Made by a program: the position numbers and the translations under genes
Part shown: one piece after another, positions 1 to 64,000 of the stretch
Layout: every line of letters starts with the position of its first letter
Numbering within the stretch: the stretch's first letter is position 1
Notes under the pieces: generated by a model
Database searches by the model: none
The model's input: only the letters and a program-made list of their open reading frames with translations
What the model was told of the DNA's origin: nothing
NCBI GenBank assembly: GCA_963797885.1
Contig: CAWCRQ010000143.1
Location: 2,349-66,348 of the forward strand
Direction of reading: 5' to 3'
Length of the DNA: 64,000 nucleotides
Origin: an uncultured Acidobacteriaceae bacterium
GTDB taxonomy: Bacteria > Acidobacteriota > Terriglobia > Terriglobales > Acidobacteriaceae

Positions 1-980
1 CCCTTGTCATGCATGAACTGTTCTAGCAGGTTGGTGATGCCTATGCCCGCGGTCCCGAAGCCAAATACAACGATCTTCTGTTGCTCTAGTGGCACGCCCG
101 TAACGTTGATGGCAGAGAGCAGCGTCGCGGCCGCTACCGCCGCAGTGCCTTGAATGTCGTCGTTAAAAGTGCATAGCTGGTCCTTGTAGCGAGCCAGAAG
201 TCGAGCGGCATTCGAGCCGGCAAAATCCTCCCATTGCAAGAGAACGTGCGGCCATCGTTTCTTTACGCTGTTTACAAAAACATCTACGAAAGCGTCGTAC
301 TCTTCGCCGCGGACCCGATGATGCGTCCATCCAATGTAAATTGGACTCTTTAACCTGTCCTCGTTGTCCGTTCCCACATCGAGCAGAATCGGAAGACAAT
401 GCTCCGGATGGATGCCGCCGAGCGCCGTGTAAAGGGCCATCTTCCCAATTGGGATACCCATGCCTCCCGCACCTTGATCGCCGAGCCCCAGGATTCGTTC
501 ACCATCGCTGACCACGATGCATTTCACACCGTCGTAACGGGAATGACTTAGGATCTGATCGATACGATGTTTATTCGGATAGCTGAGGAACAAACCTCGT
601 GGCTTTCTCCATATCTCACTGAAGCGCTGGCAACCCTCACCCACCGTTGGCGTATACACCACGGGGAGCATCTCTTCGATATTGCGCAGCAAGAGCGCAT
701 AGAACAGCGTCTCGTTCGAATTCTGCAGGTCGCGGAGAAAGCTGTATTTATGGAAGGCGTTCGGCTGCTCCCGGAATGCTTGAATCCGCCTCTCAATCTG
801 TTCATCAAGACTCCCCACATGCGGTGGCAATAAACCGTGCAGGCCAAATATATCGCGTTCGTGATCCGTGAAGGCTGTTCCCTTATTGAGACGCGGAGAA
901 TTGATCAGGCCATATCCCGAAAGAGAAATCTGGATGGCCTTGTTGCTTGCTGTCTGCTGTAATTGCTCGTGCATTTCCAT
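1..980 (-). CDS. NAD(P)-dependent malic enzyme, N-terminal ~326 codons (3' end beyond left window edge)
   Basis: Absent from the ORF track because no stop lies in the window. Hand translation of the reverse strand from ATG at 980 (alt. 974, GAGGA upstream) gives MEMHEQ..NKGTAFTDHERD..VVYTPTVGEGC..SDGERILGLGDQGAGGMGIPIGK..FNDDIQGTAAV..VFGFGTAGIGI, with no internal stop. These are classic malic-enzyme motifs. Confidence 0.85.
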   Translation of the reverse strand, partial: MEMHEQLQQTASNKAIQISLSGYGLINSPRLNKGTAFTDHERDIFGLHGLLPPHVGSLDEQIERRIQAFREQPNAFHKYSFLRDLQNSNETLFYALLLRNIEEMLPVVYTPTVGEGCQRFSEIWRKPRGLFLSYPNKHRIDQILSHSRYDGVKCIVVSDGERILGLGDQGAGGMGIPIGKMALYTALGGIHPEHCLPILLDVGTDNEDRLKSPIYIGWTHHRVRGEEYDAFVDVFVNSVKKRWPHVLLQWEDFAGSNAARLLARYKDQLCTFNDDIQGTAAVAAATLLSAINVTGVPLEQQKIVVFGFGTAGIGITNLLEQFMHDK

Positions 981-1447
981 CCTCTTCCCAATCCGGTTTA
1001 GCATGTTTGTGAACATGGCGGGCGAACGCAGCGGTACGGATTGTTTGCAACATGCGCATCTGTGGCCAGCCGCTTCCATTCAGTATGCCAGAGCCCGAGT
1101 GTTGCCGAGAATACCCGATGGCACGATACGTCTGCCAACTGGCGAGTCCGGCGCTGTCGACGAGCCCACCATACAGTCTGAGACCGACCGCTACATAGCG
1201 TGTCCCGCAGTTCGCGGAAAGAATTGAGCCCCAAGTTTGACATCCGCAGCTTCCACGACGTAAGACCTGATGGGACACCAGGAAGAAAGCAGAAGCTCGG
1301 GCCACACGCAAACGTGTACGACAGGCGTCTCCTGAGATCCGAGAACTTGCTATTATTTGAGAGGAAGGTTTGCGATACTTCCCTCTCTGTCAGTAGGCGC
1401 GGGCAGCCCTGATTTCTGGTCCGCCCATGCTGCTTTTAACCAGAAGT

Positions 1448-1524
1448 GGGCCCGTAGCTCAAGCGGATAGAGCATCGGATTTCTAATCCGAGGGTTGCAG
1501 GTTCGATTCCTGCCGGGCCTACCA
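1448..1524 (+). tRNA. tRNA-Arg (anticodon TCT), CCA encoded
   Basis: Cloverleaf read by hand: acceptor GGGCCCG/CGGGCCT, D arm GCTC..GAGC, anticodon stem TCGGA/TCCGA with loop TTTCTAA, T arm GCAGG-TTCGATT-CCTGC, discriminator A, then CCA. Confidence 0.9.
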
Positions 1525-1670
1525 TATCAACCCGTTGTATACACGACTAATTGGCGAGAGGCGCAAAAACGGGGATGGCTAAACTGCCCGCTTTTGGTGC
1601 AACTATGCCCCGAAGTCTGCCCAAACTCGGAGGTTGAACGCGGCGGCTGCGGCGCTGCCCTTGTATCTAG

Positions 1671-2168
1671 GAAGGCACCGCAGTATCGCCGCTGGGACTT
1701 GTTCAGATCGGTCCACTTCTCTACGTGGTTGGAAACACCGGCCCCGCGAACAACACCTTGTACCAGGTATCCATCACCAGCAACATCATGAGCCCCAGCA
1801 TCGCGGGCCCCAAAGTGTCCAGCAACTACACCAACGGCTATTACGCCGCCGGCCTTCAGGTCTCTGAGTTTGACGCCGGCACCTTCGACTATATTTTCCT
1901 GAGTGTGCTGGCCTATGGTGTTCCGGCCGCCTGCACCGCGCCCTCGCTCAACAATGGCTGCGTCATTGGCTACGACGTGACCAGCGGCACGATCAGCGGG
2001 AGCACGACGCCGACCGGGGCGACCGCTGAAGCGGGCGGCACGAGCGGGATCGTGGTCGATAGCGGCGCTGCAGGCGCGCAGAACATCTATTTCTCGACGC
2101 TCCTCAACCAAACCTGCACCGGCGGCACGGGCGGCTGCGCCATACAAACCACGCAGGCAACGCCCTAG
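1671..2168 (+). pseudogene. Orphan C-terminal fragment of a larger secreted or repeat protein (no credible N-terminus)
   Basis: The frame is open from 1671 with no signal peptide or RBS. The sequence ..NIYFSTLLNQTCTGGTGGCAIQTTQATP looks like the tail of a large Gly/Thr-rich extracellular protein. It starts 147 nt after tRNA-Arg. Confidence 0.35.
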
Positions 2169-2335
2169 AGCAGGGCTAAACAGGCGAGTACGGGGCAACC
2201 GGACTGAAGCTTTCGCTGGAATATTTTCGGCGGACAGTGGCGCAGAAAGAGCAGCCGGCGTAGTCGGAGCGGCGCCTTGAACGTCTGTCATGCTCCATAC
2301 TGCAAACTGCAAACCAGTGGAATGAAAACTCCCGC

Positions 2336-3472
2336 TCAGCGGGTTTGTTCGTCGAGCGCCGGACCGATGGAGAGAACTGCGAGCAGGCGCAGAATTTCTT
2401 CGCGCTCGCCGGAATCGCGGAACATGAAGCGCACGCCCATGCCAAAACCGGGATGGGTGGCCAGCACCTGCCCCCTGATTCTCAACTTCGTATCGGCAGC
2501 GCGGACCAGAATCTCCACGCCCGACTGCCCGGAGAGTGGGGTTGGCATTTCAACGTAGCAGCCGCCCTCGCTGATATCGGACAGGGCGCAGCGATTGGGG
2601 ACGCTGGTGCCGAGGCTGTAGACCTCCGCTCCCAGTTTGCAGGCGAAACGTTGCTCGCCGCGGCGGTTGCCGGCATGGGAGAGGCGTGTGGAATTTGTTG
2701 ACTCGGACTTCGGCTCGCGCTCGGAGCGAGACTGGGTCGCGGACGCCTGAGCCTCCGCGGCCCGGCCGGCAGACGACGGCGCCGGCAATGCGGTTGCCGG
2801 GCGGCCATTATTCTGCAGCCAAGTCTGCATGAGGCGGCGCGAAGCCTGAGGCACGTCGAGGAAACGAATTCCGGTGCGGCCGCTCGCGTCCTGCCAAGCC
2901 ACCTCGCCCGACAAGCGCACCAGTTGTGGCTGACCGGGCAGAGCGAACTCGAAATAAACCTTGCATGCGGACGGAAAGCGGCTGGCGCTGTGGAACGAAG
3001 TTCCGCCGTCGCTGAGGTCGGTCAAGACGGCGTTCCGTTCGGGCGCTCCGGCATAGGCGAGGTTGGCGGTCGAATGCACGGGCGTGCGGGGCGCGCGGCG
3101 GCGTTCGCGGCGCATGAGGCTGCGGGCCGCGCGCAAACTGATGCGGGTGCGCTCGGAAGAGAGCGGGCGATAGAGAACAAAGTTGGCGCCGAGCCCGAAC
3201 ACGGGCCGGGCATTGAACTCGCTATCGACGACGGCAATCAGCATGCTGGCGCGGTTTTTGGCCGACTGCCGCAAGCGCGCCAGGAATTCCTCGGAACTCT
3301 GGTCGGCGCGATAATCGAGGACGATGGCATCGAAGCGCTGGCTGTCGAGCAGTTCTAATCCGCGGGAGATCGAAGGCGTATGCTCGGCCGCCATCCCCAT
3401 CTCGGAGAGGATGAACGTGAGCAGGCTGGCTGAGTCCTGATCCGGGCACACCACGAGGGCGCGTAGATCCAT
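2336..3472 (-). CDS. Receiver-like domain protein with two PilZ (c-di-GMP binding) domains
   Basis: N-terminal CheY-like fold (MDLRALVV..FDAIVLDY..). Two RRxxR plus D/NxSxxG pairs are present: RRERRRAPR..LTDLSDGG and NRRGEQRF..LSDISEGG. The track ORF starts at 3511; MDLRALVV at 3472 is the more likely start. Confidence 0.8.
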   Translation of the reverse strand: MDLRALVVCPDQDSASLLTFILSEMGMAAEHTPSISRGLELLDSQRFDAIVLDYRADQSSEEFLARLRQSAKNRASMLIAVVDSEFNARPVFGLGANFVLYRPLSSERTRISLRAARSLMRRERRRAPRTPVHSTANLAYAGAPERNAVLTDLSDGGTSFHSASRFPSACKVYFEFALPGQPQLVRLSGEVAWQDASGRTGIRFLDVPQASRRLMQTWLQNNGRPATALPAPSSAGRAAEAQASATQSRSEREPKSESTNSTRLSHAGNRRGEQRFACKLGAEVYSLGTSVPNRCALSDISEGGCYVEMPTPLSGQSGVEILVRAADTKLRIRGQVLATHPGFGMGVRFMFRDSGEREEILRLLAVLSIGPALDEQTR

Positions 3473-4000
3473 AGTAACTGCATGGTAAGAGAGAGTCGGG
3501 GCCAACGACAAGTTACCTGTGTCACGGTGGGGTGCAATTTAGACTTTCTTTCTTGTGCTTTTGTCCTTAGTTTTCTTCTTGTTTTCGAGAGCGCGCGGTA
3601 GGTCGCGACTTTAGTCATTTGCGGCTTTGGTTGGCGGGGGATAAGCTGACAGGACGTTGGTGGGATTTTCTTTAAGCGAAGACCTTCATTAGCGACTCAA
3701 TTCCGAGCCGCGGCGAGGGCGCAGCGAAACGGAGCGTGCTTAGCAAGCGAGCGCCACACGGCACGATCGTAACTCTCATGGAATTACCTTACTAAAAGAC
3801 AGTGTACGAATGGCCGGTGTACCCCGGTACTTTGACGTACCACGGAACAGTTCCTACCATCGAGTTAGTCAGGCAGGTGTCGGTCCGGCGATCCGCAAAG
3901 AGTCGCGGGAAGATATCGGGCTGACGAATTCCAGTTATACGAGTTTTTTTTGGACGATTTTGTTTTACGGAACGGGGAGCCGCGGGAACGGCAAAAGCTT

Positions 4001-4672
4001 ATGAGAAGCCTCGAAACAAATGCGTTGCATCGCAGGCGTCGGGAGAGCGGCTTCACTTTGCTGGAAATGGCGGTGGTGCTGGCGATTTCCATCATCATGT
4101 CGGTGGTCTCGGTCATCAGCCTCATGCCGCTGCTGAATCAGCAGCATGTTACCAATGCATATAACACGACGCTGGCGGCGATGCGTCAGGCGCGCGACAA
4201 TGCGGTGTCGCAGCGGACATCGTACTCGGTGACTTTTTCAAACACTGTCTCGCCTAACACGATCACGGTGGCGCTCGCGTCGGCGGCATTTCAGGGCGAC
4301 CAGAATACCGTGATCTATCAATTGCCGTCGGATGTAAAGTTCTACGCGGCATCGACGATCGCCTCCACCACGCCTCCGGACAGCAGCACCACGGCGAACT
4401 TCGGCTCGGGGGCACACGCGATTGACTTTGGCTACACGGGAAACGGGGGCGCGGGCGGGCAATCGACGGTCTACTTCTGCCCGGACGGTTCGGCGCAGAC
4501 CACGTCCACTTGTGCCGGCTCGGGCAACTGGGATGATGGTGTGGTGTACATCGCGAATCCGCTAAATCTAATGAGTTCGCGGGCGGTAGACCTGTGGGGC
4601 GCAACCGGCCGCATTCACGGATGGCGGCTCTACAGCACTGGGGGGTCAAGCTACCAATGGGTACGTCAATGA
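4001..4672 (+). CDS. Prepilin-type N-terminal cleavage/methylation domain protein (GspH/FimT-like minor pilin)
   Basis: ..RRRESGFTLLEMAVVLAISIIM.. is a class III signal peptide (G|FTLLE plus hydrophobic helix). First gene of a same-strand pilin cluster. Confidence 0.75.
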   Translation: MRSLETNALHRRRRESGFTLLEMAVVLAISIIMSVVSVISLMPLLNQQHVTNAYNTTLAAMRQARDNAVSQRTSYSVTFSNTVSPNTITVALASAAFQGDQNTVIYQLPSDVKFYAASTIASTTPPDSSTTANFGSGAHAIDFGYTGNGGAGGQSTVYFCPDGSAQTTSTCAGSGNWDDGVVYIANPLNLMSSRAVDLWGATGRIHGWRLYSTGGSSYQWVRQ

Positions 4673-5295
4673 TCGGGCGCGGGAAAAGTTCTCAGGTGCG
4701 GAAGCAAGCGGAGAGTGGAGTTTCGCTGCTGGAAGTTGTGATCTCGATGGCCGTGCTGACAGTGGGAATGGTGAGCATGCTGGGCGTGTTCGGGCTGGCC
4801 ATGGCTTCGACGCAGACTTCGCAGCAGAGCATGATCGCCAAGCAACTGGCGAACGAGGCGTACGAGACTATCGTGACCGCGCGCAACTCCGGTCAGATCA
4901 CCTGGGACGACATTCAAAATACGGGCTCCACCAACTGCCCCATCAGCGGCGCCGCCAGTTGCGGCATCTTCGCGAATCCGACGACTCCGCAACCGATGTA
5001 CCAGGCGATAGCGACGGGAAACTACGCCGGCATCCTGGGGACCACTTACGACGTGGGCCAGCCCGAGCAAACTCTACAGGACCCAGGGCCCGACGGGATT
5101 TTTCAGACGGCGGACGATACGTTTATCCCTTTGACCGGCTATAAGCGCACGATTCTGATCGGGCAGGTGACCGACGCGAACGGCAACGTGCTGGCTTCGC
5201 TGCGAAGCGTGACGATCACGGTGCAGTACTCGACTCCGCAGACGAATACGCCGAAAACCTACATTTTGAATTCGTACATTTCGCAATACCAGTGA
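4669..5295 (+). CDS. Prepilin-type minor pilin (PilV/GspI-like)
   Basis: MIGRGKSSQVRKQAESGVSLLEVVISMAVLTVGM.. is a prepilin motif. Its ATG overlaps the upstream stop (ATGA at 4669-4672). Confidence 0.7.
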   Translation: MIGRGKSSQVRKQAESGVSLLEVVISMAVLTVGMVSMLGVFGLAMASTQTSQQSMIAKQLANEAYETIVTARNSGQITWDDIQNTGSTNCPISGAASCGIFANPTTPQPMYQAIATGNYAGILGTTYDVGQPEQTLQDPGPDGIFQTADDTFIPLTGYKRTILIGQVTDANGNVLASLRSVTITVQYSTPQTNTPKTYILNSYISQYQ

Positions 5296-5304
5296 AGGGG
5301 AGTT

Positions 5305-6450
5305 ATGAGCGATCGCTCAAAGCGCGCGAGTGGATTCAGCCTGCTGGAAATGACGATCTCCATGGCACTGGGAGGGATCGTGCTGGCCGCAGCGGTGCAG
5401 ATCTACATCCAGGGGGTGCAGGCGGCCTGGACGACTACGCAGCGGGCGGAGATGCAGCAGGATTTTAGGGCCGCCTCCAACATATTGACGAAGGACCTGA
5501 GCCTGGCCGGGGCGGGACTAGCCCTCGGGGCGCAAATCGCCCTGCCGTCCGCGACCCCTCCGGTTTATGGCTGCGCTCAGACGACGGGGAAGCCGTGCTA
5601 CATCAACGGCGGGTCGGTGCCATATCCCACGCCTTATCTTTACGGGCTGCTCCCGGGATATCAAAAAGGGCCTACGCTGCTCGCGTTGCAGGGACCGACC
5701 GACGTGGTCACGGTGGTATACACGGACAACAATTTTTACTTGGACTGCTACACGGCAACCATCACGAACACGACGACCGTGACCTTCTCACTGCCCACGC
5801 CCACGCCGCCTGCGACGGGGAGCACGAATTGCACTTCGCCGACCGGCAACCCTGGGGTGCAAGCCGTGAGCGATTCGGCGGTTGGACTGACGGCTGGCGA
5901 TCTGGTCTTGTTCACCTTTGGCGCAGCCAACGTGGTGGCCGAAGTCACCGCCAACGCCGCTGGAGACGTCGTCACCTTCGCCGCCAACGATGCGCTGAAC
6001 ATGAACCAAGCGGCAGGAGTTAGCAATAGCCTGGCCCACGTGGCGACGGGCACTACCGGATATGGAACGCGCCTTCTGGTGATCAGCTATTACATCGACA
6101 ACAGCCCCACTCCGCCGCGACTGATGCAGCAGGTCAGTGGACACACACCTATCCCGGTGGCGGAAAACGTGGTTTACCTGCAGTTTACCTATGACCTTTT
6201 CAACGCCACCACCAATAAGCCGGCGGTGGGCTGTTACAACCCTGGCGCTAATCCCGATGGCTGCGGTGGCGCTTCGGCTGGACTTCTGCCCAACCAGATC
6301 ACCAAGATCAACATTGCGAACATGGCGATGGATAGCACTTTGCCGGGCGCGGGATATGGCGGAAGCAGTTATCAGAGAATGGATTTGCAGACATCGGTAA
6401 GCGCGCGGAACCTGACGTACACCAACAACTATCCAGTTGCAGCTCCGTAG
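5305..6450 (+). CDS. Prepilin-type minor pilin (PilW-like)
   Basis: MSDRSKRASGFSLLEMTISMALGGIVLAAAV.. has a prepilin N-terminus. Size and operon position match PilW-type proteins. Confidence 0.7.
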   Translation: MSDRSKRASGFSLLEMTISMALGGIVLAAAVQIYIQGVQAAWTTTQRAEMQQDFRAASNILTKDLSLAGAGLALGAQIALPSATPPVYGCAQTTGKPCYINGGSVPYPTPYLYGLLPGYQKGPTLLALQGPTDVVTVVYTDNNFYLDCYTATITNTTTVTFSLPTPTPPATGSTNCTSPTGNPGVQAVSDSAVGLTAGDLVLFTFGAANVVAEVTANAAGDVVTFAANDALNMNQAAGVSNSLAHVATGTTGYGTRLLVISYYIDNSPTPPRLMQQVSGHTPIPVAENVVYLQFTYDLFNATTNKPAVGCYNPGANPDGCGGASAGLLPNQITKINIANMAMDSTLPGAGYGGSSYQRMDLQTSVSARNLTYTNNYPVAAP

Positions 6451-6473
6451 CGGCGGAGCTGGCGAAGCGGAGT

Positions 6474-9400
6474 ATGACGAAAGAGGACGAGACGTTGGAA
6501 AACGAGGCAATGGGAGCGACCACCATGGGGAGATACAGTAGAAAGGACGCGAGACTGCACACCAAGGGATTCACACTGATTGCATCTTTGCTGATGTTGT
6601 TGCTGCTGTCGGGGATCGCGATCGGGCTGATGCTGATGGTCAACACCGAAGGCAAGGTGGGCGCGACCGATCTGCAAAACAACCTGGCTTTTCACGCCGC
6701 CGAGGGAGGCATCGAGAAGATGTTTTCCGACCTGTCCGCGGTGTTCCAGGCCGCGCAGGCCCCCTCTGCCAGCGCTATCTGCAGCGTAGACAACAATCCG
6801 CCGACGATGGTGGGAGTCACCTGGAAAGACTATTCGGTGACATCGCCGGGTTTGACTTGCCCGGCATCGTCAACGACATCGGTGACCCGGAACTGGGGAC
6901 CGGTCCAATCCGGACCGAACGCGGGTTTGTATGCGCAGATCATCCCGGTAAACATGCTGGTGACGGCGGACTTCACAACCGGCGGGCAGGAAGTGAGCAT
7001 GACACGGCAGGCGCAGGTGGCGCTGATTCCGGTGTTCCAGTTCGGAATGTTTTGCGATGGCGACTGCTCCATCTTCCCCGGCTCCGATATGGTTTTTGCC
7101 GGCCCCGTTCACGCCAATGGGGACTTCTACCCGTTCGTTAATGGTGGCGCCAACTTGACCTTTCAGAGCAAGGTGTCGGTATTCGGCAACATGGTTCGGA
7201 CCTTGCTGCCCAATACCAATGCCGCGAGCATAAAAAAAACCGGCAATGTATATGTTCCAACTTCCAACAGCGCCACGGCTTGCAGCATAACTACGCCAGG
7301 TAACCCGCCATCCACAGCTGCTGGGAATAATTGTGTGCAGCTCGATGCGGTCACCTCCGCCACTTACGGGGACGGCAGTGTGACGGGGATGGGGACCGGT
7401 GCGGCGCAGACGACGGCGAACTATTACAGCGCTTTTAATACTTGGTCGAACGGCACCACTCACGATCAGTTCATCAACGGGAACTATTATGTCACCGGAG
7501 TTAGCACGCCTCCGGGGACGGGAGCCAATAAACTGTCGATGCCGTTCGTCAACGGGACCAACTTCCCTTACGAAATTATTCGGCGGCCCCCGGCGGGCGA
7601 GTCGGCCACGTCACAGCTGGGCGAATCGCGCGAATATAATATGGCGCAGATTCACGTGCTGCTGAGCGACGATCCGGCGGACTTGCCGGGCGGAGCTACG
7701 GATAAGAATAACGTCCGGCTGGCGAATGTAACGCAAACGACGGGCAACACGGTAGTGACGCCGTGGGGAGTTACGATTTCTGCCGCCAACTACGTCCCGG
7801 CGACGTTCGGGACGCCGTCGGCGGGCACCTATAACCTGTACTTTGCCACCGCGTCGAATTCAGTTCCAATTCCCTTCTATTGCGTGGGCACTACCTGCCC
7901 CTCAGACGACTGGTCCCTCCCACCGGTGCAATGGACGGCCGCGATGGCGGCCGCAGATGGAATCACCTATGCCGCGCCCGTGCCGGCTAACGCCCCGATC
8001 TACTGGAATAACGGCCCCGCCCCGACAGTTAGCCTTTGTCCACCAACAGGCGTTATTGCAACCAGCACGCCCGCTCCAACCGCCAACTGCGAGGCGAATG
8101 GTGCCTGGACGACCACTTATCCGTACTACGCTATGCCCAAGCCCTCTCTTCCCGTCGTCGCCGGCGCCCTAACCCCCTATAACTCGACTAGCTCCGATTC
8201 TTGGGGACTGATTGATGGCTGGCTGCGGGTGGAATATCTGAACAATTCCAGCCAATGGGTCGGGGTAACCAACGAATGGCTGCAACTGGGATTTGCGCGG
8301 GGAGTGACAGCACCGACCGCCGCCTCTCCTAACCCGATCAATCCGAACGCGATTCTGCTGCTACAAGAGCCGGCCGATCGCTCCACGACTAGCACGCTCG
8401 CCACCATCTGCACTTCGACTTCCTGCCCCGCAGGATCGCTGACCGCCCTCTCCACCGGTATTACGGCTACCCCCAATGCCACTGCCCCGGTCTGTAACAC
8501 GTGGAGCGGGGCCGTGGGTACTAGCACCTGCCTAACGTGGACGCCGGGCGTGCCGCCGCAACTGGCGGCGGATACGGCAGCGTTAGCAGCATCAGGGACG
8601 GCAGCGACGACAGGGAAAGCGGGCGATTGGGCGTTCGGCCTTACCCCCGCCCCTCCCACTACGACAACACCGCAGAGCATCACCATGTACAACTGGTATC
8701 CCATCAACTTCTACGATGCCCGCGAAGGCGAGCCTCGGGACATAGACTGGTCAACCGTCAGGGCGGCGGACAACAGTTGCACGACCAACGGGGTGATGAA
8801 CGCGGTCGAAATCGATGTGAGCAACCTGATGGACTGGCTAAACGGAACGACCCCCGGAAGCGGCCAAAGTGTGAATTCTTCGGCGCAAAACGGCTACATA
8901 CTGTATTTCTCGGATCGGCGGGGCATGCTGCCGAATCCGAACCTAACTTCTTCGCACCCTGCAAACACTAAGAGCGGGGACTCGGGGCTGGAGGACACGA
9001 TTAACTCCGCAAGTATCGTCGGCACACCCAACAACACGCTGGAGACGAAGATGACCGGAAAGGCTTTTTCTCCCGAGGACGACAATCAGAACGGCGTACT
9101 CGACAACTGGGGCGCGTATAACCTGGGATTAGGCTTCTACGGTACGGTTTTGCCGGCTAACAATACCACGAACCTGAATGCCAAGATCGTCAGCACCAAC
9201 CCGGCACCCAATCCGTATGGTACGGTGGCAGCCAGCGGCGGCGATCGGATTAACTTTTGCGGCAGAACCGGGCGCAAGAACTGGGTTAGCGGGGCGCGCC
9301 ACGTTCTGAAACTGGTGGATGGGTCGCTCGGCAACGTACCGCTGATGCCCGCTCCAGTGGTGTATAACTCAGTAAACTACTGGGGTGGATTCACGGTGGC

Positions 9401-9986
9401 ATCGGAGAATGCGGTGTACATTCAGGGCGATTACAACAGCAGCGCGGCCGACACGACCTGGAGCGCAACCCCTAAGGACGCAACTGGAATGGCGGCTGCG
9501 GCTGTGATCGCCGATGCGGTCACTCTCCTCTCAAACAACTGGGACGACAGGGTAAGCATGGTGGGTAGCGTAGCCGGCAACACCTCGCCCACCACCTATA
9601 CGAACCGGGCGGCTAAGACCACCTACTACCGGTTGGCAATCGCAGCCGGGAAGAACATGACGTTCACCAACCCGGCGGCTTGGCCCGAGACAGGTGCCGA
9701 AGATGACATCGGCACCGACGGAGGCATCCACAACTTCCTGCACTTGATGGAAGACTGGGGCAACGGATCCGTTGAGAATTACAAGGGTTCGCTGGCGAGC
9801 CTATACTACTCAACTTACAACACCGGGTTCTACAAGTGCTGTACCGCCGTATACGGGGTCCCAACGCGAAATTTCTCTTTCGACCTGGACTTCTCCGTTC
9901 CGGCAGGCCTGCCGCCCGGAACGCCGATGTTTCGCGACGTGGAAAGCCTGGGGTACCGGCAGTTGTTTGCGACACGCAACAACTAA
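6474..9986 (+). CDS. Very large PilX_N-domain pilus protein (putative tip or adhesin component)
   Basis: The N-terminus KGFTLIASLLMLLLLSGIAIGLMLMVNTEGKVGATDLQNNLAFHAAEGGIE matches the PilX N-terminal pattern (hydrophobic helix ... AF.AAEaG). A ~1100-aa Thr/Pro/Asn/Gly-rich body follows. Last gene of the pilin operon. Confidence 0.7.
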   Translation: MTKEDETLENEAMGATTMGRYSRKDARLHTKGFTLIASLLMLLLLSGIAIGLMLMVNTEGKVGATDLQNNLAFHAAEGGIEKMFSDLSAVFQAAQAPSASAICSVDNNPPTMVGVTWKDYSVTSPGLTCPASSTTSVTRNWGPVQSGPNAGLYAQIIPVNMLVTADFTTGGQEVSMTRQAQVALIPVFQFGMFCDGDCSIFPGSDMVFAGPVHANGDFYPFVNGGANLTFQSKVSVFGNMVRTLLPNTNAASIKKTGNVYVPTSNSATACSITTPGNPPSTAAGNNCVQLDAVTSATYGDGSVTGMGTGAAQTTANYYSAFNTWSNGTTHDQFINGNYYVTGVSTPPGTGANKLSMPFVNGTNFPYEIIRRPPAGESATSQLGESREYNMAQIHVLLSDDPADLPGGATDKNNVRLANVTQTTGNTVVTPWGVTISAANYVPATFGTPSAGTYNLYFATASNSVPIPFYCVGTTCPSDDWSLPPVQWTAAMAAADGITYAAPVPANAPIYWNNGPAPTVSLCPPTGVIATSTPAPTANCEANGAWTTTYPYYAMPKPSLPVVAGALTPYNSTSSDSWGLIDGWLRVEYLNNSSQWVGVTNEWLQLGFARGVTAPTAASPNPINPNAILLLQEPADRSTTSTLATICTSTSCPAGSLTALSTGITATPNATAPVCNTWSGAVGTSTCLTWTPGVPPQLAADTAALAASGTAATTGKAGDWAFGLTPAPPTTTTPQSITMYNWYPINFYDAREGEPRDIDWSTVRAADNSCTTNGVMNAVEIDVSNLMDWLNGTTPGSGQSVNSSAQNGYILYFSDRRGMLPNPNLTSSHPANTKSGDSGLEDTINSASIVGTPNNTLETKMTGKAFSPEDDNQNGVLDNWGAYNLGLGFYGTVLPANNTTNLNAKIVSTNPAPNPYGTVAASGGDRINFCGRTGRKNWVSGARHVLKLVDGSLGNVPLMPAPVVYNSVNYWGGFTVASENAVYIQGDYNSSAADTTWSATPKDATGMAAAAVIADAVTLLSNNWDDRVSMVGSVAGNTSPTTYTNRAAKTTYYRLAIAAGKNMTFTNPAAWPETGAEDDIGTDGGIHNFLHLMEDWGNGSVENYKGSLASLYYSTYNTGFYKCCTAVYGVPTRNFSFDLDFSVPAGLPPGTPMFRDVESLGYRQLFATRNN

Positions 9987-10025
9987 ACGCAGCGCCCAAC
10001 GAATTCACTCAACGAGTTCACTTCA

Positions 10026-10053
10026 CCCCGATCCGCGAGGATCGGGGTTTTTG
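10026..10053 (+). terminator. Rho-independent terminator of the pilin operon
   Basis: CCCCGATCC-GCGA-GGATCGGGG followed by TTTTTG, about 40 nt after the stop at 9986. Confidence 0.7.
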
Positions 10054-10314
10054 TTGGTTTGAAGGTGCTCCGGATCAGCTGGGCTGGCGGAGAGGCGGGA
10101 TGGGCTCGCTTCCCTTGGGGGCAACGGGCTCTTGGATGCGGGTGGAGTTCGTCCAGACGACAGGCTGCGAGCACTCGAAGGTAGCGCGCCAGCAGCCGAT
10201 CAGGCGGGGACCACAATGCGATTCCATCCAGCCTTCGCTCTCTGCTGCAGCGCTGAGAGCGTGGTCTTCTTTTGATGCGTGTCACATAAATGTGTGACCG
10301 GGAACCATGTGCAT

Positions 10315-10600
10315 GGCGGAACTGGAAACCGCCCGGCGCCCAAAATTGCCGCTTATCTTGTTGTCTTGTGCGACGGCGCCCTCTCGCTTATCGCCATGTC
10401 GCAGGAACGCAGGGGATTGCCTCCCAACGCTGTGCACTTCACAAATCCAGATATCGCCAAGGTGGCGGAAGCGTTTGGCGCGCACGGCAAGGTCTGCGAG
10501 ACCGCTTCCGAGGTGGAAACGGCAATCTTTCGGCTTGGACCAAACGCAGGCTCACCGTTATCCAAGCGATCGTCGATCCGGATCCGTACAGAGTTTAACT
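10315..10600 (+). pseudogene. Remnant of the C-terminal TPP-binding domain of an acetolactate-synthase-family enzyme
   Basis: ..LVVLCDGALSLIAMSQE..VHFTNPDIAKVAEAFGAHGKVCETASEVETAI.. then shifts frame to ..VIQAIVDPDPY. Only ~90 codons remain and there is no N-terminal part. Confidence 0.5.
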
Positions 10601-10739
10601 CCCTGTCGTCGGACACCATCGCCGAGGTTGCCCAGTCTCCCGCTTCCGCCCTTGCTCGTTTGTATTAACTGTGGTTAACTAAACAGAGTAATCGCCGGTT
10701 AACAGATAAAACCAGGGACACATTGCCGCTTTAGGGCAA

Positions 10740-13700
10740 ATGAGTGGGGTATTCATGGCGCGGGCAGCGCACTTTGCTTTTCTTATGTTGACGGTGGCGT
10801 GTCTTCTTCCGGTGAAAGCGCTGGCGCAAGGCGAAACCACGAGCGCCATTGTTGGCCAAGTTCGAGACACAACCAACGCCGTCGTAGCGGGCGCTACAGT
10901 GACGATCGCCAACCATGAGACCGGACTGAGGCGTAGCGCCAAGACCGATGATGCAGGCCGCTTCAACTTCCCGCAGTTAAAGCCGGGTGCCTATTCGGTC
11001 ACAGTGGAAGCGCGAGGCTTCGATCCGGGGCAAAACGACAACGTCGTTTCGGGCCTGGGCCAGAAACAAACCGTGGATTTTACGCTAAAGGTGGCCCGAT
11101 CCAGTGAGACGGTTGAGGTCGGCAGCGAGGCTCCAATCATCAATCCGGAAAACGCAAACACATCCACGACCCTGAATGCGCCGGCACTGGAGGACCTGCC
11201 GAATCCGGGCGGCGACCTGACCTACCCTCTGCAATTTGCGCCTGGAGCCCTCATCAATACGGCGGGTAGCAGCAACGACTTCGTCGGCGGCACAAACGGC
11301 TATGGCAACGTGGAGTTTAATGGACTGCCCGCCCTCTCCAACGGCTACATCGTTGACGGGCTGGAAACGAACGACCCGCTCACTAATTTAAACAGCGGCC
11401 TTTCCACCAACCTCGTCCTGGGATTGAATTCGATTTCAGAGGTGACGGTCAACACTCTTTCTTATTCCGTGGATCAAGGACGGTATGGAGCATCCCAAAT
11501 CGACTACGTCACCAAGTCTGGCACGAATCGGTTTCACGGGAATCTCTACGAACTGTGGAATGGTTCGCTACTGAATGCGGCGGACTACTTCACCAATGCG
11601 ACGCCGGGGAACCACAAGCCCAGATCAACCGTGAACCATTTTGGGGGTAGTGTGGGCGGTCCGATTGCGCACGACAGACTCTTTTTCTTCTTTGACAGCG
11701 AATGGGTTCGGATCGCACTGCCGATCGTCACGCCCGCGATTGTTCCCAGTCCCAGTGTGCTGTTCCAAACCTACGTCTTGGGGCAACTTAACTCAGGTCG
11801 AACAAGCGACTGCGTGTCTAGCGGGCCAAATAAGAATTGCTACCCCGCCGCGCCCCAAGAGGTTGATTTTTATGAGCAGATTTTCAAGCTCTATGGAAAT
11901 GCAAGCGGCACACCCACCCAGGTACTCTGGTGTCCTTTCAATTCAGACGGCACTCCGGCACCGGGCAATCCGCCGAATGGAAACGGTTGCGCCATCCGCC
12001 AGAGCGTCTCCCATTCCAGCGACGACCATGAGCAGGTACAGACGGTCCGCGTTGACTACAACGTCAACGAGAAGGACACCGCATGGTTTCGTTTTCAGGC
12101 GGACACCGGTTTGCAAGCCGCATACACGGACCCCATCAATCCGGTGTTCAATGCGTTTTCGCCGCAGCCTCTCTACTCGCTTGCCGCGGGATACACGCAC
12201 GTCTTCTCGCAGAACCTGGTGAACTACTTCAATCCGGCGTTCTCCTGGTACGAGAGCCTGTTTGGGCCCAGCAACCTGCAGAAGACACTTTCGGCGTTCC
12301 CGATCGTGTTGCAGGGCAGCGGCGCGAATGCCTTCACGCCCATGGGAGGGCTTGACAACACCTGGATTCAAGGGCGGCGCGCATCCCGCTTTTTCATCAA
12401 CGACAATCTCGCCTGGAGCCGTGGCGCTCACGAACTGCGGTTCGGAACCAATACCCGTATCTTCCGGCTGAACGACTACGACTTTGGAGAAGGCACAGTT
12501 CCCACCGTGACCTACGCGAACTTGCAGCAATTTATCTATGGAGTAGCGAACACCGTGTCGGAGACGTTCCCTTCGAACGCGAATGAGCCCTTCAACTTTC
12601 TCAACCTCGATGTCTACGCGCAAGACACTTGGAAAGTGACTCGCACGCTGACCTGGACGTTCGGTTTGCGGGAGACCTTCAACTCCAATCCATTGAATCC
12701 GCATGATCAAGTCGCACGTCTTAGAGGTCCCTTCGGTTCCGATGTCAATCTACCGCTGAACGCCGCGATTCAAACTCATCTTGGCAATCTGTTCTCGTCC
12801 ACACCGGTGGCCATTCTGCAGCCAAGGATGGCGATTGCGTGGCAATTCGAGCCGAAATCCGTGCTCCGCACCGGCTTTGGGATTTTCAGCGACATCTTGC
12901 CGGGCACGGTGGCCGACCTGATCGGCACCAATCCTCCCTACGACAAGACGTTTCAGGGAGGAGCGCTTGGCAGCGTGGGCAAAGCCGGATCCGCGGGCTG
13001 CGACCCGCAATTCGGCTGCATAGCAATCGCGCCGGGAGTGACGAACAGCGCAGTGGGCGCAATCGTTGCCGCGAATCAGACTTTTACTTCGGGATTTCCC
13101 CAGGGCCAGTCTTCTCTTCCGCCACCTGCGATCACAGCCATCCCGGATGGCAAGCTCCACGCGCCGTACTTCATGGAGTGGAGCCTGGGGATTGAACATC
13201 AAATCGGAACGACCGCCAGCCTAAAAGCGCAATACGTGGGCACGCGGGCCGTGAACCAGCCGTACTCAACCCAAGTCAACGGCTACCAAACCGTGTGCCA
13301 GGGGTGTTTTGCGCCGTTCCCTTACATGCAGCCTACCGACCCACGATTCGGCGCGGTGACGCAGTTCTCCACCGGCGCGAACAGTCACTACAACGGCCTT
13401 CAACTGACCGCGATGAAGCGGCTCGGCCATGGCTTGCAAGGACAGGTCAACTACACCTGGAGCCGTTGCATGGATACGGTCTCGAACGGAGGGTTCCTTC
13501 CGTTTTCCGCAGGAGGAATTCTCTCGCCTCTGCCGGGAGACTTGGCCCGCGACTATGGTCCCTGCGACTATGACATCCGGCACAATCTCAACGCGCAGTA
13601 CGTGTATCAGTTGCCGGTTCGAGTGCGTAATCATTCTCTGGGATACGCGCTCAACGGCTGGCAGATTTCTGGAACAGCGTTTTGGCGTAGCGGAGTTCCG

Positions 13701-14258
13701 TTCTCGGTGCTGAGCACGCCTTATTCAGCTATCAATCAAAGCACCGGGCAGGAAGAGGGAATTGTGCAGGGCAGTGGGCCGCAGTTCGCAAGTCTTGTGC
13801 CGGGAGTGGATCCCTATTGCCGTCATTGCCGCCTTCCCGCTACCCCAGCGGGCACAATTCAATGGCTCAATCCGGATGCCTTCGTCTCGGCGGTCGATCC
13901 AAGCACAGGGCTGTGCAATGGCGGCGACAGCCCGCAGACCTGCCAATTCGGTAACCTCGGCCGTAACGCCCTGCGCGGTCCCGATTTCCTCTGGAGCGAC
14001 TTCTACCTGACAAAATGGTTCCCCTTGAGCGAGCATGTGAAACTGCGATTTGAGGGTCAGTTCTTTAATGTCTTCAACCATCCGAATTTTGCGCTTCCCA
14101 ACATGGTGCAGGCCGGCATTCCAGGAAAACCTTCCACGCAAAGTGGATTTGGAGCGCTCACCTACACGACCTCTCCTCCGACCGGCTTGCTGGGCGTCGG
14201 TTTAGGTGGCGATAACAGTCCGCGCATGATCGCTTTTCAGGTGCGGTTGGAGTTCTGA
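10740..14258 (+). CDS. TonB-dependent receptor with N-terminal carboxypeptidase-regulatory-like domain
   Basis: Signal peptide present. IVGQVRDTTNAVVAGATVTIANHETGLRRSAKTDDAGRFNFPQLKPGAYSVTV matches CarboxypepD_reg. Long beta-barrel body ending ..FQVRLEF (C-terminal Phe). Confidence 0.85.
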   Translation: MSGVFMARAAHFAFLMLTVACLLPVKALAQGETTSAIVGQVRDTTNAVVAGATVTIANHETGLRRSAKTDDAGRFNFPQLKPGAYSVTVEARGFDPGQNDNVVSGLGQKQTVDFTLKVARSSETVEVGSEAPIINPENANTSTTLNAPALEDLPNPGGDLTYPLQFAPGALINTAGSSNDFVGGTNGYGNVEFNGLPALSNGYIVDGLETNDPLTNLNSGLSTNLVLGLNSISEVTVNTLSYSVDQGRYGASQIDYVTKSGTNRFHGNLYELWNGSLLNAADYFTNATPGNHKPRSTVNHFGGSVGGPIAHDRLFFFFDSEWVRIALPIVTPAIVPSPSVLFQTYVLGQLNSGRTSDCVSSGPNKNCYPAAPQEVDFYEQIFKLYGNASGTPTQVLWCPFNSDGTPAPGNPPNGNGCAIRQSVSHSSDDHEQVQTVRVDYNVNEKDTAWFRFQADTGLQAAYTDPINPVFNAFSPQPLYSLAAGYTHVFSQNLVNYFNPAFSWYESLFGPSNLQKTLSAFPIVLQGSGANAFTPMGGLDNTWIQGRRASRFFINDNLAWSRGAHELRFGTNTRIFRLNDYDFGEGTVPTVTYANLQQFIYGVANTVSETFPSNANEPFNFLNLDVYAQDTWKVTRTLTWTFGLRETFNSNPLNPHDQVARLRGPFGSDVNLPLNAAIQTHLGNLFSSTPVAILQPRMAIAWQFEPKSVLRTGFGIFSDILPGTVADLIGTNPPYDKTFQGGALGSVGKAGSAGCDPQFGCIAIAPGVTNSAVGAIVAANQTFTSGFPQGQSSLPPPAITAIPDGKLHAPYFMEWSLGIEHQIGTTASLKAQYVGTRAVNQPYSTQVNGYQTVCQGCFAPFPYMQPTDPRFGAVTQFSTGANSHYNGLQLTAMKRLGHGLQGQVNYTWSRCMDTVSNGGFLPFSAGGILSPLPGDLARDYGPCDYDIRHNLNAQYVYQLPVRVRNHSLGYALNGWQISGTAFWRSGVPFSVLSTPYSAINQSTGQEEGIVQGSGPQFASLVPGVDPYCRHCRLPATPAGTIQWLNPDAFVSAVDPSTGLCNGGDSPQTCQFGNLGRNALRGPDFLWSDFYLTKWFPLSEHVKLRFEGQFFNVFNHPNFALPNMVQAGIPGKPSTQSGFGALTYTTSPPTGLLGVGLGGDNSPRMIAFQVRLEF

Positions 14259-14306
14259 GCGTGCCCAACCAGTCGAAGATGTGGTGAAAGGAAGCCGCTC
14301 GTCTCG

Positions 14307-15725
14307 CTAGAGCGACCGCAGGAAATCGATGATTTCCTGCTGTTCCTGAGTGCTCAGCTTATTGAAATGTTCGACGACCTTATTTGCTTCGCTGCCAGGG
14401 CTCTGGTGGTCTCTGATGGCGTCTACCAGGTTGCTGGTTCGTCCGTCATGGAGGAAGAAGACGCGTTGTCCGACGCCCCAGAGGGGAGCGGTTCGGAACT
14501 CGTCGGGGCCGGCGCCGCCTTGCGTGATGCCGTCGGCGAGGCCTTTGCCCATGTGGTGGACGAGCAGGTCAGAGAAAAGATTCGCCGTCTGCTTGGAAAG
14601 CGCAGCACTCGGGCTGGTCGAGGAGCCGCTCGCAATCATTGTGCCCGTGGTAAAAGACGGCGTATGGCAGTGAACACAGCCGATCTTTGCAAAAGTGGCG
14701 CGGCCCTTTTCTGTCGTGGGTGTGGCGGGAGCGGGGGTAGGCGGGGCCAGCATCCGCATGAAGTTGCCGAAAGCTTCGATGTCCGAAATGACCGCCGGAT
14801 TCGACTGAGCAGTAGTGGTGGGAGTCGTCGTGAAGTTTAGTGTGTCGTTTGGCGTGGGGATGAAGAGACAGCCCGGGGTTTCGTCGCGCTCTTGCGGGAA
14901 AAGCTGGTTCGAAATGCCCATCTCGACGTTGTAGGCCTCGCCCGCGAACATGAGAAGTGATTTGTTCTGCGCCTTCCACCCGAAACGCGTAATGGTCCCA
15001 TCGTTTGCACTCAGGTTCACATTCCCGCTCAAGTGTGAGTTGGCGTGCCCGGAAATACCCAAGGCCGACTTCAGGGATGCGTCGGCATGCATATTCGCAA
15101 GGATGGCCGAGTCGGGAATCGCTTCTATCAGTCCCGCGCCAAAGACAGGAGTCGGGATGCGGAAAATTATGTTCGAATTCCCGCCCTGGCCCGTGAGCGG
15201 ATTGCCCGCCGGCAGAAAATCGAATTGGGCGATGTTGCAACCGGGAGCGTCACTTCGGCCGGTAATCACGAAGAGGTCGTGCACCTCGCCGTCGGCGGCT
15301 CCGTTGCTCTTCTTAAACCGCGCTTCGCGGATGGGACCATTTGGCACGATGAACCACGGCACCGTGTTCTTCGCCCCATTCAGGCTGGCGACTGCAGGCA
15401 GGGGATTTTTCGCCGGACTGGTTCCGCCGGCATCCGGCTGGGAGTGGCAAGAGAAACACTGGTTGGAGTTGAAGCGGGGACCGAGGCCGTTGTTCGCGCC
15501 GTTGGCCACAACCTCGACCTCAGCGAACCTCGCCTGCCCATCCAGGAAGAAAGCAGTTTCGTCCGCAGTAAGACCCTTCAACGGAGTGCCAGCACCCGCC
15601 GGGCCACCGCGTACGCCCGGATCCACCGGGGCTGATTTAGCTTGACCCAAAGTGTAGACGCATGTGGCCAGAGCCACAGCAACGATTCCGCTGAAACTCT
15701 TGAGTGCAATTCCCCGGAGCATCAT
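14307..15725 (-). CDS. Di-haem cytochrome c family protein (DUF1111 / putative thiol oxidoreductase-peroxidase type)
   Basis: Two CxxCH motifs (CFSCHS, CVHCHT) and a signal peptide MMLRGIALKSFSGIVAVALA. The track ORF extends to 15839; GGAGGA precedes the 15725-15731 starts. Confidence 0.8.
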   Translation of the reverse strand: MMLRGIALKSFSGIVAVALATCVYTLGQAKSAPVDPGVRGGPAGAGTPLKGLTADETAFFLDGQARFAEVEVVANGANNGLGPRFNSNQCFSCHSQPDAGGTSPAKNPLPAVASLNGAKNTVPWFIVPNGPIREARFKKSNGAADGEVHDLFVITGRSDAPGCNIAQFDFLPAGNPLTGQGGNSNIIFRIPTPVFGAGLIEAIPDSAILANMHADASLKSALGISGHANSHLSGNVNLSANDGTITRFGWKAQNKSLLMFAGEAYNVEMGISNQLFPQERDETPGCLFIPTPNDTLNFTTTPTTTAQSNPAVISDIEAFGNFMRMLAPPTPAPATPTTEKGRATFAKIGCVHCHTPSFTTGTMIASGSSTSPSAALSKQTANLFSDLLVHHMGKGLADGITQGGAGPDEFRTAPLWGVGQRVFFLHDGRTSNLVDAIRDHQSPGSEANKVVEHFNKLSTQEQQEIIDFLRSL

Positions 15726-15944
15726 CAGCACGATTTCCTCCGTTGACCCAGGAATGCGGGTATTGTACACCGGGTCTAAGTCATAGACCCCTGAATGACA
15801 ACCCTTCCATAATCCAGTAAGAGGAGGGTTGCCGACCACACAGGAACAGTCGCTTTCTTGCCGTTGCGTGCTGCTGAGCGCACAATGGCTGGCGGAAAGT
15901 GGGTAGGAGAATCGTTAGGCGCTGAATCTGGGGGAGGGATGCGA

Positions 15945-17879
15945 ATGAACGGCAAAGGCCGAGATCGTGAATTGGGTATGGGGCGCGAGATCACCCGCCG
16001 CGATTTCCTGAATGGAATAACCATCGCCGTTGGAACGTCCCTCCTTGCAGCAAATTCCACCTGGCTGGAAGCCTTTGGCGTGCCCCAATCGCCATTCGTC
16101 CCGGAGAAGGATCCCGTTTATTACCCGCCTGCTAAGACTGGCCTTCGCGGCAGTCACGATGGTTCTTGGGAAGTTGCGCATGACTTGCGCGATGGCAGGG
16201 ACAAAGCCTGGGCTGAGTCCGTGGATGAGGGTGAGTCGTACGATCTGGTCGTTGTCGGTGCTGGAATCAGCGGTCTGGCGGCGGCTTACCTCTATCGCAA
16301 GTTGGTTGGCAAACAGGCCAAGATTCTACTCCTCGACAATCACGATGATTTCGGCGGGCACGCCACGCGCAATGAATTCCAGGCAGGAAAACGATTGCTG
16401 CTCGGATACGGTGGGACCCAGTCCATCGAGGCGCCGGGCAATTACAGCAAGGAGTCGATGGGGCTTTTGCAAGAGCTGGGAATCGACGTGCGGCGCTTCT
16501 TCAAGTACTACGACCAAAAGTTGTTTGGCTCGATGCATCTGCAAGAAGCCGTCTTCTTCGATAAAGAAACATTTGGCACAGACCGCCTGGTGCCCCAGAA
16601 GGGCCTCCACTATTTCGGCGTCGACTTTACACTGGAGAATGTCTCCCAGATGCCAATCGCAGAAGCCGCCCGCAAGGATCTCATCCGTCTGCAGCACGCC
16701 CGCGTCGATTACATGCCAGGCCTTACTCCGAAGCAGAAAAGAGCCAAGCTGATCAAGACCAGCTACAAAGATTTCCTGCTGCAATCGGTCAAGGTCCATC
16801 CCGATGTGGTCAAAGTGTTCCAGAGCTCGACCCACGATATCTATGCCGTCGGAATTGATGCTGTTTCGGCGTATGACTGCGCGAGTGAAGGATTTCCAGG
16901 CTTCAAGGGAATGAATCTCCCCAAGAACCATGAAGAAAATCCTGAACAGGATGAGCCCTACATCTTCCATTTTCCAGACGGCAACGCTTCCATTGCCAGA
17001 ATGCTGGTGCGATCCCTGGTGCCCGGTGCTCTTCCCGGCCACACCATGGAAGACATCGTCACTGCCCGGGCAAACTATGCTCGCCTGGATGATGCCTCCT
17101 CCACCGTTCGCATTCGCCTGAACAGTACCGCGGTGAGAGCCAAGCACATCGGAGATCCAGATCCAAAGACGGCGAAGGAAGTCGAAGTAACCTACGTTCG
17201 CGGCGGACAGGCCCACCGGGTCCGCGGCGCGAACTGCGTGCTCGCTTGCTACAACACGGTCATTCCCTATTTGTGTCCGGAGATGTCAGACAAACAAAAG
17301 GAAGCTCTCGCTTACTGTGTGAAGGCTCCTCTGGTCTACACGAACGTGCAAATCAGCAACTGGAAAGCATTTCAGAAACTCGGCCTTAGCGCGATCTACG
17401 CTCCGGGAGCATACTTCAGCAACGTTACATTGGATTTCCCGGTTTCCATGGGCGACTACCACTTTCCCAGTTCGCCGGATGAATCCTGCCTGCTTCACCT
17501 TCTTCGCACTCCCTGCGAGCCTGGCCTGAATTGCAAGGACCAGTACCGGGCAGGACGGTGGGAACTGGTCAACACGAAATTCGAGACCTTCGAGCGTCAG
17601 GTACGAGATCAACTTGGTCGCACACTCTCAGCCGGCGGTTTCGATCCCGCTCGCGACATTCAGGCAATTACGGTCAACCGCTGGCCTCACGGATATGCCT
17701 ACGAGTACAACGCATTGTTCGAGCCTCTCGACCGGCCGGCGTCCGAACGTCCGTGTGTGATTGGCCGACAGCCCTTCGGGAGAATCAAGATCGCGAACTC
17801 GGACGCTGACGGTCATGCCTACACCAATACCGCCATCGATCAGGGCTATCGCGCCGTGCGAGAGATCGTCGGAGCATGA
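15945..17879 (+). CDS. Tat-exported FAD/NAD(P)-binding amine-oxidase-like oxidoreductase (spermidine dehydrogenase-like family)
   Basis: Twin-arginine motif ITRRDFLNG and dinucleotide fold YDLVVVGAGISGLAAAY..LLLDNHDDFGGH. RBS GGGGAGGG lies upstream of ATG 15939/15945. Confidence 0.75.
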   Translation: MNGKGRDRELGMGREITRRDFLNGITIAVGTSLLAANSTWLEAFGVPQSPFVPEKDPVYYPPAKTGLRGSHDGSWEVAHDLRDGRDKAWAESVDEGESYDLVVVGAGISGLAAAYLYRKLVGKQAKILLLDNHDDFGGHATRNEFQAGKRLLLGYGGTQSIEAPGNYSKESMGLLQELGIDVRRFFKYYDQKLFGSMHLQEAVFFDKETFGTDRLVPQKGLHYFGVDFTLENVSQMPIAEAARKDLIRLQHARVDYMPGLTPKQKRAKLIKTSYKDFLLQSVKVHPDVVKVFQSSTHDIYAVGIDAVSAYDCASEGFPGFKGMNLPKNHEENPEQDEPYIFHFPDGNASIARMLVRSLVPGALPGHTMEDIVTARANYARLDDASSTVRIRLNSTAVRAKHIGDPDPKTAKEVEVTYVRGGQAHRVRGANCVLACYNTVIPYLCPEMSDKQKEALAYCVKAPLVYTNVQISNWKAFQKLGLSAIYAPGAYFSNVTLDFPVSMGDYHFPSSPDESCLLHLLRTPCEPGLNCKDQYRAGRWELVNTKFETFERQVRDQLGRTLSAGGFDPARDIQAITVNRWPHGYAYEYNALFEPLDRPASERPCVIGRQPFGRIKIANSDADGHAYTNTAIDQGYRAVREIVGA

Positions 17880-17974
17880 GCCTCGGAGAACTTAACGGTT
17901 GACCCAATCGTCTAAAGTGTGCTGCTGGCACTCGGCTTGCCATTTGCAATCAACTTCCTGCACTGACGGCGCGT

Positions 17975-18190
17975 TTGACTTGGTCATTGGCGCAGTGGTC
18001 AACCGGAGGTTCTAGGCGATGGACGAGCAACTCGGAAGTAATCTCGGAGGTCGAGATCACGAAGGGCGATCCTCTTTTAGTCGATGCAGCTAAGAATGCG
18101 TTCTCGAAGTGGCGGTACACCCCATTCATGAATTGTGGGCAGCCGATGGAAAAGCGGATCCTGGAGCAAGTAAAGTGCACTCCCCTATAG
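17975..18190 (+). pseudogene. TonB C-terminal domain remnant
   Basis: ..VEITKGDPLLVDAAKNAFSKWRYTPFMNCGQPME.. resembles the TonB_C motif (SG.p.LD.AA..AV..W+y.P...nG.PV). No N-terminal or Pro-rich part is present. Confidence 0.4.
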
Positions 18191-18208
18191 AATGCATGAC
18201 TTGTCAAT

Positions 18209-18371
18209 TGTCGCAACCAAGCGTGGTTGTTGAAAAACTCTTTTCTGGGCATTTCAACAACGAAGTTCATTCGTAACTTATTGAATATTCGTTCGCCGTA
18301 GACACTGAAATTCGCTGAAATTACTGCTTTGGTTCCTTTTTCAACACCCACAAGCGTTAGCACTCAAAACC
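18209..18371 (-). repeat. ~163-nt MITE-like repeat, copy A (inverted relative to copy B at 59046-59209)
   Basis: The reverse complement aligns by eye along its whole length with 59046-59209; the first ~60 nt are almost identical. Internal imperfect terminal inverted repeats are GTGGGTGTTGAAAAAGG ... TTTTTCAACAACCACGC. Confidence 0.7.
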
Positions 18372-18527
18372 CCTGTCAATGAGCGATATGGCGATTTTTC
18401 GCCAGTAATCCGGGGTGCCCACATGGAAGACAATTCCACAGAATCCACTCCCACGTGCAGTCTTGTGACGAACATCACAGCGTCACGTGCGACTCTTCAC
18501 TTATATTCTGTTTGAAGGACCAATCTC

Positions 18528-18956
18528 ATGGCATCGCCATCTCGCCCCGAGATTCCAAACAACTTCCGATTTGAGTTCGATCCAGTGAACAAACTCTTGC
18601 TGTTCCGATATGAGGGACGGCTCACGGATGAATCGCTTGCAGAGTCTTACCGGGCGACTCGAAAATATTCGACCGAGACCGATGCCAGTGCGGGGATTTG
18701 GGACTTGTCATCCGTTACTGAGTTTGCCGTATCCACCGAATTTATACGTCAGCTTGCAAATCAAGAACCGGCCATGTCGGACGCGACCAGGCGCCCTCGC
18801 GTTATCGTTGCCCCAGACGCAGTTGGATTTGGTCTATCTCGCATGTTTCAGCTCATAGGAGAGCCTACACGGCCCCTCCTGAATGTCGTTCGCACCCTGG
18901 ACGAGGCGCTGGCAGCACTCGGCGTTCAATCCCCACACTTCGAACCTTTAGAGTGA
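18528..18956 (+). CDS. Hypothetical protein (STAS/SpoIIAA-like size and pattern, unverified)
   Basis: 142-aa ORF with clean ATG and plausible globular composition. No diagnostic motif recognised. Confidence 0.45.
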   Translation: MASPSRPEIPNNFRFEFDPVNKLLLFRYEGRLTDESLAESYRATRKYSTETDASAGIWDLSSVTEFAVSTEFIRQLANQEPAMSDATRRPRVIVAPDAVGFGLSRMFQLIGEPTRPLLNVVRTLDEALAALGVQSPHFEPLE

Positions 18957-18981
18957 TCGTCAGGTCAGTTGACGAAAACAG

Positions 18982-19001
18982 GCGTGGGTGTTGAAAAAGG
19001 A
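18982..19001 (+). repeat. Solo copy of the MITE-like terminal repeat
   Basis: GCGTGGGTGTTGAAAAAGGA matches the terminal inverted repeat of the 18209-18371 and 59046-59209 elements. No partner arm is nearby. Confidence 0.4.
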
Positions 19002-19203
19002 GCACTGGAAAGAGAGCTTGCCTCGTCAGCAACCACTCCAGTGGGACGCCGCTGTGGGATAGTGTCCAGCAGATACAATCCTGTTGGCCCCTGAGCAGCC
19101 TTCTCCACTGGGAACACCGCTTCCATCCATCCCAGCTTGTCCTCGGGATATTGGCGACTCGAACTTCGGGGTTGGTGACGGGTTCCGTTCTATACTGCGC
19201 GAT

Positions 19204-19446
19204 ATGACGGAAAAGAAGACCGACCGTAGTGCCTGCCGTTTCACAGTCCAGCAAGCGAAAGATGGAAAGCCTTTCCTTGCCGTACACCTTTACCGCGACA
19301 CCATTCCGGTGCTGAGGGAATTATCGTTTGGATTTGACCTGCTTCGAGGCACGCAGGTCGAGGACGCCAAGAAGCTCGCCGAGATGCTGAACGAGCACGT
19401 TCTTGACATGTTTGTGACGACGGGGGAGAAAGCGTCTCCGGCATAG
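19204..19446 (+). CDS. Small hypothetical protein (80 aa)
   Basis: MTEKKTDRSACRFTVQQAKDGKPFLAVHLYRD.. is the inner ATG of track ORF 19084-19446. No homology recognised. Confidence 0.3.
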   Translation: MTEKKTDRSACRFTVQQAKDGKPFLAVHLYRDTIPVLRELSFGFDLLRGTQVEDAKKLAEMLNEHVLDMFVTTGEKASPA

Positions 19447-19520
19447 GGATGGGGCTGGAAGTTGGAATTCGCCGATCAGTGCTCTGTAGGTATTCGGAGT
19501 GACCATCGAGCTGCAACGAG

Positions 19521-20087
19521 TCAAGACACGCGCAGACTCCGGAGCGAGGCGCGAGCCGCTCCTCGACTGATGTCGGGCACAATGACCAATTCAAGAACCG
19601 TGACACCCGAGAGTTCAACCCGATACTCCTCGACCTCGCGTATTGAGTTAGGGGGACTGAAATTCCACTGCTGGCGCACAATTTCTCGAAACGAGCGCCC
19701 GCCATCCCCAGACCATCGCAAGACGAACTCTTGGGTACGCGCTGTCTCGGTTTCTTCGAAGGCGAGCGAGATGCGATTGAGTCTTTGCGGCTGGTCGAAG
19801 ATTAGCCGGATGGTCTGAGCGCCGGAATCGGCGGCCCGCCAGCCCCGCGTTTCTCCTGAGACCAGCGCAGACTCGACTGGATAATCCTTTTCTTCCGATG
19901 TGACTTCGACCATCGCTACACCGTCGAGGTCCAGCCAGCCTATGTCGGGAGCCGGAGCATCCTTCGGAATCGGCGTGATTAGGCGCTTGCGCACAACGCT
20001 AGTGTACTCCGGCCCTGCTCTGGCGATCCAAGTGTGCCCCGAAGCGCCTGCACCAAGACCGTCAGTGGAGTTGCGCAAACTGGTCAA
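19521..20087 (-). CDS. Hypothetical protein, possible discoidin/galactose-binding-like domain
   Basis: 188-aa ORF. ..VESALVSGETRGWRAADSGAQTIRLIFDQPQRLNRISLAFEE.. resembles F5/8 type C-like beta-sandwich proteins. Confidence 0.45.
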   Translation of the reverse strand: MTSLRNSTDGLGAGASGHTWIARAGPEYTSVVRKRLITPIPKDAPAPDIGWLDLDGVAMVEVTSEEKDYPVESALVSGETRGWRAADSGAQTIRLIFDQPQRLNRISLAFEETETARTQEFVLRWSGDGGRSFREIVRQQWNFSPPNSIREVEEYRVELSGVTVLELVIVPDISRGAARASLRSLRVS

Positions 20088-20372
20088 TATTGAACAGTTT
20101 TGGCTGATTCGTATCGGGTATTGTCGGCTATGTCGGGCTTTCGAACAGAGGCGGCCTGCGCTTACTAATCAAGAAGAATCGTGGGATAAGGTCGTCTCAC
20201 CGGAATTAGGCATTCAGAACACACCACAACGTACTGTGGCCTCGGCCTCCGAAACGGCAGCGCATTCGACTGAATGTAAACGTTCGAATCGTTTTCTGCC
20301 GGCCAGTTTGTAGAAGTGGCAAGAAGGTTGTACCGTTGTACCAACGGGCATTAGCTTTTGGAGGAAACCCAC

Positions 20373-20996
20373 ATGAAGCCAGTAATCACTGGAATGCTGT
20401 TACTTCTTTTCGGGGTCACTGTTCCTGCCTTCGCGCAGGAAGAGCACCACGAAGAGAGCGCTAAGCCAGCACAGCATGAGGAACAGGCTAAGCCTGCTGC
20501 AAAGCAGGAACAAGCCAAACCTCAGAAACAGGAACAGCAAGCTAAGCCACAGAAGCAAGAGCAAAAGGCGAAGAGCCAAGAACAGAACCAGCAGAAACAG
20601 GCACAGCCACAAGCCAAGGGCCAGCAACAGCAAGAAAAGAAACAACAGCAACAGCAGACCAAGACTCAGCAGAACCAGCAGCACCAACAACAGCAAGCCA
20701 GTGGCCATGCGCAACAATCACAAGTCCAGTACGCACGAAGTGGTCAGAAAGATAGGTACGGACACGAATACAACGAAAGTCATTTTGGTCCTAACCATCA
20801 TGCCCGCTTTGAGGCAAGTGGTGGGCGCGACTACGGACGCCGGGAGTACTCTTACGGCGGCTATTGGTTCTATGCAGGAGCATATCCGGAGTGGTTTTAC
20901 CAGCAGGACGTGTACTTCATTATGGGAGCGGATGGGCTATGGTATGCAGTTGCATACGGTAACCCTTCTCTAACCTTCCAAGTCAATATAGAGTAG
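20373..20996 (+). CDS. Secreted Gln/Lys-rich low-complexity protein with aromatic C-terminal domain
   Basis: GGAGGA lies 7 nt before ATG 20373. Signal peptide MKPVITGMLLLLFGVTVPAFAQ, ~110 aa of QEQ/AKPQKQ repeats, then a Tyr/Trp/Gly-rich ~90-aa tail. Confidence 0.6.
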   Translation: MKPVITGMLLLLFGVTVPAFAQEEHHEESAKPAQHEEQAKPAAKQEQAKPQKQEQQAKPQKQEQKAKSQEQNQQKQAQPQAKGQQQQEKKQQQQQTKTQQNQQHQQQQASGHAQQSQVQYARSGQKDRYGHEYNESHFGPNHHARFEASGGRDYGRREYSYGGYWFYAGAYPEWFYQQDVYFIMGADGLWYAVAYGNPSLTFQVNIE

Positions 20997-21092
20997 CGGG
21001 ATAAGTGCCCGTGTGACGGAGCCGACCGCCAGATCAAGATCGGCGTGATCGGAAGGAAGTCTGGGCAGACGATCTCCGCAGTTAGCGCCGTC

Positions 21093-21275
21093 CTACTTCC
21101 CCTCGCCATCTTGTTTCGCGATCCCCGCAGCGGCTTGGCGGATATCGTCGTGCTGGGTCTTTTGCTGGACTTGAGTCGCTTTCTTCATTAGTTGCCGGGA
21201 GCGGTCTTCAAGGGATTTGGCCCGTTCGCGTTCCTGTCGGGACTTCTCACGTGCAGTCAGTTTGCTCTTTGCCAT
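21093..21275 (-). CDS. Small basic hypothetical protein
   Basis: MAKSKLTAREKSRQERERAKSLEDRSRQLMKKATQVQQK.. is a short charged ORF. Weak evidence. Confidence 0.3.
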   Translation of the reverse strand: MAKSKLTAREKSRQERERAKSLEDRSRQLMKKATQVQQKTQHDDIRQAAAGIAKQDGEGK

Positions 21276-21566
21276 GAACCCAGCTTGCCACATGCGAGGA
21301 CACTTGGCTATCCCGTGGATTACAAACTGCGGTCAAGTGAGTACCTGATCAGAATTGACCATTTTTGAGAGCGGCTTCGAGACTAGAGTGGGCTTCAAGA
21401 AGCGTGTCATATGGAGACCTGTGAGGTACCAAAGCAGCAACAGGAGGAGCCAATGTCAAAGCATGATTCTGTCACCAAACGCCACCGACGCCCGATGTCG
21501 GGAAAGCGTGCAGACTACACCGCACGGACCATGGCGGCTGTGAAGCAACTCGAACAAGCAGCGAAG

Positions 21567-21896
21567 CTAAAAGATCAAATGCAACCAGAACTGGCCACCC
21601 AACTCGCCAGGCCGGGTGTTTGTGATGTGGCTGAGAGTGGCGTCGCGATGCATCTGGGCGAAAACGAGAATCATAGTCCCGCCGGTAATTAAGAAAACTG
21701 CCAGGAAGATGCCGCCGAGAACCGGGAGCGGGTCGAAGGGATAGCTGGACACAGCAAACGTGGCTGCCACAAAAAGGAACAGGCTGCCCAGAATAATTGT
21801 CCGCATACGTCCGAGAATGTTCTGGATGAACCCCAGATAAGGGAGCACAAAGAACTCTTCCGCCGCCAGAACGTAGGTTGGCACGCTGTCAGGCAC
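21567..21896 (-). CDS. Hypothetical membrane protein, possibly the tail of a disrupted larger gene
   Basis: Three predicted TM helices. Upstream ORF 21922-22311 on the same strand starts plausibly, then loses protein-like composition, suggesting a fragmented gene. Confidence 0.3.
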   Translation of the reverse strand: MPDSVPTYVLAAEEFFVLPYLGFIQNILGRMRTIILGSLFLFVAATFAVSSYPFDPLPVLGGIFLAVFLITGGTMILVFAQMHRDATLSHITNTRPGELGGQFWLHLIF

Positions 21897-22559
21897 AACA
21901 GGACTGCCAGTTTCAAAACTTTCAGGAGGAATTGGCAGCGACCGCCGGATCGGTCATGACAGACGTGCTGCTCCCGGCATGGCAGCGGGAAACCGACTCG
22001 CTGATCTTTGACCGAACACGTGGTGACGGGAAGCAAGACGGCAAGAAGGAGGGAGGAGATGCGGCTCGGGCGACCTCATCTGCGATGCAAAACAGCTTGC
22101 TCAAGCACTTCTGGGCACGCACCTTTCGGCATCGGGGCGACAACCTACATTTTTCGGGGAAGTCGGCGGGTGAGAGCCCCGTTCGCTCGGAGCCCAGAAC
22201 TACGTTCCCAAGTACGTGACGCGCGAAGTTTAGTGCGATCCGAACCACGTCCAGCGGATCATTTGTCCGCGACATGGTTTGCCTGGTCCGCTCCACCAAA
22301 TCGGTGAACACGCCTCTCGCAGTCTCTTCGACAAGATTGACACAATCCGGAAATCTCGATGCAGCGAATACGCCGAAAGGGCAAGGGCGATTTTTCTAAG
22401 ATAAAATCAACGCAACATGAACACCGATGAGCCTGCGACCCCAATCTCCCGCTAGACTAGAACCCGACCTAGAGCCGTTGTTCCAGCAACTTCTACAGCT
22501 ACGCAGCTGGCAGGAGAGAGCGAGCACCCGTCCGTCCCCAGAAAGGAGGACCCGGTAGA

Positions 22560-23223
22560 TTGACACGGCTCGCACTCATTCGCCACGGCGAAACCATCTG
22601 GAACGCGGAGAACCGGTACGCCGGCAGCACCGACATTCCGCTCAGCCCGCGTGGTTTAGAGCAGGCGGAGCGGCTCGCCAACTGGGCGTCCTCGGCTCAT
22701 CTCACCGCCATCTGGGTGTCGCCCCTGCTGCGAGCGCGGGAGACGGTAGCGCCATCGGAACATGCGACCGGCATCAGGGCTCGCGTTGAACTCCCGGCTC
22801 AGGGAGATTCAATTCGGTCAAGGGGAAGGGCTGACCGAGACTGAAATCAGGCAATCTTTTCCGCAAGCGTTCGCGGCCTTTCAGTCTGATCCCGTCGCCC
22901 ATCCCCTGCCCGGCGGTGAGGATCCGTGGGATGTCGCCGAGCGAGCCGCCGAGTGTTTCCAAGCGATGGAGACGCAGCATCCGTGTGGTCGCGTTCTCGT
23001 CGTGACGCACAACACGCTGATCCGAATTGCGCTTTGCAAATTGCTCGGCGTGCCGCTCTCAAAGTACCGCACAGTGTTTCCTACGATCGCCAACGGTGCG
23101 TTGAGCGAGATCCGCCTGCAGGATGGCCATGTTTCTCTCTTGAGGTTCAACTTACCGCTGGAATTTAATCTGGCCGGGCGCATGGGGGCTGACGAACCGG
23201 ACGCTCCCGGCGCTTCGTTCTAA
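22560..23223 (+). pseudogene. Histidine phosphatase (phosphoglycerate-mutase-like) family gene with one frameshift
   Basis: MTRLALIRHGETIWN..SPLLRARET (RHG catalytic motif) continues in another frame from about 22775 as ..LNSRLREIQFGQGEGLTETEI..VLVVTHNTLIRI. GAAAGGAGG precedes the TTG start. Confidence 0.75.
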
Positions 23224-23383
23224 CCCCGGTTCGAACTGGTAGCGGCAAAGATGGGGTAGAATACGCGCCTGGCACGCGGATTCCGGATTTCGGCGCGGGT
23301 TGCGGGCGTACTCCTCGAATTCGGAAACTCTCAACGTGAACGATCCTCAACGCGAACGAAGTGAACGATCTTTAACGTGAACT

Positions 23384-24730
23384 ATGACGCGAATCATTCT
23401 CATCGGAGCCGGCCGTGGTGGAAGAGCCTTGGTAGAACTATTTCACAAGGATCCGAGCGTCGAGATTGTCGGAGTCGCTGACAAGGATGAAGGCGCGCCC
23501 GGCATCGTGCTCGCCCGGGAACTTGGCTTACCCGTGGCCACGAACTACAGAAAATTCCTGAAGGCCGATGCCGCCGACCTCATCATCGATGTTACGGGCG
23601 ATCCCGACGTTGGCCGGGACGTTTATCGTCTGCGGCCCCACGGGACCGAAGTCGTTGGCGGCAAGACGGCGCGCTTCCTCTCGGAGTTCGCGGGAAACAA
23701 GAATCAAACAGAGTCGCTCCAGGATCAATACCAGCTCGCGCTGCGCGAACTCGAAGCGCGAGCCGAAGGCGAGTTCATCATCGGCAACAACTTGAAGATG
23801 AAAGAGATCTCGGAGCTGATTTCCAAGGTTGCGCCTACTCCTACCACCGTCTTGATTCGTGGCGAGAGCGGCACCGGCAAAGAGTTGGTGGCGCGAGCCA
23901 TCCATCGCAGCAGCGTGCGCAGCAATCACCCGCTGGTGACGCTGAATTGCACGGCATTGTCTCCCGCTCTGCTGGAAAGCGAACTCTTTGGCTACCGGCG
24001 CGGCGCCTTTACTGGCGCTTACAACGACAGCAAAGGGTTGTTCGAAAAGGCCGACGGCGGTACGATGTTTCTCGATGAAATTGGTGACATGTCGCTGGAG
24101 ATCCAGGCCAAATTTCTGCGCACGCTGCAAACCGGGGAGATTCGCGCCGTCGGGGACATGCGAACTCGAAAAGTTTCGGTGAGAATTGTCGCCGCCACCA
24201 ACCGTAATCTGGAGATTGCCATTCGCGAAGGCACGTTTCGCGAAGACCTGTTCTACCGGATCAACACCTTCTCCATCACCCTGCCGCCACTGCGCGAGCG
24301 GATTGAGGATATCCCGCTTCTCGCGGAATATTTTTTGCTGCGGGCCCGAGCCAAGGTGAACAAGAAAGTAGACAGCATTGCTCCACAAGCGCTCGCTCTG
24401 CTGAAGAACTATTCCTGGCCGGGCAATCTGCGCGAACTGGAAAACATCATTGAACGGGCCGTCGTCCTGGCGTCCTCCTCCGTGGTCGATGCCGAGCACC
24501 TTCCTCTTCACGTTCAAGACGTGGTGTCGCTCAAGCCCCAAATCGGATTCATGCCGAGCAAGGCGCACGCGATCGAGCAGTTTGAGCGGGAAGCGTTGTC
24601 CAGCTATTTGAGTAAAGCCGAGGGCAACGTCTCCAAAGCCGCAGCCTTGGCGAAAATTCCGCGCCGCACCTTTCATCGCCTGCTGGCAAAGCACAGGATT
24701 TCGACCCGCTCCTCGCGTGCCCCCAACTGA
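23384..24730 (+). CDS. Sigma-54-dependent Fis-family transcriptional activator with an atypical Rossmann-like N-terminal domain
   Basis: AAA+ core with Walker A GESGTGKE, the GAFTGA sigma-54 contact motif, Walker B MFLDEIG and a C-terminal Fis-type HTH. The N-terminus IILIGAGRGGRALVE..VEIVGVADKD.. looks like a dinucleotide-binding fold, not REC, GAF or PAS. Confidence 0.9.
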   Translation: MTRIILIGAGRGGRALVELFHKDPSVEIVGVADKDEGAPGIVLARELGLPVATNYRKFLKADAADLIIDVTGDPDVGRDVYRLRPHGTEVVGGKTARFLSEFAGNKNQTESLQDQYQLALRELEARAEGEFIIGNNLKMKEISELISKVAPTPTTVLIRGESGTGKELVARAIHRSSVRSNHPLVTLNCTALSPALLESELFGYRRGAFTGAYNDSKGLFEKADGGTMFLDEIGDMSLEIQAKFLRTLQTGEIRAVGDMRTRKVSVRIVAATNRNLEIAIREGTFREDLFYRINTFSITLPPLRERIEDIPLLAEYFLLRARAKVNKKVDSIAPQALALLKNYSWPGNLRELENIIERAVVLASSSVVDAEHLPLHVQDVVSLKPQIGFMPSKAHAIEQFEREALSSYLSKAEGNVSKAAALAKIPRRTFHRLLAKHRISTRSSRAPN

Positions 24731-24973
24731 GATATATGAGTCTCACTAGGGAGACATAATTGTCCACACGAAGACGGGTGGCATTAACTATTGATTTTTC
24801 ATGTGATTACATTCCTTAATCCTCGTTTGTCTGTGGGACATCTATGTCACTCATGGTGCACGTTGCGGGGACCTGTGCTTCCCGCCTTCTGTTCCCGCCC
24901 CTCGGACCCAACCGCAAGAAACAACAACTACTTATACAATCGCCATCTGTCATTACAGACGCTGAAGCCCGGT

Positions 24974-24989
24974 TGGAACGCAAATTGCT
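24974..24989 (+). promoter_or_regulatory. Candidate sigma-54 (-24/-12) promoter
   Basis: TGGAAC-GCAAA-TTGCT compared with consensus TGGCAC-N5-TTGCW; the GG and GC dinucleotides have exact spacing. It lies 245 nt downstream of the EBP gene and ~200 nt upstream of the CBS gene. Confidence 0.55.
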
Positions 24990-25186
24990 TTAATACACGC
25001 GCAGGCGGTGACGGCCGGCGAACCAGCCGCACTGACTCGAAGCCGAAGCCGCGAGAGCTAGGAAGCGCAGATGCAGCTGGGCTAAACAGCCCGGCTGTCT
25101 CTCAAGAGTTCAACCCGAATGCGGCAGCAAGTCAGTTTAGAAGTTGTAGCCTTTCGATAAAAAGCGGTGAAACCGGGAAGAAACGA

Positions 25187-25600
25187 ATGAAAGTCAGCGA
25201 GATCATGACTACGCGTGTGGTAGCAGCCAAAACGAATGCATCCTGCACCAGCCTCGTGCAAAAAATGCTCTCAGGTTTCCTTAGCGGGTTACCAGTGATC
25301 GATGACCATGGACACGTTATCGGAGTTGTTACTGAGTTCGACATCCTGAAAGTACTGCGAAATGGCGAGAATGGGTTGACCGCAGTGGCTAAGGACATCA
25401 TGACGAAAGAACCGATCTGTCTGGAGGCGAACCACACGGTCGATGAGGCGATCGAGTTGATGACCCGGCACCACATTATTCGAATCCCTGTCGTTTCCGC
25501 GGGCAAGTTAGTCGGCGTCGTGTCGCGAACGGACGTTCTTCGCGCCTATGTTAAGGAAGAATTTCAAGTATTCGAGACGACGCCGGAGTTCGAGGGATAG
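25187..25600 (+). CDS. CBS-pair domain protein
   Basis: MKVSEIMTTRVVAAK..GLPVIDDHGHVIGVVTEFDILK..DIMTKEPICLEANHTVDEAIELMTRHHIIRIPVV..LVGVVSRTDVLRA forms two CBS motifs. The longer track ORF (from 24791) has an implausible N-terminus. Confidence 0.8.
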   Translation: MKVSEIMTTRVVAAKTNASCTSLVQKMLSGFLSGLPVIDDHGHVIGVVTEFDILKVLRNGENGLTAVAKDIMTKEPICLEANHTVDEAIELMTRHHIIRIPVVSAGKLVGVVSRTDVLRAYVKEEFQVFETTPEFEG

Positions 25601-25724
25601 GCCGGCTGGCGGTACGCGATTTTATGAACTAATAGCGGCCGCTTCTTGATTCGAGTCCTGGACTCCAAGATCTGTGGGGGACCCGGAGGAGAGTCGAACC
25701 AAGCCCGGTAACGAGCGAGGGGCT

Positions 25725-26792
25725 ATGGACATTCGAGACCTCACCATTATCGGTGGAGGGCCAACCGGTCTGGCAGCGGCGTTCCGCGCGGGGATGCACG
25801 AAATCTCAGCGCGGATCATTGATACCGCTTCTCATCTTGGGGGACAAGTAACGGCGCTTTATCCGGAAAAGAATATATACGACGTGTTTGGGTTACCGGA
25901 AATTTTGGGCAAAGATCTGGTCCATAACTTGACTAAGCAGGCGCTGCAATTCGGCGCGGAAGTTCGTCTGGGCGAAGTGGTCAAGACGCTAACTCTGCAG
26001 AACGAGCAGAAGATTATGGAAGTGGTTACCGACCAGCAGGTTTATCAGACGCGAGCGGTGGTGCTGGCTGGTGGGCTCGGCTTAATCACCCCGCGCAAAC
26101 ACGAAGCGGAGGGTTGCGGTCGGCTGGAGGGACATGGAGTTTACTACTGCGTCCGCGACCCCGAACTCTTCCGTGGAAAGAAGGTTGTCATTGTGGGCGG
26201 TGGCGATTCGGCGCTGGATTGGGTCCTCAACTTAATGCCGATCGCTGCGCGAATCACCGTAGTCCATCGATCCGAGGAGTTCGCGGGACACGCCTCCACG
26301 CTGCGCCAGGTCCAGCAACTGGCGGATCACGGTCGTATTGGCCTGCATACCTCAACTCTGTTGACCGCGGCCCATGGCAATGGATATCTGGAAGCAGTAA
26401 CCCTGCGGGACTCGCGCGGGAAGGAGCGCACTGTGGAAGCCCAGGCGTTGCTTCCGATGATCGGATTCCATATCAATCTTGGCCCGATGGAGAAATGGGG
26501 TTTTGAGTTTGACGAGAAAAAGATCGTCGTGAACTCGCGAATGGAGACTAACTTGCCGGGTGTTTTTGCCGCCGGCGACATGGTTACGTATCCGGGAAAG
26601 ATAAAACTCATCGCCACCGGATTTGCGGAAGCCGCCATCGCAGTAAGAAGCGCCGTGGAATATGTCCGGCCCGGCCAGAAAGTACGGGTGCAATACAGCA
26701 GTATCGCGGGGGTTCCGAAAACTCGACCGGAGGCGTATTCGTCGTCCATGCAGCCGCATGTCGAGACCGCTTTCAGTCCGAAGTTAGCGTGA
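25725..26792 (+). CDS. Thioredoxin-reductase-like ferredoxin-NADP(+) reductase (YumC/TRLF type)
   Basis: LTIIGGGPTGLAAAF and VVIVGGGDSALDW dinucleotide motifs. GVYYCVRDPELFRGKKV replaces the TrxR CxxC redox site. Length ~355 aa. Confidence 0.8.
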   Translation: MDIRDLTIIGGGPTGLAAAFRAGMHEISARIIDTASHLGGQVTALYPEKNIYDVFGLPEILGKDLVHNLTKQALQFGAEVRLGEVVKTLTLQNEQKIMEVVTDQQVYQTRAVVLAGGLGLITPRKHEAEGCGRLEGHGVYYCVRDPELFRGKKVVIVGGGDSALDWVLNLMPIAARITVVHRSEEFAGHASTLRQVQQLADHGRIGLHTSTLLTAAHGNGYLEAVTLRDSRGKERTVEAQALLPMIGFHINLGPMEKWGFEFDEKKIVVNSRMETNLPGVFAAGDMVTYPGKIKLIATGFAEAAIAVRSAVEYVRPGQKVRVQYSSIAGVPKTRPEAYSSSMQPHVETAFSPKLA

Positions 26793-26844
26793 CGAGATAA
26801 CTGCCCGCGCGGCGCATGCGGAGCAGTCAAGCACGCGCCTGTGA

Positions 26845-28329
<1,485 letters not shown>

Positions 28330-28385
28330 GCTGCACTTAGTAACCAGCTTGTACCAAACTGCGTTTGTGAATGGAGAGACGAATC

Positions 28386-28787
28386 ATGCGAATTACACAA
28401 GGAACTTTTTCTTATTTGCCCGACTTCACGGAAGACCAGGTCAAAGCGCAGGTGCGCTACTGCTTCGAGAATGGCTGGGCTTTCTCCATCGAGCACACGG
28501 ACGATCCTCATCCCCGGAACTCGTATTGGGACATGTGGGGGCTTCCGATGTTTGAATTGCAAGAGCTGAACGAAGCGATGGAGCGCATCGATGAATGCCG
28601 GAAGGCCTTCCCCAACCACTACATCAAGCTGAACGGCTATGACCGCACCAAAGGGCGGCAAACGACGATGTTGAGTTTCATTGTGCAGCGGCCCGAGAAA
28701 GAGCCTGGGTTTTATTTGGAGCGCGCTGAGGCGCAGGATCGCCGTATCCAGTACACCATTCGCTCCAGGAGCCAGTCGGCAAACTAG
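28386..28787 (+). CDS. cbbS: RuBisCO small subunit, red-type (C-terminal beta-hairpin extension)
   Basis: MRITQGTFSYLPDFTEDQV..HPRNSYWDMWGLPMF..SFIVQRPEKEPGFYLERAEAQDRRIQYTI matches red-type CbbS. Confidence 0.92.
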   Translation: MRITQGTFSYLPDFTEDQVKAQVRYCFENGWAFSIEHTDDPHPRNSYWDMWGLPMFELQELNEAMERIDECRKAFPNHYIKLNGYDRTKGRQTTMLSFIVQRPEKEPGFYLERAEAQDRRIQYTIRSRSQSAN

Positions 28788-28847
28788 GGCTGTTGATGAG
28801 TCATCCGGGCGGAGACGCCGGCTGTCCACTAAAACGCGAGAAATGCC

Positions 28848-29843
28848 ATGCACAAACTGGATACAGATTCCGTCGTGGATCGAGCGCCTAGCGGTGAGCC
28901 CGAGGAGAGCCTCGTGGATATCGGCGCGGCACATCGGGATTCCAATCTCGACGAAATTCTGGACGAGCTCGATCGTGAACTGGTTGGTCTCCAGCCGGTG
29001 AAGGCCTACATCCGGCGTGTAGCATCGCTACTGCTGGTAACTCGGTTGCGCGAGAAGGTTGGTCTCTCCAACGAACGCCCGACATTGCACATGTCTTTTA
29101 CCGGACATCCGGGCACCGGCAAGACCACCGTCGCGTTGCGCATGGCGAAGATACTGCACCACCTCGGCTACCTGCGGCGCGGCCATCTGGTGGTTGCGAC
29201 CCGCGACGATCTGGTCGGTCAATACGTCGGCCACACGGCTCCCAAGACGAAGGAGATTCTGAAGAAGGCCATGGGAGGCGTGCTGTTTATCGACGAAGCG
29301 TATTACCTCTACCGGCCGGAAAACGAACGCGACTACGGTCAGGAAGCGATTGAGATGTTGCTGCAGGCTATGGAAAATCAGCGCGAAGATTTGGTCGTGA
29401 TCCTGGCCGGTTATCAAGATCGCATGGCGACCTTCTTTCAGTACAATCCCGGGTTTCGCTCCCGGGTGGCGCACCACATCAGCTTTCCCGATTACACGTT
29501 GCAGGAGCTGACGACGATTGCCGAATTGATGCTGCGCGAGCAGACCTACAGTTTTGATAACGAGGCGCGACAGGCGTTTGTTGAATACCTTGAATTGCGG
29601 ACCAAGCAGCCCCAATTTGCCAATGCTCGCAGTGTGCGCAATGCCGTCGATCGAATGAAGCTGCGTCAAGCCAGCCGGCTCGTCAGTGAGGGCGGGCGCA
29701 TTGGCAAAGAGCAACTCGTACGCATCGCCGCCGTCGACGTGCGTCAGAGCCGGGTTTTTCAAGGCGGGCTGGACGGAGAAACCGAAGCGGGCGCTGCAAG
29801 CGGCCCGCAACCCGTGCAGGGCAAGGCTAAGGAGGAGCGATGA
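28848..29843 (+). CDS. cbbX: CbbX, AAA+ red-type RuBisCO activase
   Basis: ..[94 protein letters not shown] is the characteristic CbbX sequence. Confidence 0.92.
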
Positions 29844-30853
29844 GAAGAAGACCAATCTTGCTGGGCATCGTGGGGGACAGCGCCGCCGGCAAAACAACGA
29901 TCACCCGGGGATTGACCCGGCTGCTGGGCGCGGAACGTGTGACCCACGTGTGTGCCGATGACTATCACAAGTACGACCGCACCGAGCGCGCGCGTCTGAA
30001 CATCACTCCGCTGCATCCCGACTGCAACTTTCTCGACATTCTGGAGTTGCACCTGGAGCGTGCGCACTACGGGCAACCCATGCTCAAGCCGGTCTATGAC
30101 CACAGCACCGGCTCACTGGTGCGGCCCGAGTATGTGGAACCGCGCGAGTTCGTCATTGTGGAAGGGTTGCTGGGATTTCACACGGAAGCGATGCGGCAAT
30201 TCTACGACGTCAAGGTTTTTCTCGATCCTCCCGAGGACATGAGGCGCCTTTGGAAAATCAAGCGCGACACCACCAAACGCGGTTATGCGCCCGAGCAAGT
30301 GTTGAAGGAAATGGATAAGCGCGAACCGGATTCGCGGGACTTCATCCGCCCACAGCGCGAATTCGCCGACATAGTCGTGCGCTTCTATCCGGAAAGCGGC
30401 GTGGGATCGGATCAGGCGGATGCGCATTTGAACGTGCATCTCGTGTTGCGCCCAACCATTCCTCATCCCGACCTGACTTATCTAGTGAACGATAAGAACG
30501 GCCAAACTGCGGGGATTCGCCTCGAACTCGGGCGCGACTGTGGACGGCCGGTGGAGTTTCTTGAGGTGGACGGCAGCGTGAGCCCCGAACACACCACCGA
30601 ATTGGAACAAGCGATCTGGAAGCATCTTCCCGATCTGCGGCCGTTGCGCGCCGATCAGTTCGGCGATTACAACGACGGCAGCGAAGTCCGGCATAGCGAT
30701 CCGCTGGCCCTAACGCAATTGCTCATCACTTATCACTTGCTGCGCGCTTATAGCAAGGACAGCCCCGTGCCCTTCGCGCGGCCGGTCGCGGCCCTGAGCC
30801 GATTGAAGTCGGTGCCGGAGGAATCGCCAGTGGAGGCTGTTACCAAACAGTAG
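29840..30853 (+). CDS. prk: Phosphoribulokinase (cyanobacterial/plant-like class II type)
   Basis: [21 protein letters not shown]-loop, [42 protein letters not shown]. The start overlaps the cbbX stop (ATGA) and AAGGAGGAG lies upstream. Confidence 0.88.
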
Positions 30854-31015
30854 TGGGGTGACGCGTGCCAGCACAGGTGCGCAGGATTCAGCCGTCGAAT
30901 TCAATTGGGGAGCCGTTCCTACTCTTCATGTTTACGTCCGGGCCGCGTATTTGTCTCCGAATGGGTTTACGATATCGATTGTCAAAAATCGACTCAAGGT
31001 CAAACTGTGTAAACC

Positions 31016-31684
31016 TTGGCGAATTTTCTTGACAAGGGCTTCTTAAGAATTGTAAACACAACGCTCGTTTCATTTTTTGAAATAGCGTCCCGTTCGTCAT
31101 ACCTATCCGATCTGGCCGTGGTCAAGACGCGCCAAGCTCCTATCTACGAGGAAGCGAATGAATTGTCCAAAATTCTCTTACGTGCGGATCCAGAGGATGA
31201 ATTTGAAGTAACCGAAGCGCGATTCGGGTGGGTTCATGTGCGGCTGCAAGATTCAGGCCGGGGCTGGATAAAGATCTCGGAACTCCTGCTACCGAATGAG
31301 CGGGATAATAGTGACGACTCCGCGGACTTTACCGAGCCCAGTGAGGAAGTCGCCCCGTTTACTGGGAGCTGGCTGCCGCTCAAAGACAAGCCGACCCTTT
31401 TCGTGGTTGCGCAGCCTAAGCACGCGATTCCCAAAGAATCGCTTGGGCAGAGTCAAATCGAATTTGCCAAGCAAGGTTTCCTCGACGGGTACAGAACCGC
31501 TGCTCATTCCCAAGAGAAAATTGTTGGCGTGGCGGCACTGTTCCTGGGCGACAAAGCGGGCGTCGCTGCCGCAACCCTCACAGACATCGACCGATGGCAG
31601 AAGGGCACTCTTTCCGACAAATTGTTTCTCGCACGCTGCTCCCTTTCCCCGCCCGATGCTTTCCGTGACGCTGCCAAGCATTGA
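31016..31684 (+). CDS. Hypothetical protein with bacterial SH3-like segment, probably 5'-truncated
   Basis: ..VVKTRQAPIYEEANELSKILLRADPEDEFEVTEARFGWVHVRLQDSGRGWIKISELL is SH3b-like. Only a TTG start is available, with no signal peptide or RBS. Confidence 0.4.
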   Translation: MANFLDKGFLRIVNTTLVSFFEIASRSSYLSDLAVVKTRQAPIYEEANELSKILLRADPEDEFEVTEARFGWVHVRLQDSGRGWIKISELLLPNERDNSDDSADFTEPSEEVAPFTGSWLPLKDKPTLFVVAQPKHAIPKESLGQSQIEFAKQGFLDGYRTAAHSQEKIVGVAALFLGDKAGVAAATLTDIDRWQKGTLSDKLFLARCSLSPPDAFRDAAKH

Positions 31685-32072
31685 TTTGATTCGCCGGTTT
31701 CAGTCGTCGAGGAGTTCGAATTGAAAGCGCTCTAGGGAGTAGCCAATCACGTTCGCGGATGCGAACTAAAGAACCGACCGGATATTCTCCGACTTATCCG
31801 GTGACCATTGCTGAACTCTATTTCGATGAACTAAAAACTATAGCACCGTAGAGATCATCAATTCGCTTGCGACAGTTGGCAGCAATGGGAACGGGAACCA
31901 CCGAAGAAAATGTCGTCGCCATCGACACTTTCCGCAACTCGGCATTTCCCCCAAGCTGCAATGCCTCCGAACAGCCAATCCCCGTCACCGAGCAATATGT
32001 TGACGGTGATCCCAGTCTGTCACTGAGCAACGAGAAGTCATCGATTTACAATCTTTTGCCGAGGGGGTAACA

Positions 32073-32393
32073 ATGGCAAATCTAACGGGATTAGTTGGCT
32101 TTGTATCAGAATTGAAGACGGTGAGAACGAATTTGGTGAGTGAGCTTCGGCATGTTGATGCGGCTCTTTCGGTGCTTGGCAAGTTGGGCGGCGGGAGCAA
32201 TCACGCGAAACCGGGGCGTAGGGTGTCAGCATCGGCTCGCAAGCGCATGAGCCTCGCGCAGAAAGCGCGATGGGCGAAGACGAAGAGTCGAGCGCCGAAA
32301 CCCAAGCGCACGATATCCGCCGCTGGTCGAAAAAGAATTGCAGCCGCTCAGCGGGCAAGGTGGACGAAGTTGAAGGCGGGAAAGAAGAAGTAG
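32073..32393 (+). CDS. Small highly basic protein with a duplicated RKR..AQ.ARW motif
   Basis: GAGGGGG lies ~6 nt before the ATG. The N-terminal helix is LVGFVSELKTVRTNLVSELRHVDAALSVLGKL. Two repeats follow: SASARKRMSLAQKARWAKTK and SAAGRKRIAAAQRARWTKLK. Confidence 0.55.
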   Translation: MANLTGLVGFVSELKTVRTNLVSELRHVDAALSVLGKLGGGSNHAKPGRRVSASARKRMSLAQKARWAKTKSRAPKPKRTISAAGRKRIAAAQRARWTKLKAGKKK

Positions 32394-32620
32394 GCTGCGT
32401 AGAGGCAACAACTCGAAAGAGGGATTGTCGTTATGATGTTTTCAACAAGCTTTCGGTTTTCCCCAAGCCGAGCTGGAGTGTGTTTGAACCTCACAGCTTG
32501 TCGTGCGTTGAGTCACTGATTTTCATCCGTGACGGCATAGTCTGGAATTGATTAATGATTGATCCGCACGCAATCCCCTCCGGGCGGGTCGCCCCAATCA
32601 AAAAGCAAAGGAGATTCATC

Positions 32621-32944
32621 ATGTTTGGCCGCATCGTTGAATTTACTCCCAAGCCGGAAATGAAAAAAGAGATCGTGAACGTTCTCCGCAAAGAGGTTTT
32701 GCCGATCCTAAAGAAACAGCAGGGATTTATGGAGTTCCTGCCCTTCGTGCCGGAGACCAAAACGGAAAAGTGGATCACCGTCACTCTTTGGGCCGAGAAG
32801 CGGGATGCAGACCGCTGGGAGCGCGAAGGGTATCCCCATGTGGAAGGAATCCTCAAACTCTATCTGGTCGCCCCCGCCATCTGCAATTACTACAACTTGG
32901 AAACCTCCCTTTGCACGCACTTAGTAGAAGCCCTGACGGCCTGA
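32621..32944 (+). CDS. Small ferredoxin-fold (ABM/Dabb-like) protein
   Basis: AAAGGAG RBS precedes ATG 32621. MFGRIVEFTPKPEMKKEIVNVLRKEVLPILKKQQGFMEF..ITVTLWAEKRDADRW is a typical ABM-monooxygenase-like pattern. Confidence 0.5.
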   Translation: MFGRIVEFTPKPEMKKEIVNVLRKEVLPILKKQQGFMEFLPFVPETKTEKWITVTLWAEKRDADRWEREGYPHVEGILKLYLVAPAICNYYNLETSLCTHLVEALTA

Positions 32945-33415
32945 GGTCTGACACGAGCGGCAGGAATTCGCCGCTTGTTTTGCTCGCGACCAATGACGCG
33001 AGTATTCTTTTCGGTTCCCCGATAGTCATCGAACTGGTTTCCAGCACGGCGAGTTCGCTGTGAGCAGCGTACATCAATATGTGATTGCTGTCACTGACAG
33101 GACGCGCTCATTCATCTAGACATTAGAACTATTCGCGCCTCACCGAAGAGCAGTTCCCAACCCGGTGTGCACACCCCCTGAGGCGAGAGCTTTTTGGGCC
33201 TAGGAGATCGAGGCCGGAACTCTCGTAGCTGAAACGAATCGACTTCGACCATGGCCCCCTGCTTCCGTCCGTGAAGGAGGTTTGCTATGACGCGCAATCC
33301 CACTCTTAATTATTCTCTCGGTGTTGTTGCGGCTTCGGTTGCTTCTGCCGCAATTCTGGCTCTCTTGATCGCAGCCGCCTTGAAATTGGGGTAACTGCAA
33401 GCGCAAACAAAGGGG

Positions 33416-33709
33416 GTGGCGACGATGACCACTTACGGTGAATGGATAAAGAAGTCTGCGCGTATCGGCGCATCACTCGGCGGTGTCGCCGGGTTTTTCT
33501 ATGGAGCCTACATAATGGCGACCAACCTCACTCTCGGCTGGACAGATGTATTGGACACAGTGGGGTCGGTTGCCGCTACGCTTATATTCGCGGTCATATT
33601 AGGTAGCCTTTGTATCGCAGTTGGTGCGCTGGCAGGACTGGTCTTGGGCGTCGTTGCGTCTCCGCTTAGCGCACTCCACTTTCGGAGGTCTCGATACTTC
33701 TCCGGATAG
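33416..33709 (+). CDS. Small membrane protein
   Basis: Two or three hydrophobic helices (GGVAGFFYGAYIM, VAATLIFAVILGSLCIAVGALAGLVLGVV). AAGGGGG lies upstream. Confidence 0.4.
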   Translation: MATMTTYGEWIKKSARIGASLGGVAGFFYGAYIMATNLTLGWTDVLDTVGSVAATLIFAVILGSLCIAVGALAGLVLGVVASPLSALHFRRSRYFSG

Positions 33710-34517
33710 ATCGCCCATTTCACGTCCTCAAGGAAGCCAAGGCGGGGGACGCGAAGCGGCAAGAGTCCGCTCCGACCGACGCGACGGCGTAAGGTCGCCG
33801 TGCTGATTGCGATGACATGGGCATGCAAAACGACCCAGAGCAGGTTCTCTCTGGGTCGATTAGGGAATCAGGTAGCCAATGTCTGCAACTACAATTCTGC
33901 TCGAAGTTCACAAACTCAACGACGTGAGCGATCACCTCCGCTCTCTAGCGGGGCAACATCCTGTCGTCTCGGAAGGGCTCCTCGCCATCTCGTCACACGT
34001 TCGCAACAGCGCCACTATATTGGAAGAGTTGTCCACGACGAAAATGTCGCACGCAGCAATGGAAGACCACGCTATCGGATCTGGAGAAGACTTACGATGT
34101 CACTCTGGAAGGCTTTGGTGACGCTCTGTCCCTGACCATAGCATATAAGCTACTTGCCTTATGGCGAATCGCCAAAGAATATGTCTGTCGTGGTTTTACT
34201 GGGAACACCAGCTTTCCACGCCGTGGCAAATCCTTAGGATTTCCAGAAGTTCATCAGGAACCTCGATGGTGCGTTCCTCCGTTCCTCCCATGTCTTCGGC
34301 TGCCAGTCTGGTTCAAATTTCCGGGGAACTTGCTTAGGTCTACGACCGAGGCGTCCCACTCCTCGCGCACCCTTGTGCAGATATCCTGCTCGCGGAGCTT
34401 GCCTAGTGTTCAAAGTTTGAACTTTCAAACTTTCCCCATCGCGGGGTCAAGCGCGGTCATTCGGGCGTACTTGGCAGTGAAATGTTGGACAGCCTCGTTC
34501 GGGTGAAATCTCTTGAG

Positions 34518-34811
34518 CTAGGAATAGGAAGCCCGTACACTCTCCAGCGATGTGTGGTCGTGAGCCGTCGAGCCGTCACCATGGACAACGTGCCCTGTCC
34601 ATCCGCACTGCTCGAATCTTTTTAATCGTGCGCCTATGAACTCTTTGACTGTGAGGTTGTTCTTCGCTCGACGCTTGAAGTTGTAGTGGCCTACATGAAG
34701 TTCAGCTCCCCTCACAGCCCGGCCGCTCTCGATCTTCACTAGCCGGACTTGGAAGCCTTCAAAATACCAAATCTTCATTTCGACTTTCTTCAGAAGCAGC
34801 TGTCCTTTCAT
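34518..34811 (-). CDS. Hypothetical protein (97 aa), downstream member of an overlapping gene pair
   Basis: Its start overlaps the stop of 34808-35122 (ATGA). No homology recognised. Confidence 0.35.
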   Translation of the reverse strand: MKGQLLLKKVEMKIWYFEGFQVRLVKIESGRAVRGAELHVGHYNFKRRAKNNLTVKEFIGARLKRFEQCGWTGHVVHGDGSTAHDHTSLESVRASYS

Positions 34812-35122
34812 CTTGCGCCCGTCAACTCGCTGCGGCGCGTGCTTTCTTGTACCCCGCGCTGAGCCTTGTGTTTGAGCAACAAATGCAAGATCGCCAGCGA
34901 GCGTTCAATTTTCCGCTTCTCTTCCCCTGAACCGTTGCTATCCCCTGCCAATTCTCGCAGCCTCCCCTGAATAGCTTTCTCGGCAAGCCCGATCCAATCA
35001 AGCACCTTGTCGTTGTCTAGCTCCAAGACAGCAGCCCGATAGAGTTGCGACCAATCCACGTGGGTTTGCACTTGATTCATAAGCATCCCAATTCTTTTTC
35101 CTTGAAAAACGAAGCGCAACAT
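34808..35122 (-). CDS. Hypothetical protein (104 aa), upstream member of an overlapping gene pair
   Basis: Helical composition (..LYRAAVLELDNDKVLDWIGLAEKAIQGRLRELA..). No homology recognised. Confidence 0.35.
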   Translation of the reverse strand: MLRFVFQGKRIGMLMNQVQTHVDWSQLYRAAVLELDNDKVLDWIGLAEKAIQGRLRELAGDSNGSGEEKRKIERSLAILHLLLKHKAQRGVQESTRRSELTGAR

Positions 35123-35197
35123 GACTTCCCGTTACGCCTGACCTGCCGCCCTAATTAACCCCCGACCCTCCCGTGGTACGAACAGGCACTTTGGGGA

Positions 35198-35353
35198 TCA
35201 TTCTCTCGGCCGGATTATTCCGCCTGCGAGGAGCGTCTCGCATTCTTTGGGCGGGAGGTCGAGCAGTATCTTGTTGTGGAGATGGTTTCCGTCACCGTCG
35301 TTGAGGGATGAATTCAGGGCGAATTTTGTAGGTGGAGGTCGGTTGTTGGCCAT
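35198..35353 (-). pseudogene. Possible N-terminal remnant of a Crp/Fnr-type cNMP-binding regulator
   Basis: MANNRPPP..NKILLDLPPKECETLLAGG.. resembles the start of acidobacterial cNMP-binding-domain proteins, but it stops after ~50 codons. Confidence 0.25.
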
Positions 35354-35676
35354 AAACGGCTCCTTGAACAACGGGGGATGCCATCTGATTTTGCAAGGAA
35401 CCGTCACCCGACTGGGCGCGGCGGAAGGATGCTAGAGGAGACATCTCAAGGCTACTCCTTTTCCCTCCCCGTGTGTTGGAAATAAAAACACGCCTTCAGG
35501 CTGTGCGAGACGGGTTCTCCATCACTGGAAATCCTAAGTTCTAGATTCGCAATTCACCAGCAGATCGGCTCGAATGTTTAGCTGAATCGAGCCCCAAGTT
35601 CAGTCATCGAAAAGACGCCCCAGTTCTTCCTATTTAGTGTGCCGTCGGCCAACGCAAAATCTGTTTCACCAGCAGG

Positions 35677-35705
35677 TTGACAATAGGGGCGCACAAGCCT
35701 AGCAT
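35677..35705 (+). promoter_or_regulatory. Sigma-70-type promoter of hsp20
   Basis: TTGACA, 17 nt spacer, TAGCAT, about 105 nt upstream of the hsp20 ATG. Confidence 0.5.
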
Positions 35706-35711
35706 CGGGTT

Positions 35712-35802
35712 GAGCAAGCCATCTCTTCTTGCTCGTTCAGGTCCTCTGAACTAAGTCAGTCCATCTGAAGTTTTTCCTCTTAGCGCCCCTCTGAAGGAGG
35801 AA
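35712..35802 (+). promoter_or_regulatory. Candidate RNA thermometer (ROSE-like multi-hairpin 5' UTR)
   Basis: Consecutive hairpins: GAGCAAG..CTTGCTC (35712-35734), GTTCAG-gtcct-CTGAAC (35735-35751), and TTCCTCTT (35774-35781) pairing with the SD AAGGAGGAA (35794-35802). Confidence 0.45.
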
Positions 35803-35809
35803 TTGCGTC

Positions 35810-36319
35810 ATGACACTATTGACCCGTTGGGAGCCTTTCCGCGAGTTTTCCACCATGCAGGACCGCATGAACTGCTTGAACCGTCTTTTCCGTGAGGCGT
35901 ACAAGCCCGAAGGCCCGGAAGAGGCGTTGACGACCACCAGCTTTGCACCGCCCGTGGACATCTACGAAGACGAGCACAACATTACTCTGAAGCTTGAAGT
36001 TCCGGGCATCGAAGAAAAAGACATTGATGTCCGCATCGAGAACACCACCCTCACCGTCCATGGCGAGCGCAAGATCGAGAAGGAAGAGAAAGAAGAGAAC
36101 TTCCGTCGCGTGGAGCGGCAGTACGGAAGCTTTACACGTTCGTTCACGCTGCCCAGTTCCGTCGATCCGGAGCAGGTGAGCGCCCACTATGACAAGGGCG
36201 TGTTGAAGATCAACCTCGCCAAAAAGGCCGAAGCCAAGCCGAAGCAGATCAAGGTAAACGTCGGCAACCAGAAGACGCTGGAAGGCAAAGAGCCGAAGCG
36301 CGTCGGCAAGGCCGCGTAA
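35810..36319 (+). CDS. Hsp20/alpha-crystallin family small heat-shock protein
   Basis: ..FAPPVDIYEDEHNITLKLEVPGIEEKDIDVRIENTTLTVHGERK..FRRVERQYGSFTRSFTLPSSVD..AHYDKGVLKINL is a canonical ACD. Confidence 0.92.
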   Translation: MTLLTRWEPFREFSTMQDRMNCLNRLFREAYKPEGPEEALTTTSFAPPVDIYEDEHNITLKLEVPGIEEKDIDVRIENTTLTVHGERKIEKEEKEENFRRVERQYGSFTRSFTLPSSVDPEQVSAHYDKGVLKINLAKKAEAKPKQIKVNVGNQKTLEGKEPKRVGKAA

Positions 36320-36342
36320 GACCAGTAGTCAGTGAAAGAAAT

Positions 36343-36376
36343 GGGAGGCGGCCTATATCGCCTCCCCATTTTGTTT
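36343..36376 (+). terminator. Rho-independent terminator after hsp20
   Basis: GGGAGGCG-gcctatat-CGCCTCCC followed by CATTTTGTTTG. Confidence 0.7.
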
Positions 36377-36416
36377 GTCGTTCCGAGCGGTTACGGCTCC
36401 GGACGCGGAGGTTCCA

Positions 36417-37508
36417 ATGTCAAACATGCGCAAGGATATCTTCACTGACCGCTGGGTAATCGTGGCGGACGGCGACGGGTTGCAGCCGACCGACTTTCAT
36501 TTCAAGAAATTCGCAAAGGACACGGGCTTCTGCCCATTCTGCGAGAGCCATGAGTCCGCAACGCCCAAGGAAGTCTTCGCCATCCGTAATCGCACATCTT
36601 CGCCTAACGGGCCGGGGTGGTCAGTAAGAGTGGTGCCAAACTCCCGACCGCGCTTGAGGATCGAAGGCGAACTGGCACGACGGGCCGAAGCGTTGCACGA
36701 CCTAATGAACGGAGTGGGGGCACACGAAATCATCGTGGAGACAGCGCGGCACGACCGAAGCCTGCATGAGTTAGAAATCGAGGAAATCTCCGACATTATC
36801 AAAGCTTATGTAGCTCGCATTAATGATCTTGAGGGAGATAAGCGTGTGCGCTACGTTTTGATCTTCAAGAATCACGGTGAGGGAGCCGGGGCTCACACCA
36901 TTAGTCATTCCATCTCGCAGTTGGTCGCACTCCCGATAACGCCACGTGCAGTGAAGACGAAACTCATGATTGCTCGTGACTACTTTGCCTTAAAGGAACG
37001 CTGCATCTACTGCGACGTGCTCCAACAGGAGTTAAAGGGCCGGAAGCGATTGATCGGTGAAAATGAGGATTTTGTGGCGTTTGCTCCGTTCGCGTCACGC
37101 TTTCCGTTCGAGATGTGCGTCTTGCCGAAGTTTCACAGCAGCGCATTCAGCCGAATCGAGACAACTCAAAGCAAGAATTTAGCTCTGATCCTGCGTGACG
37201 TGTTGCAGAAGTTGGATCAAAAGGTAGGCGGGCCGCCCTACAACCTGTCGCTGCACGACCGACCGTTTCTGCGTCCTAGAGGGGACTACTGGAACACAAT
37301 CGAGGAGGACTTCCATTGGCATATAGAAATCCTGCCCCACGTGTCTCGTATTACTGGATTCGAGTGGGCCTCGGGATTCTTCTACAACCCCTTGCCGCCG
37401 GAAGTCGCCGCCCGCTGCCTCTCGGCGGATGCTCCGTCCGATCTTCCTACCGAAGCCGACCTGCCACTTGAACCCTTGGAGGCTCCCCTGTCAGAGGTCG
37501 TAACATGA
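36417..37508 (+). CDS. Galactose-1-phosphate uridylyltransferase / ADP-glucose phosphorylase-like HIT-superfamily protein
   Basis: Zn-site GFCPFCESHE, ..HEIIVETARHD.., FKNHGEGAGAHTISHSISQLVALP, ..CIYCD..FVAFAPFASRFPFEMCVLPK.. GGAGG RBS lies 5 nt before the ATG. Confidence 0.8.
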   Translation: MSNMRKDIFTDRWVIVADGDGLQPTDFHFKKFAKDTGFCPFCESHESATPKEVFAIRNRTSSPNGPGWSVRVVPNSRPRLRIEGELARRAEALHDLMNGVGAHEIIVETARHDRSLHELEIEEISDIIKAYVARINDLEGDKRVRYVLIFKNHGEGAGAHTISHSISQLVALPITPRAVKTKLMIARDYFALKERCIYCDVLQQELKGRKRLIGENEDFVAFAPFASRFPFEMCVLPKFHSSAFSRIETTQSKNLALILRDVLQKLDQKVGGPPYNLSLHDRPFLRPRGDYWNTIEEDFHWHIEILPHVSRITGFEWASGFFYNPLPPEVAARCLSADAPSDLPTEADLPLEPLEAPLSEVVT

Positions 37509-37645
37509 CGTGAAGCAGCATGCGGCCCACTGTCGTTCGTTTCCGGTGATGTCCATTAGTCCTTACCCAGCCGGGAGGCTAGTACAATTCTAGGACAATT
37601 CAGGCAAGAAATCAAAAACTGGCAGGTTTTATGCGGGCAAAAGAA

Positions 37646-37690
<45 letters not shown>

Positions 37691-38039
37691 GGGAAATTCC
37701 CGCCCAATTCCGAACAACTCCACCCAACTAAGTCCAACCAAACATTTGAAAAGTGCCGCCGCGTCCTTGCCTCACTTTGGCTACGGCTGGCCGCAGTTCA
37801 CGGACAGAAAGCGGACAACTCGGTCAGGGCGTGAGAGTCATCATCAATGATCACTTCGAGGTGGTAATCGTGATCGAGGTTGTGGACCGCGCATAGTTTC
37901 CGGCTTGCCAACAAACCGTCCCGAATCCTGGTCATCACTTCCCACAAGCCCCTTTCTGGATAGCTTCCGGTTGGCCGACAACACACCCGGAATCGTCGCA
38001 TCCTCTCCGACGGGCTGCGCACGCTATAATTGCCGCCAC

Positions 38040-38370
38040 GGATGGCACTCACCTTTGGCACGAAGCTTGGCCCACCAAATTCTCTCGCCGCTTGGGGCGA
38101 GCGGCATGGGCGTGGTCTACAAAGCCGAAGACACCCGCCTGCAGCGCTTTGTCGCCCTGAAGTTCTTGCCGGAAGAACTCGCCCGCGACCCGCAAGCGCT
38201 AGCCCGTTTCCAGCGCGAGGCCCAGGCCGCTTCCGCTTTGAACCACCCCAATATCTGCACGATCTACGACATCGGCGAGCAGGATGGCAAGGCGTTCATT
38301 GCCATGGAGTTTCTGGACGGCGCCACGCTGAAGCATCGCATCGCCGGCAAGCCGCGGGACAACGACGTAT
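38040..38370 (+). pseudogene. N-terminal fragment of a Ser/Thr protein kinase (frameshifted, truncated)
   Basis: [11 protein letters not shown], then a frame change to ..[68 protein letters not shown] (kinase subdomains I-V only). Confidence 0.7.
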
Positions 38371-38938
38371 TGCTCACGAGCTTCAACTTAGTAATGTCGC
38401 ACACACAGCCGAACACATCACGAACCTCGTGCTCAGGCCTTCGCCAGAATTGGTCAAGAGCCGCACGAGCGTGAAAGTGCTGCTGAAGGACATTGTCCGC
38501 GAAAATCTTCGCGCATGCCGAGCACGCCAGGGATTCCATCTGCCGTGCACGCCAATAAGCAATGTCCTCTCGGTCGGCGACAGCGTATTTCGTCAGCGAA
38601 CGATCCCATTCATGCACGTGCTCTACGTCGCACCGCATCCTGTATGCCTCCTCAAGGGCCTGCCGAGCTGTATCTTTTTCGGTGCTGGGAGCGGCAAACA
38701 ACGAGCAGCGATGCACAAACTGCTTCTCGGTTTTGGCTATTTCTGGATAGATCAGAGCCTCAAGTGCGCGCACAAAACCGCGGATTCGGTCGCTTGCGTA
38801 AAACTGCTGAAGAGCAGTTGTGAGTGCCCACCAACCCCGAAAAATGCGGACTTTTCGTGCGTCCTGAGAGCTAGCTAACAGCGACGCTTTCGCTTGTGCG
38901 AGATCAGCGGCGGTGGCAAGGTGTTCTTCACGTACCAT
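38264..38938 (-). CDS. Hypothetical protein lying between two kinase remnants (contains an Rx4H motif)
   Basis: 224-aa ORF, helical. ..[19 protein letters not shown].. Its 3' ~100 nt overlap the kinase fragment, so the true stop is uncertain. Confidence 0.45.
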
Positions 38939-39021
38939 CCAGGGAAGGCAACCTCGTGTGATTTCGTAACGCCCTAACTTACTGAAATGCTGGCATACGG
39001 GTTTGTCCTAATCGCCCAAAC

Positions 39022-39140
39022 ATGGAATTGTTGGAGGGGCAGACGCTCCGGCATTGGATCAACGGCAAGCCGCTGGAGATCGAAACCGTGCTCGATCTTG
39101 GCATCTAGATCGCCCAGGCGCTGGATGCCGCACATTCGAA
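39022..39140 (+). pseudogene. Second Ser/Thr kinase fragment (subdomain V-VIa region, in-frame stop)
   Basis: [40 protein letters not shown], after which similarity is lost. Confidence 0.5.
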
Positions 39141-39283
39141 GGGTACTGCGTGCGGTCAATCTGCCCGGCGAGTCTGCTCTGCTGCGCGCTCTTCGCGCGA
39201 AGTGCGTCAATAACTCCAGGTTTCATGACCCAGCGGGGCACGATTCAACTCAAGCATTTACGGGTTTTAACGCTTGAATCCGC

Positions 39284-39835
39284 TTACTTCGCAATCCGTC
39301 CGCCCCGCCGACTCGTGATCGGCGCCGTGTCGTGGTCTTCGAATGCCGTTTGTCTCTCTTCGATCGGAGCGTGCTCCAGTTTCTCCAGCAGCCGGACACA
39401 CCGGTTCCAGCGCAGCATGGCGTCGTCGTTGTGTGGTGGACGGATCTTCTCGGCTTTCTCGAAGCAGCGCATCGCTTCATGCAGGGAACCAACCAGGATA
39501 TGTGCCGTTACCCCTGACTTCACCTGAGCCTTGGCCCGCCGCTCGAGCAGAAGCCCCATGTAGTAGTGGAGTTCATACGGATTCGTCAGGCTCTGGAAGA
39601 TCTTTTCCGCCTCGCCATAGCGATCTGAGTGCCGGCCCTCGAACTGGTCGGTCAGCGTCAATCCCAACAATCGAAGTGCCAGTTGGTTCTCCGGATCGGC
39701 CGCCAGGATGTCGCGGCAGATGGACTCGGCTTCCTCCGGTTCGTTCAGGTAGCGATGCACCTCGACCTTGGAAATGGCTTCCGGAATACCGTCCTTTGAA
39801 ATGGTCTTTAATCTGAGTCCCACATTGCCCTCCAT
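39284..39835 (-). CDS. Hypothetical helical-repeat (TPR-like) protein
   Basis: 183-aa ORF. ..EAESICRDILAADPENQLALRLLGLTLTD.. and later helices suggest a TPR-like fold. Confidence 0.5.
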   Translation of the reverse strand: MEGNVGLRLKTISKDGIPEAISKVEVHRYLNEPEEAESICRDILAADPENQLALRLLGLTLTDQFEGRHSDRYGEAEKIFQSLTNPYELHYYMGLLLERRAKAQVKSGVTAHILVGSLHEAMRCFEKAEKIRPPHNDDAMLRWNRCVRLLEKLEHAPIEERQTAFEDHDTAPITSRRGGRIAK

Positions 39836-39885
39836 GAAGCGGAATTTCTAAGCTGTTGAACTCCAAGTATTCGAACACATGTAGT

Positions 39886-40300
39886 CTAGTTCAAAATCAT
39901 CTTGCCCAGGATCTCCTTGAGCAGCTTGGCGGCAACCGTCGCGGTGATTTGCGTGTTGTCTTGCGCGGGATTGTATTCCACGATGTCGGCGCCGACGATT
40001 TTACCGGTGATGGCATGCAGGTGCGCGATCGCTTCTCTGACCGACATGCCTCCGGGCTCGCGGCGAGAAATGCCGGGGGCGAACGCGGGATCCAGCGATT
40101 TCGCCGTGATCGGCGGCACAGCGCTTGCCGTCAGCTTCTCCCAGATTCGAGAGCACAGGAAGCCGACCGGGTTCACAAAACAGTGAGGCTCGTTGCCCCG
40201 TGCCAAACGTCCCCGACCCTGCCTGCAACGTGCCGCAGTGTTCAGAAGACATCTCTCCGGCTGCATCTGCCCGTCGCTGATCCAAAGTGATGGGGAATGC
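39886..40300 (-). pseudogene. C-terminal remnant of an arginase/agmatinase/formiminoglutamase-family gene
   Basis: ..SLDPAFAPGISRREPGGMSVREAIAHLHAITGKIVGADIVEYNPAQDNTQITATVAAKLLKEIL matches the ureohydrolase C-terminus. The upstream part degenerates and the N-terminal Mn-binding motifs are absent. Confidence 0.55.
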
Positions 40301-40384
40301 CAACGAACATTTGCATTCACGCCACGGGTGCAAACCCACAGGTAGTATAGTAACGGTCCGATTTTTTCAAGACATGGAGCATCA

Positions 40385-40939
40385 ATGAAAGCAAGGCTGA
40401 GATGGAGTTTCACAATCACTATATGCACACTGCTCGCGGTAAACATCGCAGCATCTCAGGAGACATTTAAACAAGACAGCAGCGCAACTGTAACGATCGT
40501 CACAGCAGGTGATATCTCGGTCACCAGAGCGGCGGACGGCAAGACCGCAGTGTTAATCAACTTCAATCCAGGCAAACCGAAATCAGCCGACACCCGAATT
40601 ACGATTTCAGGACCGTATTCCTTAGATGTGAACGGAGGCGTGAAGGAGGTAAAAGGCTCCCAGGGGGTCGAACTTCACGTGCTGAGTCATGAAGAATTGC
40701 GATTTGAAGCTCCGGAAATCGGTTTGTGGGAACAATCACACAAATTCTCCCAATCCTCTGCATGCAGCAAGATCCCCAAGTTCCCAGGATGTGGCAATCC
40801 AGTTTGTGACCAACCTGACCACCCGGGGGATCAGTGCCGGTATAACAGTGACTCCGGCTGCTCGTGCGTGGCCCCTAGCGGCGGTCCATGCTCGGAGACG
40901 GCGAACCCTCCGCGAGAGAGGAAATCAAACCAAAACTGA
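40385..40939 (+). CDS. Secreted hypothetical protein with Cys-rich C-terminus
   Basis: Signal peptide MKARLRWSFTITICTLLAVNIAASQ. The C-terminal ~60 aa contain 9 Cys. Confidence 0.5.
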   Translation: MKARLRWSFTITICTLLAVNIAASQETFKQDSSATVTIVTAGDISVTRAADGKTAVLINFNPGKPKSADTRITISGPYSLDVNGGVKEVKGSQGVELHVLSHEELRFEAPEIGLWEQSHKFSQSSACSKIPKFPGCGNPVCDQPDHPGDQCRYNSDSGCSCVAPSGGPCSETANPPRERKSNQN

Positions 40940-41195
40940 GTTTGCGAAGGAGCTGATGTAGATTATCCAGCCCGCGTTCAGAAAAGGTTTCTCCATCCTC
41001 GTCGGCAAGTCGCTAATTCTGAGTAGCGGGATTGGGCGGAAAAACTCGTCAACTAACAACCTGATTTTCGAACGCTACCCACTCGGCGAACTCACAATGA
41101 GTGTAATTGATTCCATGACAATGTCGGCTCCCATTCCCGGGTAAAGTTGGTGGTGCTGAAGCCAACCAACGGGCTCGGGAGAAAGGAGCCGAACG

Positions 41196-42259
41196 ATGAT
41201 CATTATAGGAGTAGATTTCCACCCCGAGTTTCAGCAGATCGCGTTGTTGGATACGGACAGCGGAGAGTTCCAGGAAAAGCGACTGATGCATCGCGAGGAG
41301 GCGGAGAAGTTTTACCGCGTTCTCGCGGCAGCCGGTCAGAAGGTGCGAGTGGGCATGGAAGCCAGCGGACACGCTCGCTGGTTCGAACGGCTGCTGGCGG
41401 AGTTGCAGTTGGATTGTGGATCGGGGACGCGGCAGAGATTCAGAGCAAGCGAGCGCGCAAGCAGAAGACAGACCGGCAGGATGCGCAACACATTCTGAAG
41501 CGCATGCTGAAGGATGACTTTCCGCGGATTTGGGTGCCGAACTGGGAGAACCGGGATCTGCGGCAACGGCTGTGGCATCGGCACCGTCTGGTGCAAGCGC
41601 GGACTCGAATCATGAACCAGTTGCAGGCGCTAGCAATCAATGAAGGACTGCGCTGTAAGAAGCGGCTGTGGCGGGCGGGCGGGCGGCAGCAACTGGAATC
41701 GTTCCGGTTGGCACCATGGGCCAGCCGACGGCGGAGTGATCTGCTGGAGTTGCTAGATCGGCTGAGCCCGAAGATTGCAGAGTTAAGCCAGGCGATCGAG
41801 CAAGAAGCGGCGAAGCAGCCCGAAGCGCAGCGACTGAGGACGCATCCGGATGTGGGTGCTTTGACCGCTTTGGCTTTCGTGCTGATCATCGGCAACGTGG
41901 AGCGCTTTCAGTGCGGGAAACAGATAGCGAGTTATCTGGGGCTGGTACCGCTGGAAAAATCGAGCGGCAACCGGCGACGCTTGGGTCACATCACCAAACA
42001 AGGGAGTTCGATGTTGCGCTTTCTGCTAGTGGAAGCGGCCCAGGTTACGGTGCGCAGCCTGCCGGAGTGGCATAGCCAGTACTTCCATCTGATGATGCGA
42101 CGGGGACGGAAGACAGCGAAAGTGGCGATGGCGCGCCGACTGGCGATTCGTTTGTACTGGATGTGGAGGCAGAGACTGGATTACGAGGAGTTAGTCAAGC
42201 TTGGTTCGCACGCGGGACAGCCCGGAAATCGCGATGGTGTGCAGCGAAACATCGAGTAA
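41196..42259 (+). mobile_element. IS110-family transposase gene, interrupted by one frameshift near 41405-41415
   Basis: MIIIGVDFHPEFQQIALLD..VRVGMEASGHARWFERLLAELQL, then a frame change to LWIGDAAEIQSKRARKQKTDRQDA..HPDVGALTALAFVLIIGNVERFQCGKQIASYLGLVPLEKSSG.. (DEDD_Tnp_IS110 plus Transposase_20 patterns). Element ends are not defined. Confidence 0.85.
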
Positions 42260-42573
42260 TTGATTGGGCATCCCGCTCCCCATTTTCGGGGAGTCTGAAT
42301 GAGTAATCATGATCGCAGTTGCGGACCGAAGAGACGGCTGGGTCGGACCGAGTTCCTGACCTGAAAACGATTACGATGCGAGCCTGGGTTGGAACGGCAC
42401 TTCCTCAGCTAGAGAGAAATGGCGCTCTTCTCCGAGTGCGCGGTGAGGTACGCCCCAAATTTGCTTGACACCGCCGACATTGTCAGAGACGCGATTTATC
42501 GCCAATTGAGGCGATTACCTACCAGTTGGAGGCTCGATCACGGGCTAACATGGCGCATCTTCGTGGGATGCGC

Positions 42574-43167
42574 CTATTCGTCCTCGGTCGGATTGATGGG
42601 CTCCCCGACAATGTTGTAGTGGACCTCTTTTGGAGGCTGCAGCTTGGCTGGCTTGGCTGGGGCTACCACTGCCGGTGGCGTCGGTTTCGACTCCGGCGGT
42701 GCCGGCACCGGAGGAACTGAAACGGGTGCCTGCGAAATCTGCGGTGCTGGGGGCGGAATCACCATTGTTTGGGGCGCGACAGGAACTGGCTCTGGAGGAG
42801 CCATAATGGAAAGCGGTCCGGCAGTCGGTTGCGAAACCTTCTTGGGCACCCGCATCATTTTCACTCGCACTGGGGCGGGCTTCCTCTGTGACCACCCATG
42901 CAGCAGGACAAACACAATTGCTGCAAGGCAAAACGCCAAAAACGAGTTGAACAGCGCTGGAACGTTCAACTCACCTTTGCCGAGGTACGACGGAGACTGA
43001 GGGTCTCCATCCATCACCCTAGCCAGCAGCGGCACCAGTAAATTGCTGGTGAGAGAAGCAAGCAATCCCCAGATCCCCTCGGCCAGAATTACGGCAGCCA
43101 CCAACTGAGCAGCCCATCTAGCGGGGTTCAGGGTCGATGGGGGAGCGGAAGTCTGGTTTTCCTCCAT
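42574..43167 (-). CDS. Membrane protein, MscL-like core with Pro-rich C-terminal tail
   Basis: From MEENQTS..: ..AAVILAEGIWGLLASLTSNLLVPLLARVMDG..(loop)..FNSFLAFCLAAIVFVLL resembles the two-TM MscL layout. The tail is PPEPVPVAPQ..PPVPAPPESKP. The longer track ORF N-terminus is implausible. Confidence 0.4.
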   Translation of the reverse strand: MEENQTSAPPSTLNPARWAAQLVAAVILAEGIWGLLASLTSNLLVPLLARVMDGDPQSPSYLGKGELNVPALFNSFLAFCLAAIVFVLLHGWSQRKPAPVRVKMMRVPKKVSQPTAGPLSIMAPPEPVPVAPQTMVIPPPAPQISQAPVSVPPVPAPPESKPTPPAVVAPAKPAKLQPPKEVHYNIVGEPINPTEDE

Positions 43168-43567
43168 ACTTATATGATGCGCAAGCATACGACGGAGAAC
43201 GCCGCCCGTTCGGGGCACCCGATGGGATTGTGAGTGATATCGCGATGTTCCGCCAACAATGCTTATCCCATGTGCAAACTGATGCACATTGATGGCTTTG
43301 GCTAAGCCATTTGGGGACTTGTAAGGAACTCGCGAAACGTTAAAGTGTCGCCGAACCGTTTCGCCTCTCCGAAGAGCGGATCCCGCCAGTTGAGACGCAG
43401 CACCCCTGAGGCGAATGACCGGTGCTAGCATCCGCGCATCAGCGCCGTCAAGCCGCTTCTTCAGCTAGGGTGAGTGCCCTCGGACGAAAGTCTCCCACAG
43501 GCCATTCATTCCATGATGTTTCACTTATGCGTTTTGTGCGTGTATCCAGATTGCAAAGGAGAAAAAC

Positions 43568-45628
43568 ATGACGTTTCAAAGATTGTTGAGAGGGTTGGCC
43601 ATCACTGTAATGATCTCGCTCCTCGCTGTGGGAGGCTCTTCAGCCTACGCGCAGGTGGCAGCAACTAACGTGCCTGCTGGCATTCAGGTTTCTCAAGACC
43701 TCGGTCTTGCCGATCCATCAGTGGAGATCAACATCACAGTCCACCTCAAGCTTAATGACAAGGCTGCATTCGACAGAGCTGTCGACGCGCTCTACGACCC
43801 CGCTTCGCCGACCTTCCACAAGTGGATGACCAATGCCGATCTCAAGATGTACGCACCGACGGAAAACCAACGGCAGGCCGTCCGCAGGGAGCTTGAGCAC
43901 CACGGACTTACCATTCTGTCCACCGACCCCATCGGCTTCACCATCCGCGCCCACGGCACCATCGCGAATGTCGAAAGCGCCTTCAACACCGAAATCCACC
44001 AGTTTTCGCACAGCGGAAAGGTGTTCCGCGCCAATGTCCGAAACGCCCAGCTTAGCGGCGAGGCGGGGAACTACATCTCCAGCGTAGCCGGTCTGGAAAG
44101 CCATCAAGTGCGGCCGCTCTACGCACGCGCGCTTAACCCGCGAACCAAGAAGCCATATCCTGTAGTGCCGCTTAGCAAGCTCGGCAACGCTTCCAGTTTT
44201 CCGACAGGATTTATCACCACGCAGTGTCTCTTCGCGCCGCAAACCGACACCTTGGAGTACGGGACCCCTCCCGCTCTGCCGGAAGGCGTCTACACCGGTA
44301 CCGTTTATCAGCAGTTCGGGGTACCCTGCGCCTATCAGCCGCAACAGTTGCAGACTGCTTACGGCCTCAATGCGGTTTACGAACAAGGGCTGAACGGCAC
44401 CGGCCAGACGATCATTCTGGTCGAGGGCTACGGGTATCCCACCATCGAGAAGGATGCCAATGCATACTTCAAGTTGACGGGTCTGCCGCTGCTGAACAAG
44501 TCCAACTTCAGCATTGTCTACCCCGAGGGCAAGCCTCCCGATCCGAACGCGGGGATACTCACCGGTTGGAACATTGAGATCGCTCTCGACGTGCAATCGG
44601 CGCATTCCATCGCTCCTGGGGCCAATATCGTTGTCGTCGCCACCAACGGCCAGGACAGCGAAGACTTCCAGAACTCCATTGCCTACGTGGCCAACAATGG
44701 TCTCGGCAACTCAGTCTCGAATAGCTATGAAGAAGACCTCGACCTCATCGCCGGGCCCCTCGAACAGACTTCCTGGGACGAGGCGATTGAGGTCGCAACC
44801 GCCCAAGGAATTTCCGTCAATTTCTCCACCGGCGATTCTGGCGACAACGGTCTGGGGACTCCGGTAGGAGCACCCGGCGTGCCTTCGGTCGCTCCTCATG
44901 CCACCGCCGTCGGCGGTACCTCCATCCTGAACGACCTCAGCCATCCTGGATCCACGATTACCACCTCGTGGGGCGATACGTGGGTCTTCCTGGCAAGTGG
45001 CGGCGCAGTTTCAGACCCGCCGCACGCGTACGGCTTGTGGGGCGGCGGCGGCGGCGGCGAGAGTGTCTTTTGGCCCAAGCCATCGTGGCAGGCGACGCTT
45101 CCCGGCAAAGGTCGGCAAACGCCCGATGTCTCCGCGCTGGCTGACCCCTATACCGGCGTTACCATCGTGGTCACCGTTAACGGGAAACTGGAGCTTCAAT
45201 GCTGCTGGGGCGGCACCAGCCTGTCCAGCCCCATCTTCACCGCGTTCTGGGCCATTGCCAACGAGCAGGCTGGCCATCCCCTCGGTCAAGCGGCGCCTGC
45301 TATCGCCGCTCTGCCCTACGGAGGCGTTCAGGACGTGCTTCCCACCACCGACAGCACAAAGAACAATGTGACGGGGACGATTACGGACGTGAAAGGTTCC
45401 ACCACGTACTCGGCTTCCGATCTCTTCAGCGGATTGCTCGAGGGCAACAAAGGCTTTACCAGCGCAATCTGGCCGATCGATGCGGGCGATGTTACAGACT
45501 TCGGGTTCGGGCTGGACAGTTCACTCACGGTCAAGCACGGCTGGGACAACGCAACGGGGTGGGGTACTCCTAACGGCCTCACCTTCATCTATGCGGTAGG
45601 TGGAGCGGCAGCCGCCAATAAAAAGTAG
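43568..45628 (+). CDS. Secreted S53 (sedolisin/kumamolisin-like) serine peptidase with pro-domain
   Basis: Signal peptide present. Pro-kumamolisin-like activation segment (..ALYDPASPTFHKWMTNADL..). Catalytic-Ser context WGGTSLSSPIFTAFWAIAN. AAAGGAG RBS. Confidence 0.85.
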   Translation: MTFQRLLRGLAITVMISLLAVGGSSAYAQVAATNVPAGIQVSQDLGLADPSVEINITVHLKLNDKAAFDRAVDALYDPASPTFHKWMTNADLKMYAPTENQRQAVRRELEHHGLTILSTDPIGFTIRAHGTIANVESAFNTEIHQFSHSGKVFRANVRNAQLSGEAGNYISSVAGLESHQVRPLYARALNPRTKKPYPVVPLSKLGNASSFPTGFITTQCLFAPQTDTLEYGTPPALPEGVYTGTVYQQFGVPCAYQPQQLQTAYGLNAVYEQGLNGTGQTIILVEGYGYPTIEKDANAYFKLTGLPLLNKSNFSIVYPEGKPPDPNAGILTGWNIEIALDVQSAHSIAPGANIVVVATNGQDSEDFQNSIAYVANNGLGNSVSNSYEEDLDLIAGPLEQTSWDEAIEVATAQGISVNFSTGDSGDNGLGTPVGAPGVPSVAPHATAVGGTSILNDLSHPGSTITTSWGDTWVFLASGGAVSDPPHAYGLWGGGGGGESVFWPKPSWQATLPGKGRQTPDVSALADPYTGVTIVVTVNGKLELQCCWGGTSLSSPIFTAFWAIANEQAGHPLGQAAPAIAALPYGGVQDVLPTTDSTKNNVTGTITDVKGSTTYSASDLFSGLLEGNKGFTSAIWPIDAGDVTDFGFGLDSSLTVKHGWDNATGWGTPNGLTFIYAVGGAAAANKK

Positions 45629-45636
45629 GCGGTGAC

Positions 45637-45672
45637 GAGCCGGAGAGCATTTTCTCCGGCTCGTTTCTTTTG
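45637..45672 (+). terminator. Rho-independent terminator after the S53 peptidase gene
   Basis: GAGCCGGAGA-gcattt-TCTCCGGCTC followed by GTTTCTTTTGG. Confidence 0.7.
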
Positions 45673-45814
45673 GCGGTGGGAGAGACGGCAGTGTGAGTAC
45701 GATAACTGTCGTAACCAGGCGTTAGCGCTCATTGAGAATTGCAGCCAGACTGGAGGCTGTCGTTTTGTTGTTGGAAACCGCCGAGCCGTTTGTCTTTCTG
45801 AGTATTGGTACTAC

Positions 45815-46211
45815 ATGCAGGGTGTGTACCTATTCGGAAATCGGGAACTCGGCTGGTCCAAGATCGGCAAATCTCGGAACATCGGGAACCGATTCAAAGA
45901 CCTTTGTTGCGTTCTCCCGTTTTTCTATTGAGCAAATCGATGTCTTCGAATGCAAAGACCCTGGCTTTTTGGAAGTTCAACTCCACAGGCATTTTGCGAG
46001 CAAGCGAATGCGGGGTGAGTGGTTCCGGCTCGACCAGGATGACCTCAGCTCGTGGCGCATCATGGCACCAAAGCTTGCCCAGCGAACCAACTTTCGCAAA
46101 CAGGCAGCGAATATCCGCAAGGGTCAGTGGTCGAAAGAGGCTCGTGCTCGGGTGCAGCGAAGCCGGGAATCCAGGCGTTTGTCCACTTTGTCCAATCAAG
46201 CCTCTCGATGA
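45815..46211 (+). pseudogene. GIY-YIG-like / T5orf172 (MUG113) domain gene with a frameshift near 45900
   Basis: MQGVYLFGNRELGWSKIGKSRNIGNRFKDL.. then a frame change to ..FSIEQIDVFECKDPGFLEVQLHRHFASKRMRGEWFRLDQDDL. This is the T5orf172 pattern (hYhh..K.G.s.n...R...h......H..h...+..gEWF). Confidence 0.55.
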
Positions 46212-46493
46212 GGTCTAGCCGCTTCACAGCAGGATGTTGCACTCGGCTTTTGCCCTTCCAGCCGCGTGCTGTGCTGCACAGCATATAATGGCCTCGCGGA
46301 CAGCAGGCTCTGGCGCAGTGATCTTCGTTCGACCGGATTCGTCTTGGTCTTGAATGACTGGAACGGCAAATCCCCCTGGTTACTAACGGCCGCAGGTACT
46401 CGATACAACGCGTACCTGACTGGCCAACTGGACAGCGAGAAGGCCGCCTGAACGATATTTCGTCGGCAATACTGCATTCATTAAGGAGAAGAA

Positions 46494-47168
46494 ATGAACA
46501 TTCAAACCCGCAAAACCCGGAAGAACACTATGAACAGTCAAGCCCAACCCTATCAGCCACTAACATCGGAAAATGCCGCTGTCGTTCTCGTCGACCACCA
46601 GGTCGGCCTCATGACAGGCGTCCGCGATTATTCGACGGGCGAGCTGAAGCACAATGTCGTCGCGCTGGCGAAGGCAGCGAAAGCGCTGAAGCTGCCGATC
46701 GTCGTAACCACCACCGCCCGAGACAGCATGTGGAGGCCGACCTTCCCTGAGCTGGTGGAGGCCCTACCTGACATCAAGATCATCGACCGATCGACGGTCA
46801 ATGCCTGGGATGATCCCAGGGTGGCTGCAGCGATCGAGGCCACGGGCCGCAGGAAGCTGATCATTGCCGGCATCTCTCTTGAGGTCTGTGCCGCTTTCCC
46901 GGCCATTACTGCAATCGGCAAGGGCTATGAGGCCTATGTGGCCGTCGATGCATCGGGAACATTCAGCGACACGAAACGCGAGGCCGGGTTGCTGCGGATG
47001 CAACAGGCGGGCGTGATCGTGTCGGATTACGCCACCCTGATGGTTGAGATACTGAAGGACAACGCGCGGCCTGAAGCAGCCGCAGTCTACAACGCGCTTG
47101 ATATGCCTTGGGCTACCCTTGTCGGCCAAATCTCCAAGGCGTACGGCAAGCAAAGCGCGGCGGCTTAG
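46494..47168 (+). CDS. Isochorismatase-family cysteine hydrolase
   Basis: ..AAVVLVDHQVGL..LKLPIVVTTT..IIDRSTVNAWDD..RRKLIIAGISLEVCAAFPAI.. (Asp-Lys-Cys pattern). AAGGAG RBS. Confidence 0.85.
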   Translation: MNIQTRKTRKNTMNSQAQPYQPLTSENAAVVLVDHQVGLMTGVRDYSTGELKHNVVALAKAAKALKLPIVVTTTARDSMWRPTFPELVEALPDIKIIDRSTVNAWDDPRVAAAIEATGRRKLIIAGISLEVCAAFPAITAIGKGYEAYVAVDASGTFSDTKREAGLLRMQQAGVIVSDYATLMVEILKDNARPEAAAVYNALDMPWATLVGQISKAYGKQSAAA

Positions 47169-47555
47169 GTAAACCTGCGCTGAACCGACGCCGTGGCACT
47201 CATCTGGCCCGCCATTCGATGCCAGCGTGGCAGCGAGAAAGCCGCCTGAACGGTAACACGCGATCAGGAGAGAGCCGATTACGGGCAACTCTGACGTAAC
47301 GCGATTAGGGAAGGGTTGCTGACAAACCGCCCGGAACCGCGGTCGCTGACTTCCCCGAAGCCCGTTTGTGGATAGCTTCTGTTTTGCCGAAGTCAATGAG
47401 TGAAATCGGGATTTTTCACCAATTGAGAAGGTTGCCTACCAGGTGGTGGCTCCGACAATCCACGAACTGGCTTTGGTTCCTTGGTCACAAGGGGCTGACT
47501 TTCAATATGCGCCTACAACGTCTTCAACGGGTCCGACTGAAAGCAAGCGGGCGCC

Positions 47556-48209
47556 TTATAGGCGAAAATTTTTTCCTCTGAGATGCAATACGCTCACACG
47601 GCCTGCGGCTGACGCGACACGCTCCAGCGAACCCCCGGCAATCCTTCCCCACTGCGTTCTTTTTACGAGCCAGTGCCAGAGGGCGTAGACGGCGTGGAAA
47701 CCGCATAGCCACTCCAAAGCGTCTGAGATGAATGCGTGTGCATCAATCGTAGCATTCAAAGCTGGGCTGCTAGTCGTAAACCCTCTGACCTCGGGGATGA
47801 GCTCGACGCCTGGTCGGAGATATGCGATCAGAAGCCCCGAAACCACGGAAGCCGCCACTCCGAGATAGATTCCCCAATCGGTTATCCGCCGGATTTTGGA
47901 CCGCGGCATTCGAACGGACGACCCGGCCCATCGCCCGCCGCCTGAGTGCGTGCTTCGCACCCAGATAAACCGGAGAAGGAAAATGAAGCCGACAACCAGG
48001 CCCAATTTCACTTCTCCTCTCATCGCGACAGGGTCTATCAGCGCACGCGTAGTTTCGCCGTTGCTGATGAACGCGTAAACCAGCACGACCGCACTGATCG
48101 AGTGAACGCCTCCATTCAACCATCGAAGTGAACGGAACGAACGCACTGGCCGGCGGGATACTTCAGAGTGAGCACTAGTGGAAAGCGAAGTCCCAGTTTC
48201 CATAGTCAT
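47556..48209 (-). CDS. Integral membrane protein (possibly cytochrome b561-like)
   Basis: Four hydrophobic helices with conserved-looking His residues. Its start overlaps the stop of the upstream methyltransferase gene (ATGA). Confidence 0.4.
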   Translation of the reverse strand: MTMETGTSLSTSAHSEVSRRPVRSFRSLRWLNGGVHSISAVVLVYAFISNGETTRALIDPVAMRGEVKLGLVVGFIFLLRFIWVRSTHSGGGRWAGSSVRMPRSKIRRITDWGIYLGVAASVVSGLLIAYLRPGVELIPEVRGFTTSSPALNATIDAHAFISDALEWLCGFHAVYALWHWLVKRTQWGRIAGGSLERVASAAGRVSVLHLRGKNFRL

Positions 48210-49051
48210 AACGCACCTCTTTCACCACAGAGTCCGTTAGCGGTCCAGCAGCTTATTTCCATTCCGTCTTCCACGAGAAAGGCAGCCGAGACGTATCCGT
48301 TGGCGGGATCGCGCACATACTCCAGATAGCCGCTCAGGGATGAAAGGTTAATGTCGTCGGCGACGATCAACGCACTGCTCGCAAGCCGAGGCTCCAGCGA
48401 CCGAAGAAGTGGCAGGCACAAGTCCTTCCATCCGTCGAGCAGCACGAGATCGATGGGCCCAGGGATATCGTTCAAAGTTGTCATGGCGTCGCCGGGCAGA
48501 ATCGTGACGTGACTGGCGAGGCCGGCTTCGGCCAAATTGGCGCGAGCGGCGGCAACCTTCGCGGTGTTTAGCTCGGTACTAGCCACATGGCCCGTGCCGT
48601 TATCCGCCACTGCGGCTGCCAAGTAGATGGTGGAAATCCCGTAAGACGTACCGAACTCAACAATAATGTTCGGGCGCCTAGCTCGAGCCAGGATGTAGAG
48701 CAGGTCGCCGCCCAGTGCAGAAATAGGCATGTAAGTGGACTCTGAGGCGTCTGCTCGCTCTTGTGCAGTTGCGGTTTCCCATGAGACGCCCGGCTTCCGC
48801 CAGCGAGGGGTTTCATCATCATGGGCCGCTGCGGCGAATAAACGGTTAAGAACCGTCCTGACTTGATTTGTGCGTAACCTGTTTGCCATGTATGGGTGTT
48901 GAATCCAGGAACCTCTCCTGAAACGCTGTGATGGGCTCCCAGGTTCAGGCTCTTCGCCATCAAGGCCAGATCTCACTTCCATAGGATTGTCAACTGCTTG
49001 TTTGTCTGGCATATTGTTTTCCTCCGCATTAAAATACGAGTAAATGCTCAC
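48206..49051 (-). CDS. Class I SAM-dependent O-methyltransferase (family 3-like)
   Basis: ..RPNIIVEFGTSYGISTIYLAAAV..STELNTAKVAAARANLAEAGL..IDLVLLDGWKDLCLP..LIVADDI. The true start may be the internal ATG at 49012. Confidence 0.75.
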   Translation of the reverse strand: MSIYSYFNAEENNMPDKQAVDNPMEVRSGLDGEEPEPGSPSQRFRRGSWIQHPYMANRLRTNQVRTVLNRLFAAAAHDDETPRWRKPGVSWETATAQERADASESTYMPISALGGDLLYILARARRPNIIVEFGTSYGISTIYLAAAVADNGTGHVASTELNTAKVAAARANLAEAGLASHVTILPGDAMTTLNDIPGPIDLVLLDGWKDLCLPLLRSLEPRLASSALIVADDINLSSLSGYLEYVRDPANGYVSAAFLVEDGMEISCWTANGLCGERGAL

Positions 49052-49685
49052 AAATAAAACTCGCGTTCACGATGGCAGAGGCAGGCCCCGCAAAAATACG
49101 CTGCAAGCCCGTAAAATGCCGGGTCAGGCCAGGTCGCAGGAGACGGTAAGTGTCGTTCTTGAAGCCAGTGCTCGCATTCTGGAATCGGATGGACTACGCG
49201 GTTTCAATACCAACGCGATTGCGGCGAAAGCTGGCGTAAGCATCGGGTCTCTTTATCAATATTTTCCGAATAAGGACGCCATCGTGCTCGCCTTGATTGG
49301 CGGTTATGAAGAGGGGTTGCACAATGCCGTTCTTGAGGCCGTGCAAGCGGGAAGAGGACAGGAACTGAAACGCCGCCTTCGGCTGCTGGTGCGGGCACTC
49401 GTGATGGTGCATTACCGCCGCCCGCGGCTAAATCGGGTGCTGGAAGCTGAAGAGGAACGACTCGGAAGCGAGGCCGACGATGTCGCATTCCATGCAATGG
49501 TGCTGCAACTGTTTCAGGATCGCAAAAACGAAATGGCAGTGCCTGTTTCGGCAGCAACGGAGCGGGTCGTCATCGCCATTCTCCGCGCTGTAGTCGACCT
49601 AGGCCTCGCCTCCGGCGCTAGTCCGAAGTCCACAGAGCAGCGAGCCATGCGAGCCGTATGCGGATACCTGCTCTATGTAGGCTAG
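49044..49685 (+). CDS. TetR-family transcriptional regulator
   Basis: ..ILESDGLRGFNTNAIAAKAGVSIGSLYQYFPNKDAIVLALI is the TetR HTH. Divergent from the methyltransferase operon. An alternative start lies at 49116. Confidence 0.8.
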   Translation: MLTNKTRVHDGRGRPRKNTLQARKMPGQARSQETVSVVLEASARILESDGLRGFNTNAIAAKAGVSIGSLYQYFPNKDAIVLALIGGYEEGLHNAVLEAVQAGRGQELKRRLRLLVRALVMVHYRRPRLNRVLEAEEERLGSEADDVAFHAMVLQLFQDRKNEMAVPVSAATERVVIAILRAVVDLGLASGASPKSTEQRAMRAVCGYLLYVG

Positions 49686-49702
49686 AAGCGGATCATCGTC
49701 GA

Positions 49703-49993
49703 CTACGGCTCAGCAGTTTTGACAGTTGTTGCGAAGCGTAGAGAGGCCGCTTGGAGGGAGTCCTGCGTGGTGCCTTTCTCTTGGAGCTTCTTATCAATGC
49801 GGTCCACCAGTTTTTGAACTTTGCGGTCTTCGTGACACTGCGGGTAGTTCGGGCTGGTTTTCATGGAGCTAGTCTGCCACACGCCAGTCTCAGAGCGCAA
49901 ATTGCTTCGAACTTCAACTCTCGATCCGCTTTCGGTGGCCCGAATCAACAACTGACCTGCTCCCGGGTGATGACGAACGGTGACCAGCATCAC
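49703..49993 (-). CDS. Hypothetical protein
   Basis: 96-aa ORF with no recognised motif. Confidence 0.25.
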   Translation of the reverse strand: MMLVTVRHHPGAGQLLIRATESGSRVEVRSNLRSETGVWQTSSMKTSPNYPQCHEDRKVQKLVDRIDKKLQEKGTTQDSLQAASLRFATTVKTAEP

Positions 49994-50008
49994 AGACTGC
50001 GCAAAGCC

Positions 50009-50368
50009 TTACGGCTTGCTTCCTTGGGGTAGCTTGGGCTTTCCTTCGGTTGGTGCAGCATCTTTTTTGGCCGGCTTCACACTGCCGACATTTAAGGCAT
50101 TGCCTATGGTTGTTATATTACCCTCCGCAATGAGTTTTGCCAGACTTGAGATCAGGGGGGCCAGATCCTGAACATTTCCATCGGCATTGCCGATATTCAG
50201 TCCGTTGCCTATGAAGACCACTCTGTGGTCCAGAATAGCCTGAAGCAGTTGACGCACGACGGAGGACTTGTCTTCCGGCTCACTCAAGAACTCTACCCGC
50301 ACGTGGGCACGGCAAAAAATTCCCAATAGCAAGAGTGCTGTTGACAAACATGCGTATTTTGACTTCAC
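50009..50368 (-). CDS. Secreted hypothetical protein
   Basis: Signal peptide MKSKYACLSTALLLLGIF. GN-repeat-like segment IGNGLNIGNADGN..IGNALNVG. Confidence 0.4.
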   Translation of the reverse strand: MKSKYACLSTALLLLGIFCRAHVRVEFLSEPEDKSSVVRQLLQAILDHRVVFIGNGLNIGNADGNVQDLAPLISSLAKLIAEGNITTIGNALNVGSVKPAKKDAAPTEGKPKLPQGSKP

Positions 50369-50377
50369 GGGATTGCC

Positions 50378-50776
50378 TCACTTTGCGTCTGATTTAACGA
50401 GGTTGATGAAACGAGTTCCTTTCCCAGTAATGGCGACAAAGCCCAAAGGCCGCGCTTCACCGCTCACATAAAACAGATTGGCTTGAGACTCGGCACTTTG
50501 TGGGGCGGTTCCACTCGGCACCTTGGTGGCCGCACTGCCGAATTTTCCGTGGACCATGAGGATCGGGATTAGCGTGACAGAACCGACTTTGATCGGCTCC
50601 CCTATGACAGTTCTTACGTTGAGATCGTGACTCAGGCGCTGAGCCATGCCGTCAACGAGATCCGATGTGCTTGGCGGTTGGACAGGCTTTGCTTTTTGTT
50701 GCGGCGCATTTTGAGCCATTCCGAGAGAGCCGACCAACAGGAGAAACATGATTGAGGGGATGATCTTCTTGGCCAA
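50378..50776 (-). CDS. GerW/YtfJ-family-like secreted protein
   Basis: GGAGG is followed 6 nt later by a TTG start. Signal peptide (M)AKKIIPSIMFLLLVGSLGMAQ. ..VIGEPIKVGSVTLIPILMV..ARPLGFVAITGKGTRFI.. matches the YtfJ/GerW pattern. Confidence 0.5.
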   Translation of the reverse strand: MAKKIIPSIMFLLLVGSLGMAQNAPQQKAKPVQPPSTSDLVDGMAQRLSHDLNVRTVIGEPIKVGSVTLIPILMVHGKFGSAATKVPSGTAPQSAESQANLFYVSGEARPLGFVAITGKGTRFINLVKSDAK

Positions 50777-50944
50777 GGGATACCTCCAATTTTGAACTCG
50801 GCACGAACAGAAGCGAATGGCGATCCGTGGCATGGCTGAAACCAGCTCATCGAGAGTGCGGAGGGAAGGGTGGCGACAGCGGTAGCGCGAAAAGGGCTTT
50901 GGGAAACAGCGTCGGATCGGACAAAACCATCCAGCGCACGTCGG

Positions 50945-51073
50945 CCCACCTTCCTTCCTAGCGGAAGTGTGGCCGAGCGGTCCTCGCCGTCAAGGGTTCG
51001 CTGACGCCGCACACAACGCGCCCTTGACGGCTCCGGGCCGCTCTGAAAACCCTCCGCTAGGAAGGAAGGTGGG
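50945..51073. repeat. 129-nt nested inverted repeat (long hairpin or cruciform)
   Basis: Perfect 21-nt arms CCCACCTTCCTTCCTAGCGGA (50945-50965) and TCCGCTAGGAAGGAAGGTGGG (51053-51073). They enclose an inner perfect pair GCCGTCAAGGG / CCCTTGACGGC and further partial pairing. TTTT follows on the + strand. Confidence 0.8.
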
Positions 51074-51149
51074 TTTTAGGAAGGCAATTCAAAATCTACT
51101 TGACATAGACCGGCATTCTCATGGAAGGCGATAGCGCTCAGAATGCAGG

Positions 51150-51527
51150 TCAGGCCGCGTCCTCCGCTAAGAATTTGGCGAAGGAACGAATCAACTTCAA
51201 CTTGTCCTCCCGTAAACCGCGCAGCTCTTGTTCATTGAGTCGGCTTTCGTGCAAAAGTCTCCCAAAAACGTGCGCGAGTTGCGAATACCGATAGTCGTAC
51301 TTGCGGTCGATCTCTTTACGACGTTGGGTCAGGTAATGTTCCAAGTCCCACAGATCTGACGACTGCTGGATCTGGCTGGCCATCTTCTTTGCTTGCTGAA
51401 TCACCTCGTGAAGCTCTCGCCCCAGGGCAGCGTCGAAGGCTGTGCGGGCGATGGCCTTTTCTGACCTCGACCAAATCGGTTCGTTCTGGTAGGGATAGCT
51501 GTCTTGAGTCACAGACGGGCTGGTCAT
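51150..51527 (-). CDS. Fluorescence-recovery-protein (FRP) family homologue
   Basis: ..PIWSRSEKAIARTAFDAALGRELHEVIQQAKKMASQIQQSSDLWDLEHYLTQRRKEIDRKYDYRYSQLAHVFGRLLHESRLNEQELRGLREDKLKLIRSFA aligns motif-for-motif with cyanobacterial FRP as remembered (PWSQAE..A...F..A..REL....V...AS.I.Q..DLW.L..FL...R.EID.KYD.R.S....VF..LL.E....EEL..L..DK...I). Confidence 0.7.
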   Translation of the reverse strand: MTSPSVTQDSYPYQNEPIWSRSEKAIARTAFDAALGRELHEVIQQAKKMASQIQQSSDLWDLEHYLTQRRKEIDRKYDYRYSQLAHVFGRLLHESRLNEQELRGLREDKLKLIRSFAKFLAEDAA

Positions 51528-52576
51528 GTTCCGATCCTCCGTGGCCGCATTCTACCCCTTGCCCGAATGCCTTTTCTACAGCTTCGCTGGCCCCGTCCGC
51601 CGGGACAGATTCCACATGTTTCGCCTGCTGCTGCCCATCCGTTCTGAGGTCGAAAAGGTCGTTCACTGGATGTCCGAGATTCTGTTTGCAGCCGAGATAG
51701 CGTTCCGTTGTCTGGACGGAGGCATGTCCCAGCAAGAATTGAATCTGCTCCAGCTCACCTCCGCTGCTGTGGCACAGCTTCGCACAGGTTCTCCGCAGGT
51801 CGTGCGGTGCAATGTGCTCCAGCCCCGCTCTCTCGCAACACGTCTTGACTACATACCACACAACATTCTGCGAGATGCCTTTCCCCCACACCTTTCCCGT
51901 CCTGGCTACGGCTCGAAAGATCCTTCCCTGCGTGACCCCTTGCTGCTCGTGTCCACTGATCGAGGGCTACTTTCACCCATTCTGGAATGGGCACGGTACG
52001 GATGTGGCCACCCTTGCCGATCAGATCCACCACTGCCCAGTGACGGTGACGCATCTGGATCTCATCCAAATCCAAGCCGACCAACTCAGATCTGCGAAAG
52101 CCACAACCAAACAACATGGCCAGCATCGCGCAGTCGCGCTTGGCTCGCATGCTATCGCCACAAGCACGGTTAAGTACTTCTGAACTTTGCTCTGCGCTCA
52201 ACCAATTACCGGAGCGAAACCGGAGTTGCTTGACTCCTTTAACTCGGCTGATCCCCGCCGCCAACTCAGGGCTCAACAAGCCTGAATCGGCGGCTTCGTG
52301 AGCGAGACGGCGCACCGCTGCGAGTTGTTGGTTGACGGTGTTGGCGGCCAGACCGCGTGATTCGAGGTGCATGCGGTAGCGAACGACTACGATACGATTG
52401 AAGGCGAGGCGCGGCTCGGAGCAGTACCAGGCGATAAATTGATCGATGGCGTACTCATAAACCCGGCGCGAGGCGGGCGAGCCGAGGCTATTGAGCACCG
52501 CCAATTTACAATGATCCAGATCCGGCAGCCGAAGCACTCGGCGACGATAATTTGACTTGATTCTTTGTTTGCCCAT
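51316..52576 (-). pseudogene. Tyrosine recombinase/integrase with a single frameshift near 51940
   Basis: N-terminal part ..YEYAIDQFIAWY..ANTVNQQLAAVRRLA..AMLAMLFGCGFRRSELVGL..IGKGGHIRTVPIPEWVKVALDQWTRAA continues in the -1 frame as GVTQGRIFRAVARTGKVWGKGISQNVVWYVV..HDLRRTCAKLC..LLGHASVQTTERYLG. The 3' tail of the ORF overlaps the FRP-like gene. Confidence 0.8.
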
Positions 52577-52804
52577 GGCGACGGCCTCCCATGCCGCAGG
52601 ATTGGAACTACGGCAGACCGTCGGGGCAATGCAAGCACTGCACCAGGTACCGGCTTAGATCAAGATGACGAGGTTGAGGATCTTGATCACGGTGAGAACC
52701 GAATTCGGCTGGGTTGTCCGCGGTAAGGGGCATCGGTTATTCTGGCGAGGCTGGGACGCGTCTCCCTGCATCGCCCCGTGTCCGTTTCTCCCTGGAGTTC
52801 ACCC

Positions 52805-53953
52805 ATGACGTTGACCCGGTTCGTCACTAAGAACGCCTTCCGCAACAGGCGCCGCAGCATTCTCACCGTGCTGAGCATCGCTTTCTCTTTGCTGCTGCTC
52901 ACGCTGATGATGGCCATCTGGCGCGGCTTTTACCTGGACGACGGCAGCAAGGAATCGGCGCAGCGCCTGGTCGTGCGGCACCGCGTTTCGCTGACGTTTT
53001 CACTTCCCAGTTTCTACCGGGAAAAGATCCGGGCGATTCCTGGAGTGGTTGCCGTTGTCCCGGTTTCGTGGTTTGGCGGAATTTATAAGGATCAGAAGCC
53101 GGAAAACTTCTTCGCCCAGTTCGCCGTCGATCCGGAAGAATTCTTCAAGGTCTACCGCGACATCCAGATGCCCGAGGATCAAATCACCGCGTGGCAGCGG
53201 GACCGGCAAGGCGTGATCGTCGAGGACGATCTGGCCCAGAAATATGGATGGAAGCTGGGTGACCGCATCGTGTTGCAGGGTACGATTTATCCCTTCAATC
53301 CTGAACTAAACATCCGCGGCATTTACCACACTGACCCGGCCGCAAAGTCGGTTTACTTTCATACCAAGTACATGGAGGAGTCGGTCGGCTTCTTCAAAGG
53401 TCAGGCTGGCACATTCAGCGTGCTTGCGGCCAATCCCTCCGATGTCAGCCAGATCACGACCTCCATCGACGACATGTTCCGCAACTCGCCGCAACCGACC
53501 AAGGCGGAGAGCGAAAAGGCCTTCGGCCTCGAGTTCGTGGCCATGATGGGCAACGTGAAAGCGTTCATCCTGAGCATCTGTTCGGCTGTAGTTTTCGCGA
53601 CTTTGCTGGTCTCGGCCAACACCATGGCGATGTCGATCCGCGAGCGCACTCGCGAAGTGGCCGTTCTCAAAACTCTCGGTTTCACGCGCCGCAGCGTTCT
53701 TGGCTTATTTGTCAGTGAGGCGGTCGCCCTGTCATTAGTGGGCGGGCTGATCGGCATTTTCCTGGGTTGGCTCATGGTGTATGGGCTGACCCATTCGCCG
53801 CAGTTCTTCAGCTTCTTCCCCCTGAAGGTGACGGCCGGCATTGGTGTGCTTTCCATGGTGACGGCCGGTTTGGTGGGGCTGCTGAGTTCAGCGGTGCCGT
53901 CGTATCACGCATCGCAGGTCAACATTGTCGACGGACTGCGCCACATCGGCTGA
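52805..53953 (+). CDS. ABC transporter permease, FtsX/MacB-type (paralogue 1)
   Basis: MTLTRFVTKNAFRNRRRSILTVLSIAFSLLLL.. is followed by a large periplasmic loop and a C-terminal FtsX 3-TM bundle (..RTREVAVLKTLGFTRRSVL..). Confidence 0.85.
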   Translation: MTLTRFVTKNAFRNRRRSILTVLSIAFSLLLLTLMMAIWRGFYLDDGSKESAQRLVVRHRVSLTFSLPSFYREKIRAIPGVVAVVPVSWFGGIYKDQKPENFFAQFAVDPEEFFKVYRDIQMPEDQITAWQRDRQGVIVEDDLAQKYGWKLGDRIVLQGTIYPFNPELNIRGIYHTDPAAKSVYFHTKYMEESVGFFKGQAGTFSVLAANPSDVSQITTSIDDMFRNSPQPTKAESEKAFGLEFVAMMGNVKAFILSICSAVVFATLLVSANTMAMSIRERTREVAVLKTLGFTRRSVLGLFVSEAVALSLVGGLIGIFLGWLMVYGLTHSPQFFSFFPLKVTAGIGVLSMVTAGLVGLLSSAVPSYHASQVNIVDGLRHIG

Positions 53954-54027
53954 TTTTGTGTAGGGGCGGACGCGCTCGTCCGCCCGGTCGAGCGAAGCTC
54001 GACGGTTCTTGAGATCAGGACGAACTT

Positions 54028-55179
54028 ATGACGCTGGGAAGTTTCATCGTGCGCAACACGTTTCGCAACAAGCGGCGCAGCCTGCTGACCATGATCAGCA
54101 TCAGCTTCTCGCTGCTGTTGCTGACGCTGATGATCTCCATCTGGCGCTCGTTTTACGTGGATCAGGTCGCGCCCGAAGCGTCGCGGCGGCTCATCATTCG
54201 CGATCGCGTTTCGCTGGCGTTTTTTCTGCCGGCGTACTATCGCGACAAGATTCGCAGCGTCCCCGGCATCACCGCAGTCGCTCCGCTGACCTGGTTTGAA
54301 GGCCGCTACATCGACAACCGCCCCGAGCACTTTTTTGCGCGGCTGGCCACCGATCCCGACGAATATCTGAAGGTTGCATCGGACAAAATCACGCCGCCGG
54401 ATCAGGTCAAGGCCTGGCAGCAGGATCGCGCCGGCGCGCTAGCGGACGTCACTTTGGCCGATAAGTACGGCTGGAAACTCGGCGACCACATTCACCTTCA
54501 AGGCACGATTTTCCCCTACGATCTCGATCTGACGATTCGTGCCATTTATCATCGTGATCCGCCGCAGAACGCGCTTTATTTCCACACTAAATACTTGGAA
54601 GAAGCCGTGCCGTGGTTCAAGGGACAGGCGGGATGGTATGCCGCGCAGGTCGATTCAGCGGATCACGTCGCATCCGCGTCGAAACAAATTGATGACATGT
54701 TTCGTAACTCGCCGCTGCAGACCAAGAGCGAGAGCGAGAAGGCGTTTCAGCTCGGCTTTGTCGCCTCGCTGGGAAACGTGAAGGCATTCATTCTTGGAAT
54801 CTCCGGCGCGGTGATGTTCGCCATTATGCTGGTTTCGGCCAACACCATGGCGATGTCGGTGCGCAGCCGCACCCGCGAAGTGGCTGTGCTAAAGACGCTC
54901 GGCTTTACGAAACAGCGCGTGCTCTCGATCTTCGTGAGCGAAGCCATCGCTCTTTCGGTGGCCGGAGGAGTGCTGGGAGTTCTGGTGGCGATCCCGGTCA
55001 TCACAGGCATGACACATCGTTTCATCGGGCTCGGCATTCCTTTGGACATGAAGGTGAAAGCGCCGACCGCAGGATTGGCGTTGCTGGTGGCTTTGATTCT
55101 GGGCGTGGTGAGCGGCTATCTGCCAGCGTATCGTGCATCGCGCATGAATATTGTGGAGGGGCTACGGCATATTGGGTGA
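54028..55179 (+). CDS. ABC transporter permease, FtsX/MacB-type (paralogue 2)
   Basis: MTLGSFIVRNTFRNKRRSLLTMISISFSLLLL..RTREVAVLKTLGFTKQRVL.. is clearly paralogous to 52805-53953. Confidence 0.85.
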   Translation: MTLGSFIVRNTFRNKRRSLLTMISISFSLLLLTLMISIWRSFYVDQVAPEASRRLIIRDRVSLAFFLPAYYRDKIRSVPGITAVAPLTWFEGRYIDNRPEHFFARLATDPDEYLKVASDKITPPDQVKAWQQDRAGALADVTLADKYGWKLGDHIHLQGTIFPYDLDLTIRAIYHRDPPQNALYFHTKYLEEAVPWFKGQAGWYAAQVDSADHVASASKQIDDMFRNSPLQTKSESEKAFQLGFVASLGNVKAFILGISGAVMFAIMLVSANTMAMSVRSRTREVAVLKTLGFTKQRVLSIFVSEAIALSVAGGVLGVLVAIPVITGMTHRFIGLGIPLDMKVKAPTAGLALLVALILGVVSGYLPAYRASRMNIVEGLRHIG

Positions 55180-55245
55180 AGAAGCTTTCCCACCGTCCGA
55201 AAACCGCGAAGGGTGGGCCATCCTTCGAGCAGAGAGAGTTGAACT

Positions 55246-56433
55246 ATGGCGATTCCGATCAGCTATAACATCCGCAATCTAAGGCTACGCAAAGGTCTCA
55301 CGGTTATGACCGCGCTGGGCATCGCGCTCACCGTCACCACGGCGATTTTCCTGATGGCGCTGGTGGCCGGGCTTAACCGCGCCTTCGTCTCGAGCGGCAG
55401 CAAGCTGAACGTGCTGGTGCTGCGCAAGGGATCAGAGTCGGAACTGACCGGCGGATTCGATGCTGCCCTCTTCCCCACGCTGAAAGTGCTTCCGGGCATC
55501 GCCAAAGATAGTCACGGCGAGCCGCTCGCCTCCGGCGAGTGGAACGTGGTGATCGTGCTGCCGCGGAAAGACGGCACCGGGGAAGTGAACGTAACCGTGC
55601 GCGGCATGATGCCCGACGGGCTTGAGATGCGCCAGTTGCCGGGCGCGGACGGCAAGCCGAGCGTGAAGCTTGTGGAAGGGCGCTGGTTCGAGACCGGGCA
55701 GCGCGAAGTAGTAGTGAGCAAGTCCATCCGCGAGCGCTTCGCGCATGCCAATATCGGCGACACGATGGAGTTCGGCAAAGGATCGTGGAAAGTAGTCGGC
55801 GTGTTTGACGCGGGCGGTTCGGCATACGAGTCTGAAATCTGGGGCGACGTGAATCAGATGGCCTCCGACTTCGACCGCCAAGGAGGCTTTTCGTCGGCGT
55901 ATCTGCGTGCGACTGATCCTATCGCCGCCGAGGCACTCAAGAATCGCGTGAGCGACGATCAGCGGCTGAAGCTCGACGGTTTGATCGAGACCGATTATTA
56001 CGCCAAGCAAACCAGTTCCGGCACGCCCATCAAGATCATCGGGATCGTGGTGGCGATCATTATGGCGATCGGATCGATTTTCGCCGCCATGAACACCATG
56101 TATGCGGCGGTGGCGTATCGCGGGCGCGAGATTGCGACTTTGCGGGTCATCGGCTTTTCCCGGCCGGCGATTCTGACGTCGTTCGTGCTGGAATCGTTGA
56201 TTCTGGCTCTACTGGGCGCGGCGCTGGGCATTGTGCTCATGCTGCCGTTCAACGGCATGCAGACGGGGACCTCGAACCAGGTCACGTTCAGCGAGGTCGT
56301 TTTCGCCCTGCGCATTACATGGTCGGTAGCAATCGCAGCCATGTGTTTTGCCCTGGTGATGGGATTTTTCGGCGGGCTCGCTCCCGCCTGGCACGCGGCG
56401 CGGCAGAATATATTGAACGCGCTGCGGGGATAG
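55246..56433 (+). CDS. ABC transporter permease, FtsX/DevC-like (paralogue 3)
   Basis: MAIPISYNIRNLRLRKGLTVMTALGIALTV..GREIATLRVIGFSRPAIL.. is a more divergent FtsX-family permease. Confidence 0.85.
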   Translation: MAIPISYNIRNLRLRKGLTVMTALGIALTVTTAIFLMALVAGLNRAFVSSGSKLNVLVLRKGSESELTGGFDAALFPTLKVLPGIAKDSHGEPLASGEWNVVIVLPRKDGTGEVNVTVRGMMPDGLEMRQLPGADGKPSVKLVEGRWFETGQREVVVSKSIRERFAHANIGDTMEFGKGSWKVVGVFDAGGSAYESEIWGDVNQMASDFDRQGGFSSAYLRATDPIAAEALKNRVSDDQRLKLDGLIETDYYAKQTSSGTPIKIIGIVVAIIMAIGSIFAAMNTMYAAVAYRGREIATLRVIGFSRPAILTSFVLESLILALLGAALGIVLMLPFNGMQTGTSNQVTFSEVVFALRITWSVAIAAMCFALVMGFFGGLAPAWHAARQNILNALRG

Positions 56434-56458
56434 CAGCACTTCGCTCGGCGCGGAATGT

Positions 56459-56600
56459 TTTGAAAGGGCACGCCTTAAGGCGTGCCGCCAGGCAACTGCA
56501 ACGAGCGCGGCTTTAGCCGCTGGGGGCGTTGCCTCAGGGCCTGAAGGCCCAATGCAACTGGGGCTTTCGGGCGGCGTGGCTGAAGCCACGCCCTTTCAAA
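56459..56600. repeat. 142-nt GC-rich multi-hairpin intergenic element (REP/BIME-like)
   Basis: Outer arms TTTGAAAGGGC / GCCCTTTCAAA enclose GGCACGCC-TTAA-GGCGTGCC, GCGGC-TTTA-GCCGC, GGGCC-TGAA-GGCCC and GGCGTGGC-TGAA-GCCACGCC, plus AGGCAAC..GTTGCCT. Confidence 0.6.
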
Positions 56601-56657
56601 GCGATGCGGAGAGAGGTTGAATGACACAATCTCAACGGCAGTTCGTAATTTTCAAAT

Positions 56658-58040
56658 ATGGCGATTGATACCAAACACGAAGATCTGCAGAGCCTGCGCA
56701 TCGACCGCTCGCAGCGCGGCGACAATGGCGGCGGCGAGCCGCCGGCCTGGACGCGGCGTTTCATCATCGTCGGGATCGCGATGGTCGTGCTGCTCGGCCT
56801 GATCGCAGTCGCTTACCGCGCGTTTTCTGCGAGCGTGCCGGAAGTTGAGGTCGCCCGCGCCGCGGCTGAGTCGAGCGATGTAGGCGGAACGGTGCTGTCC
56901 GCGACCGGCTACATCGTGGCCCATCACACCATCAACGTAAACTCAAAGGTCACGGGCCGCCTGGCGTGGATTGGCGTGGAAAAGGGCGACAAGGTCAAGG
57001 AGGGCCAGGTGCTGGTCCGCCTGGAAGACCAGGAATTTCGCGCTGCGTATGAGCAGGCCGAAGGCGCCGTAGCCAACGCCCGCTCCTATCTCGAAGAACT
57101 GCAGCACGGTTCGCGGCCGCAGGAGATTCAGCAGGCGCAGCACAATCTCGACGAGGCCCGCGCCACGCTGGTTAACGACAAGCTGACGCTTGACCGCACA
57201 AAAGAGCTTACCGCCGCAGGCGTAGTCTCACGGCAGCAACTAGACGACGCGACCGCCAAGTTCGAGGCCGATCAGCAGCGCGTGAATTCGCTGCAGAGAG
57301 CGTTTGAGCTGACGTATATCGGTCCGCGGCAGGAAGAGATCGCCCGCGCCCAGGGCGCTCTCGTGCAGGCTCAAGGGCAGCTGGATTATGCCAAGTCCCA
57401 GCTGGACGCCACCATCATTCGCGCGCCCGTGACCGGCACCATTCTCGATCGCACTGCGGAGAAAGGCGAGCTGATTACGGCGCAGTTTGCCAGCGCGGCC
57501 GCAGGCGGGCCTCAGGGATCGGTTGTATCGCTCGCTGACCTGAACGATCTGCAGGTGGAGCTCGACATCGCCCAGGCCGACTTTGCGCGACTCAGCCCAG
57601 CGCAGAAGGCAAAAGTCACGACCGACACGTATCCAGACAAGGAATACGACGGCGTCATCGCGCAAATTTCACCCGAGGCGAACCGGCAGAAGGCGACGGT
57701 GCAAGTAAAGGTTCAGGTGCTGAATCCGGACAAGTATCCCGAGATCCAGCTGCGGCCAGAGATGAACGCAACTGTAAAATTCCTGGCCAATGACACACCG
57801 AAGGATGCGAAAGGACCTTCCGGCGTTTTTGTTCCGTCGGCGGCGATTCGCGATCGCGACGGCAAGAAAATTGTTCTGGTTGCGTTCAACGGCAAGGCTG
57901 TCGCTCGCGAGATTCACGTACTGAGCCCGCGCAGCGATGGAGCGTTGGTTGACGGGCTGGTCGGCGGCGAGAGCATCATCACGACCGCGCCGGCAACTTT
58001 GAAGGACGGGGACAAAATCAGAATCAAGGGTCAAAACTAA
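56658..58040 (+). CDS. Efflux transporter periplasmic adaptor (HlyD/MFP, MacA/DevB-like)
   Basis: N-terminal TM anchor, lipoyl/barrel-sandwich segments (..GYIVAHHTINVNSKVTGRLAWIGVEKGDKVKEGQVLVRL..), a long coiled-coil hairpin, then ..IIRAPVTGTILDR.. Confidence 0.88.
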   Translation: MAIDTKHEDLQSLRIDRSQRGDNGGGEPPAWTRRFIIVGIAMVVLLGLIAVAYRAFSASVPEVEVARAAAESSDVGGTVLSATGYIVAHHTINVNSKVTGRLAWIGVEKGDKVKEGQVLVRLEDQEFRAAYEQAEGAVANARSYLEELQHGSRPQEIQQAQHNLDEARATLVNDKLTLDRTKELTAAGVVSRQQLDDATAKFEADQQRVNSLQRAFELTYIGPRQEEIARAQGALVQAQGQLDYAKSQLDATIIRAPVTGTILDRTAEKGELITAQFASAAAGGPQGSVVSLADLNDLQVELDIAQADFARLSPAQKAKVTTDTYPDKEYDGVIAQISPEANRQKATVQVKVQVLNPDKYPEIQLRPEMNATVKFLANDTPKDAKGPSGVFVPSAAIRDRDGKKIVLVAFNGKAVAREIHVLSPRSDGALVDGLVGGESIITTAPATLKDGDKIRIKGQN

Positions 58041-58067
58041 GAAGAACAATCCTCCGAAAGGGCAATC

Positions 58068-58781
58068 ATGAGCACAGTCGCACAAACCAACGTTGCCACC
58101 AGCACCAAAGTTGTGCAGGCGCGGGGCGTCACGAAAGTCTTCAAGCGCGATGCTTTCGAAGTGAAGGCGCTGGACGATGTTTCCATCGACATCGCCAAGG
58201 GAGAATTCCTTGCGCTCATGGGTCCTTCGGGCTCGGGCAAAACCACGCTACTGAATATGATCGCCGCCATTGATCGCCCGACGGGCGGCGAACTGCTGGT
58301 GCAAGGACAGGACATTTTCCGCTTCAGCGATGGCCAGATCGCGCGCTGGCGCAACGAGCACATCGGCTACGTTTTTCAGACGTTCAATCTGATTCCTGTG
58401 CTCACCGCGTTCGAAAACGTGGAATTGCCGCTGCTGCTGACCAGGCTGAATGCGCAGCAGCGACGCGACCACGTGATGACAGCGCTGAAACTGGTTGGAC
58501 TGGAAGATCGCGTTGACCACCTGCCGAAGCAGCTCTCCGGTGGACAGGAACAGCGCGTTGCCATCGCGCGGGCGATTGTCAGCGACCCAACCTTAGTGCT
58601 GGCCGACGAGCCGACGGGCGACCTCGATAGTCACTCGGCCACGGAAGTTTTGGAGATTCTGAAGCGGTTGAATGAGGACTTTCACAAGACGATCGTGATG
58701 GTCACGCACGATCCGCACGCAGCTTCGTATGCGCACGTGACCCGGCATCTGGAAAAAGGAATGCTGCTGCCACCGGGCTAA
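58068..58781 (+). CDS. ABC transporter ATP-binding protein (MacB/LolD/DevA-like)
   Basis: Walker [11 protein letters not shown]-loop, signature LSGGQEQR, Walker [14 protein letters not shown]-loop VTHD. Confidence 0.92.
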
Positions 58782-58826
58782 TCAAGACTTCGTGCACCCA
58801 ACATCGCATCGGTGTGGAGCGACCGG

Positions 58827-59040
58827 TCAGCTTGCGTGTGCAAAGTTCGGGACTACCGGGCTTGCTTCAATTACCGGACTCGTATCTGCTACCCAGCGCC
58901 AGGCACGTTTGCCATTGCTGGCGTGCACGGCTTCGGCCTCGCCATATTCCACCAGGCGGTTTAGGACCGTCGTGACGGAGGCCATCGGATCCTTGTGCCG
59001 GGCCAGCATGGCGGGCAGCTTCTGCTCGAAATATTCGCAT
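58827..59040 (-). pseudogene. 5'-truncated remnant of a small (possibly winged-helix) gene abutting MITE-like copy B
   Basis: The reverse-strand frame opens immediately after a stop at 59041-59043: ..EYFEQKLPAMLARHKDPMASVTTVLNRLVEYGEAEAVHASNGKRAWRWVA.. No start codon context is present. Confidence 0.3.
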
Positions 59041-59045
59041 TAGAT

Positions 59046-59209
59046 GGTTTTGAGTGCTATCGCCTGTGGGTGTTGAAAAAGGAACGAAAGCAGTAATTTC
59101 AGCGAATTTTAGCGTCTGCAGCGAACCAACATTCAATAACCTACAAACGAATTTCGCTGTTGAGAATTCCCTGAAAGGAGTTTTTCAACAGCCACGCCTG
59201 ATAGCGACA
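59046..59209 (+). repeat. ~163-nt MITE-like repeat, copy B
   Basis: Aligns over its whole length with the reverse complement of 18209-18371. Internal inverted repeats are GTGGGTGTTGAAAAAGG (59066-59082) and TTTTTCAACAGCCACGC (59181-59197). Confidence 0.7.
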
Positions 59210-59374
59210 CCTATCGCTAAACAGCAAGCGACGGGGCAACTCTTTGTCGGGCTATTGCAGTTTCGCATACTCCGCTTTGGCTTCCTTCAGAGAGAGGATA
59301 AAGGGGATAATCACCGATTGAAGGCTTGGCAAACCCTGGGTGATTTCGGCAATTATCCCTATCCTGCTTGGACT

Positions 59375-61213
59375 TCAGCAATTTGTTCGCGTGTCCGTTC
59401 TGGATTGGGTTGAACGCACTCTGTTGAGAATTGCCCGGTAGCGCGGGTCGGCGCGAAGGTCGGAAAGCTCTTGAGTCCGTTCCAGAAACTGCGCGGACAT
59501 TCCAGCAGCGAGGGCTCTATCGATCCCCCAAAAGCGCTTGATCCCGTCTGTGGAGCCTCTCGTAGCCGACGGCCACCTCGTAAAGCACCTCCGGTTTGTC
59601 CGGCGCCAACGCAGCGGCCTGCCTCAGCAGCAGTACGCTCTCGTGGTCCATGCCGATGGCCGCGTAATAGCCACCAACATCGGCAAGAAGATACGCGTCG
59701 TTTGACTTCTGCTTCCGGAGATCTGCACTGAGGGAAATCGCCTTGCGATACGTCTCCTCAACCTTAGTCCGATCGACTCCCGTTTTGCGATAGACGGTTG
59801 CCAGGAATCCCCAGGCGCGGTAATCGTCCGGCCGGAGAGTGATGGCACGTTCAAGCATCGATTTGGCTTCCGCATAATTTCCTTCTTCCAGAAACACGTT
59901 GCCAAGATTCCCATAGCGCTTAAACGTAGGCTCCAGATCGATGGCTTTGCGGAACGCGGCCTCAGCCTCGGCTGGCTGACCCTGCAACCGGTAAACAATT
60001 CCCATGTTGTTATAGGCACGCGGATTGTCCGGAACCAAGTCGGCGGCCTTCTGGTATTGTTCGGCGGCCTGGGCGAACTTCCCGGTTTCCAGATAATATA
60101 AGCCGAGTTGCTGCAACAAGCCCCAGTCTTCCGGCGCAAGGCTGATGGCTTTCTGCAATGTGGTCTCCACCTCATCGTTTCGCCCCAGCCTGTAGAAAAG
60201 CTCTGCCTGGGCGCCGTAAGCCTGCGCGTTGAATTTGTCCAGCCGGAGGGCTTCGTCCAACTCCTGGGCAGCGAGATCATTCTTGCCCGTCGAGGTATAC
60301 AGCATTCCGAGCGTGACGTGAGCCGAGGGGAGATCGGGTTTCAGTTTCAGCGCTTGAAGACTTTCCTGGCGGGCGGGTTCAATGTACTTGGTATCGCGCT
60401 GCTGGATGAACTGCAACACGTTGGCGCGCCCAAGATCGGCGAAGGCGGGAGCGAAGCGGGGGCCCTGCGCGACGGTTTTCTGGAGCAGCGGAATCGCGGT
60501 TTCGAGAGCCTGTGGCCGGTAGTAGTGCTCCAGAAGATCGTGCGCCTTCTGATAGTCATCGTGCACTCCGGCGATATGCTCGCCGCTGGTCTTACTCGCG
60601 CGAAATACATTGCGGACTTGCGGGAGCGTGAATAGAATCGCCACTGTCGCTAGTACCACCGCCGAAATCCCCAAGCGAAATCGGCGGACGCTGAATTGTT
60701 CCTTACTCCCGACCGCCGACGGGGCTGTACTGTGCCCGCTCTCAGTGTCGCGCTTCAGCCGTTGCAGGTCAGATCGCATCTCCGATGCGTGCTGATAGCG
60801 CAGCGAGCGATCCTTCTCAAGAGCTTTCGCGATGATCCCATTGAGTTGAGGCAGCATCTGAGGATTCCAATGACTGGGCGCCTCCGGTTGCTCGTGGAGT
60901 ATGGCGCCATAGGTCGCTCCCGTGGAGTCCCGATCAAAAGGCTTGCGGCCGCTGGCCATCTCATAAAGCGTCACGCCGAAGGAAAAAAGGTCGGTGCGTT
61001 CATCCAGAGGCTTGCCGGCAACCTGTTCGGGCGACATGTAGCTCACCGTGCCTAAAGCCGCGTTTTTGTTGGTGAGATCTTTGTCGGGAAAGGTGGACTC
61101 GCCGATCGTGGGATCGTCCGACCCCGACGCTGATTCTCGCTTGCTGCCCGAATCGGTCCTCTTTGCCAGCCCGAAGTCGAGAACCTTGGCGTGCCCGCGC
61201 TTGGTGATGAAGG
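59375..61213 (-). pseudogene. Ser/Thr protein kinase-TPR fusion, 5'-truncated and frameshifted near the 3' end
   Basis: The frame is open upstream of the track start to ~61213: ..FITKRGHAKVLDFGLAK..GTVSYMSPEQ.. (subdomains VII-XI only), then a TM segment and ~8 TPRs. After the stop at 59517 the expected tail ..DRALAAGMSAQFLERTQELSDLRADPRYRAILNRV continues in another frame to 59375. Confidence 0.75.
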
Positions 61214-61289
61214 TTTGCCGAAGTCGTCGCGGGCTAAGGCCTTCCTCAGAAAGTACCCGGACGAAACCGTCGAGTTGGACGCTTTGCCG

Positions 61290-61404
61290 CCCGATGTTGC
61301 GTGTAAGCCTGTCCCAGCACTTGCGTAATCCGATTGACGGACGCGGGCGCGGCTCCCTCCGATAATCGTTGCTCGATGTAGCGGTCGACTTGTTCCGCCG
61401 TCAG
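61290..61404 (-). pseudogene. Fragment of a tyrosine-integrase N-terminal (core-binding/SAM-like) domain
   Basis: The reverse strand reads ..[34 protein letters not shown].., typical of phage-integrase N-terminal domains. It directly abuts the truncated kinase. Confidence 0.5.
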
Positions 61405-61412
61405 GCCACACG

Positions 61413-61606
61413 CGCGCTGGCGTACCTGAGACTGTCGCTATGAGCATCTCGGGCCATAAGACGCGGTCCATGTTCCAGAGATACGACATCTGCAACGAGC
61501 GCGACCAGCGCGAAGCGCTGCGGGCAACGGAGGCTTATCGGCAGCAGCAGGCCGCACAAGCCGAAAAGATCACGGTCATGCCGCAAAAATCCGTCAGGGT
61601 CCAGTG
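61413..61606 (+). pseudogene. C-terminal fragment of a tyrosine integrase (contains the catalytic-Tyr region)
   Basis: [42 protein letters not shown].. (..GH.T.s...RY motif). Only ~64 codons remain, on the strand opposite the N-terminal fragment. Confidence 0.65.
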
Positions 61607-61674
61607 AAAGGCGGACAGAAGGCGGACAATCAGAAGGGGCACCCGCTATCGAGTGCCCCTAACTTCTTGAAAAA

Positions 61675-61740
<66 letters not shown>

Positions 61741-62092
61741 TCATTGATTCTAAAGGGCATTAGCACCGTACAAAGGCACGATAACCGCTGTACCTTTGGG
61801 GTTTTGCTGGACAATTTGCTGGACAATTCCCGGCCGAGGCCGGACTCAGCGATTGGGCCGGAATGATTCGGCTATCTTCAGTGGCTTAGGTAAGCCCCCG
61901 ATCACCACCACAATCAACTTTTCTAGTGCACCGTCGCCATAGATGTTCATCCGGCGGAAAATCCGCGGCCTCCAACATCCCAGGATCCCGCCTTTCCGGA
62001 GCAGGCCGGGATTGACATTTATCGATAACATGGCCATGATAAATAACACGGCCATGATACTTATGATGGCAGTGCCAAGAGCAAATAAAGCC

Positions 62093-63286
62093 ATGTCCAA
62101 TCAAAGACCCATTCCGCCGAAAGGCTCTGCCAGCGTTTACGAGCGTCAGCTCGCCGGCCTTTTCCGGAGCAATGGCTGGCAGGTCAAAGTTCATCCATCG
62201 CTAGGCAATCAACAAGCAGACCTGATCGTTGCGCAGAATGGCTTTCATTACATCGTGGAACTGAAGACGGCTTCCGAAGGGCGGCGTGACCGCCTGGTGC
62301 CCTTGCTCGCGCAGGCAGTCTTACAGGCACAGGCCCTTGCGAAGGCGTCGCCGGAACCGGCATTTCCACTTGCAGTAATTGCCGCGCCTGTTATTTCTCC
62401 CAGCGTTGTCGTCCATCTGCAACGTTTTCTGGCCGAGAACGCGCCCCAATCCGCTATCGGCCTACTCGACAGTAACGGTTTGCAATTCTTTGCTGGGCAA
62501 GGGTTAGAGAAGCTGAATGCTCCACGCTCCAGCCGTGTCCGACGCCAGCAACATCGGCTGCCGGAGTCGGCGCCGCTCTTCTCCGACCTCAACCAGTGGA
62601 TGCTCAAAGTCCTGCTCGCCCCGCTGATCCCCGAAGGTCTTCTGCACGGGCCGCGCGAACAGTACCACAATGCCTCTCAGTTGGCGGAGGGTGCTGGCGT
62701 CTCAGTGATGAGCGCCTTCCGCCTCGTGCGACAGTTACGGCACGAGGGCTTTTTGGACCGCAACGACGGGATACTGCGCCTGGTTCGCCGGGACGAGTTG
62801 ATGCGCCGTTGGCAGGCCGTTTATCTCCGTGCCATGCCTGAGCTGCCTCTGCGCTGGCTCGTTCCCGCCAAGGGAAACGAGCGCCGGTTGTCGGAGAGTC
62901 TGCATAACTATATGGCCCATCCAGACAAAAGCAGGGACGTGGAACCACGGACATGTTTAGGGCTTTTCGCTGCTGCCGAGCAACTGGGTTTCGGCTTTGT
63001 GCATGGGGTTCCGCCGTCGTTCTATCTTGAAAATCTGGATCGGGAGGCACTGGCACGCATTGGGCTCTCGCCAGAAGGGGCAGAGCGGGCATCAGATGTT
63101 TCTGTGCGTGTTCCTGCCTTCCGTGAGTCCGTCTTCCGCGCCGCCGTGTTGCGCAAGGGCGTCCCGGTTGCAGATGTTCTTCAGGTGTGGCTCGACGTGG
63201 CCGCTCATCCGGCACGCGGAGCGGCACAGGCCGAGGAGATTCGGCGTCGCGCGCTGGCCCCGATCTTTAAGGATAAAGCGCCATGA
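62093..63286 (+). CDS. PD-(D/E)xK-like nuclease-fold + winged-helix protein, AbiEi-antitoxin-like
   Basis: From MSNQRPIPP..: YERQLAGLFRSNGWQVKVHP..QADLIVAQNGFHYIVELKTAS has a D..ExK pattern. In the middle, ..YHNASQLAEGAGVSVMSAFRLVRQLRHEGFL is a wHTH. The C-terminal domain of ~200 aa is unassigned. The track ORF start (61943) is upstream and implausible. Confidence 0.55.
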   Translation: MSNQRPIPPKGSASVYERQLAGLFRSNGWQVKVHPSLGNQQADLIVAQNGFHYIVELKTASEGRRDRLVPLLAQAVLQAQALAKASPEPAFPLAVIAAPVISPSVVVHLQRFLAENAPQSAIGLLDSNGLQFFAGQGLEKLNAPRSSRVRRQQHRLPESAPLFSDLNQWMLKVLLAPLIPEGLLHGPREQYHNASQLAEGAGVSVMSAFRLVRQLRHEGFLDRNDGILRLVRRDELMRRWQAVYLRAMPELPLRWLVPAKGNERRLSESLHNYMAHPDKSRDVEPRTCLGLFAAAEQLGFGFVHGVPPSFYLENLDREALARIGLSPEGAERASDVSVRVPAFRESVFRAAVLRKGVPVADVLQVWLDVAAHPARGAAQAEEIRRRALAPIFKDKAP

Positions 63287-64000
63287 CGGCCAACCGGGAC
63301 GTCAAAGATTTTGCGCGTCTGATAGAGGCTCTGCATCCGTGGCTGAACCAGATCGTCGTTATCGGCGGATGGGCGTACCGTCTCTATCGCTTGCATCCTC
63401 TCGCGCAGCAATTGGAGTACGAACCCCTTGCAACCTTTGATACGGATGTTGCCGTTCCAGCGCACCTGTCTGTAGCAGGACCGAACATGCACGAATGCTT
63501 AATAGCGAGTGGTTTTCTGGAAGAGAAACTTGGAGAGGCGCAGCCACCGGCCGCGCATTACCGCCTCGTCTCGGCTGAGACCGGCTTCTATGCGGAGTTT
63601 CTGACGCCACTTGAAGGCAACGAATACAAGCGCGGTGGTCAGCGGGATGCGACAACGCGAATCGCCGGCGTGTCTTCTCAGAAACTCAGGCATATTGATT
63701 TGCTGCTCAAAAATCCGTGGGCAGTTGAGATCGACGCGACCAATGGTTATCCAACCGCGGAGACCAGGCGAGTACAGCTTCCCACCCCCGCGAGCTTTTT
63801 GGCGCAGAAGGCTCTCATCCACCATAAACGCGACCGCATCGACCGGGCCAAAGATGTTCTGTACATACACGACACCATCGAGGCCTTTGGTGGGGCCTTG
63901 ACAGCAATACGGAAGCAATGGGTTACGGACGTCAAACCAGGTCTGCACGCGAATGGCATACGTAAGATCGAGAAGGCCGCAAACGTTATCTTTGCAGAGG
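63283..64000 (+). CDS. Minimal nucleotidyltransferase-fold protein (AbiEii / GSU2403-like), 3' end beyond the window
   Basis: Not in the ORF track because it has no stop in the window. Hand translation from ATG 63283 (overlapping the upstream stop, ATGA) gives MTANRDVKDFARLIEALHPWLNQIVVIGGWAYRLY..LATFDTDVAV..RAKDVLYIHD.., with hGG and DxD NTase signatures. The frame stays open for 239 codons to the edge. Confidence 0.6.
   Translation, partial: MTANRDVKDFARLIEALHPWLNQIVVIGGWAYRLYRLHPLAQQLEYEPLATFDTDVAVPAHLSVAGPNMHECLIASGFLEEKLGEAQPPAAHYRLVSAETGFYAEFLTPLEGNEYKRGGQRDATTRIAGVSSQKLRHIDLLLKNPWAVEIDATNGYPTAETRRVQLPTPASFLAQKALIHHKRDRIDRAKDVLYIHDTIEAFGGALTAIRKQWVTDVKPGLHANGIRKIEKAANVIFAE

Follow-up and report, generated by a model that had tools for sequence, protein, structure and literature searches.

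Six genes of the window (the 64-kb stretch of DNA analysed here, taken as a whole) probably form a functional operon for Calvin-cycle carboxylation, whose sigma-54 promoter is switched by a dedicated activator encoded upstream. Sequence comparison gives strong support to the sigma-54 link, the activator and a -24/-12 promoter being conserved at ~27 related loci, and thus the linkage proposed in the sequence-only reading is upheld. What is new is the regulatory wiring of an otherwise known operon; a literature search retrieved no report of a RuBisCO operon under a sigma-54 activator with a Rossmann input domain. The host is best explained as a soil or peat acidobacterium of the Terriglobales, similar to Ca. 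Sulfotelmatobacter.

ORF calling recovers the six same-strand genes and the activator gene as seven intact ORFs on the forward strand. The gaps from the CBS gene to prk (124, 82, 56, 60, and -4 nt) are exactly those reported earlier, prk starting within the last 4 nt of cbbX, and the start codons chosen at that time coincide with the gene calls in L081, a locus 92% identical to the window. The genes, in the order CBS - FNR - cbbL - cbbS - cbbX - prk, are probably co-transcribed as a single unit. The best solved relatives of the ferredoxin-NADP+ reductase (FNR) are all FNRs (3ab1 from Chlorobaculum tepidum, 6gas, 3lzw, and 5ygq), the alignment with 3ab1 is full-length (E 1.7e-94), and the alignment reveals no CxxC redox pair. 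Top solved matches of CbbL reach E 1e-227 to 8e-241 and include the red-type enzymes 4f0h/1bwv, 1bxn, and 5nv3; its catalytic motifs are kept, those including FGGGTIGHP and the extended C-terminus aligning with the solved enzymes. The P-loop of the phosphoribulokinase (PRK) reads GDSAAGKTT, without cysteine, and its match to PRK15453, the other phosphoribulokinase model of NCBIfam, is only E 6e-9. All seven genes are under purifying selection, with dN/dS values against L081 of 0.05-0.22 (0.05 for the CBS gene).

Features of the activator-cbb module and its left flank (window coordinates)
Feature	Position	Strand	Basis or remark
Histidine phosphatase (His_Phos_1), two ORFs 22560-22844 and 22762-23223	22560-23223	+	Pfam
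Conserved element GATGGGGTAGAATACGCGCCTGG	23250-23272	+	~110-135 nt upstream of activator start codon
Sigma-54 enhancer-binding protein (activator, EBP)	23384-24730	+	Pfam/NCBIfam: Sigma54_activat, AAA_lid_14, HTH_8
Distal putative activator-binding site GAGAC-ATAATT-GTCCA	24751-24766 (core GAC-N6-GTC 24753-24764)	+	10-locus alignment
Proximal putative activator-binding site GGGAC-ATCTAT-GTCAC	24835-24850 (core 24837-24848)	+	Conserved block in alignment
Conserved block CCCAACC..AAGA..AACTACTTA	24907-24934	+	Between putative binding sites and promoter; alignment of closer loci
Predicted sigma-54 promoter, -24 TGGAAC / -12 TTGCT, TGGAACGCAAATTGCT	24974-24989	+	Conservation in homologous loci
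CBS-pair protein, stand-alone, 137 aa	25187-25600	+	First gene of operon; Pfam CBS x2, E 2e-31
Thioredoxin-reductase-like FNR, 355 aa	25725-26792	+	Solved-structure matches
cbbL, RuBisCO large subunit, red-type form I (form IE group)	26875-28329	+	NF003252, 750 bits
cbbS, RuBisCO small subunit	28386-28787	+	Pfam RuBisCO_small, E 5e-39
cbbX, AAA+ activase of red-type RuBisCO	28848-29843	+	TIGR02880, 483.5 bits (cut-off 459.25)
prk, phosphoribulokinase, PRK07429 subfamily	29840-30853	+	NF005655, 415 bits (cut-off 236)

The TGGAAC-N5-TTGCT motif noticed before the operon was found again. The window holds six matches to TGG-N8-TTGCW, this one among them, where 4.9 are expected, and the motif alone is therefore not significant; it is significant because it is conserved in homologous loci. 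All 13 of 13 spacers between activator and next gene hold exactly one TGG-N8-TTGC, 221-257 nt past the activator stop codon, at a background of 0.066 per kb per strand, and a matching -24/-12 element, with CTGC in two cases, is present in all further metagenomic loci with enough sequence. In most loci the element, with GG at -24 and GC at -12, follows the activator stop by 221-260 nt, and in one by ~350 nt; its distance to cbbL ranges from 82 to >1900 nt among loci, and relatives that lack the activator have no such element ahead of cbbL. Within the 270 nt that precede -24, the palindrome GAC-N6-GTC is 8.5-fold enriched; 17 of 23 loci have a copy between -133 and -140, and a second cluster falls at -213 to -241. 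The proximal putative site of the window precedes the -24 element by ~137 nt. By eye, a third and weaker copy can be made out at 24729-24744, overlapping the stop codon of the activator gene. The conserved block nearer to the promoter is possibly a DNA-bending (IHF-like) site, judging by its likeness to the WATCAANNNNTTR consensus.

The same activator stands directly upstream of cbbLSX-prk in ~27 distinct loci, which are related sequences, so that conservation of the motif does not amount to 27 independent trials, and the flanks vary between these loci. Activators of the family (at least 72% identity) directly precede cbbLSX-prk in L002, L005, L006, L081-L092, and L094, and in 17 of the 17 metagenomic loci whose sequence continues for at least 2.5 kb downstream the activator is followed by these genes. 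Four close relatives (L001, L003, L004, and L007) keep cbbLSX-prk without the activator, which is thus not indispensable. A sister activator subfamily (58-59% identity) occurs in another gene context without cbb genes, and no TGG-N8-TTGC match was obtained downstream of its members. At other form IE loci the regulator differs: L014 and L018 from Actinomycetota carry a LysR protein, as read from N-terminal sequences, L008 and L009 have a response regulator upstream, and L096 has a NarL-type regulator according to NCBIfam, which suggests that regulators were swapped while the cbbLSX(-prk) core was conserved. The CBS gene is 79-98% conserved in the window-like loci (L081, L082, L092, L094, L115, L119, and L125), and in these same loci and in L096 the FNR gene occurs together with cbbL; L096 also has the CBS gene, so that both genes accompany RuBisCO even where a two-component regulator stands instead of the activator.

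The GAFTGA-bearing activator gene is present directly upstream of the operon as had been described, and its product consists of a predicted Rossmann-type sensor (residues 1-100), a coiled linker, an AAA+ domain that contains GAFTGA, and a Fis-type HTH. An AlphaFold model of residues 1-129 has a pLDDT of 82.8 overall and of at least 89 across residues 1-90, and its Foldseek matches are NAD(P)-binding domains, namely acetaldehyde dehydrogenases (7z3s/1nvm) and the GFO/IDH/MocA family, with further matches to homoserine dehydrogenase, GAPDH, and DapB. Matches in a sequence-level search of the N-terminus against solved structures were insignificant. Residues G8, G10, and G13 (GxGxxG) as well as D33 are invariant across 27 activator homologues. 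This domain also stands at the head of histidine kinases, hybrid kinases, and GGDEF proteins, which fits the expectation for a sensor input. On the strength of the model, the N-terminus is probably a dinucleotide-binding Rossmann domain acting as an NAD(P)-binding sensor, for which NAD(H) or NADP(H) would be the most likely ligand. Upstream of the activator, GATGGGGTAGAATACGCGCCTGG is nearly identical in the window, L081, L082, and L083, surrounded by unrelated intergenic DNA, and it is probably the activator's own promoter, with TAGAAT as -10.

Proteobacterial red-type RuBisCO (form IC/ID), the reference chosen in the sequence-only reading, does not hold for this enzyme, which groups with and is best read as form IE. 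Form IE is distributed over Actinomycetota, Chloroflexota, Verrucomicrobiota, Dormibacterota, Eremiobacterota, and Acidobacteriota, and has already been reported from five genomes of the latter (PMC9561532). The closest relatives of the present RuBisCO (89-98%) belong to Terriglobales and Ca. Sulfotelmatobacter assemblies, and among the genomes nearest to CbbL, Acidobacteriota come first and phyla bearing form IE next. In each of the CbbL, CbbX, and PRK trees the Terriglobales are monophyletic, so that any transfer must be old, and the neighbours of their clade are Chloroflexota, Vicinamibacteria, and, where present, Methylacidiphilaceae. The PRK is ~50% identical to actinobacterial enzymes and 67-74% to those of Chloroflexota and Vicinamibacteria.

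The absence of a LysR-type cbbR from the 64 kb was borne out by a scan of ORFs of at least 150 aa and by tblastn with a LysR query. Among the scanned ORFs, no other CBB enzymes, carboxysome genes, or rpoN were found, tblastn of the 64 kb with tkt, glpX, TAL, PGP, NiFe hydrogenase, FGGY, and NarL-type queries drawn from related loci gave no match, and no RpoN box was found in the window. The description of the module as self-contained or minimal is adequate for the present window, but not as a general property, since the operon of close relatives is extended by genes for transketolase, GlpX FBPase, transaldolase, or phosphoglycolate phosphatase; in one relative, a NiFe hydrogenase cluster lies 4-10 kb from the module. 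On the left, the histidine phosphatase gene does carry the frameshift described, one extra A inserted at ~22789 when aligned with intact homologues of L083, L082, and L092, so that profile positions 1-72 and 73-192 are split over two ORFs. It was rejected as a random flank, as the gene recurs ahead of the activator in at least 12 related loci (L082, L083, L092, L099, L103-L106, L109, L124, L128, and L130); its function is generic, ribazole-phosphatase/PspA-like and under curated cut-offs. The frameshifted phosphatase and the phosphoglycolate phosphatase gene that follows prk in L081 and is missing in the window were both counted against the reading as a functional operon. Fragments are indeed frequent on the right (an IS110 transposase, an integrase fragment, and a truncated arginase are present), but the SH3 call depends only on sub-threshold matches (E 6e-4).

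A rather unlikely alternative is that a self-sufficient carboxylation cassette was recently imported into an otherwise heterotrophic genome, serving mainly as a CO2-dependent sink for excess reductant rather than for carbon gain. DNA homology to L081 extends over 23382-30851, the flanks being almost wholly unrelated; the IS110 transposase, the integrase fragment, and truncated genes lie downstream, the region at 30-39 kb is the compositionally least typical of the window, and the cbbLSX-prk cassette groups across phyla. However, the module itself is native in composition (tetranucleotide correlation with the remaining window r = 0.93; GC3 0.63-0.74, inside the window's range), in many loci the shared block reaches past the supposed cassette to His_Phos_1, and the monophyly of the Terriglobales speaks for an old transfer, if any. 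Horizontal acquisition, as claimed earlier, is thus tenable for an old cassette crossing phyla but not for a recent import. A dinucleotide-type sensor and an FNR would suit redox balancing, and the window lacks other CBB, hydrogenase, or phosphoglycolate phosphatase genes, whereas the accessory CBB genes and the hydrogenase cluster of relatives point to real CO2 assimilation.

There is only a slim chance that the adjacency is non-regulatory, the activator serving itself or other genes, the cbb genes using an unrecognised sigma-70-type promoter, and the motif having another role. Such a view could draw on the chance-level frequency of the motif in the window, the relatives without activator, and the variable distance from promoter to cbbL. 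Against it stand the invariant gene order at ~27 loci whose flanks change, invariant GG and GC dinucleotides at correct spacing in otherwise diverged spacers, palindromes at fixed positions as in classical activator-dependent promoters, and the sister activators, which lack both cbb genes and the downstream motif. Slighter still is the probability that the module is a decaying remnant heading for loss, to which the frameshift in His_Phos_1, the missing phosphoglycolate phosphatase, and the fragment-rich right flank could be attributed; seven full-length genes with catalytic motifs and low dN/dS oppose this, and the lone frameshift may be an assembly error, since many genes are split in L082, which belongs to the ENA accession series of the closest loci.

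Form IE operons of Actinomycetota, Ca. Dormibacterota, Ca. Eremiobacterota, and Chloroflexota, known from studies of "atmospheric chemosynthesis" (PMC9561532), share the enzyme clade and the order cbbL-cbbS-cbbX, often followed by prk. The present operon differs from them in having CBS and FNR genes before cbbL and, compared to the inspected actinobacterial loci, a sigma-54 activator where LysR adjoins cbbL. Operons under CbbR (LysR) control in Cupriavidus necator and Rhodobacter sphaeroides likewise combine red-type RuBisCO, CbbX, and prk with a regulator directly upstream; there, in contrast to the present case, a LysR protein is present, the regulator is divergent rather than co-directional, and fbp, tkt, gap, pgk, and rpe are not missing. 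CbbR-controlled proteobacterial cbb operons have promoters of the sigma-70 type, whereas the present one is predicted to be of the sigma-54 type. NifA/nif, HoxA/hox, NorR, and PspF share the AAA+ domain with GAFTGA, the Fis-type HTH, palindromic sites that precede the -24/-12 promoter by 100-250 nt, and a system-specific N-terminal sensing domain; in the present activator the predicted input is a ~100-residue Rossmann fold instead of GAF, PAS, V4R, or receiver, and the target is a RuBisCO operon. The NADH/NAD+-sensing repressor Rex also has a Rossmann sensor with GxGxxG and an acidic residue ending strand 2, but the activator lacks the winged-helix Rex domain and would act by ATP-dependent sigma-54 activation, not repression; the match between both sequences is insignificant (E ~1), so that their likeness is one of mechanism by analogy only. 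The FNRs of C. tepidum and B. subtilis (YumC) are of the same thioredoxin-reductase-like type without CxxC, and we know of no described case in which such an enzyme is linked in an operon to RuBisCO and a stand-alone CBS-pair protein.

In the mechanism that we propose for the sigma-54-switched carboxylation operon, the activator would recognise two or three GAC-N6-GTC palindromes, which lie ~135 and ~220 nt ahead of the promoter, and its Rossmann domain, by binding a dinucleotide, would report the reductant state of the cell and gate the AAA+ ATPase. The GAFTGA loop and ATP hydrolysis would then open the sigma-54 closed complex, and a single transcript of ~5.9 kb would yield RuBisCO, its activase, and PRK, the cycle being completed by housekeeping pentose-phosphate and gluconeogenic enzymes presumably encoded elsewhere in the genome. 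The FNR may tie the ferredoxin and NADP(H) pools to the NADPH demand of the cycle, with the CBS-pair protein as a partner that may sense adenine nucleotides. The output may consist in autotrophy, mixotrophy, or redox balancing. The observations decide neither for nor against an electron sink: a redox link would be in keeping with the Rossmann sensor and the FNR, and real CO2 assimilation, at least equally well, with the accessory CBB genes and the neighbouring hydrogenase cluster in relatives.

A regulatory link from the activator, a sigma-54 enhancer-binding protein (EBP), to the RuBisCO operon downstream of it is well supported by comparison with related loci. An exact-sequence look-up of the window's activator returned no record, and a protein search finds homologues of 75-93% identity in at least 120 clusters, nearly all of them full length, with a sigma-54 domain in all and a precomputed N-terminal Rossmann match in most; their source names, where given, are all Terriglobales, Sulfotelmatobacter or Acidobacteriaceae. 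The activator lies directly upstream of cbbLSX-prk in every readable context without counter-example, i.e., at about 27 distinct loci with differing flanks, which are homologous to one another and do not count as independent cases. They comprise the related loci L002, L005, L006, L081, L082, L083-85, L086-88, L089, L090/91, L092, and L094/95 as well as 17 of 17 metagenomic loci in which the activator is at least 72% identical and the sequence continues for 2.5 kb or more downstream.

The promoter motif that a sequence-only reading had proposed, TGGAACGCAAATTGCT (TGGAAC-N5-TTGCT), is present on the forward strand. Within the window alone it is not above chance, TGG-N8-TTGCW being matched 6 times with 4.9 matches expected. 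A single TGG-N8-TTGC is found in each of 13 spacers between an activator and the next gene; it lies in the coding strand throughout, 221-257 nt past the activator stop, and its background frequency is 0.066 per kb per strand. All further metagenomic loci with enough sequence possess a -24/-12 element, which in L120 is situated about 350 nt past the activator stop; two metagenomic loci have CTGC for TTGC and keep both the GG and the GC dinucleotide. No -24/-12 motif is found in the activator-less cbbLSX-prk relatives L001, L004, and L007, and L003, also devoid of the activator, has a single distant, chance-like match at -687. Alignment of the spacers reveals three conserved islands in otherwise diverged sequence, namely a GAGAC-N6-GTCTC-like palindrome in two or three copies, a block CCCAAC..AACTACTTA, and the -24/-12 element itself. 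The GAC-N6-GTC core of the palindrome shows an 8.5-fold enrichment over the 270 nt that precede -24; 17 of 23 loci have a copy between -133 and -140, and further copies cluster at -213 to -241. The spacers thus combine GG at -24 and GC at -12 in canonical spacing with putative activator sites upstream, the palindromes near -135 and -220, which is the layout of a textbook activator-dependent sigma-54 promoter. Ahead of the activator gene lies a conserved element of 23 nt that contains a TAGAAT hexamer and is shared with L081-L083; judging from its conservation, it is probably the activator's own promoter.

One might think that more distant activators, of 58-59% identity, are wider cbb regulators as well. 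Their gene context rules this out, because this sister subfamily adjoins genes for DnaB, a PEP-mutase/isocitrate-lyase-family protein and a permease and no cbb genes, and the cbb-linked activators therefore form a specific subfamily. The DnaB gene beside the 59%-identical activator of L121 carries an intein with a LAGLIDADG endonuclease domain. Among relatives of the module, the leader region is a hot spot of gain and loss. In the interval from the sigma-54 promoter to the first operon gene that can be recognised, L092 has an extra CarboxypepD_reg-domain gene, L115 a 1.8-kb stretch, and L086-L089 have 600-840 nt without a called gene. In the window, an Rfam scan of 19-36 kb finds no leader RNA or riboswitch at E <= 0.1, so that the 200-nt operon leader is without known RNA element. 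A consensus scan of 22.4-31.8 kb for sigma-70 promoters and terminators gives counts at or below shuffle expectation, with no intrinsic terminator interrupting the module genes or following prk.

Positions of the features discussed, in the window and in related loci
Feature	Sequence	Position	Strand
Activator gene	window	23384-24730	+
Rossmann-type domain of activator	window	23384-23710	+
Candidate sigma-54 promoter motif	window	24974-24989	+
CBS gene	window	25187-25600	+
FNR gene	window	25725-26792	+
cbbL	window	26875-28329	+
cbbS	window	28386-28787	+
cbbX	window	28848-29843	+
prk	window	29840-30853	+
Homology with L081	window	23382-30851	
Histidine phosphatase gene	window	22560-23223	
Stretch resembling MacB/FtsX permease gene of L081	window	19158-19446	
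ORF with Q/K/E-rich repeat	window	20358-20996	
Right flank of least typical composition	window	30854-42300	
Truncated arginase	window	39886-40446	
IS110-family transposase	window	41147-42259	
Partial phage-type integrase	window	51755-52576	
DnaB gene with intein	L121	2321-4957	
Extra CarboxypepD_reg-domain gene	L092	8658-9398	
1.8-kb stretch in leader region	L115	1479-3259	
RuBisCO operon with regulator genes upstream	L096	8140-16442	
NiFe hydrogenase and sensor-kinase set	L082	1-6726	

The N-terminal part of the activator (residues 1-100) shows weak Pfam matches to DapB_N and GFO_IDH_MocA. Since comparison by sequence with solved structures yielded insignificant matches only, a fold search was needed. 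An AlphaFold model based on 27 homologues (mean pLDDT 82.8; at least 89 in each 10-residue block of residues 1-90) displays an alternating strand-helix Rossmann sheet, and Foldseek searches of the PDB with this model retrieve NAD(P)-binding domains only (E 7e-5 to 1e-3, TM about 0.6), i.e., those of acetaldehyde dehydrogenases (7z3s, 1nvm, and 4jn6), GFO/IDH/MocA enzymes, homoserine dehydrogenase, GAPDH, and DapB. As the catalytic or dimerisation half of the matched enzymes is absent, the sensor domain seems to be a binding module and not an enzyme. All members of the activator family keep the motif G8-x-G10-x-x-G13 and, at the end of strand 2, Asp33; GxGxxG together with an aspartate at the end of strand 2 is the NAD(H)-type binding signature of Rossmann folds. 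We infer that an NAD(P)-type dinucleotide is the ligand of the sensor. The NADH sensor Rex resembles the activator in its Rossmann half alone; its fusion of a winged helix to the Rossmann domain is not matched, so that the architectures differ and the analogy is functional only. An exhaustive search with the 109-residue domain detects 966 representative clusters at E <= 1e-3, of which 290 reach E <= 1e-10. In the carriers sampled (P0243-P0390) it is N-terminal, in other sigma-54 activators, PAS/GAF histidine kinases, hybrid kinases, and one GGDEF protein, a distribution as expected for a signalling input domain. There is no dedicated Pfam model for this Rossmann-type domain of about 100 residues, which looks like an unnamed sensor input domain.

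The ORF list places seven intact, co-directional genes exactly where the sequence-only reading had located them, and the gaps of 124, 82, 56, 60, and -4 nt that it had counted from CBS to prk are reproduced to the nucleotide. Profile searches assign Sigma54_activat (PF00158, E 4e-69), an AAA lid and a Fis-type HTH (PF02954, E 3e-7) to the activator, and the GAFTGA loop it was said to contain can be read directly from its translation; it thus has the AAA+ domain with GAFTGA and the HTH of a sigma-54 EBP. According to Pfam and NCBIfam, cbbL and cbbS are adjacent genes for the large and small subunits of RuBisCO. CbbL aligns with solved form I enzymes at E 8e-241, red-type enzymes being among the closest, and keeps every catalytic motif, FGGGTIGHP and the others aligning with solved red-type enzymes; Lys175/177, the carbamylated Lys201, Asp203, Glu204, His294, His327, Lys334, and the Gly-rich loops are all present. 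Its extended C-terminus, the part of the large subunit on which CbbX acts, aligns to residue 482 with red-type enzymes, and CbbX itself scores 483.5 bits with TIGR02880 (cut-off 459.25), as a red-type activase does. The last gene encodes a phosphoribulokinase (PRK; NF005655, 415 bits for a cut-off of 236) with the P-loop GDSAAGKTT. Plant PRK is controlled by a Cys16-Cys55 thioredoxin switch, which is unlikely here because this P-loop has no cysteine.

The two genes ahead of cbbL encode a 137-residue protein with two CBS domains and a flavoprotein whose best solved relative is the ferredoxin-NADP+ reductase (FNR) of Chlorobaculum tepidum (3ab1, E 1.7e-94). Almost all of its top solved matches are deposited as FNR (E 1e-94 to 1e-46), with thioredoxin reductases appearing from E 1e-33, and it lacks CxxC, the aligned region reading YYCVRD and not CATC. 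By its sequence, therefore, the protein qualifies as a thioredoxin-reductase-like FNR, i.e., a flavoprotein with two dinucleotide domains and no CxxC, for which ferredoxin is the putative substrate. Both CBS domains contain G-h-h-(T/S)-x-x-D (GVVTEFD and GVVSRTD), the ribose-binding signature of adenosine-ligand sites. A CP12-like or thioredoxin-type role of the pair is ruled out, as the CBS protein does not end in a cysteine-containing extension, the FNR is without CxxC, and the P-loop of PRK has no cysteine. The pair also precedes cbbL in L081, L082, L092, L094/95, L115, L119, and L125, and L090 contains a degenerate CBS remnant. In L096/97, which have no sigma-54 activator, a transaldolase gene separates CBS from FNR and the genes upstream encode a HisKA_3 kinase and a NarL-type response regulator, which argues that the pair is tied to RuBisCO and not to the activator. 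Its occurrence in several Terriglobales subclades suggests that the pair is probably ancestral and has been lost repeatedly. In what is the weakest part of our explanation, the FNR would connect the cycle's need for NADPH to the pools of ferredoxin and NADP(H), and the CBS protein might be a nucleotide-sensing partner of the FNR or of PRK.

In a scan of one genome per species, the closest CbbL sequences (89-92%) come from seven Acidobacteriota MAGs (Ca. Sulfotelmatobacter, Korobacteraceae, and Terriglobales), followed at 81-83% by Vicinamibacteria, Chloroflexales/Oscillochloris, Ardenticatenales, and Methylacidiphilaceae, and at 72-81% by many Actinomycetota, Dormibacterota, and Eremiobacterota. 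The 80 nearest genomes belong exactly to the phyla reported with form IE RuBisCO, and a neighbor-joining (NJ) tree from which IA-ID references are absent groups the CbbL of the window with them. Form IE has been noted before in five Acidobacteriota genomes, within the same set of taxa (PMC9561532), and dominates soil form I sequences (bioRxiv 10.64898/2026.05.21.726994). Throughout the CbbL-related group, cbbL-cbbS-cbbX, usually followed by prk, is the general gene order. The Terriglobales form a monophyletic clade in NJ trees of CbbL, CbbX, and PRK, all from a small sample without IA-ID references, with Chloroflexota and Vicinamibacteria among the neighbours in all three and Actinomycetota further off; Methylacidiphilaceae are near in the CbbL and CbbX trees and are not in the PRK set. 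These trees indicate that the core of four genes passed from phylum to phylum as one unit, long ago, and has the behaviour of a lineage trait among the Terriglobales. The view that the module was acquired horizontally therefore stands for an old cross-phylum transfer of the core and is not supported for a recent import, since the composition is native: the tetranucleotide profile of the module correlates with that of the rest of the window (r = 0.93), GC3 (0.63-0.74) is inside the range of the other window genes, and the test for a foreign island is negative. There is also no tRNA integration site near the module, the two tRNAs of the window (at 1.4 and 61.7 kb) being unrelated to it. One relative, L096, has the order HisKA_3 kinase, NarL-type regulator, CBS, transaldolase, FNR, cbbL, a 120-aa ORF, cbbS, cbbX, prk, and phosphoglycolate phosphatase. 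Its CbbL forms a long branch outside the Terriglobales clade and its CbbX and PRK group with the Terriglobales; from its sequences, this operon looks mosaic.

Between the window and L081, dN/dS is 0.05-0.22 for all seven genes. The dS values fall along the module, from 0.46 for the activator over 0.15-0.20 for CBS, FNR, and cbbL to 0.07 for cbbS and prk, which suggests recombination within the module between lineages, with break-points inside it. Sequence comparison shows that the RuBisCO genes, probably of form IE, are intact, under purifying selection and part of a conserved, dedicated regulatory circuit, and this argues for a pathway that is used and conditionally expressed, and not vestigial. 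The absence of cbbR, part of the sequence-only reading, is borne out in that no LysR domain occurs among the scanned ORFs of the 64-kb window and tblastn of the window with two putative LysR proteins of the form IE loci L014 and L018 gives no match; no LysR gene adjoins the operon as in CbbR-regulated systems. Equally, no further Calvin-cycle enzyme or carboxysome gene is encoded among these ORFs, and tblastn with transketolase (tkt), glpX, transaldolase, phosphoglycolate phosphatase, NiFe hydrogenase, FGGY kinase, and NarL-type queries from related loci finds nothing in the window. Neither rpoN among the scanned ORFs nor an RpoN box is present in these 64 kb. Outside the module, the window has genes typical of Acidobacteriota, for CarboxypepD_reg outer-membrane barrels, pilin-like proteins, and MacB/FtsX permeases.

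Homology with L081, at 92% DNA identity, is confined to the module, almost nothing else matching. The histidine phosphatase gene on the left recurs upstream in L082, L083, L092, and nine metagenomic loci and is for that reason taken as belonging loosely to the module. The frameshift ascribed to it is due to one A, near 22789, that three intact homologues do not have and may reflect a real pseudogene or an assembly error. Relatives also carry accessory genes. L081 and L096 have a phosphoglycolate phosphatase following prk (that of L096 scoring 192 bits and passing the TIGR01449 cut-off), L086-89 have transketolase and GlpX FBPase in this place and a transaldolase in divergent orientation, and in L082 a cluster for a NiFe hydrogenase, accompanied by sensor-kinase genes, lies 4-10 kb ahead of the RuBisCO module. 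These genes favour real CO2 assimilation, which would probably be facultative and linked to lithotrophy. The L082 set, on a 1.48-Mb contig, consists of a pair of NiFe large and small subunits, a second small-subunit-like gene, a PAS histidine kinase, and a GerE-type response regulator; the extra small subunit and the kinase are reminiscent of an H2-sensing regulatory hydrogenase set. Many genes of this locus are split, suggesting assembly frameshifts. In the window, tetranucleotide composition departs most from the rest on the right flank (r about 0.83 at 30-39 kb), which is rich in gene fragments and has many short orphan ORFs. On the left, a 289-nt stretch matches, inverted and at 94% identity, a portion of the MacB/FtsX permease gene that L081 has ahead of the module. 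It may be the remnant of an earlier shared, since rearranged neighbourhood. A nearby ORF encodes 212 residues with an N-terminal hydrophobic segment and a long low-complexity repeat (QQQ/KPQKQEQ).

Form IE loci of other lineages employ other regulators, with a LysR gene in L014 and L018, as read from N-terminal sequences, and two-component regulators in L008, L009, and L096, which indicates that the regulator has been swapped around a conserved core. The comparison shows that the cbbLSX-prk core has been re-wired across phyla to at least three regulator types, i.e., LysR, NarL-type two-component, and sigma-54 activator. The form IE set of RuBisCO, CbbX, and PRK and its presence in Acidobacteriota are already known. 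In the literature, we found no report of a sigma-54 activator with a Rossmann-type sensor controlling a RuBisCO operon and know of none on an operon linkage of RuBisCO with an FNR/CBS pair; searches on Sulfotelmatobacter RuBisCO, sigma-54 and cbbL, and Acidobacteriota phosphoribulokinase returned nothing on regulation and only the occurrence of form IE in Acidobacteriota. Taken as a whole, a picture that we put forward tentatively, and consider rather doubtful in its entirety, is that Terriglobales of peat and soil gate CO2 fixation by an undescribed NAD(P)H-sensing sigma-54 switch acting on a form IE RuBisCO/PRK operon with its own FNR and CBS pair for coupling to reductant, and that the Rossmann input domain is widespread, and unnamed, in activators, histidine kinases, and diguanylate cyclases.

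In soil and peat, Acidobacteriota count among the most abundant bacteria. They are treated as heterotrophs, and we know of no member that has been shown to grow autotrophically by the Calvin cycle. The present analysis brings to attention an apparently unnamed input domain of Rossmann type, common among signalling proteins, and the re-wiring of regulators is useful for understanding, and for engineering, the installation of the Calvin cycle in new hosts. For the soil Acidobacteria themselves, the circuit offers testable handles, i.e., a defined promoter, defined predicted binding sites, and a small sensor domain with a measurable ligand, which can answer when these bacteria fix CO2 and by which metatranscriptome data can be read for the switch.

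Follow-up and report, generated by a model that had tools for sequence, protein, structure and literature searches.

A gene for a protein of 125 amino acids of the fluorescence recovery protein (FRP) family lies on the minus strand of the window, the whole 64,000-nucleotide stretch of acidobacterial DNA that was analysed. Directly upstream of it stands a broken tyrosine recombinase gene, and both genes belong to a segment that recurs in other genomes. The following features were located (window coordinates, strand, description, basis of the assignment):

51150..51527, minus strand: intact gene for the FRP-like protein (FRPL), 125 amino acids (ORF, Pfam, PDB, AlphaFold2/Foldseek, dN/dS)
51528..51584, minus strand: block upstream of FRPL with TAGAAA-18 nt-TAGAAT (51578-51549) and the Shine-Dalgarno sequence GGAGGA (51540-51535) (consensus scan)
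51316..52576, minus strand: Xer-like tyrosine recombinase gene, broken by a frameshift (ORFs 52576-51755 and 51891-51316)
51125..52658, minus strand: surviving recombinase-FRPL unit, 1,534 nt (homology to other copies starts and stops there)
51125..51140, no strand assigned: right-end 16-nt core repeat AAGGCGATAGCGCTCA (plus-strand letters), one mismatch to the consensus (locus comparison)
50838..51140, no strand assigned: 303-nt dispersed repeat adjoining the unit, with the right-end 16-mer inside it (genome copies)
50945-51073: 129-nt imperfect hairpin inside the 303-nt repeat
45716..45731, plus strand: further 16-nt core copy CAGGCGTTAGCGCTCA with the usual outer arm GATAACTGTCGTAAC (genome pattern search)
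59051..59066, minus strand: further 16-nt core copy CAGGCGATAGCACTCA in inverted orientation (genome pattern search)

The FRPL protein and its host genome

The open reading frame (ATG start, stop codon at 51150-51152 counted within it) is with near certainty a member of the FRPL family. The Pfam profile PF18032 (FRP) matched the protein with 74.6 bits (E 9.2e-21) over profile positions 1-98 of 99, the curated cut-off being 26.6 bits. A phmmer search against the PDB retrieved 8AG8 (3.2e-26), 5TZ0 (3.8e-21) and 4JDX (9.2e-16), and these alignments, free of gaps across ~103 residues, reproduced the motifs from which a sequence-only reading of the DNA had recognised the likeness to FRP. The AlphaFold2 monomer model (mean pLDDT 89.1, pTM 0.77) was all-helical, with helices at residues 21-51, 56-76, 81-93 and 107-124 that form the long antiparallel two-helix stalk and the small helical head of the FRP fold. 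Foldseek ranked 8AG8 first (TM 0.80/0.94, rmsd 1.1 Å), followed by 5TZ0 and 4JDX; profile and fold thus came out as that reading had expected. The protein is near-neutral (pI 8.0), and no known DNA-binding motif was found in it.

The cyanobacterial FRPs (Synechocystis Slr1964, 4JDX; Fremyella, 5TZ0) have the same fold (TM 0.66-0.89) at ~40 % identity and share with FRPL a KYDYRYS-type motif and the equivalents of W50 and R60. In the gap-free alignment to 4JDX these two residues (Synechocystis numbering) correspond to W60 and R70 of the window protein, each position at least 90 % conserved among 30-31 FRPLs. The residues of FRP that contact OCP1 differ: F76, K102 and L106 are replaced by H86, L112 and F116. 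Unlike the genomes of the cyanobacterial proteins, the genome with the window FRPL yielded no orange carotenoid protein (OCP).

The source genome, that of a soil acidobacterium, is a 4.55-Mb MAG, 77 % complete, with a single FRPL copy. The sequence-only reading had described a non-phototrophic setting, and the search of the genome agreed: in the 77 %-complete MAG there was no match to Carot_N (PF09150, OCP/HCP) or to NTF2 (PF02136, the OCP C-terminal domain/CTDH), and no gene was found for PsaA/PsaB or Photo_RC. The Carot_N result is the weakest of the four negatives because none of the 14 control genomes supplied a positive control for that search. A published survey found OCP, HCP and CTDH to be absent from every FRPL genome (PMC10172135).

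What had been called an FRP-like protein in a non-phototroph is therefore more exactly an FRPL, a group already described from acidobacteria and proteobacteria lacking OCP, with a sporadic distribution (Steube et al. 2023, PMC10172135). Its members are dimeric and have the FRP fold (PMC10172135). The nearest structural relative, PbFRPL of Pseudomonas borbori (8AG8), belongs to the same Pfam family, is ~47 % identical over 104 residues and, like the window protein, comes from a non-phototrophic host without OCP, HCP and CTDH (PMC10172135). Homodimers have been published for FRP and PbFRPL, and by analogy the window FRPL would dimerise as well. The protein itself is not new, and its interest is moderate because it belongs, as an ordinary representative, to a family already published.

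A recombinase unit with inverted ends

The neighbourhood of FRPL was compared in the best 80 of 386 pattern matches; the locus search was run with a subset of nine sequences, since the 30 FRPLs aligned at first differed too much for the purpose. An Xer-like recombinase gene lies directly upstream of FRPL, from -931 to -59, in ~42 of the 55 close copies, all in Terriglobia genomes. In 16 of these ~55 copies a gene for a PRiA4_ORF3 protein follows directly downstream, starting at +377 and overlapping the FRPL gene by 4 nt across the FRPL stop. At 25 more distant acidobacterial FRPL loci neither a recombinase nor PRiA4_ORF3 nor any other recurrent neighbour was present within 5 kb. The recombinase adjoins FRPL not by chance: the genes, sometimes with the third, travel as a small repeat-bounded unit.

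The adjoining integrase gene of the sequence-only reading is real, though split by a frameshift, a decay which that reading had not recognised. Comparison with five intact relatives placed one extra G (+1) at ~51939. The Phage_integrase profile is covered from 2 to 86 in one frame and from 103 to 166 in the other, and the catalytic motifs RRSEL, GKGGHIR, HDLRR, LLGH and ERY are all encoded across the two frames. The residues R, K, HxxR, H and Y together with an N-terminal SAM-like core-binding domain identify a tyrosine recombinase. An intact relative (locus L037) encodes 418 amino acids with Phage_integrase positions 2-166 of 172 and the SAM-like domain, and its top match in the PDB is XerD (1A0P). 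The enzyme is neither XerC/XerD proper (NCBIfam 77.5 bits, equivalog cut-off 335) nor IntI (integrase_gron 23-27 bits, cut-off 265), and the end sites of the unit do not, on inspection, fit the R''/R' core of attC. The genome also encodes a paralogous recombinase (C40, 46 % identity), which stops ~25 residues past the catalytic tyrosine and is followed by no FRPL.

The reading frame of the recombinase extends 211 nt into the FRPL gene, an overlap present in nearly all copies. Codon contexts that would create a stop in the overlapping frame are nearly absent from FRPL codons 1-70 (3 of 698) in comparison with codons 71-125 (29 of 611). That the recombinase has a functional C-terminal extension reaching over FRPL was nevertheless rejected, since dS is barely lower in the overlapped part of FRPL (0.33) than elsewhere (0.40) and the recombinase tail from -110 to -58 relative to FRPL is not conserved. 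The overlapping frame is nonetheless kept open within FRPL.

Homology between loci breaks off sharply at both ends of the unit. The ends carry inverted copies of a 16-nt core with the consensus CAGGCGATAGCGCTCA; at the right end the sequence is TGAGCGCTATCGCCTG, at the left end its reverse complement. The right-end 16-mer closes the unit in ~35 loci, either straight after FRPL or after PRiA4_ORF3. Both ends were found in 15 loci, with unit lengths of 1.48-1.56, 1.75 and 2.11-2.32 kb; here the pair consists of perfect or near-perfect 16-nt inverted repeats, each with a looser outer arm of ~15 nt, giving a site of ~31 nt. The unit thus possesses terminal inverted repeats in the manner of insertion sequences. 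Readings of the 31-nt site as a two-arm site of the Xer type or as an attC core were rejected, as no dyad symmetry of the XerC/XerD type was evident on inspection. The window copy is 81-88 % identical to other copies across ~1.5 kb. It has lost the left-end 16-mer and ~8 further bases that relatives retain and is a decayed copy of the unit: the recombinase is frameshifted, the left end is gone and FRPL is intact.

The surroundings of the unit are repetitive too. The 303-nt repeat occurs in three copies of 99 % identity in the window's genome, and its sequence also adjoins the right end in three other loci (L021, L041, L047). Rfam had no match anywhere in 50300-52900, and the 129-nt hairpin accordingly corresponds to no known RNA. 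The 16-mer itself was found in 14 copies at ≤1 mismatch in the window's genome (reversed control 0), most of them solitary beside ordinary genes such as an IS110-type transposase, kinases and transporters. Within the genus it is rarer in genomes that lack FRPL, with counts of 0, 1 and 2, than in two that carry it, with 9 and 3. The outer flanks of the units fall into a few recurrent sequence types which are themselves repeats. Because solitary 16-mers stand beside ordinary genes, the ends may be members of a dispersed repeat family and not parts of the unit itself.

Probable horizontal spread and possible modes of movement

FRPL is very probably a member of a horizontally spread recombinase unit. 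The flanks of the unit are unrelated from genome to genome, and the distribution is patchy: of the 24 species of the genus 5 have FRPL, and of 376 high-quality genomes in the class 25 do. Synonymous divergence of the FRPL copies (pS 0.27, range 0.14-0.42) is far below the 0.66 of orthologues of the flanking permease within the genus, a yardstick of one gene that may include paralogues; it was taken because rpoB is absent from the incomplete MAG. This low value relative to a chromosomal flanking gene indicates horizontal spread. In the genomes with the closest FRPL copies the operon flanking the unit in the window either had no DNA-level orthologue or reached 67-72 % identity only. The horizontal mobility that the sequence-only reading had guessed from the integrase was in this way borne out by a unit at unrelated sites in dozens of genomes. 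In the tree, 47 rows of unit-borne FRPLs grouped together as a shallow clade (branch support 89/88, under the threshold of the tool), and solitary FRPLs branched deeply. PbFRPL is such a solitary chromosomal gene, whereas the window FRPL belongs to the shallow clade with a recombinase, often PRiA4_ORF3, and bounding repeats. A word search of Steube et al. 2023 (PMC10172135) found no mention of integrases, neighbours or mobile elements.

Present-day mobility of the unit stays a candidate property, because no two copies are near-identical: the best pair reached 94 % protein identity and the minimum pS was 0.14. A genome with two FRPL copies (G020) has diverged ones, 93 % and 79 % identical to that of the window, and near-identical copies within one genome, the mark of recent activity, did not occur. 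No circular form, empty site or target duplication was found at the unit loci examined, and no direct repeats were seen beyond the unit ends at these loci, where the flanks are unconserved between species. For this reason a syntenic empty site was not recoverable; the orthologues of the left-flank permease in 11 genomes of the same genus have other upstream neighbours, and when the complete L045 locus was searched for in its genus, nothing but the unit and dispersed repeats came up and the flanks were missing. An inversion suggested by an 80-nt flank in opposite orientation at two loci (L036 and L045) was rejected, the flank being a dispersed repeat. No plasmid or phage with the unit is known: tblastn with FRPL returned nothing from 72,556 plasmids or 50,697 phage records, and a pattern scan of IMG/VR gave no FRPL relative. 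Of the defence and phage libraries, PHROGs yielded generic integrase matches only, and PADLOC had no match for FRPL, PRiA4_ORF3 or the recombinase.

The segment might also not be self-moving at all. Its ends would then be a dispersed recombination-site or miniature-repeat family, or sites of a transposase acting in trans, and FRPL would be one of many cassettes. Two variants of this alternative are conceivable, swap or inversion as in pdif-bounded dif modules, and a trans-acting transposase as in a mobile insertion cassette. The 14 mostly solitary 16-mers beside unrelated genes and the repetitive, recurrent outer flanks agree with it, and inverted ends count against a unit that is moved by its own enzyme, since a simple tyrosine recombinase is expected to invert such a segment and not to excise it. 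The Salmonella Hin/hix H segment likewise measures ~1-1.5 kb and carries its recombinase gene between short inverted repeats, but Hin belongs to the serine recombinases and its locus is fixed, and the unit has a tyrosine recombinase at many loci; among the loci compared no pair with the unit in opposite orientations at one locus was found. The dif modules of Acinetobacter plasmids, bounded by pdif (XerC/XerD) sites, are also small modules with inverted short Xer-type sites in many contexts (PMC6449649). Their recombinases are chromosomal housekeeping enzymes encoded outside the module and their 28-bp sites have two arms (PMC6449649), whereas the acidobacterial unit is chromosomal, encodes its recombinase inside, always together with FRPL between the sites, and has a site without evident dyad symmetry. 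The 16-mer is moreover rare in FRPL-free genomes of the genus. We regard a segment that does not move itself as a doubtful explanation, albeit one of some weight, and prefer a unit with its own recombinase that was passed horizontally between Terriglobia, which are acidobacteria of soil and peat, and later decayed in many of their genomes. A tyrosine-recombinase unit so compact, and with inverted ends, was not found described for Terriglobia in the literature searched.

FRPL as a possible cargo gene and its candidate partners

FRPL has features of a gene that is expressed on its own. The block directly upstream is 80-100 % conserved per column among 37 copies, with GGAGGA in 35 of the 37, and copies without a recombinase keep the sequence from about -57. 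The TAGAAA-18-TAGAAT pair is predicted from its sequence to act as a promoter. Among 37 copies FRPL evolved under purifying selection (dN/dS 0.26); the value of 0.31 among 11 recombinase-less copies, being pairwise, mostly reflects the history before the loss. All 11 copies that have lost the recombinase retain an intact FRPL frame, as do many more with a broken recombinase gene. On account of its promoter-like site and ribosome-binding site, the purifying selection and the survival after loss of the recombinase, FRPL is read as a cargo or accessory gene that would be expressed independently and kept for an activity of its own, not only for movement.

The sequence-only reading had left both the partner and the function of FRPL blank. 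The function can still be approached only indirectly, but two candidate partners can now be named, the recombinase of the unit and the PRiA4_ORF3 protein, from linkage and from fusions. The product of the third gene is a full-length member of PRiA4_ORF3 (Pfam PF07929, E 1.9e-55). Natural proteins in which PRiA4_ORF3 and FRP are fused form four clusters that are 62-67 % identical to each other, which indicates that the fusion has been maintained. PRiA4_ORF3 is not an obligatory partner, because it is missing from two thirds of the copies including that of the window. Solitary genes for PRiA4_ORF3 proteins are common. The only structure of the family, 2I1S, is unannotated. The PRiA4_ORF3 or MM3350-like proteins are known from other mobile DNA as passengers; their name at NCBI is 'IS1096 element passenger TnpR family'. 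In the literature searched, no linkage or fusion of an FRP domain with PRiA4_ORF3 was found described.

Taken together, we favour the following explanation, with a probability of roughly 0.6 as a whole. The window FRPL, elongated, all-helical and with the fold of FRP, does not serve an orange carotenoid protein. Its gene is the second of a compact unit composed of an Xer-like tyrosine recombinase, FRPL and, in about one third of the copies, PRiA4_ORF3, bounded by the inverted ~31-nt sites with the 16-nt core. The likeliest mechanism, drawn from FRP as a dimeric scaffold to which a domain of another protein binds and from the four fusion clusters, is that of a homodimeric protein-protein adaptor or regulator, whose first candidate partner is a protein of the PRiA4_ORF3 type and whose second is the recombinase. 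The narrower statement that FRPL is an independently useful cargo acting by binding a protein partner is tentative, at somewhat less than even odds. It is rather unlikely, by our estimate, that the recombinase-FRPL(-PRiA4_ORF3) arrangement is an undescribed compact tyrosine-recombinase mobile element in which FRPL works as a dimeric adaptor on PRiA4_ORF3 or the recombinase.

FRP is a textbook allosteric regulator recruited by horizontal transfer. The FRPLs had been characterised structurally, yet without a known function, partner or genomic logic. What is new here is the context: an orphan family gains its first genetic partners, not yet a function, and the repeat-bounded recombinase unit offers a mechanism for its sporadic distribution. 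If the rather unlikely reading of the unit as an undescribed mobile element with FRPL as a working adaptor were true, the FRP fold would originally, outside photosynthesis, have served to regulate mobile-DNA proteins, and the lateral acquisition of FRP by cyanobacteria, as proposed by Steube et al. (PMC10172135), would gain a plausible vehicle.

As an alternative to cargo, FRPL could be an obligatory accessory factor of the recombinase, for directionality or assembly, of no value to the cell beyond moving or inverting the unit. Such a role has parallels in Xis for lambda Int and in TnpT for the TnpS recombinase of Tn4651. The unit is minimal, two genes in 1.5 kb, and small two-gene elements rarely carry pure cargo; FRPL always follows directly behind the recombinase, and the long frame overlap with its scarcity of stop-creating codons also speaks for such a role. 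But FRPL and its promoter-like block are intact in at least 11 recombinase-deleted copies and in many more broken ones, the protein is near-neutral and shows no known DNA-binding motif, and the recombinase tail is unconserved. Most acidobacterial FRPLs (loci compared here) and the proteobacterial ones (PMC10172135) are solitary and lack a recombinase. An obligatory accessory role is hence unlikely in our view, and we retain the tentative reading of an independently kept adaptor.

FRPL and PRiA4_ORF3 might instead form a toxin-antitoxin-like addiction pair that stabilises the unit, with FRPL as the small dimeric antidote encoded upstream. The 4-nt overlap of the genes is found in many toxin-antitoxin pairs, and it is the downstream gene that has been lost most often and the upstream FRPL that is kept. 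Copies with FRPL only would correspond to the usual antidote-only remnants. However, neither protein matched any PADLOC model, PRiA4_ORF3 has no known toxic activity and is commonly solitary, and maintained fusions in four clusters are unusual for toxin-antitoxin pairs; an addiction pair is very improbable.

That the protein is a true photoprotective FRP, with an OCP-like carotenoid protein encoded elsewhere in the incomplete genome, would fit the identical fold, the conserved W50 and R60 equivalents and the recovery of only 77 % of the genome, but can practically be dismissed in view of the four negative genome searches, the replaced OCP1-contacting residues and the lack of OCP, HCP and CTDH in any surveyed FRPL genome. 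In its non-phototrophic host, PbFRPL shifts in amount and localisation upon starvation (PMC10172135).

Family and fold of the FRP-like protein

The open reading frame at 51150-51527 (minus strand) codes for 125 amino acids, at exactly the coordinates where the sequence-only reading had placed a fluorescence recovery protein (FRP) homologue. The family assignment was confirmed by Pfam PF18032 (FRP), matched over profile positions 1-98 of 99 (74.6 bits; curated cut-off 26.6); no NCBIfam model matched this protein. Among PDB sequences the best match was 8AG8, 'Fluorescence Recovery-like protein' (E 3.2e-26), followed by the cyanobacterial FRPs 5TZ0 (3.8e-21) and 4JDX (9.2e-16), and every motif listed for FRP in the sequence-only reading was present in the gap-free alignments of about 103 residues. 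With an alignment of 31 FRP-like proteins (FRPLs) translated from the fetched loci as input, AlphaFold2 yielded an all-helical model (mean pLDDT 89.1, pTM 0.77). Foldseek placed 8AG8 first (TM 0.80/0.94, rmsd 1.1 Å, 47% identity), 5TZ0 and 4JDX next, and returned no match with E < 0.1 for this model besides these three. Profile and fold, the two points on which the assignment could have failed, thus both agreed with FRP, and the window ORF is a new member of an already published family. FRPLs were described as sporadic and 'mainly' present in proteobacteria and acidobacteria, dimeric, FRP-like in structure, encoded in genomes without OCP, HCP or CTDH, and 'potentially stress-related' (Steube et al. 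2023, PMC10172135).

The window FRPL is almost certainly not a photoprotection FRP. W50 and R60 of Synechocystis FRP correspond to W60 and R70 in the gap-free alignment to 4JDX; the residues F76, K102 and L106, which contact OCP1 (Steube et al., PMC10172135), are replaced by H86, L112 and F116. The window's genome, a metagenome-assembled genome (MAG) of 4.55 Mb in 151 contigs, contained a single FRP-family gene, and no Carot_N, NTF2, PsaA/PsaB or Photo_RC domain was detected in this 77%-complete assembly, the Carot_N search being the weakest and run without positive control. Close homologues carried names such as 'Candidatus Acidoferrum', and all fetched FRPL loci originated from Terriglobia MAGs. 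One contig assigned to an archaeon (L096, labelled Methanothrix sp. MAG) carried an FRP-family gene at 2286-2606 that clustered with cyanobacterial FRPs in the tree, on long branches; this could be a binning contamination or an interesting transfer.

A unit of recombinase, FRPL and PRiA4_ORF3 genes

In blastn comparisons with the FRPL loci of four genomes of the same genus, only 51126-52637 was common (68-93% identity), corresponding to the integrase and FRPL, and the flanks differed. The census covered the best 80 of 386 matching FRPL loci from species-representative genomes, searched by tblastn. The same tyrosine recombinase occupied -931 to -59, counted from the start of FRPL, in about 42 of the roughly 55 FRPLs at least 68% identical to the window's, which are related and non-independent copies. 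The integrase adjacency seen in the sequence-only reading is therefore not a chance neighbourhood. Among the 80 fetched loci, the 25 more distant acidobacterial ones had no unit-type recombinase (0/25), and all-against-all clustering of their neighbours revealed no other recurrent family. In 16 of the close loci, a gene at +377 to +937, its start overlapping the FRPL stop, encoded a full-length PRiA4_ORF3 protein (PF07929, E 1.9e-55), whose sole solved relative, 2I1S, is unannotated. FRPLs linked to the recombinase came together, in a maximum-likelihood tree, as a shallow group of 47 rows, including 11 with a recombinase no longer detectable, at a support of 89/88, which is under the threshold for well-supported groups; three unit-type rows (L066, L069, L071) fell outside, near its base or beside solitary FRPLs, the latter on long branches. 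The novelty is the genomic context of FRPL: Steube et al. (PMC10172135) made no mention of integrases, neighbours or mobile elements, and full-text literature searches retrieved nothing on PRiA4_ORF3 function or such a recombinase unit in Acidobacteria.

In nearly all copies the recombinase frame continued for about 125 codons past the catalytic domain, up to a stop exactly at +211 within FRPL (window 51316-51527 and its counterpart in about 40 loci, L021-L064). Codon choices creating a stop in this frame were found in 3 of 698 at-risk contexts for FRPL codons 1-70 versus 29 of 611 for codons 71-125. The tail was not conserved from -110 to -58, and a paralogous recombinase of the window's genome (C40) ended 25 residues past the Tyr.

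Homology between loci started at about -1086, or at -1346 in a longer variant; its right limit was +374 in units lacking PRiA4_ORF3 and +974 to +989 in those with it. Both forms of the right end were closed by TGAGCGCTATCGCCTG, and the left end, CAGGCGATAGCGCTCA, was its exact reverse complement; an outer arm of some 15 nt with a less strict consensus (GATAACTGTTGTAAC) was likewise inverted between the ends, an architecture judged by eye. Fifteen loci had both ends, with lengths of 1,477-1,556 nt for recombinase-FRPL, about 1,746 nt with the longer left part and 2,114-2,321 nt with PRiA4_ORF3. A target-site duplication was not seen.

Features of the window's unit and its surroundings
51125-51140: right 16-mer of the unit, one mismatch
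50838-51140: 303-nt repeat that includes the right 16-mer, three copies with 99% identity in the window's genome
50945-51073: imperfect hairpin of 129 nt within the 303-nt repeat
51578-51549: predicted promoter-like TAGAAA-18 nt-TAGAAT
8 nt before the FRPL ATG: GGAGGA (Shine-Dalgarno sequence, SD)

The 16-mer was present in 14 copies at no more than one mismatch in the window's genome versus 0 for the reversed control, and in 2-10 copies in five other unit-bearing genomes. Within the genus, two FRPL-bearing genomes had 9 and 3 copies versus 0, 1 and 2 in three near-complete FRPL-free genomes. Many copies in the window's genome were solitary, adjoining ordinary genes or an IS110-type transposase, and one pair 775 nt apart flanked a recombinase remnant. 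In a pdif-like reading the unit ends may be part of a dispersed site family; their inverted orientation is easier to reconcile with inversion or transposase-type movement than with excision of the Xer type. Another 31-nt site lies at 45701-45731, and the short ORF directly behind it (45732-46211) has a MUG113/T5orf172 (GIY-YIG-like) domain (E 8e-8). The entire region from 45.7 to 52.7 kb resembles a patchwork of mobile DNA. An IS110-family element at 41098-42513 was 74-76% identical to L008 15622-17055 and L009 12439-13842, located 2-6 kb from recombinase-FRPL units in two other genomes of the genus, and on contig C147 of the window's genome an IS110-type transposase started 128 nt inside a 16-mer site; these sites may be targets of IS110-type elements.

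Decay and horizontal spread

The window's copy is decayed. Compared to five intact relatives, a G-run of its recombinase gene was one base longer at about 51939, which could be an assembly error; the frameshift splits the gene into ORFs 52576-51755 and 51891-51316 that together still encoded all catalytic motifs. The left 16-mer and about 8 adjoining bases were lost, homology starting from about 52658. The 303-nt repeat, also found at about C5:21116-21420 and C147:17535-17837, terminated in the 16-mer variant AAGGCGATAGCGCTCA; its sequence type followed the right unit end in L021, L041 and L047 as well, and Rfam had no match for the repeat and hairpin region. Of some 55 close copies, no more than about 20 had preserved an uninterrupted recombinase frame, and copies of the same genus were damaged in different ways, by a frameshift at another position, a stop codon in frame and a 2.1-kb insertion. 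A breakpoint at about -265 (window equivalent about 51792) recurred in L023, L032, L048, L060, L066 and others, with insertions of 0.3-3.4 kb that terminated in a TATGCCGCAyrCGGCATA hairpin and entered at a small hairpin of the recombinase gene itself, CCGCACGACCTGCGG. The terminal hairpin looks REP-like or IS200/IS605-like, and the pattern looks like repeated disruption by a hairpin-targeting element.

The suggested horizontal mobility of the gene was borne out by patchy presence, unshared flanks and sequence divergence. Within the genus, FRPL was carried by 5 of the 24 species sampled and, in the sister family, by 0 of 16; across the class, 25 of 376 high-quality genomes had it, spread over 18 of 141 genera. 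About 25 copies from other genomes matched the window unit along 1.5 kb, at 81-88% identity. For the flanking ABC-transporter operon, no DNA-level orthologue was detected in three of the five genomes with the closest FRPLs, and 67-72% identity in the other two. The proportion of synonymous differences was 0.27 (range 0.14-0.42) for FRPL against 36 copies, compared to 0.66 for the flanking permease, a yardstick of one gene, against ten same-genus orthologues; thus the copies coalesce far more recently than their hosts. Near-identical pairs of unit copies were not found, hence mobility is past and not demonstrably ongoing. The operon (52778-58040) also contained dispersed repeats of 30-70 nt (about 53960-54003 and 56459-56602; query about 1183-1226 and 3682-3825) that recurred at many sites with 85-100% identity in five other Terriglobia genomes.

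FRPL as a possible cargo gene and its candidate partners

FRPL had a pairwise dN/dS of 0.26 among 37 collinear copies and of 0.31 among the 11 recombinase-less copies, whose ORF was intact in 11 of 11. A 57-nt block before the gene, comprising the promoter-like site and the SD, was 80-100% conserved per column in the 37 copies, with the SD in 35, the 50 nt upstream of it were variable, and several independent truncations kept the sequence from about -57 onwards. These patterns fit a gene expressed alone and retained for its own activity. We consider FRPL tentatively, with a probability of about 0.4, as an independently useful cargo or adaptor. An obligatory accessory factor of recombination would suit the recurrent recombinase upstream and sits poorly with intact, constrained FRPLs that have lost it; we regard this role as unlikely.

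The surface residues W60, R70 and KYDYRYS are conserved. Like FRP and the Pseudomonas borbori protein PbFRPL, FRPL would be a homodimeric scaffold binding another protein, with PRiA4_ORF3-type proteins as first and the recombinase as second candidate. In a 50%-identity representative library with 927 FRP-family matches at E <=1e-3, one protein of 386 amino acids combined PRiA4_ORF3 (residues 7-173) with FRP (276-370). A search with it retrieved this architecture in four clusters of 62-67% mutual identity, therefore the fusion has been kept by selection and is not an assembly accident. The two clusters placed on contigs were genes standing alone, one of them with an unrelated integrase alongside, and JGI metagenome contigs carried PRiA4_ORF3-linker-FRP fusions of 386-409 amino acids (L113 6001-7161, L115 6001-7230). 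The FRP domain stands here in place of the usual C-terminal domain of the PRiA4_ORF3 proteins of about 320 amino acids that are common in Acidoferrum-like bacteria. Together with the overlapping gene pair in 16 units, the fusions are 'Rosetta-stone' evidence for a functional link of FRPL and PRiA4_ORF3, although two thirds of the units, the window's included, carry FRPL without PRiA4_ORF3. The same overlap would be expected of an addiction (toxin-antitoxin-like) pair, a highly improbable reading.

Follow-up and report, generated by a model that had tools for sequence, protein, structure and literature searches.

Two overlapping genes at the downstream end of a 64,000-nucleotide stretch of Acidobacteriaceae DNA (the window) were originally predicted to form an AbiE-like pair, in which the winged-helix antitoxin carries an N-terminal nuclease-like domain. 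The locus thereby raises the question of what kind of two-gene system it encodes, and which role each product plays. The genes are arranged as follows.

62093–63286, plus strand: ORF1, 397 aa; predicted three-domain regulator and antitoxin
63283–64000 in the window, plus strand: ORF2, aa 1–239 of 280; nucleotidyltransferase of the PF12281/GSU2403 family, predicted toxin

The genes share an ATGA at 63283–63286, in which the ORF2 start codon (ATG, 63283–63285) overlaps the ORF1 stop codon (TGA, 63284–63286). Judged by sequence, both are genuine coding genes. ORF1 contains the expected segment NGWQVKVHP...QADLIVAQNGFHYIVELK (aa 27–58), and ORF2 begins at the predicted position, carries the motifs VIGGWAYRLY and FDTDVAV, and runs off the window. 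Contig L001, which is 100% identical to window positions 61706–64000, carries the whole ORF2 gene of 280 aa, ending 123 nt past the window edge; the DNA beyond the edge was read as far as 439 nt. ORF2 is thus not truncated, and the early truncation that had been raised as a possibility did not occur. An ATG at 61943 was considered as the ORF1 start and rejected, because the extension would contain the promoter and operator described below and because relatives measure 395–398 aa.

Both proteins belong to large families. Relatives of ORF1 with a length of about 397 aa number more than 3000; the family comprises more than 3000 clusters at 90% identity (about 1000 at 50%), and 1007 cluster representatives match at E ≤ 1e-3. 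Its full-length architecture is retained down to about 35% identity, and its best match among GTDB representatives is found in Granulicella sp. UBA5172 (77%). The relatives of ORF2 number about 1600 sequence clusters, with a size of about 274 aa.

The predicted nucleotidyltransferase fold of ORF2 was confirmed by a match to Pfam family PF12281 (NTP_transf_8; E 1e-24, 88.2 bits versus a gathering cut-off of 26.3) that covers profile positions 2–202 of 218. The same family is annotated on all 120 listed ORF2 relatives, which NCBI names the GSU2403 family. The Pfam scan at E ≤ 1 gave PF12281 and not PF08843, the AbiEii family, and searches against PDB sequences, with the single sequence and with a family profile, returned nothing, including no MenT or AbiEii chain. 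The AlphaFold model of ORF2 (pLDDT 88, pTM 0.88) points to a more distant relationship. Its top nine Foldseek matches in the PDB are all MenT3/TglT (Rv1045), the toxin of the Mycobacterium tuberculosis MenA3-MenT3 pair (Rv1044-Rv1045, TakA-TglT) and the closest solved structure to ORF2. These matches have probabilities of 0.85–1.0 (at least 0.97 in eight of nine), Foldseek E-values of 1e-3 to 4e-2 and TM-scores of 0.39–0.52, and their alignments span the whole protein over about 310–330 columns. At an identity of only 12–15% and a TM-score of about 0.5, the similarity is a distant one. The remaining nucleotidyltransferases in the list have probabilities below 0.4.

The similarity extends to the positions of the toxin-type residues, which are encoded in ORF2 as follows.

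63364–63369, plus strand: G28–G29
63433–63435, plus strand: T51
63439–63441, plus strand: D53
63445–63447, plus strand: D55
63595–63597, plus strand: E105
63808–63810, plus strand: K176

Across 63–79 relatives, G28–G29, T51-x-D53-x-D55, E105, K176, R183, K190–D191 and D197 are invariant or nearly so, and a motif search across all fetched loci recovered only ORF2 relatives. By motif position, these residues mirror G49–G50, T65, D67, D69, K173, R180 and D192 of AbiEii, as well as S78, D80, K189 and D211 of MenT3. T51 lies two residues before the catalytic DxD and shares with MenT3 S78 the phospho-acceptor position; the catalytic lysine is also common to both. We take ORF2 to be a pol-beta-fold nucleotidyltransferase with a distant relationship to AbiEii and MenT, toxins of the DUF1814 family. 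MenT3 extends 3'-CCA ends and thereby blocks tRNA charging (PMC7450476), and its antitoxin induces auto-phosphorylation of the toxin (PMC11375011).

The ORF1–ORF2 pair is present in hundreds of loci, mostly in Acidobacteriota. An ORF2 relative lies directly downstream in 65 of the 79 genome loci selected by ORF1, and in 43 of the 46 intact pairs the two genes share 1 or 4 nt. Megaplasmids of Burkholderia and Paraburkholderia carry the pair too, with identities of 35% for ORF1 and 38% for ORF2, as does one IMG/VR contig, and the 4-nt overlap is kept in both settings; neither gene was found in deposited phage genomes. Loss of the two genes is asymmetric. When metagenome loci were chosen for an intact ORF2 with room upstream, all 63 contained ORF1 (61 full, 2 partial, none absent). 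The 77 loci selected by an intact ORF1, a different collection, contain an intact ORF2 in 46 cases, a broken one in 19, some of which may be long-read assembly errors in MAGs, and none in 12. ORF2 is thus never found without ORF1 (0/63), and ORF1 often occurs without an intact ORF2 (31/77), as expected of a toxin and its antitoxin.

The AlphaFold model of ORF1 (pLDDT 93), together with profile searches, divides the protein into three domains.

62120–62497, plus strand: PD-(D/E)xK (Hjc/Mrr-like) N-terminal domain, aa 10–135 (Foldseek, Hjc alignment, motif conservation)
62141–62143, plus strand: catalytic-type residue E17
62219–62221, plus strand: catalytic-type residue D43
62258–62260, plus strand: catalytic-type residue E56
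62264–62266, plus strand: catalytic-type residue K58
62579–62827, plus strand: winged helix-turn-helix, aa 163–245 (profile hits, Foldseek)
62828–63283, plus strand: C-terminal alpha/beta domain, aa 246–397, with no detectable family (conservation)

The PD-(D/E)xK fold proposed for the N-terminus is supported by model matches, weak profile hits and the precomputed PF04471 annotation that many relatives carry. The best Foldseek matches to residues ~10–135 (PDB, BFVD) are AF1548, XisH, Hjc, the R2 endonuclease domain and SfsA, together with viral restriction endonucleases and resolvases. Weak matches to the Hjc, Mrr_cat and PDDEXK profiles align the E-D-ExK motif, such that E17, D43, E56 and K58 correspond to E9, D33, E46 and K48 of Hjc. 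ORF1 itself scores 17.9 bits against the Hjc Pfam cut-off of 21.1, and some relatives pass the Mrr_cat threshold (for example L022, 22.4 versus 21). When ORF1 was compared with PDB sequences, as a single sequence and as a family profile, only weak Hjc and winged-helix matches were obtained. Its N-terminal 125 residues thus resemble the Hjc/Mrr nucleases (PF01870, PF04471; AF1548, PDB 1y88) in their alpha-beta-beta-beta-alpha-beta core and E...D...ExK motif. Unlike in those nucleases, the domain here forms one polypeptide with a winged helix and an unassigned C-terminal domain, stands upstream of a toxin-like nucleotidyltransferase, and does not universally keep its catalytic residues. A strict D-E-K triad is present in 44 of 92 diverse relatives and in 99 of 140 closer ones, and the catalytic residues are lost in about 30% of relatives. 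Every full-length member of the family has the nuclease fold joined to its regulator. This arrangement is the norm in a large family and not a one-off. The short homologues that might have represented a natural two-domain form, with winged helix and C-terminal domain only, all begin at internal Met169 and are artefacts, since their contigs end there.

The complete E-D-ExK tetrad aligned to Hjc could also be read as the active site of a toxin. Under such a reversal of roles, of the HEPN-MNT type (type VII), ORF1 would be a winged-helix-targeted DNA-cutting toxin and ORF2 a nucleotidylating antitoxin. HEPN-MNT systems are likewise two-gene conflict modules that include a minimal nucleotidyltransferase, and there the nucleotidyltransferase does serve as the antitoxin (PMC3632139), with an RNase as its partner. 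Here, however, both the asymmetric gene loss and the resemblance of the ORF2 fold to MenT3 favour the nucleotidyltransferase as toxin. A toxin is not expected to outlast the antitoxin that restrains it, yet it is ORF1 that persists without an intact partner, and ORF2 that is never found alone. The nuclease triad is absent from about 30% of relatives (HVVLK in Burkholderia), whereas the catalytic residues of ORF2 are invariant. In addition, ORF2 is closer to the toxin MenT3 than to MNT antitoxins, and the first gene of such operons is usually the antitoxin. We consider the reversal of roles very improbable, and retain ORF1 as the predicted antitoxin.

The winged helix, whose presence was correctly foreseen, follows the nuclease-like domain and is of the MarR/IclR/Crp type. 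HTH_IclR, MarR and HTH_Crp_2 profiles match ORF1 itself and 22–32 of 92 relatives, and IclR and CRP structures are among its Foldseek matches. It opens with a conserved FSDLNQWMLK motif and is the best-conserved part of the protein. The C-terminal domain is shorter than the ~200 aa first proposed, at about 150 aa (aa 246–397). It contains the invariant residues D361, Q364, R375 and G376 and a WLDVxxHPARG motif. Taken alone, it gave no Pfam match at E ≤ 1, and neither the profile search nor the top of the Foldseek list yielded a PDB match. Gene order, conservation and the gene-loss asymmetry suggest that this domain could be the toxin-neutralising part of ORF1.

These domain assignments also bear on whether the pair belongs to a conflict system at all. 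If ORF1 were an ordinary repressor, ORF2 could be a small-molecule or antibiotic nucleotidyltransferase under its control. Such an arrangement would suit the NCBI label of the Burkholderia ORF1 gene ('RpiR family'), and aminoglycoside and lincosamide nucleotidyltransferases do appear far down the ORF2 Foldseek list, at a probability of 0.13–0.21. However, MenT3 toxins head the structural matches, and ORF2 keeps the toxin-specific T-x-D-x-D, K and D. ORF2 is frequently lost or broken beside an intact ORF1, the genomic context is mobile and patchy, and neither Pfam nor Foldseek identifies the ORF1 C-terminal domain as a SIS domain. An ordinary repressor–enzyme pair is therefore highly unlikely, and we return to a toxin–antitoxin arrangement in considering how the operon may be controlled.

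The region upstream of ORF1 contains a single promoter-like site and a series of palindromes.

62012–62040, plus strand: sigma-70-like promoter, with −35 TTGACA at 62012–62017, a 17-nt spacer and −10 CATGAT at 62035–62040
62025–62042, no strand assigned: operator unit 1, ATAACATGGCCATGATAA, fitting the 18-bp consensus TTAnCATGG|CCATGnTAA and overlapping the −10 element
62043–62060, no strand assigned: operator unit 2, ATAACACGGCCATGATAC, an 18-bp palindrome
62061–62078, no strand assigned: degenerate operator unit 3, with core GATGGCAGTG at 62065–62074 and 3 mismatches

The promoter matches at 10 of 12 positions and is the only such site in 61600–62300. Its −35-like TTGACA coincides with position 62012, at which the original prediction placed the start of the module. 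The position of the degenerate third unit agrees with the 18-bp register of relatives. Of 79 related loci, 53 have exactly three 18-bp palindrome cores in the interval from the TTGAC box to the start codon, and in 51 the box precedes the first core by a constant distance. The spacing between cores is 18 bp in 121 of 130 cases, and shuffled controls yield almost no such palindrome arrays. Within the 64-kb window, the motif is confined to this promoter. The tandem palindromes probably constitute an autoregulatory operator.

With both genes and the operator described, the comparison with AbiE can be drawn more precisely. AbiE, from Streptococcus agalactiae and Lactococcus lactis, is a COG5340-DUF1814 system that was described as type IV and is now argued to be type VII. 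The product of its first gene has a winged helix and binds palindromes repeated in its own promoter, and its toxin is a pol-beta nucleotidyltransferase marked by hGG and T-x-D-x-D motifs, by a K...R pair spaced 7 residues apart and by an acidic residue further downstream (PMC3985639; bioRxiv 10.64898/2026.01.19.700257). The present locus shares the bicistronic operon with the regulator first and a 4-nt overlap, and ORF2 contains all four toxin motifs, with the same K...R spacing. In contrast, ORF2 belongs to PF12281 and not to the AbiEii family (PF08843), and the predicted operator comprises three tandem 18-bp palindromes rather than the two 23-bp inverted repeats of AbiE. ORF1 is roughly double the size of AbiEi, with its winged helix in mid-protein, an added N-terminal PD-(D/E)xK domain and a C-terminal domain that has no detectable similarity to AbiEi. 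It did not match the Pfam models AbiEi_1 to AbiEi_4, AbiEi_2 being touched by 2 of 92 relatives (E 1e-4), and the AbiEi structure 6Y8Q and Rv2827c were absent from its top 50 Foldseek matches and from the PDB profile search. It also differs from MenA3, a 22.5-kDa two-domain protein without a nuclease-like domain. The term AbiE-like thus holds for analogy and superfamily, given the MenT3-like fold, toxin residues, 4-nt overlap and promoter palindromes, and fails at the level of the family, with no AbiEii or AbiEi match.

The module had also been placed at the start of a tRNA-Asn island, and is bounded upstream by an att-like repeat.

61676–61737, minus strand: 3' fragment of tRNA-Asn(GTT), about 61 nt

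This fragment has a 45-bp identical copy at 37646–37690. Its Rfam score is only 30.9 bits, over model positions 9–63, and the ARAGORN call has an odd length of 81 nt; it is not an intact tRNA gene. Thirteen related loci have a tyrosine integrase no more than 4 kb downstream, and at least 8 have a tRNA gene on the opposite strand 0.1–6 kb downstream. Base composition does not separate the module from its flanking DNA. A candidate integrase remnant at 61440–61607 was rejected, as it consists of a box-II-like motif only, without HMM or BLAST support. A position at the start of a tRNA-Asn island is plausible.

Islands adjoining integrases and tRNA genes would suit a defence function, and AbiE itself is an abortive-infection system (PMC3985639). 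We therefore considered a combination of restriction and abortive infection, in which the ORF1 nuclease-like domain would recognise or cut invading DNA and the ORF2 toxin would then be freed or activated. The fusion of the nuclease fold to the regulator in all full-length members and the retention of the catalytic triad in about 70% of close relatives favour this possibility, whereas a sizeable minority dispenses with the catalytic residues. In related loci, neither a conserved third gene nor a conserved defence-gene neighbourhood was found, the integrase being the only recurrent neighbour. PADLOC-DB v2.0 gave no match at E ≤ 1 for ORF1 or for ORF2 (searched as its 239-aa window part), and NCBIfam and PHROGs gave no usable match for either. 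On balance, a combined restriction and abortive-infection system appears unlikely. Somewhat more specifically, ORF1 might act as a 'sensing antitoxin', whose PD-(D/E)xK domain senses or cleaves invading or abnormal DNA and relays this event, by way of the winged helix and the C-terminal domain, so as to free the MenT-like toxin. We regard this as distinctly unlikely; if true, the operon would be an undescribed defence system joining restriction-like DNA sensing to abortive translation arrest.

The explanation that we favour, and that is probably correct, is that ORF1 and ORF2 form a two-gene toxin–antitoxin-type module of the AbiE/MenAT kind on an integrative island. Its predicted features, namely toxicity, a tRNA target, repression, a route of neutralisation and any role in phage defence, would combine as follows. 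By analogy with the distantly similar MenT3, free ORF2 would be toxic and subject to neutralisation, and would most likely stop growth by adding nucleotides to tRNA 3' ends. ORF1 would be its cognate partner, made first, with the ATGA overlap coupling translation of the two genes. The winged helix of dimeric ORF1 would bind the tandem 18-bp palindromes overlapping the promoter and so repress the operon. ORF2 could be neutralised by the conserved C-terminal domain of ORF1, possibly through binding; alternatively, ORF1 may induce auto-phosphorylation of ORF2 at the invariant Thr51, as in AbiE and MenAT. The PD-(D/E)xK domain would be an added module, possibly a sensor or a second effector. It may cut or clamp DNA, since all four Hjc-type catalytic residues are present here, and the core circuit can probably do without it, given that about 30% of relatives have lost these residues.

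No description of the ORF1–ORF2 pair is present in PADLOC, NCBIfam or the searchable literature. No paper on the family turned up under PF12281, NTP_transf_8 or GSU2403, and the literature searched around AbiEi, COG5340, COG4861 and endonuclease did not describe any nuclease-fused antitoxin. To our knowledge, the nucleotidyltransferase toxins studied so far (AbiEii, MenT1–4) are all DUF1814 proteins with small or two-domain antitoxins. The locus described here points to a third branch of nucleotidyltransferase toxin systems, PF12281, sister to DUF1814, whose obligate partner is a 400-aa three-domain protein. The family offers testable features: an invariant threonine at the phospho-acceptor position, a triple palindromic operator, and a nuclease-like active site kept in most members. 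Antitoxin-induced auto-phosphorylation may be a general means of toxin control, and the PF12281 family permits a test of this idea outside DUF1814. The locus further raises the question of what a restriction-enzyme fold contributes to an antitoxin, and it gives a candidate function to genes that Acidobacteriota of soil and peat commonly carry and that are now labelled 'hypothetical' or 'RpiR family'.

ORF1 and ORF2 overlap near the right end of the window, with the following layout of control elements, genes and ORF1 domains:

62012-62040 (+): promoter-like site (TTGACA, 17-nt spacer, CATGAT)
62025-62060: 18-nt tandem repeat upstream of ORF1
62093-63286 (+): ORF1, 397 aa
63283 (+): start of ORF2, its ATG lying within the ATGA that terminates ORF1
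ORF1 residues about 10-135: N-terminal domain with an alpha-beta-beta-beta-alpha-beta core (AlphaFold model)
ORF1 residues 163-245: winged helix, MarR/IclR/Crp-type
ORF1 residues 246-397: C-terminal domain, alpha/beta

The peptide NGWQVKVHP...QADLIVAQNGFHYIVELK (residues 27-58 of ORF1), the ATGA overlap and the nucleotidyltransferase signatures of ORF2 (VIGGWAYRLY and FDTDVAV) were all found as originally predicted. The window holds 239 codons of ORF2, and the remainder is supplied by the Logan contig L001, which is identical to window positions 61706-64000; the resulting gene is complete at 280 aa, confirming that ORF2 is cut short only by the window edge. An alternative ORF1 start at an upstream ATG (61943, adding 50 aa) was rejected in favor of 62093, because relatives are 395-398 aa long and both the promoter and the operator lie within the extension.

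An AlphaFold model based on 92 diverse relatives (pLDDT 93) divides ORF1 into three domains. The closest PDB structures to the N-terminal domain are AF1548, XisH, Hjc, the R2 retrotransposon endonuclease domain and SfsA; among viral proteins, it best matches restriction endonucleases and Holliday-junction resolvases. Profiles of Hjc, Mrr_cat, PDDEXK_9 and SfsA match ORF1 weakly, with E17, D43, E56 and K58 aligning with the Hjc catalytic tetrad; many relatives also carry a precomputed PF04471 annotation. These fold matches and the tetrad alignment support the PD-(D/E)xK-like N-terminus proposed in the original prediction. The triad is not universally kept in the family: of the 92 diverse relatives, 44 have the strict D-E-K form, among 140 closer relatives the count is 99, and Burkholderia copies carry HVVLK in this region. 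The winged helix, likewise anticipated, is the most conserved portion of ORF1. The C-terminal domain does follow it, but spans residues 246-397 rather than the ~200 aa first proposed. This domain has no Pfam match at E <= 1, no PDB match by profile and none among the top Foldseek matches; it contains four of the six invariant ORF1 columns (D361, Q364, R375 and G376) and the motif WLDVxxHPARG. None of the AbiEi Pfam models matches ORF1, AbiEi_2 being touched by only 2 of the 92 relatives, and the AbiEi structure is absent from the top 50 structural matches. Apparent two-domain homologues proved to be artefacts of contig ends; the three-domain form is the norm for the family.

In a Pfam scan, ORF2 matches PF12281 (NTP_transf_8; E 1e-24, 88 bits against a cut-off of 26) and not AbiEii (PF08843). 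It has about 1600 relatives, named 'GSU2403 family nucleotidyltransferase fold protein' by NCBI, and PF12281 is present on all among the matches listed; no paper on the PF12281/GSU2403 family was found in the literature searched. Using the AlphaFold model of a 98%-identical relative (pLDDT 88, pTM 0.88), Foldseek returned MenT3/TglT (Rv1045) for all nine of the best PDB matches, in whole-chain alignments with probabilities of 0.85-1.0 (>=0.97 in 8 of 9) and TM-scores of at most 0.52. CdnC, Cid1, CCA-adding enzymes, ANT and LinB rank after MenT3, with probabilities below 0.4. An ordinary regulated modifying enzyme would fit this MenT3 similarity poorly.

The residues invariant in the ORF2 family are G28-G29, T51-x-D53-x-D55, E105, K176, R183, D191 and D197. 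The published toxin residues have matching counterparts among them, both for AbiEii (G49-G50, phospho-acceptor T65, D67, D69, K173, R180 and D192; PMC3985639; bioRxiv 10.64898/2026.01.19.700257) and for MenT3 (phospho-Ser78, D80, K189 and D211). ORF2 thus keeps not only generic polymerase-beta motifs but also toxin-specific positions, among them a hydroxyl residue placed exactly two positions ahead of the DxD and a Lys followed seven positions later by an Arg. The predicted AbiE-like nucleotidyltransferase is borne out in its MenT3-like fold and toxin-specific residues, but not in its Pfam family, and our reading is that ORF2 lies outside the DUF1814 toxin family, as its distant sister.

Upstream of ORF1, the repeat-unit consensus is the palindrome TTAnCATGG-CCATGnTAA. 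The repeat pattern is kept in relatives as low as 45% protein identity, the core CATGGCCATG occurring exactly three times in 53 of 79 loci and the core-to-core spacing being 18 bp in 121 of 130 cases; in shuffled controls the core was almost never present. The first core is usually preceded, at 26-27 nt, by a TTGAC box, and in related loci the last core ends 8-12 nt 5' of the start codon. Of the units in the window, the first two match well and the third is degenerate, and the palindrome motif occurs nowhere else in the 64-kb window. AbiEi represses its own operon at inverted repeats (PMC3985639). We infer that the ORF1 winged helix would likewise bind the palindromic repeats and repress its operon. 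Most orphan ORF1 genes still have the repeats. At 61803-61826, in the interval from the tRNA fragment to the ORF1 promoter, TTTGCTGGACAA is perfectly duplicated in tandem.

When one genome per species was scanned, 368 places proved to encode an ORF1 relative. The best 80 are almost all from Acidobacteriota, the exceptions being single Acidimicrobiia, Rokubacteria, Vicinamibacterales and Eremiobacterota-type MAGs; Granulicella sp. has the nearest relative in the scan (77%). An ORF2 relative lies immediately 3' of ORF1 in 65 of 79 loci, and the overlap is 4 nt in 33 of the 46 intact pairs and 1 nt in 10. The pair also occurs, its overlap retained, on six Burkholderia/Paraburkholderia megaplasmids and one IMG/VR contig, adjoined by integrases and IS elements. 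Neither gene was found in deposited phage genomes. No conserved third gene was found at related loci, the sole recurrent neighbor being a tyrosine integrase. This mobile, decaying distribution also fits an ordinary modifying enzyme poorly.

Gene loss is asymmetric. At loci picked by an intact ORF2 (n=63), the upstream ORF1 is full in 61, partial in 2 and missing from none, whereas at loci picked by an intact ORF1 (n=77), an intact ORF2 is present in 46, a broken one in 19 and no ORF2 in 12. The two locus sets were drawn from separate collections, and assembly errors may account for some of the ORF2 breaks. Such unequal dependence is what would be expected of a toxin-antitoxin pair. Reversed roles, with ORF1 as the toxin, fit poorly with both this asymmetry and the residue conservation. 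A frameshift splits ORF2 in two (1946-2772) in L165, the closest of the longer relatives, whose ORF1 is 89% identical; a DEAD/ResIII helicase gene follows (2892-4610). In L067, from an uncultured Acidobacteriota MAG, 26 tRNA genes occupy one strand at 3185-7406, ~2.6 kb upstream of the module copy.

Two tRNA fragments occur in the window, and the module is on the 5' side of the second:

37646-37690 (-): tRNA-Asn(GTT) 3' part, copy 1, 45 nt identical to copy 2
61676-61737 (-): tRNA-Asn(GTT) 3' part, copy 2, a direct copy

An 81-nt ARAGORN call of a tRNA-Asn at 61676-61756 was rejected as a truncated pseudo-tRNA missing its 5' acceptor strand; Rfam covers model positions 9-63 only (30.9 bits). 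The 3' 45 nt of this fragment recur exactly in copy 1, and both fragments resemble att sites left by successive integrations. Given its position, the module would therefore belong to a further element, whose intact, functional tRNA-Asn would probably lie beyond 64000, past the right end of the window. Related loci have this arrangement, with an integrase and a tRNA gene on the opposite strand at 0.1-6 kb past ORF2. This geometry supports the predicted second tRNA-Asn island as a plausible setting in the source genome.

A short ORF at 61440-61607 (+) ends in 22 residues like box II of tyrosine recombinases and may be all that is left of an integrase beside the tRNA fragment; HMM and BLAST searches gave this no support. 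In L165, too, this 55-aa ORF lies 5' of ORF1. A Ser/Thr protein kinase gene is seemingly split and inverted, with subdomains I-V (37905-38330, +) adjoining the first tRNA fragment and the DFG-to-end part with TPR repeats (about 61270-59517, -) adjoining the second. Reversing an inversion of about 38.3-61.3 kb, which includes an IS110-family transposase (41147-42259), would rejoin the halves with ~40 aa missing. Immediately left of the second kinase fragment lies a MacB/FtsX-type ABC efflux cluster (52778-58781), unrelated to the module, with at least two MacB_PCD/FtsX permeases and, named by eye from translations, a probable HlyD-like adaptor (56658-58040) and a probable ABC ATPase (58068-58781).

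In the best-supported model, ORF2 would be a MenT/AbiEii-like toxin that probably extends the 3' ends of tRNA. ORF1 would restrain it by two routes, operon repression via the palindromes and neutralization by the conserved C-terminal domain, possibly through triggered auto-phosphorylation of Thr51 in ORF2. The nuclease-like domain would be an add-on, its predicted catalytic residues intact in the window copy. A true restriction-plus-abortive-infection defence system is possible and, if real, would be the most interesting outcome.

A winged-helix regulator paired with a nucleotidyltransferase toxin is an already known kind of system. In the PF12281-type branch, which Pfam text, PADLOC, NCBIfam and the literature searched do not describe, a predicted PF12281 toxin is joined with a three-domain partner that bears a restriction-enzyme fold and with a predicted operator of three 18-bp units; the system is readily testable.
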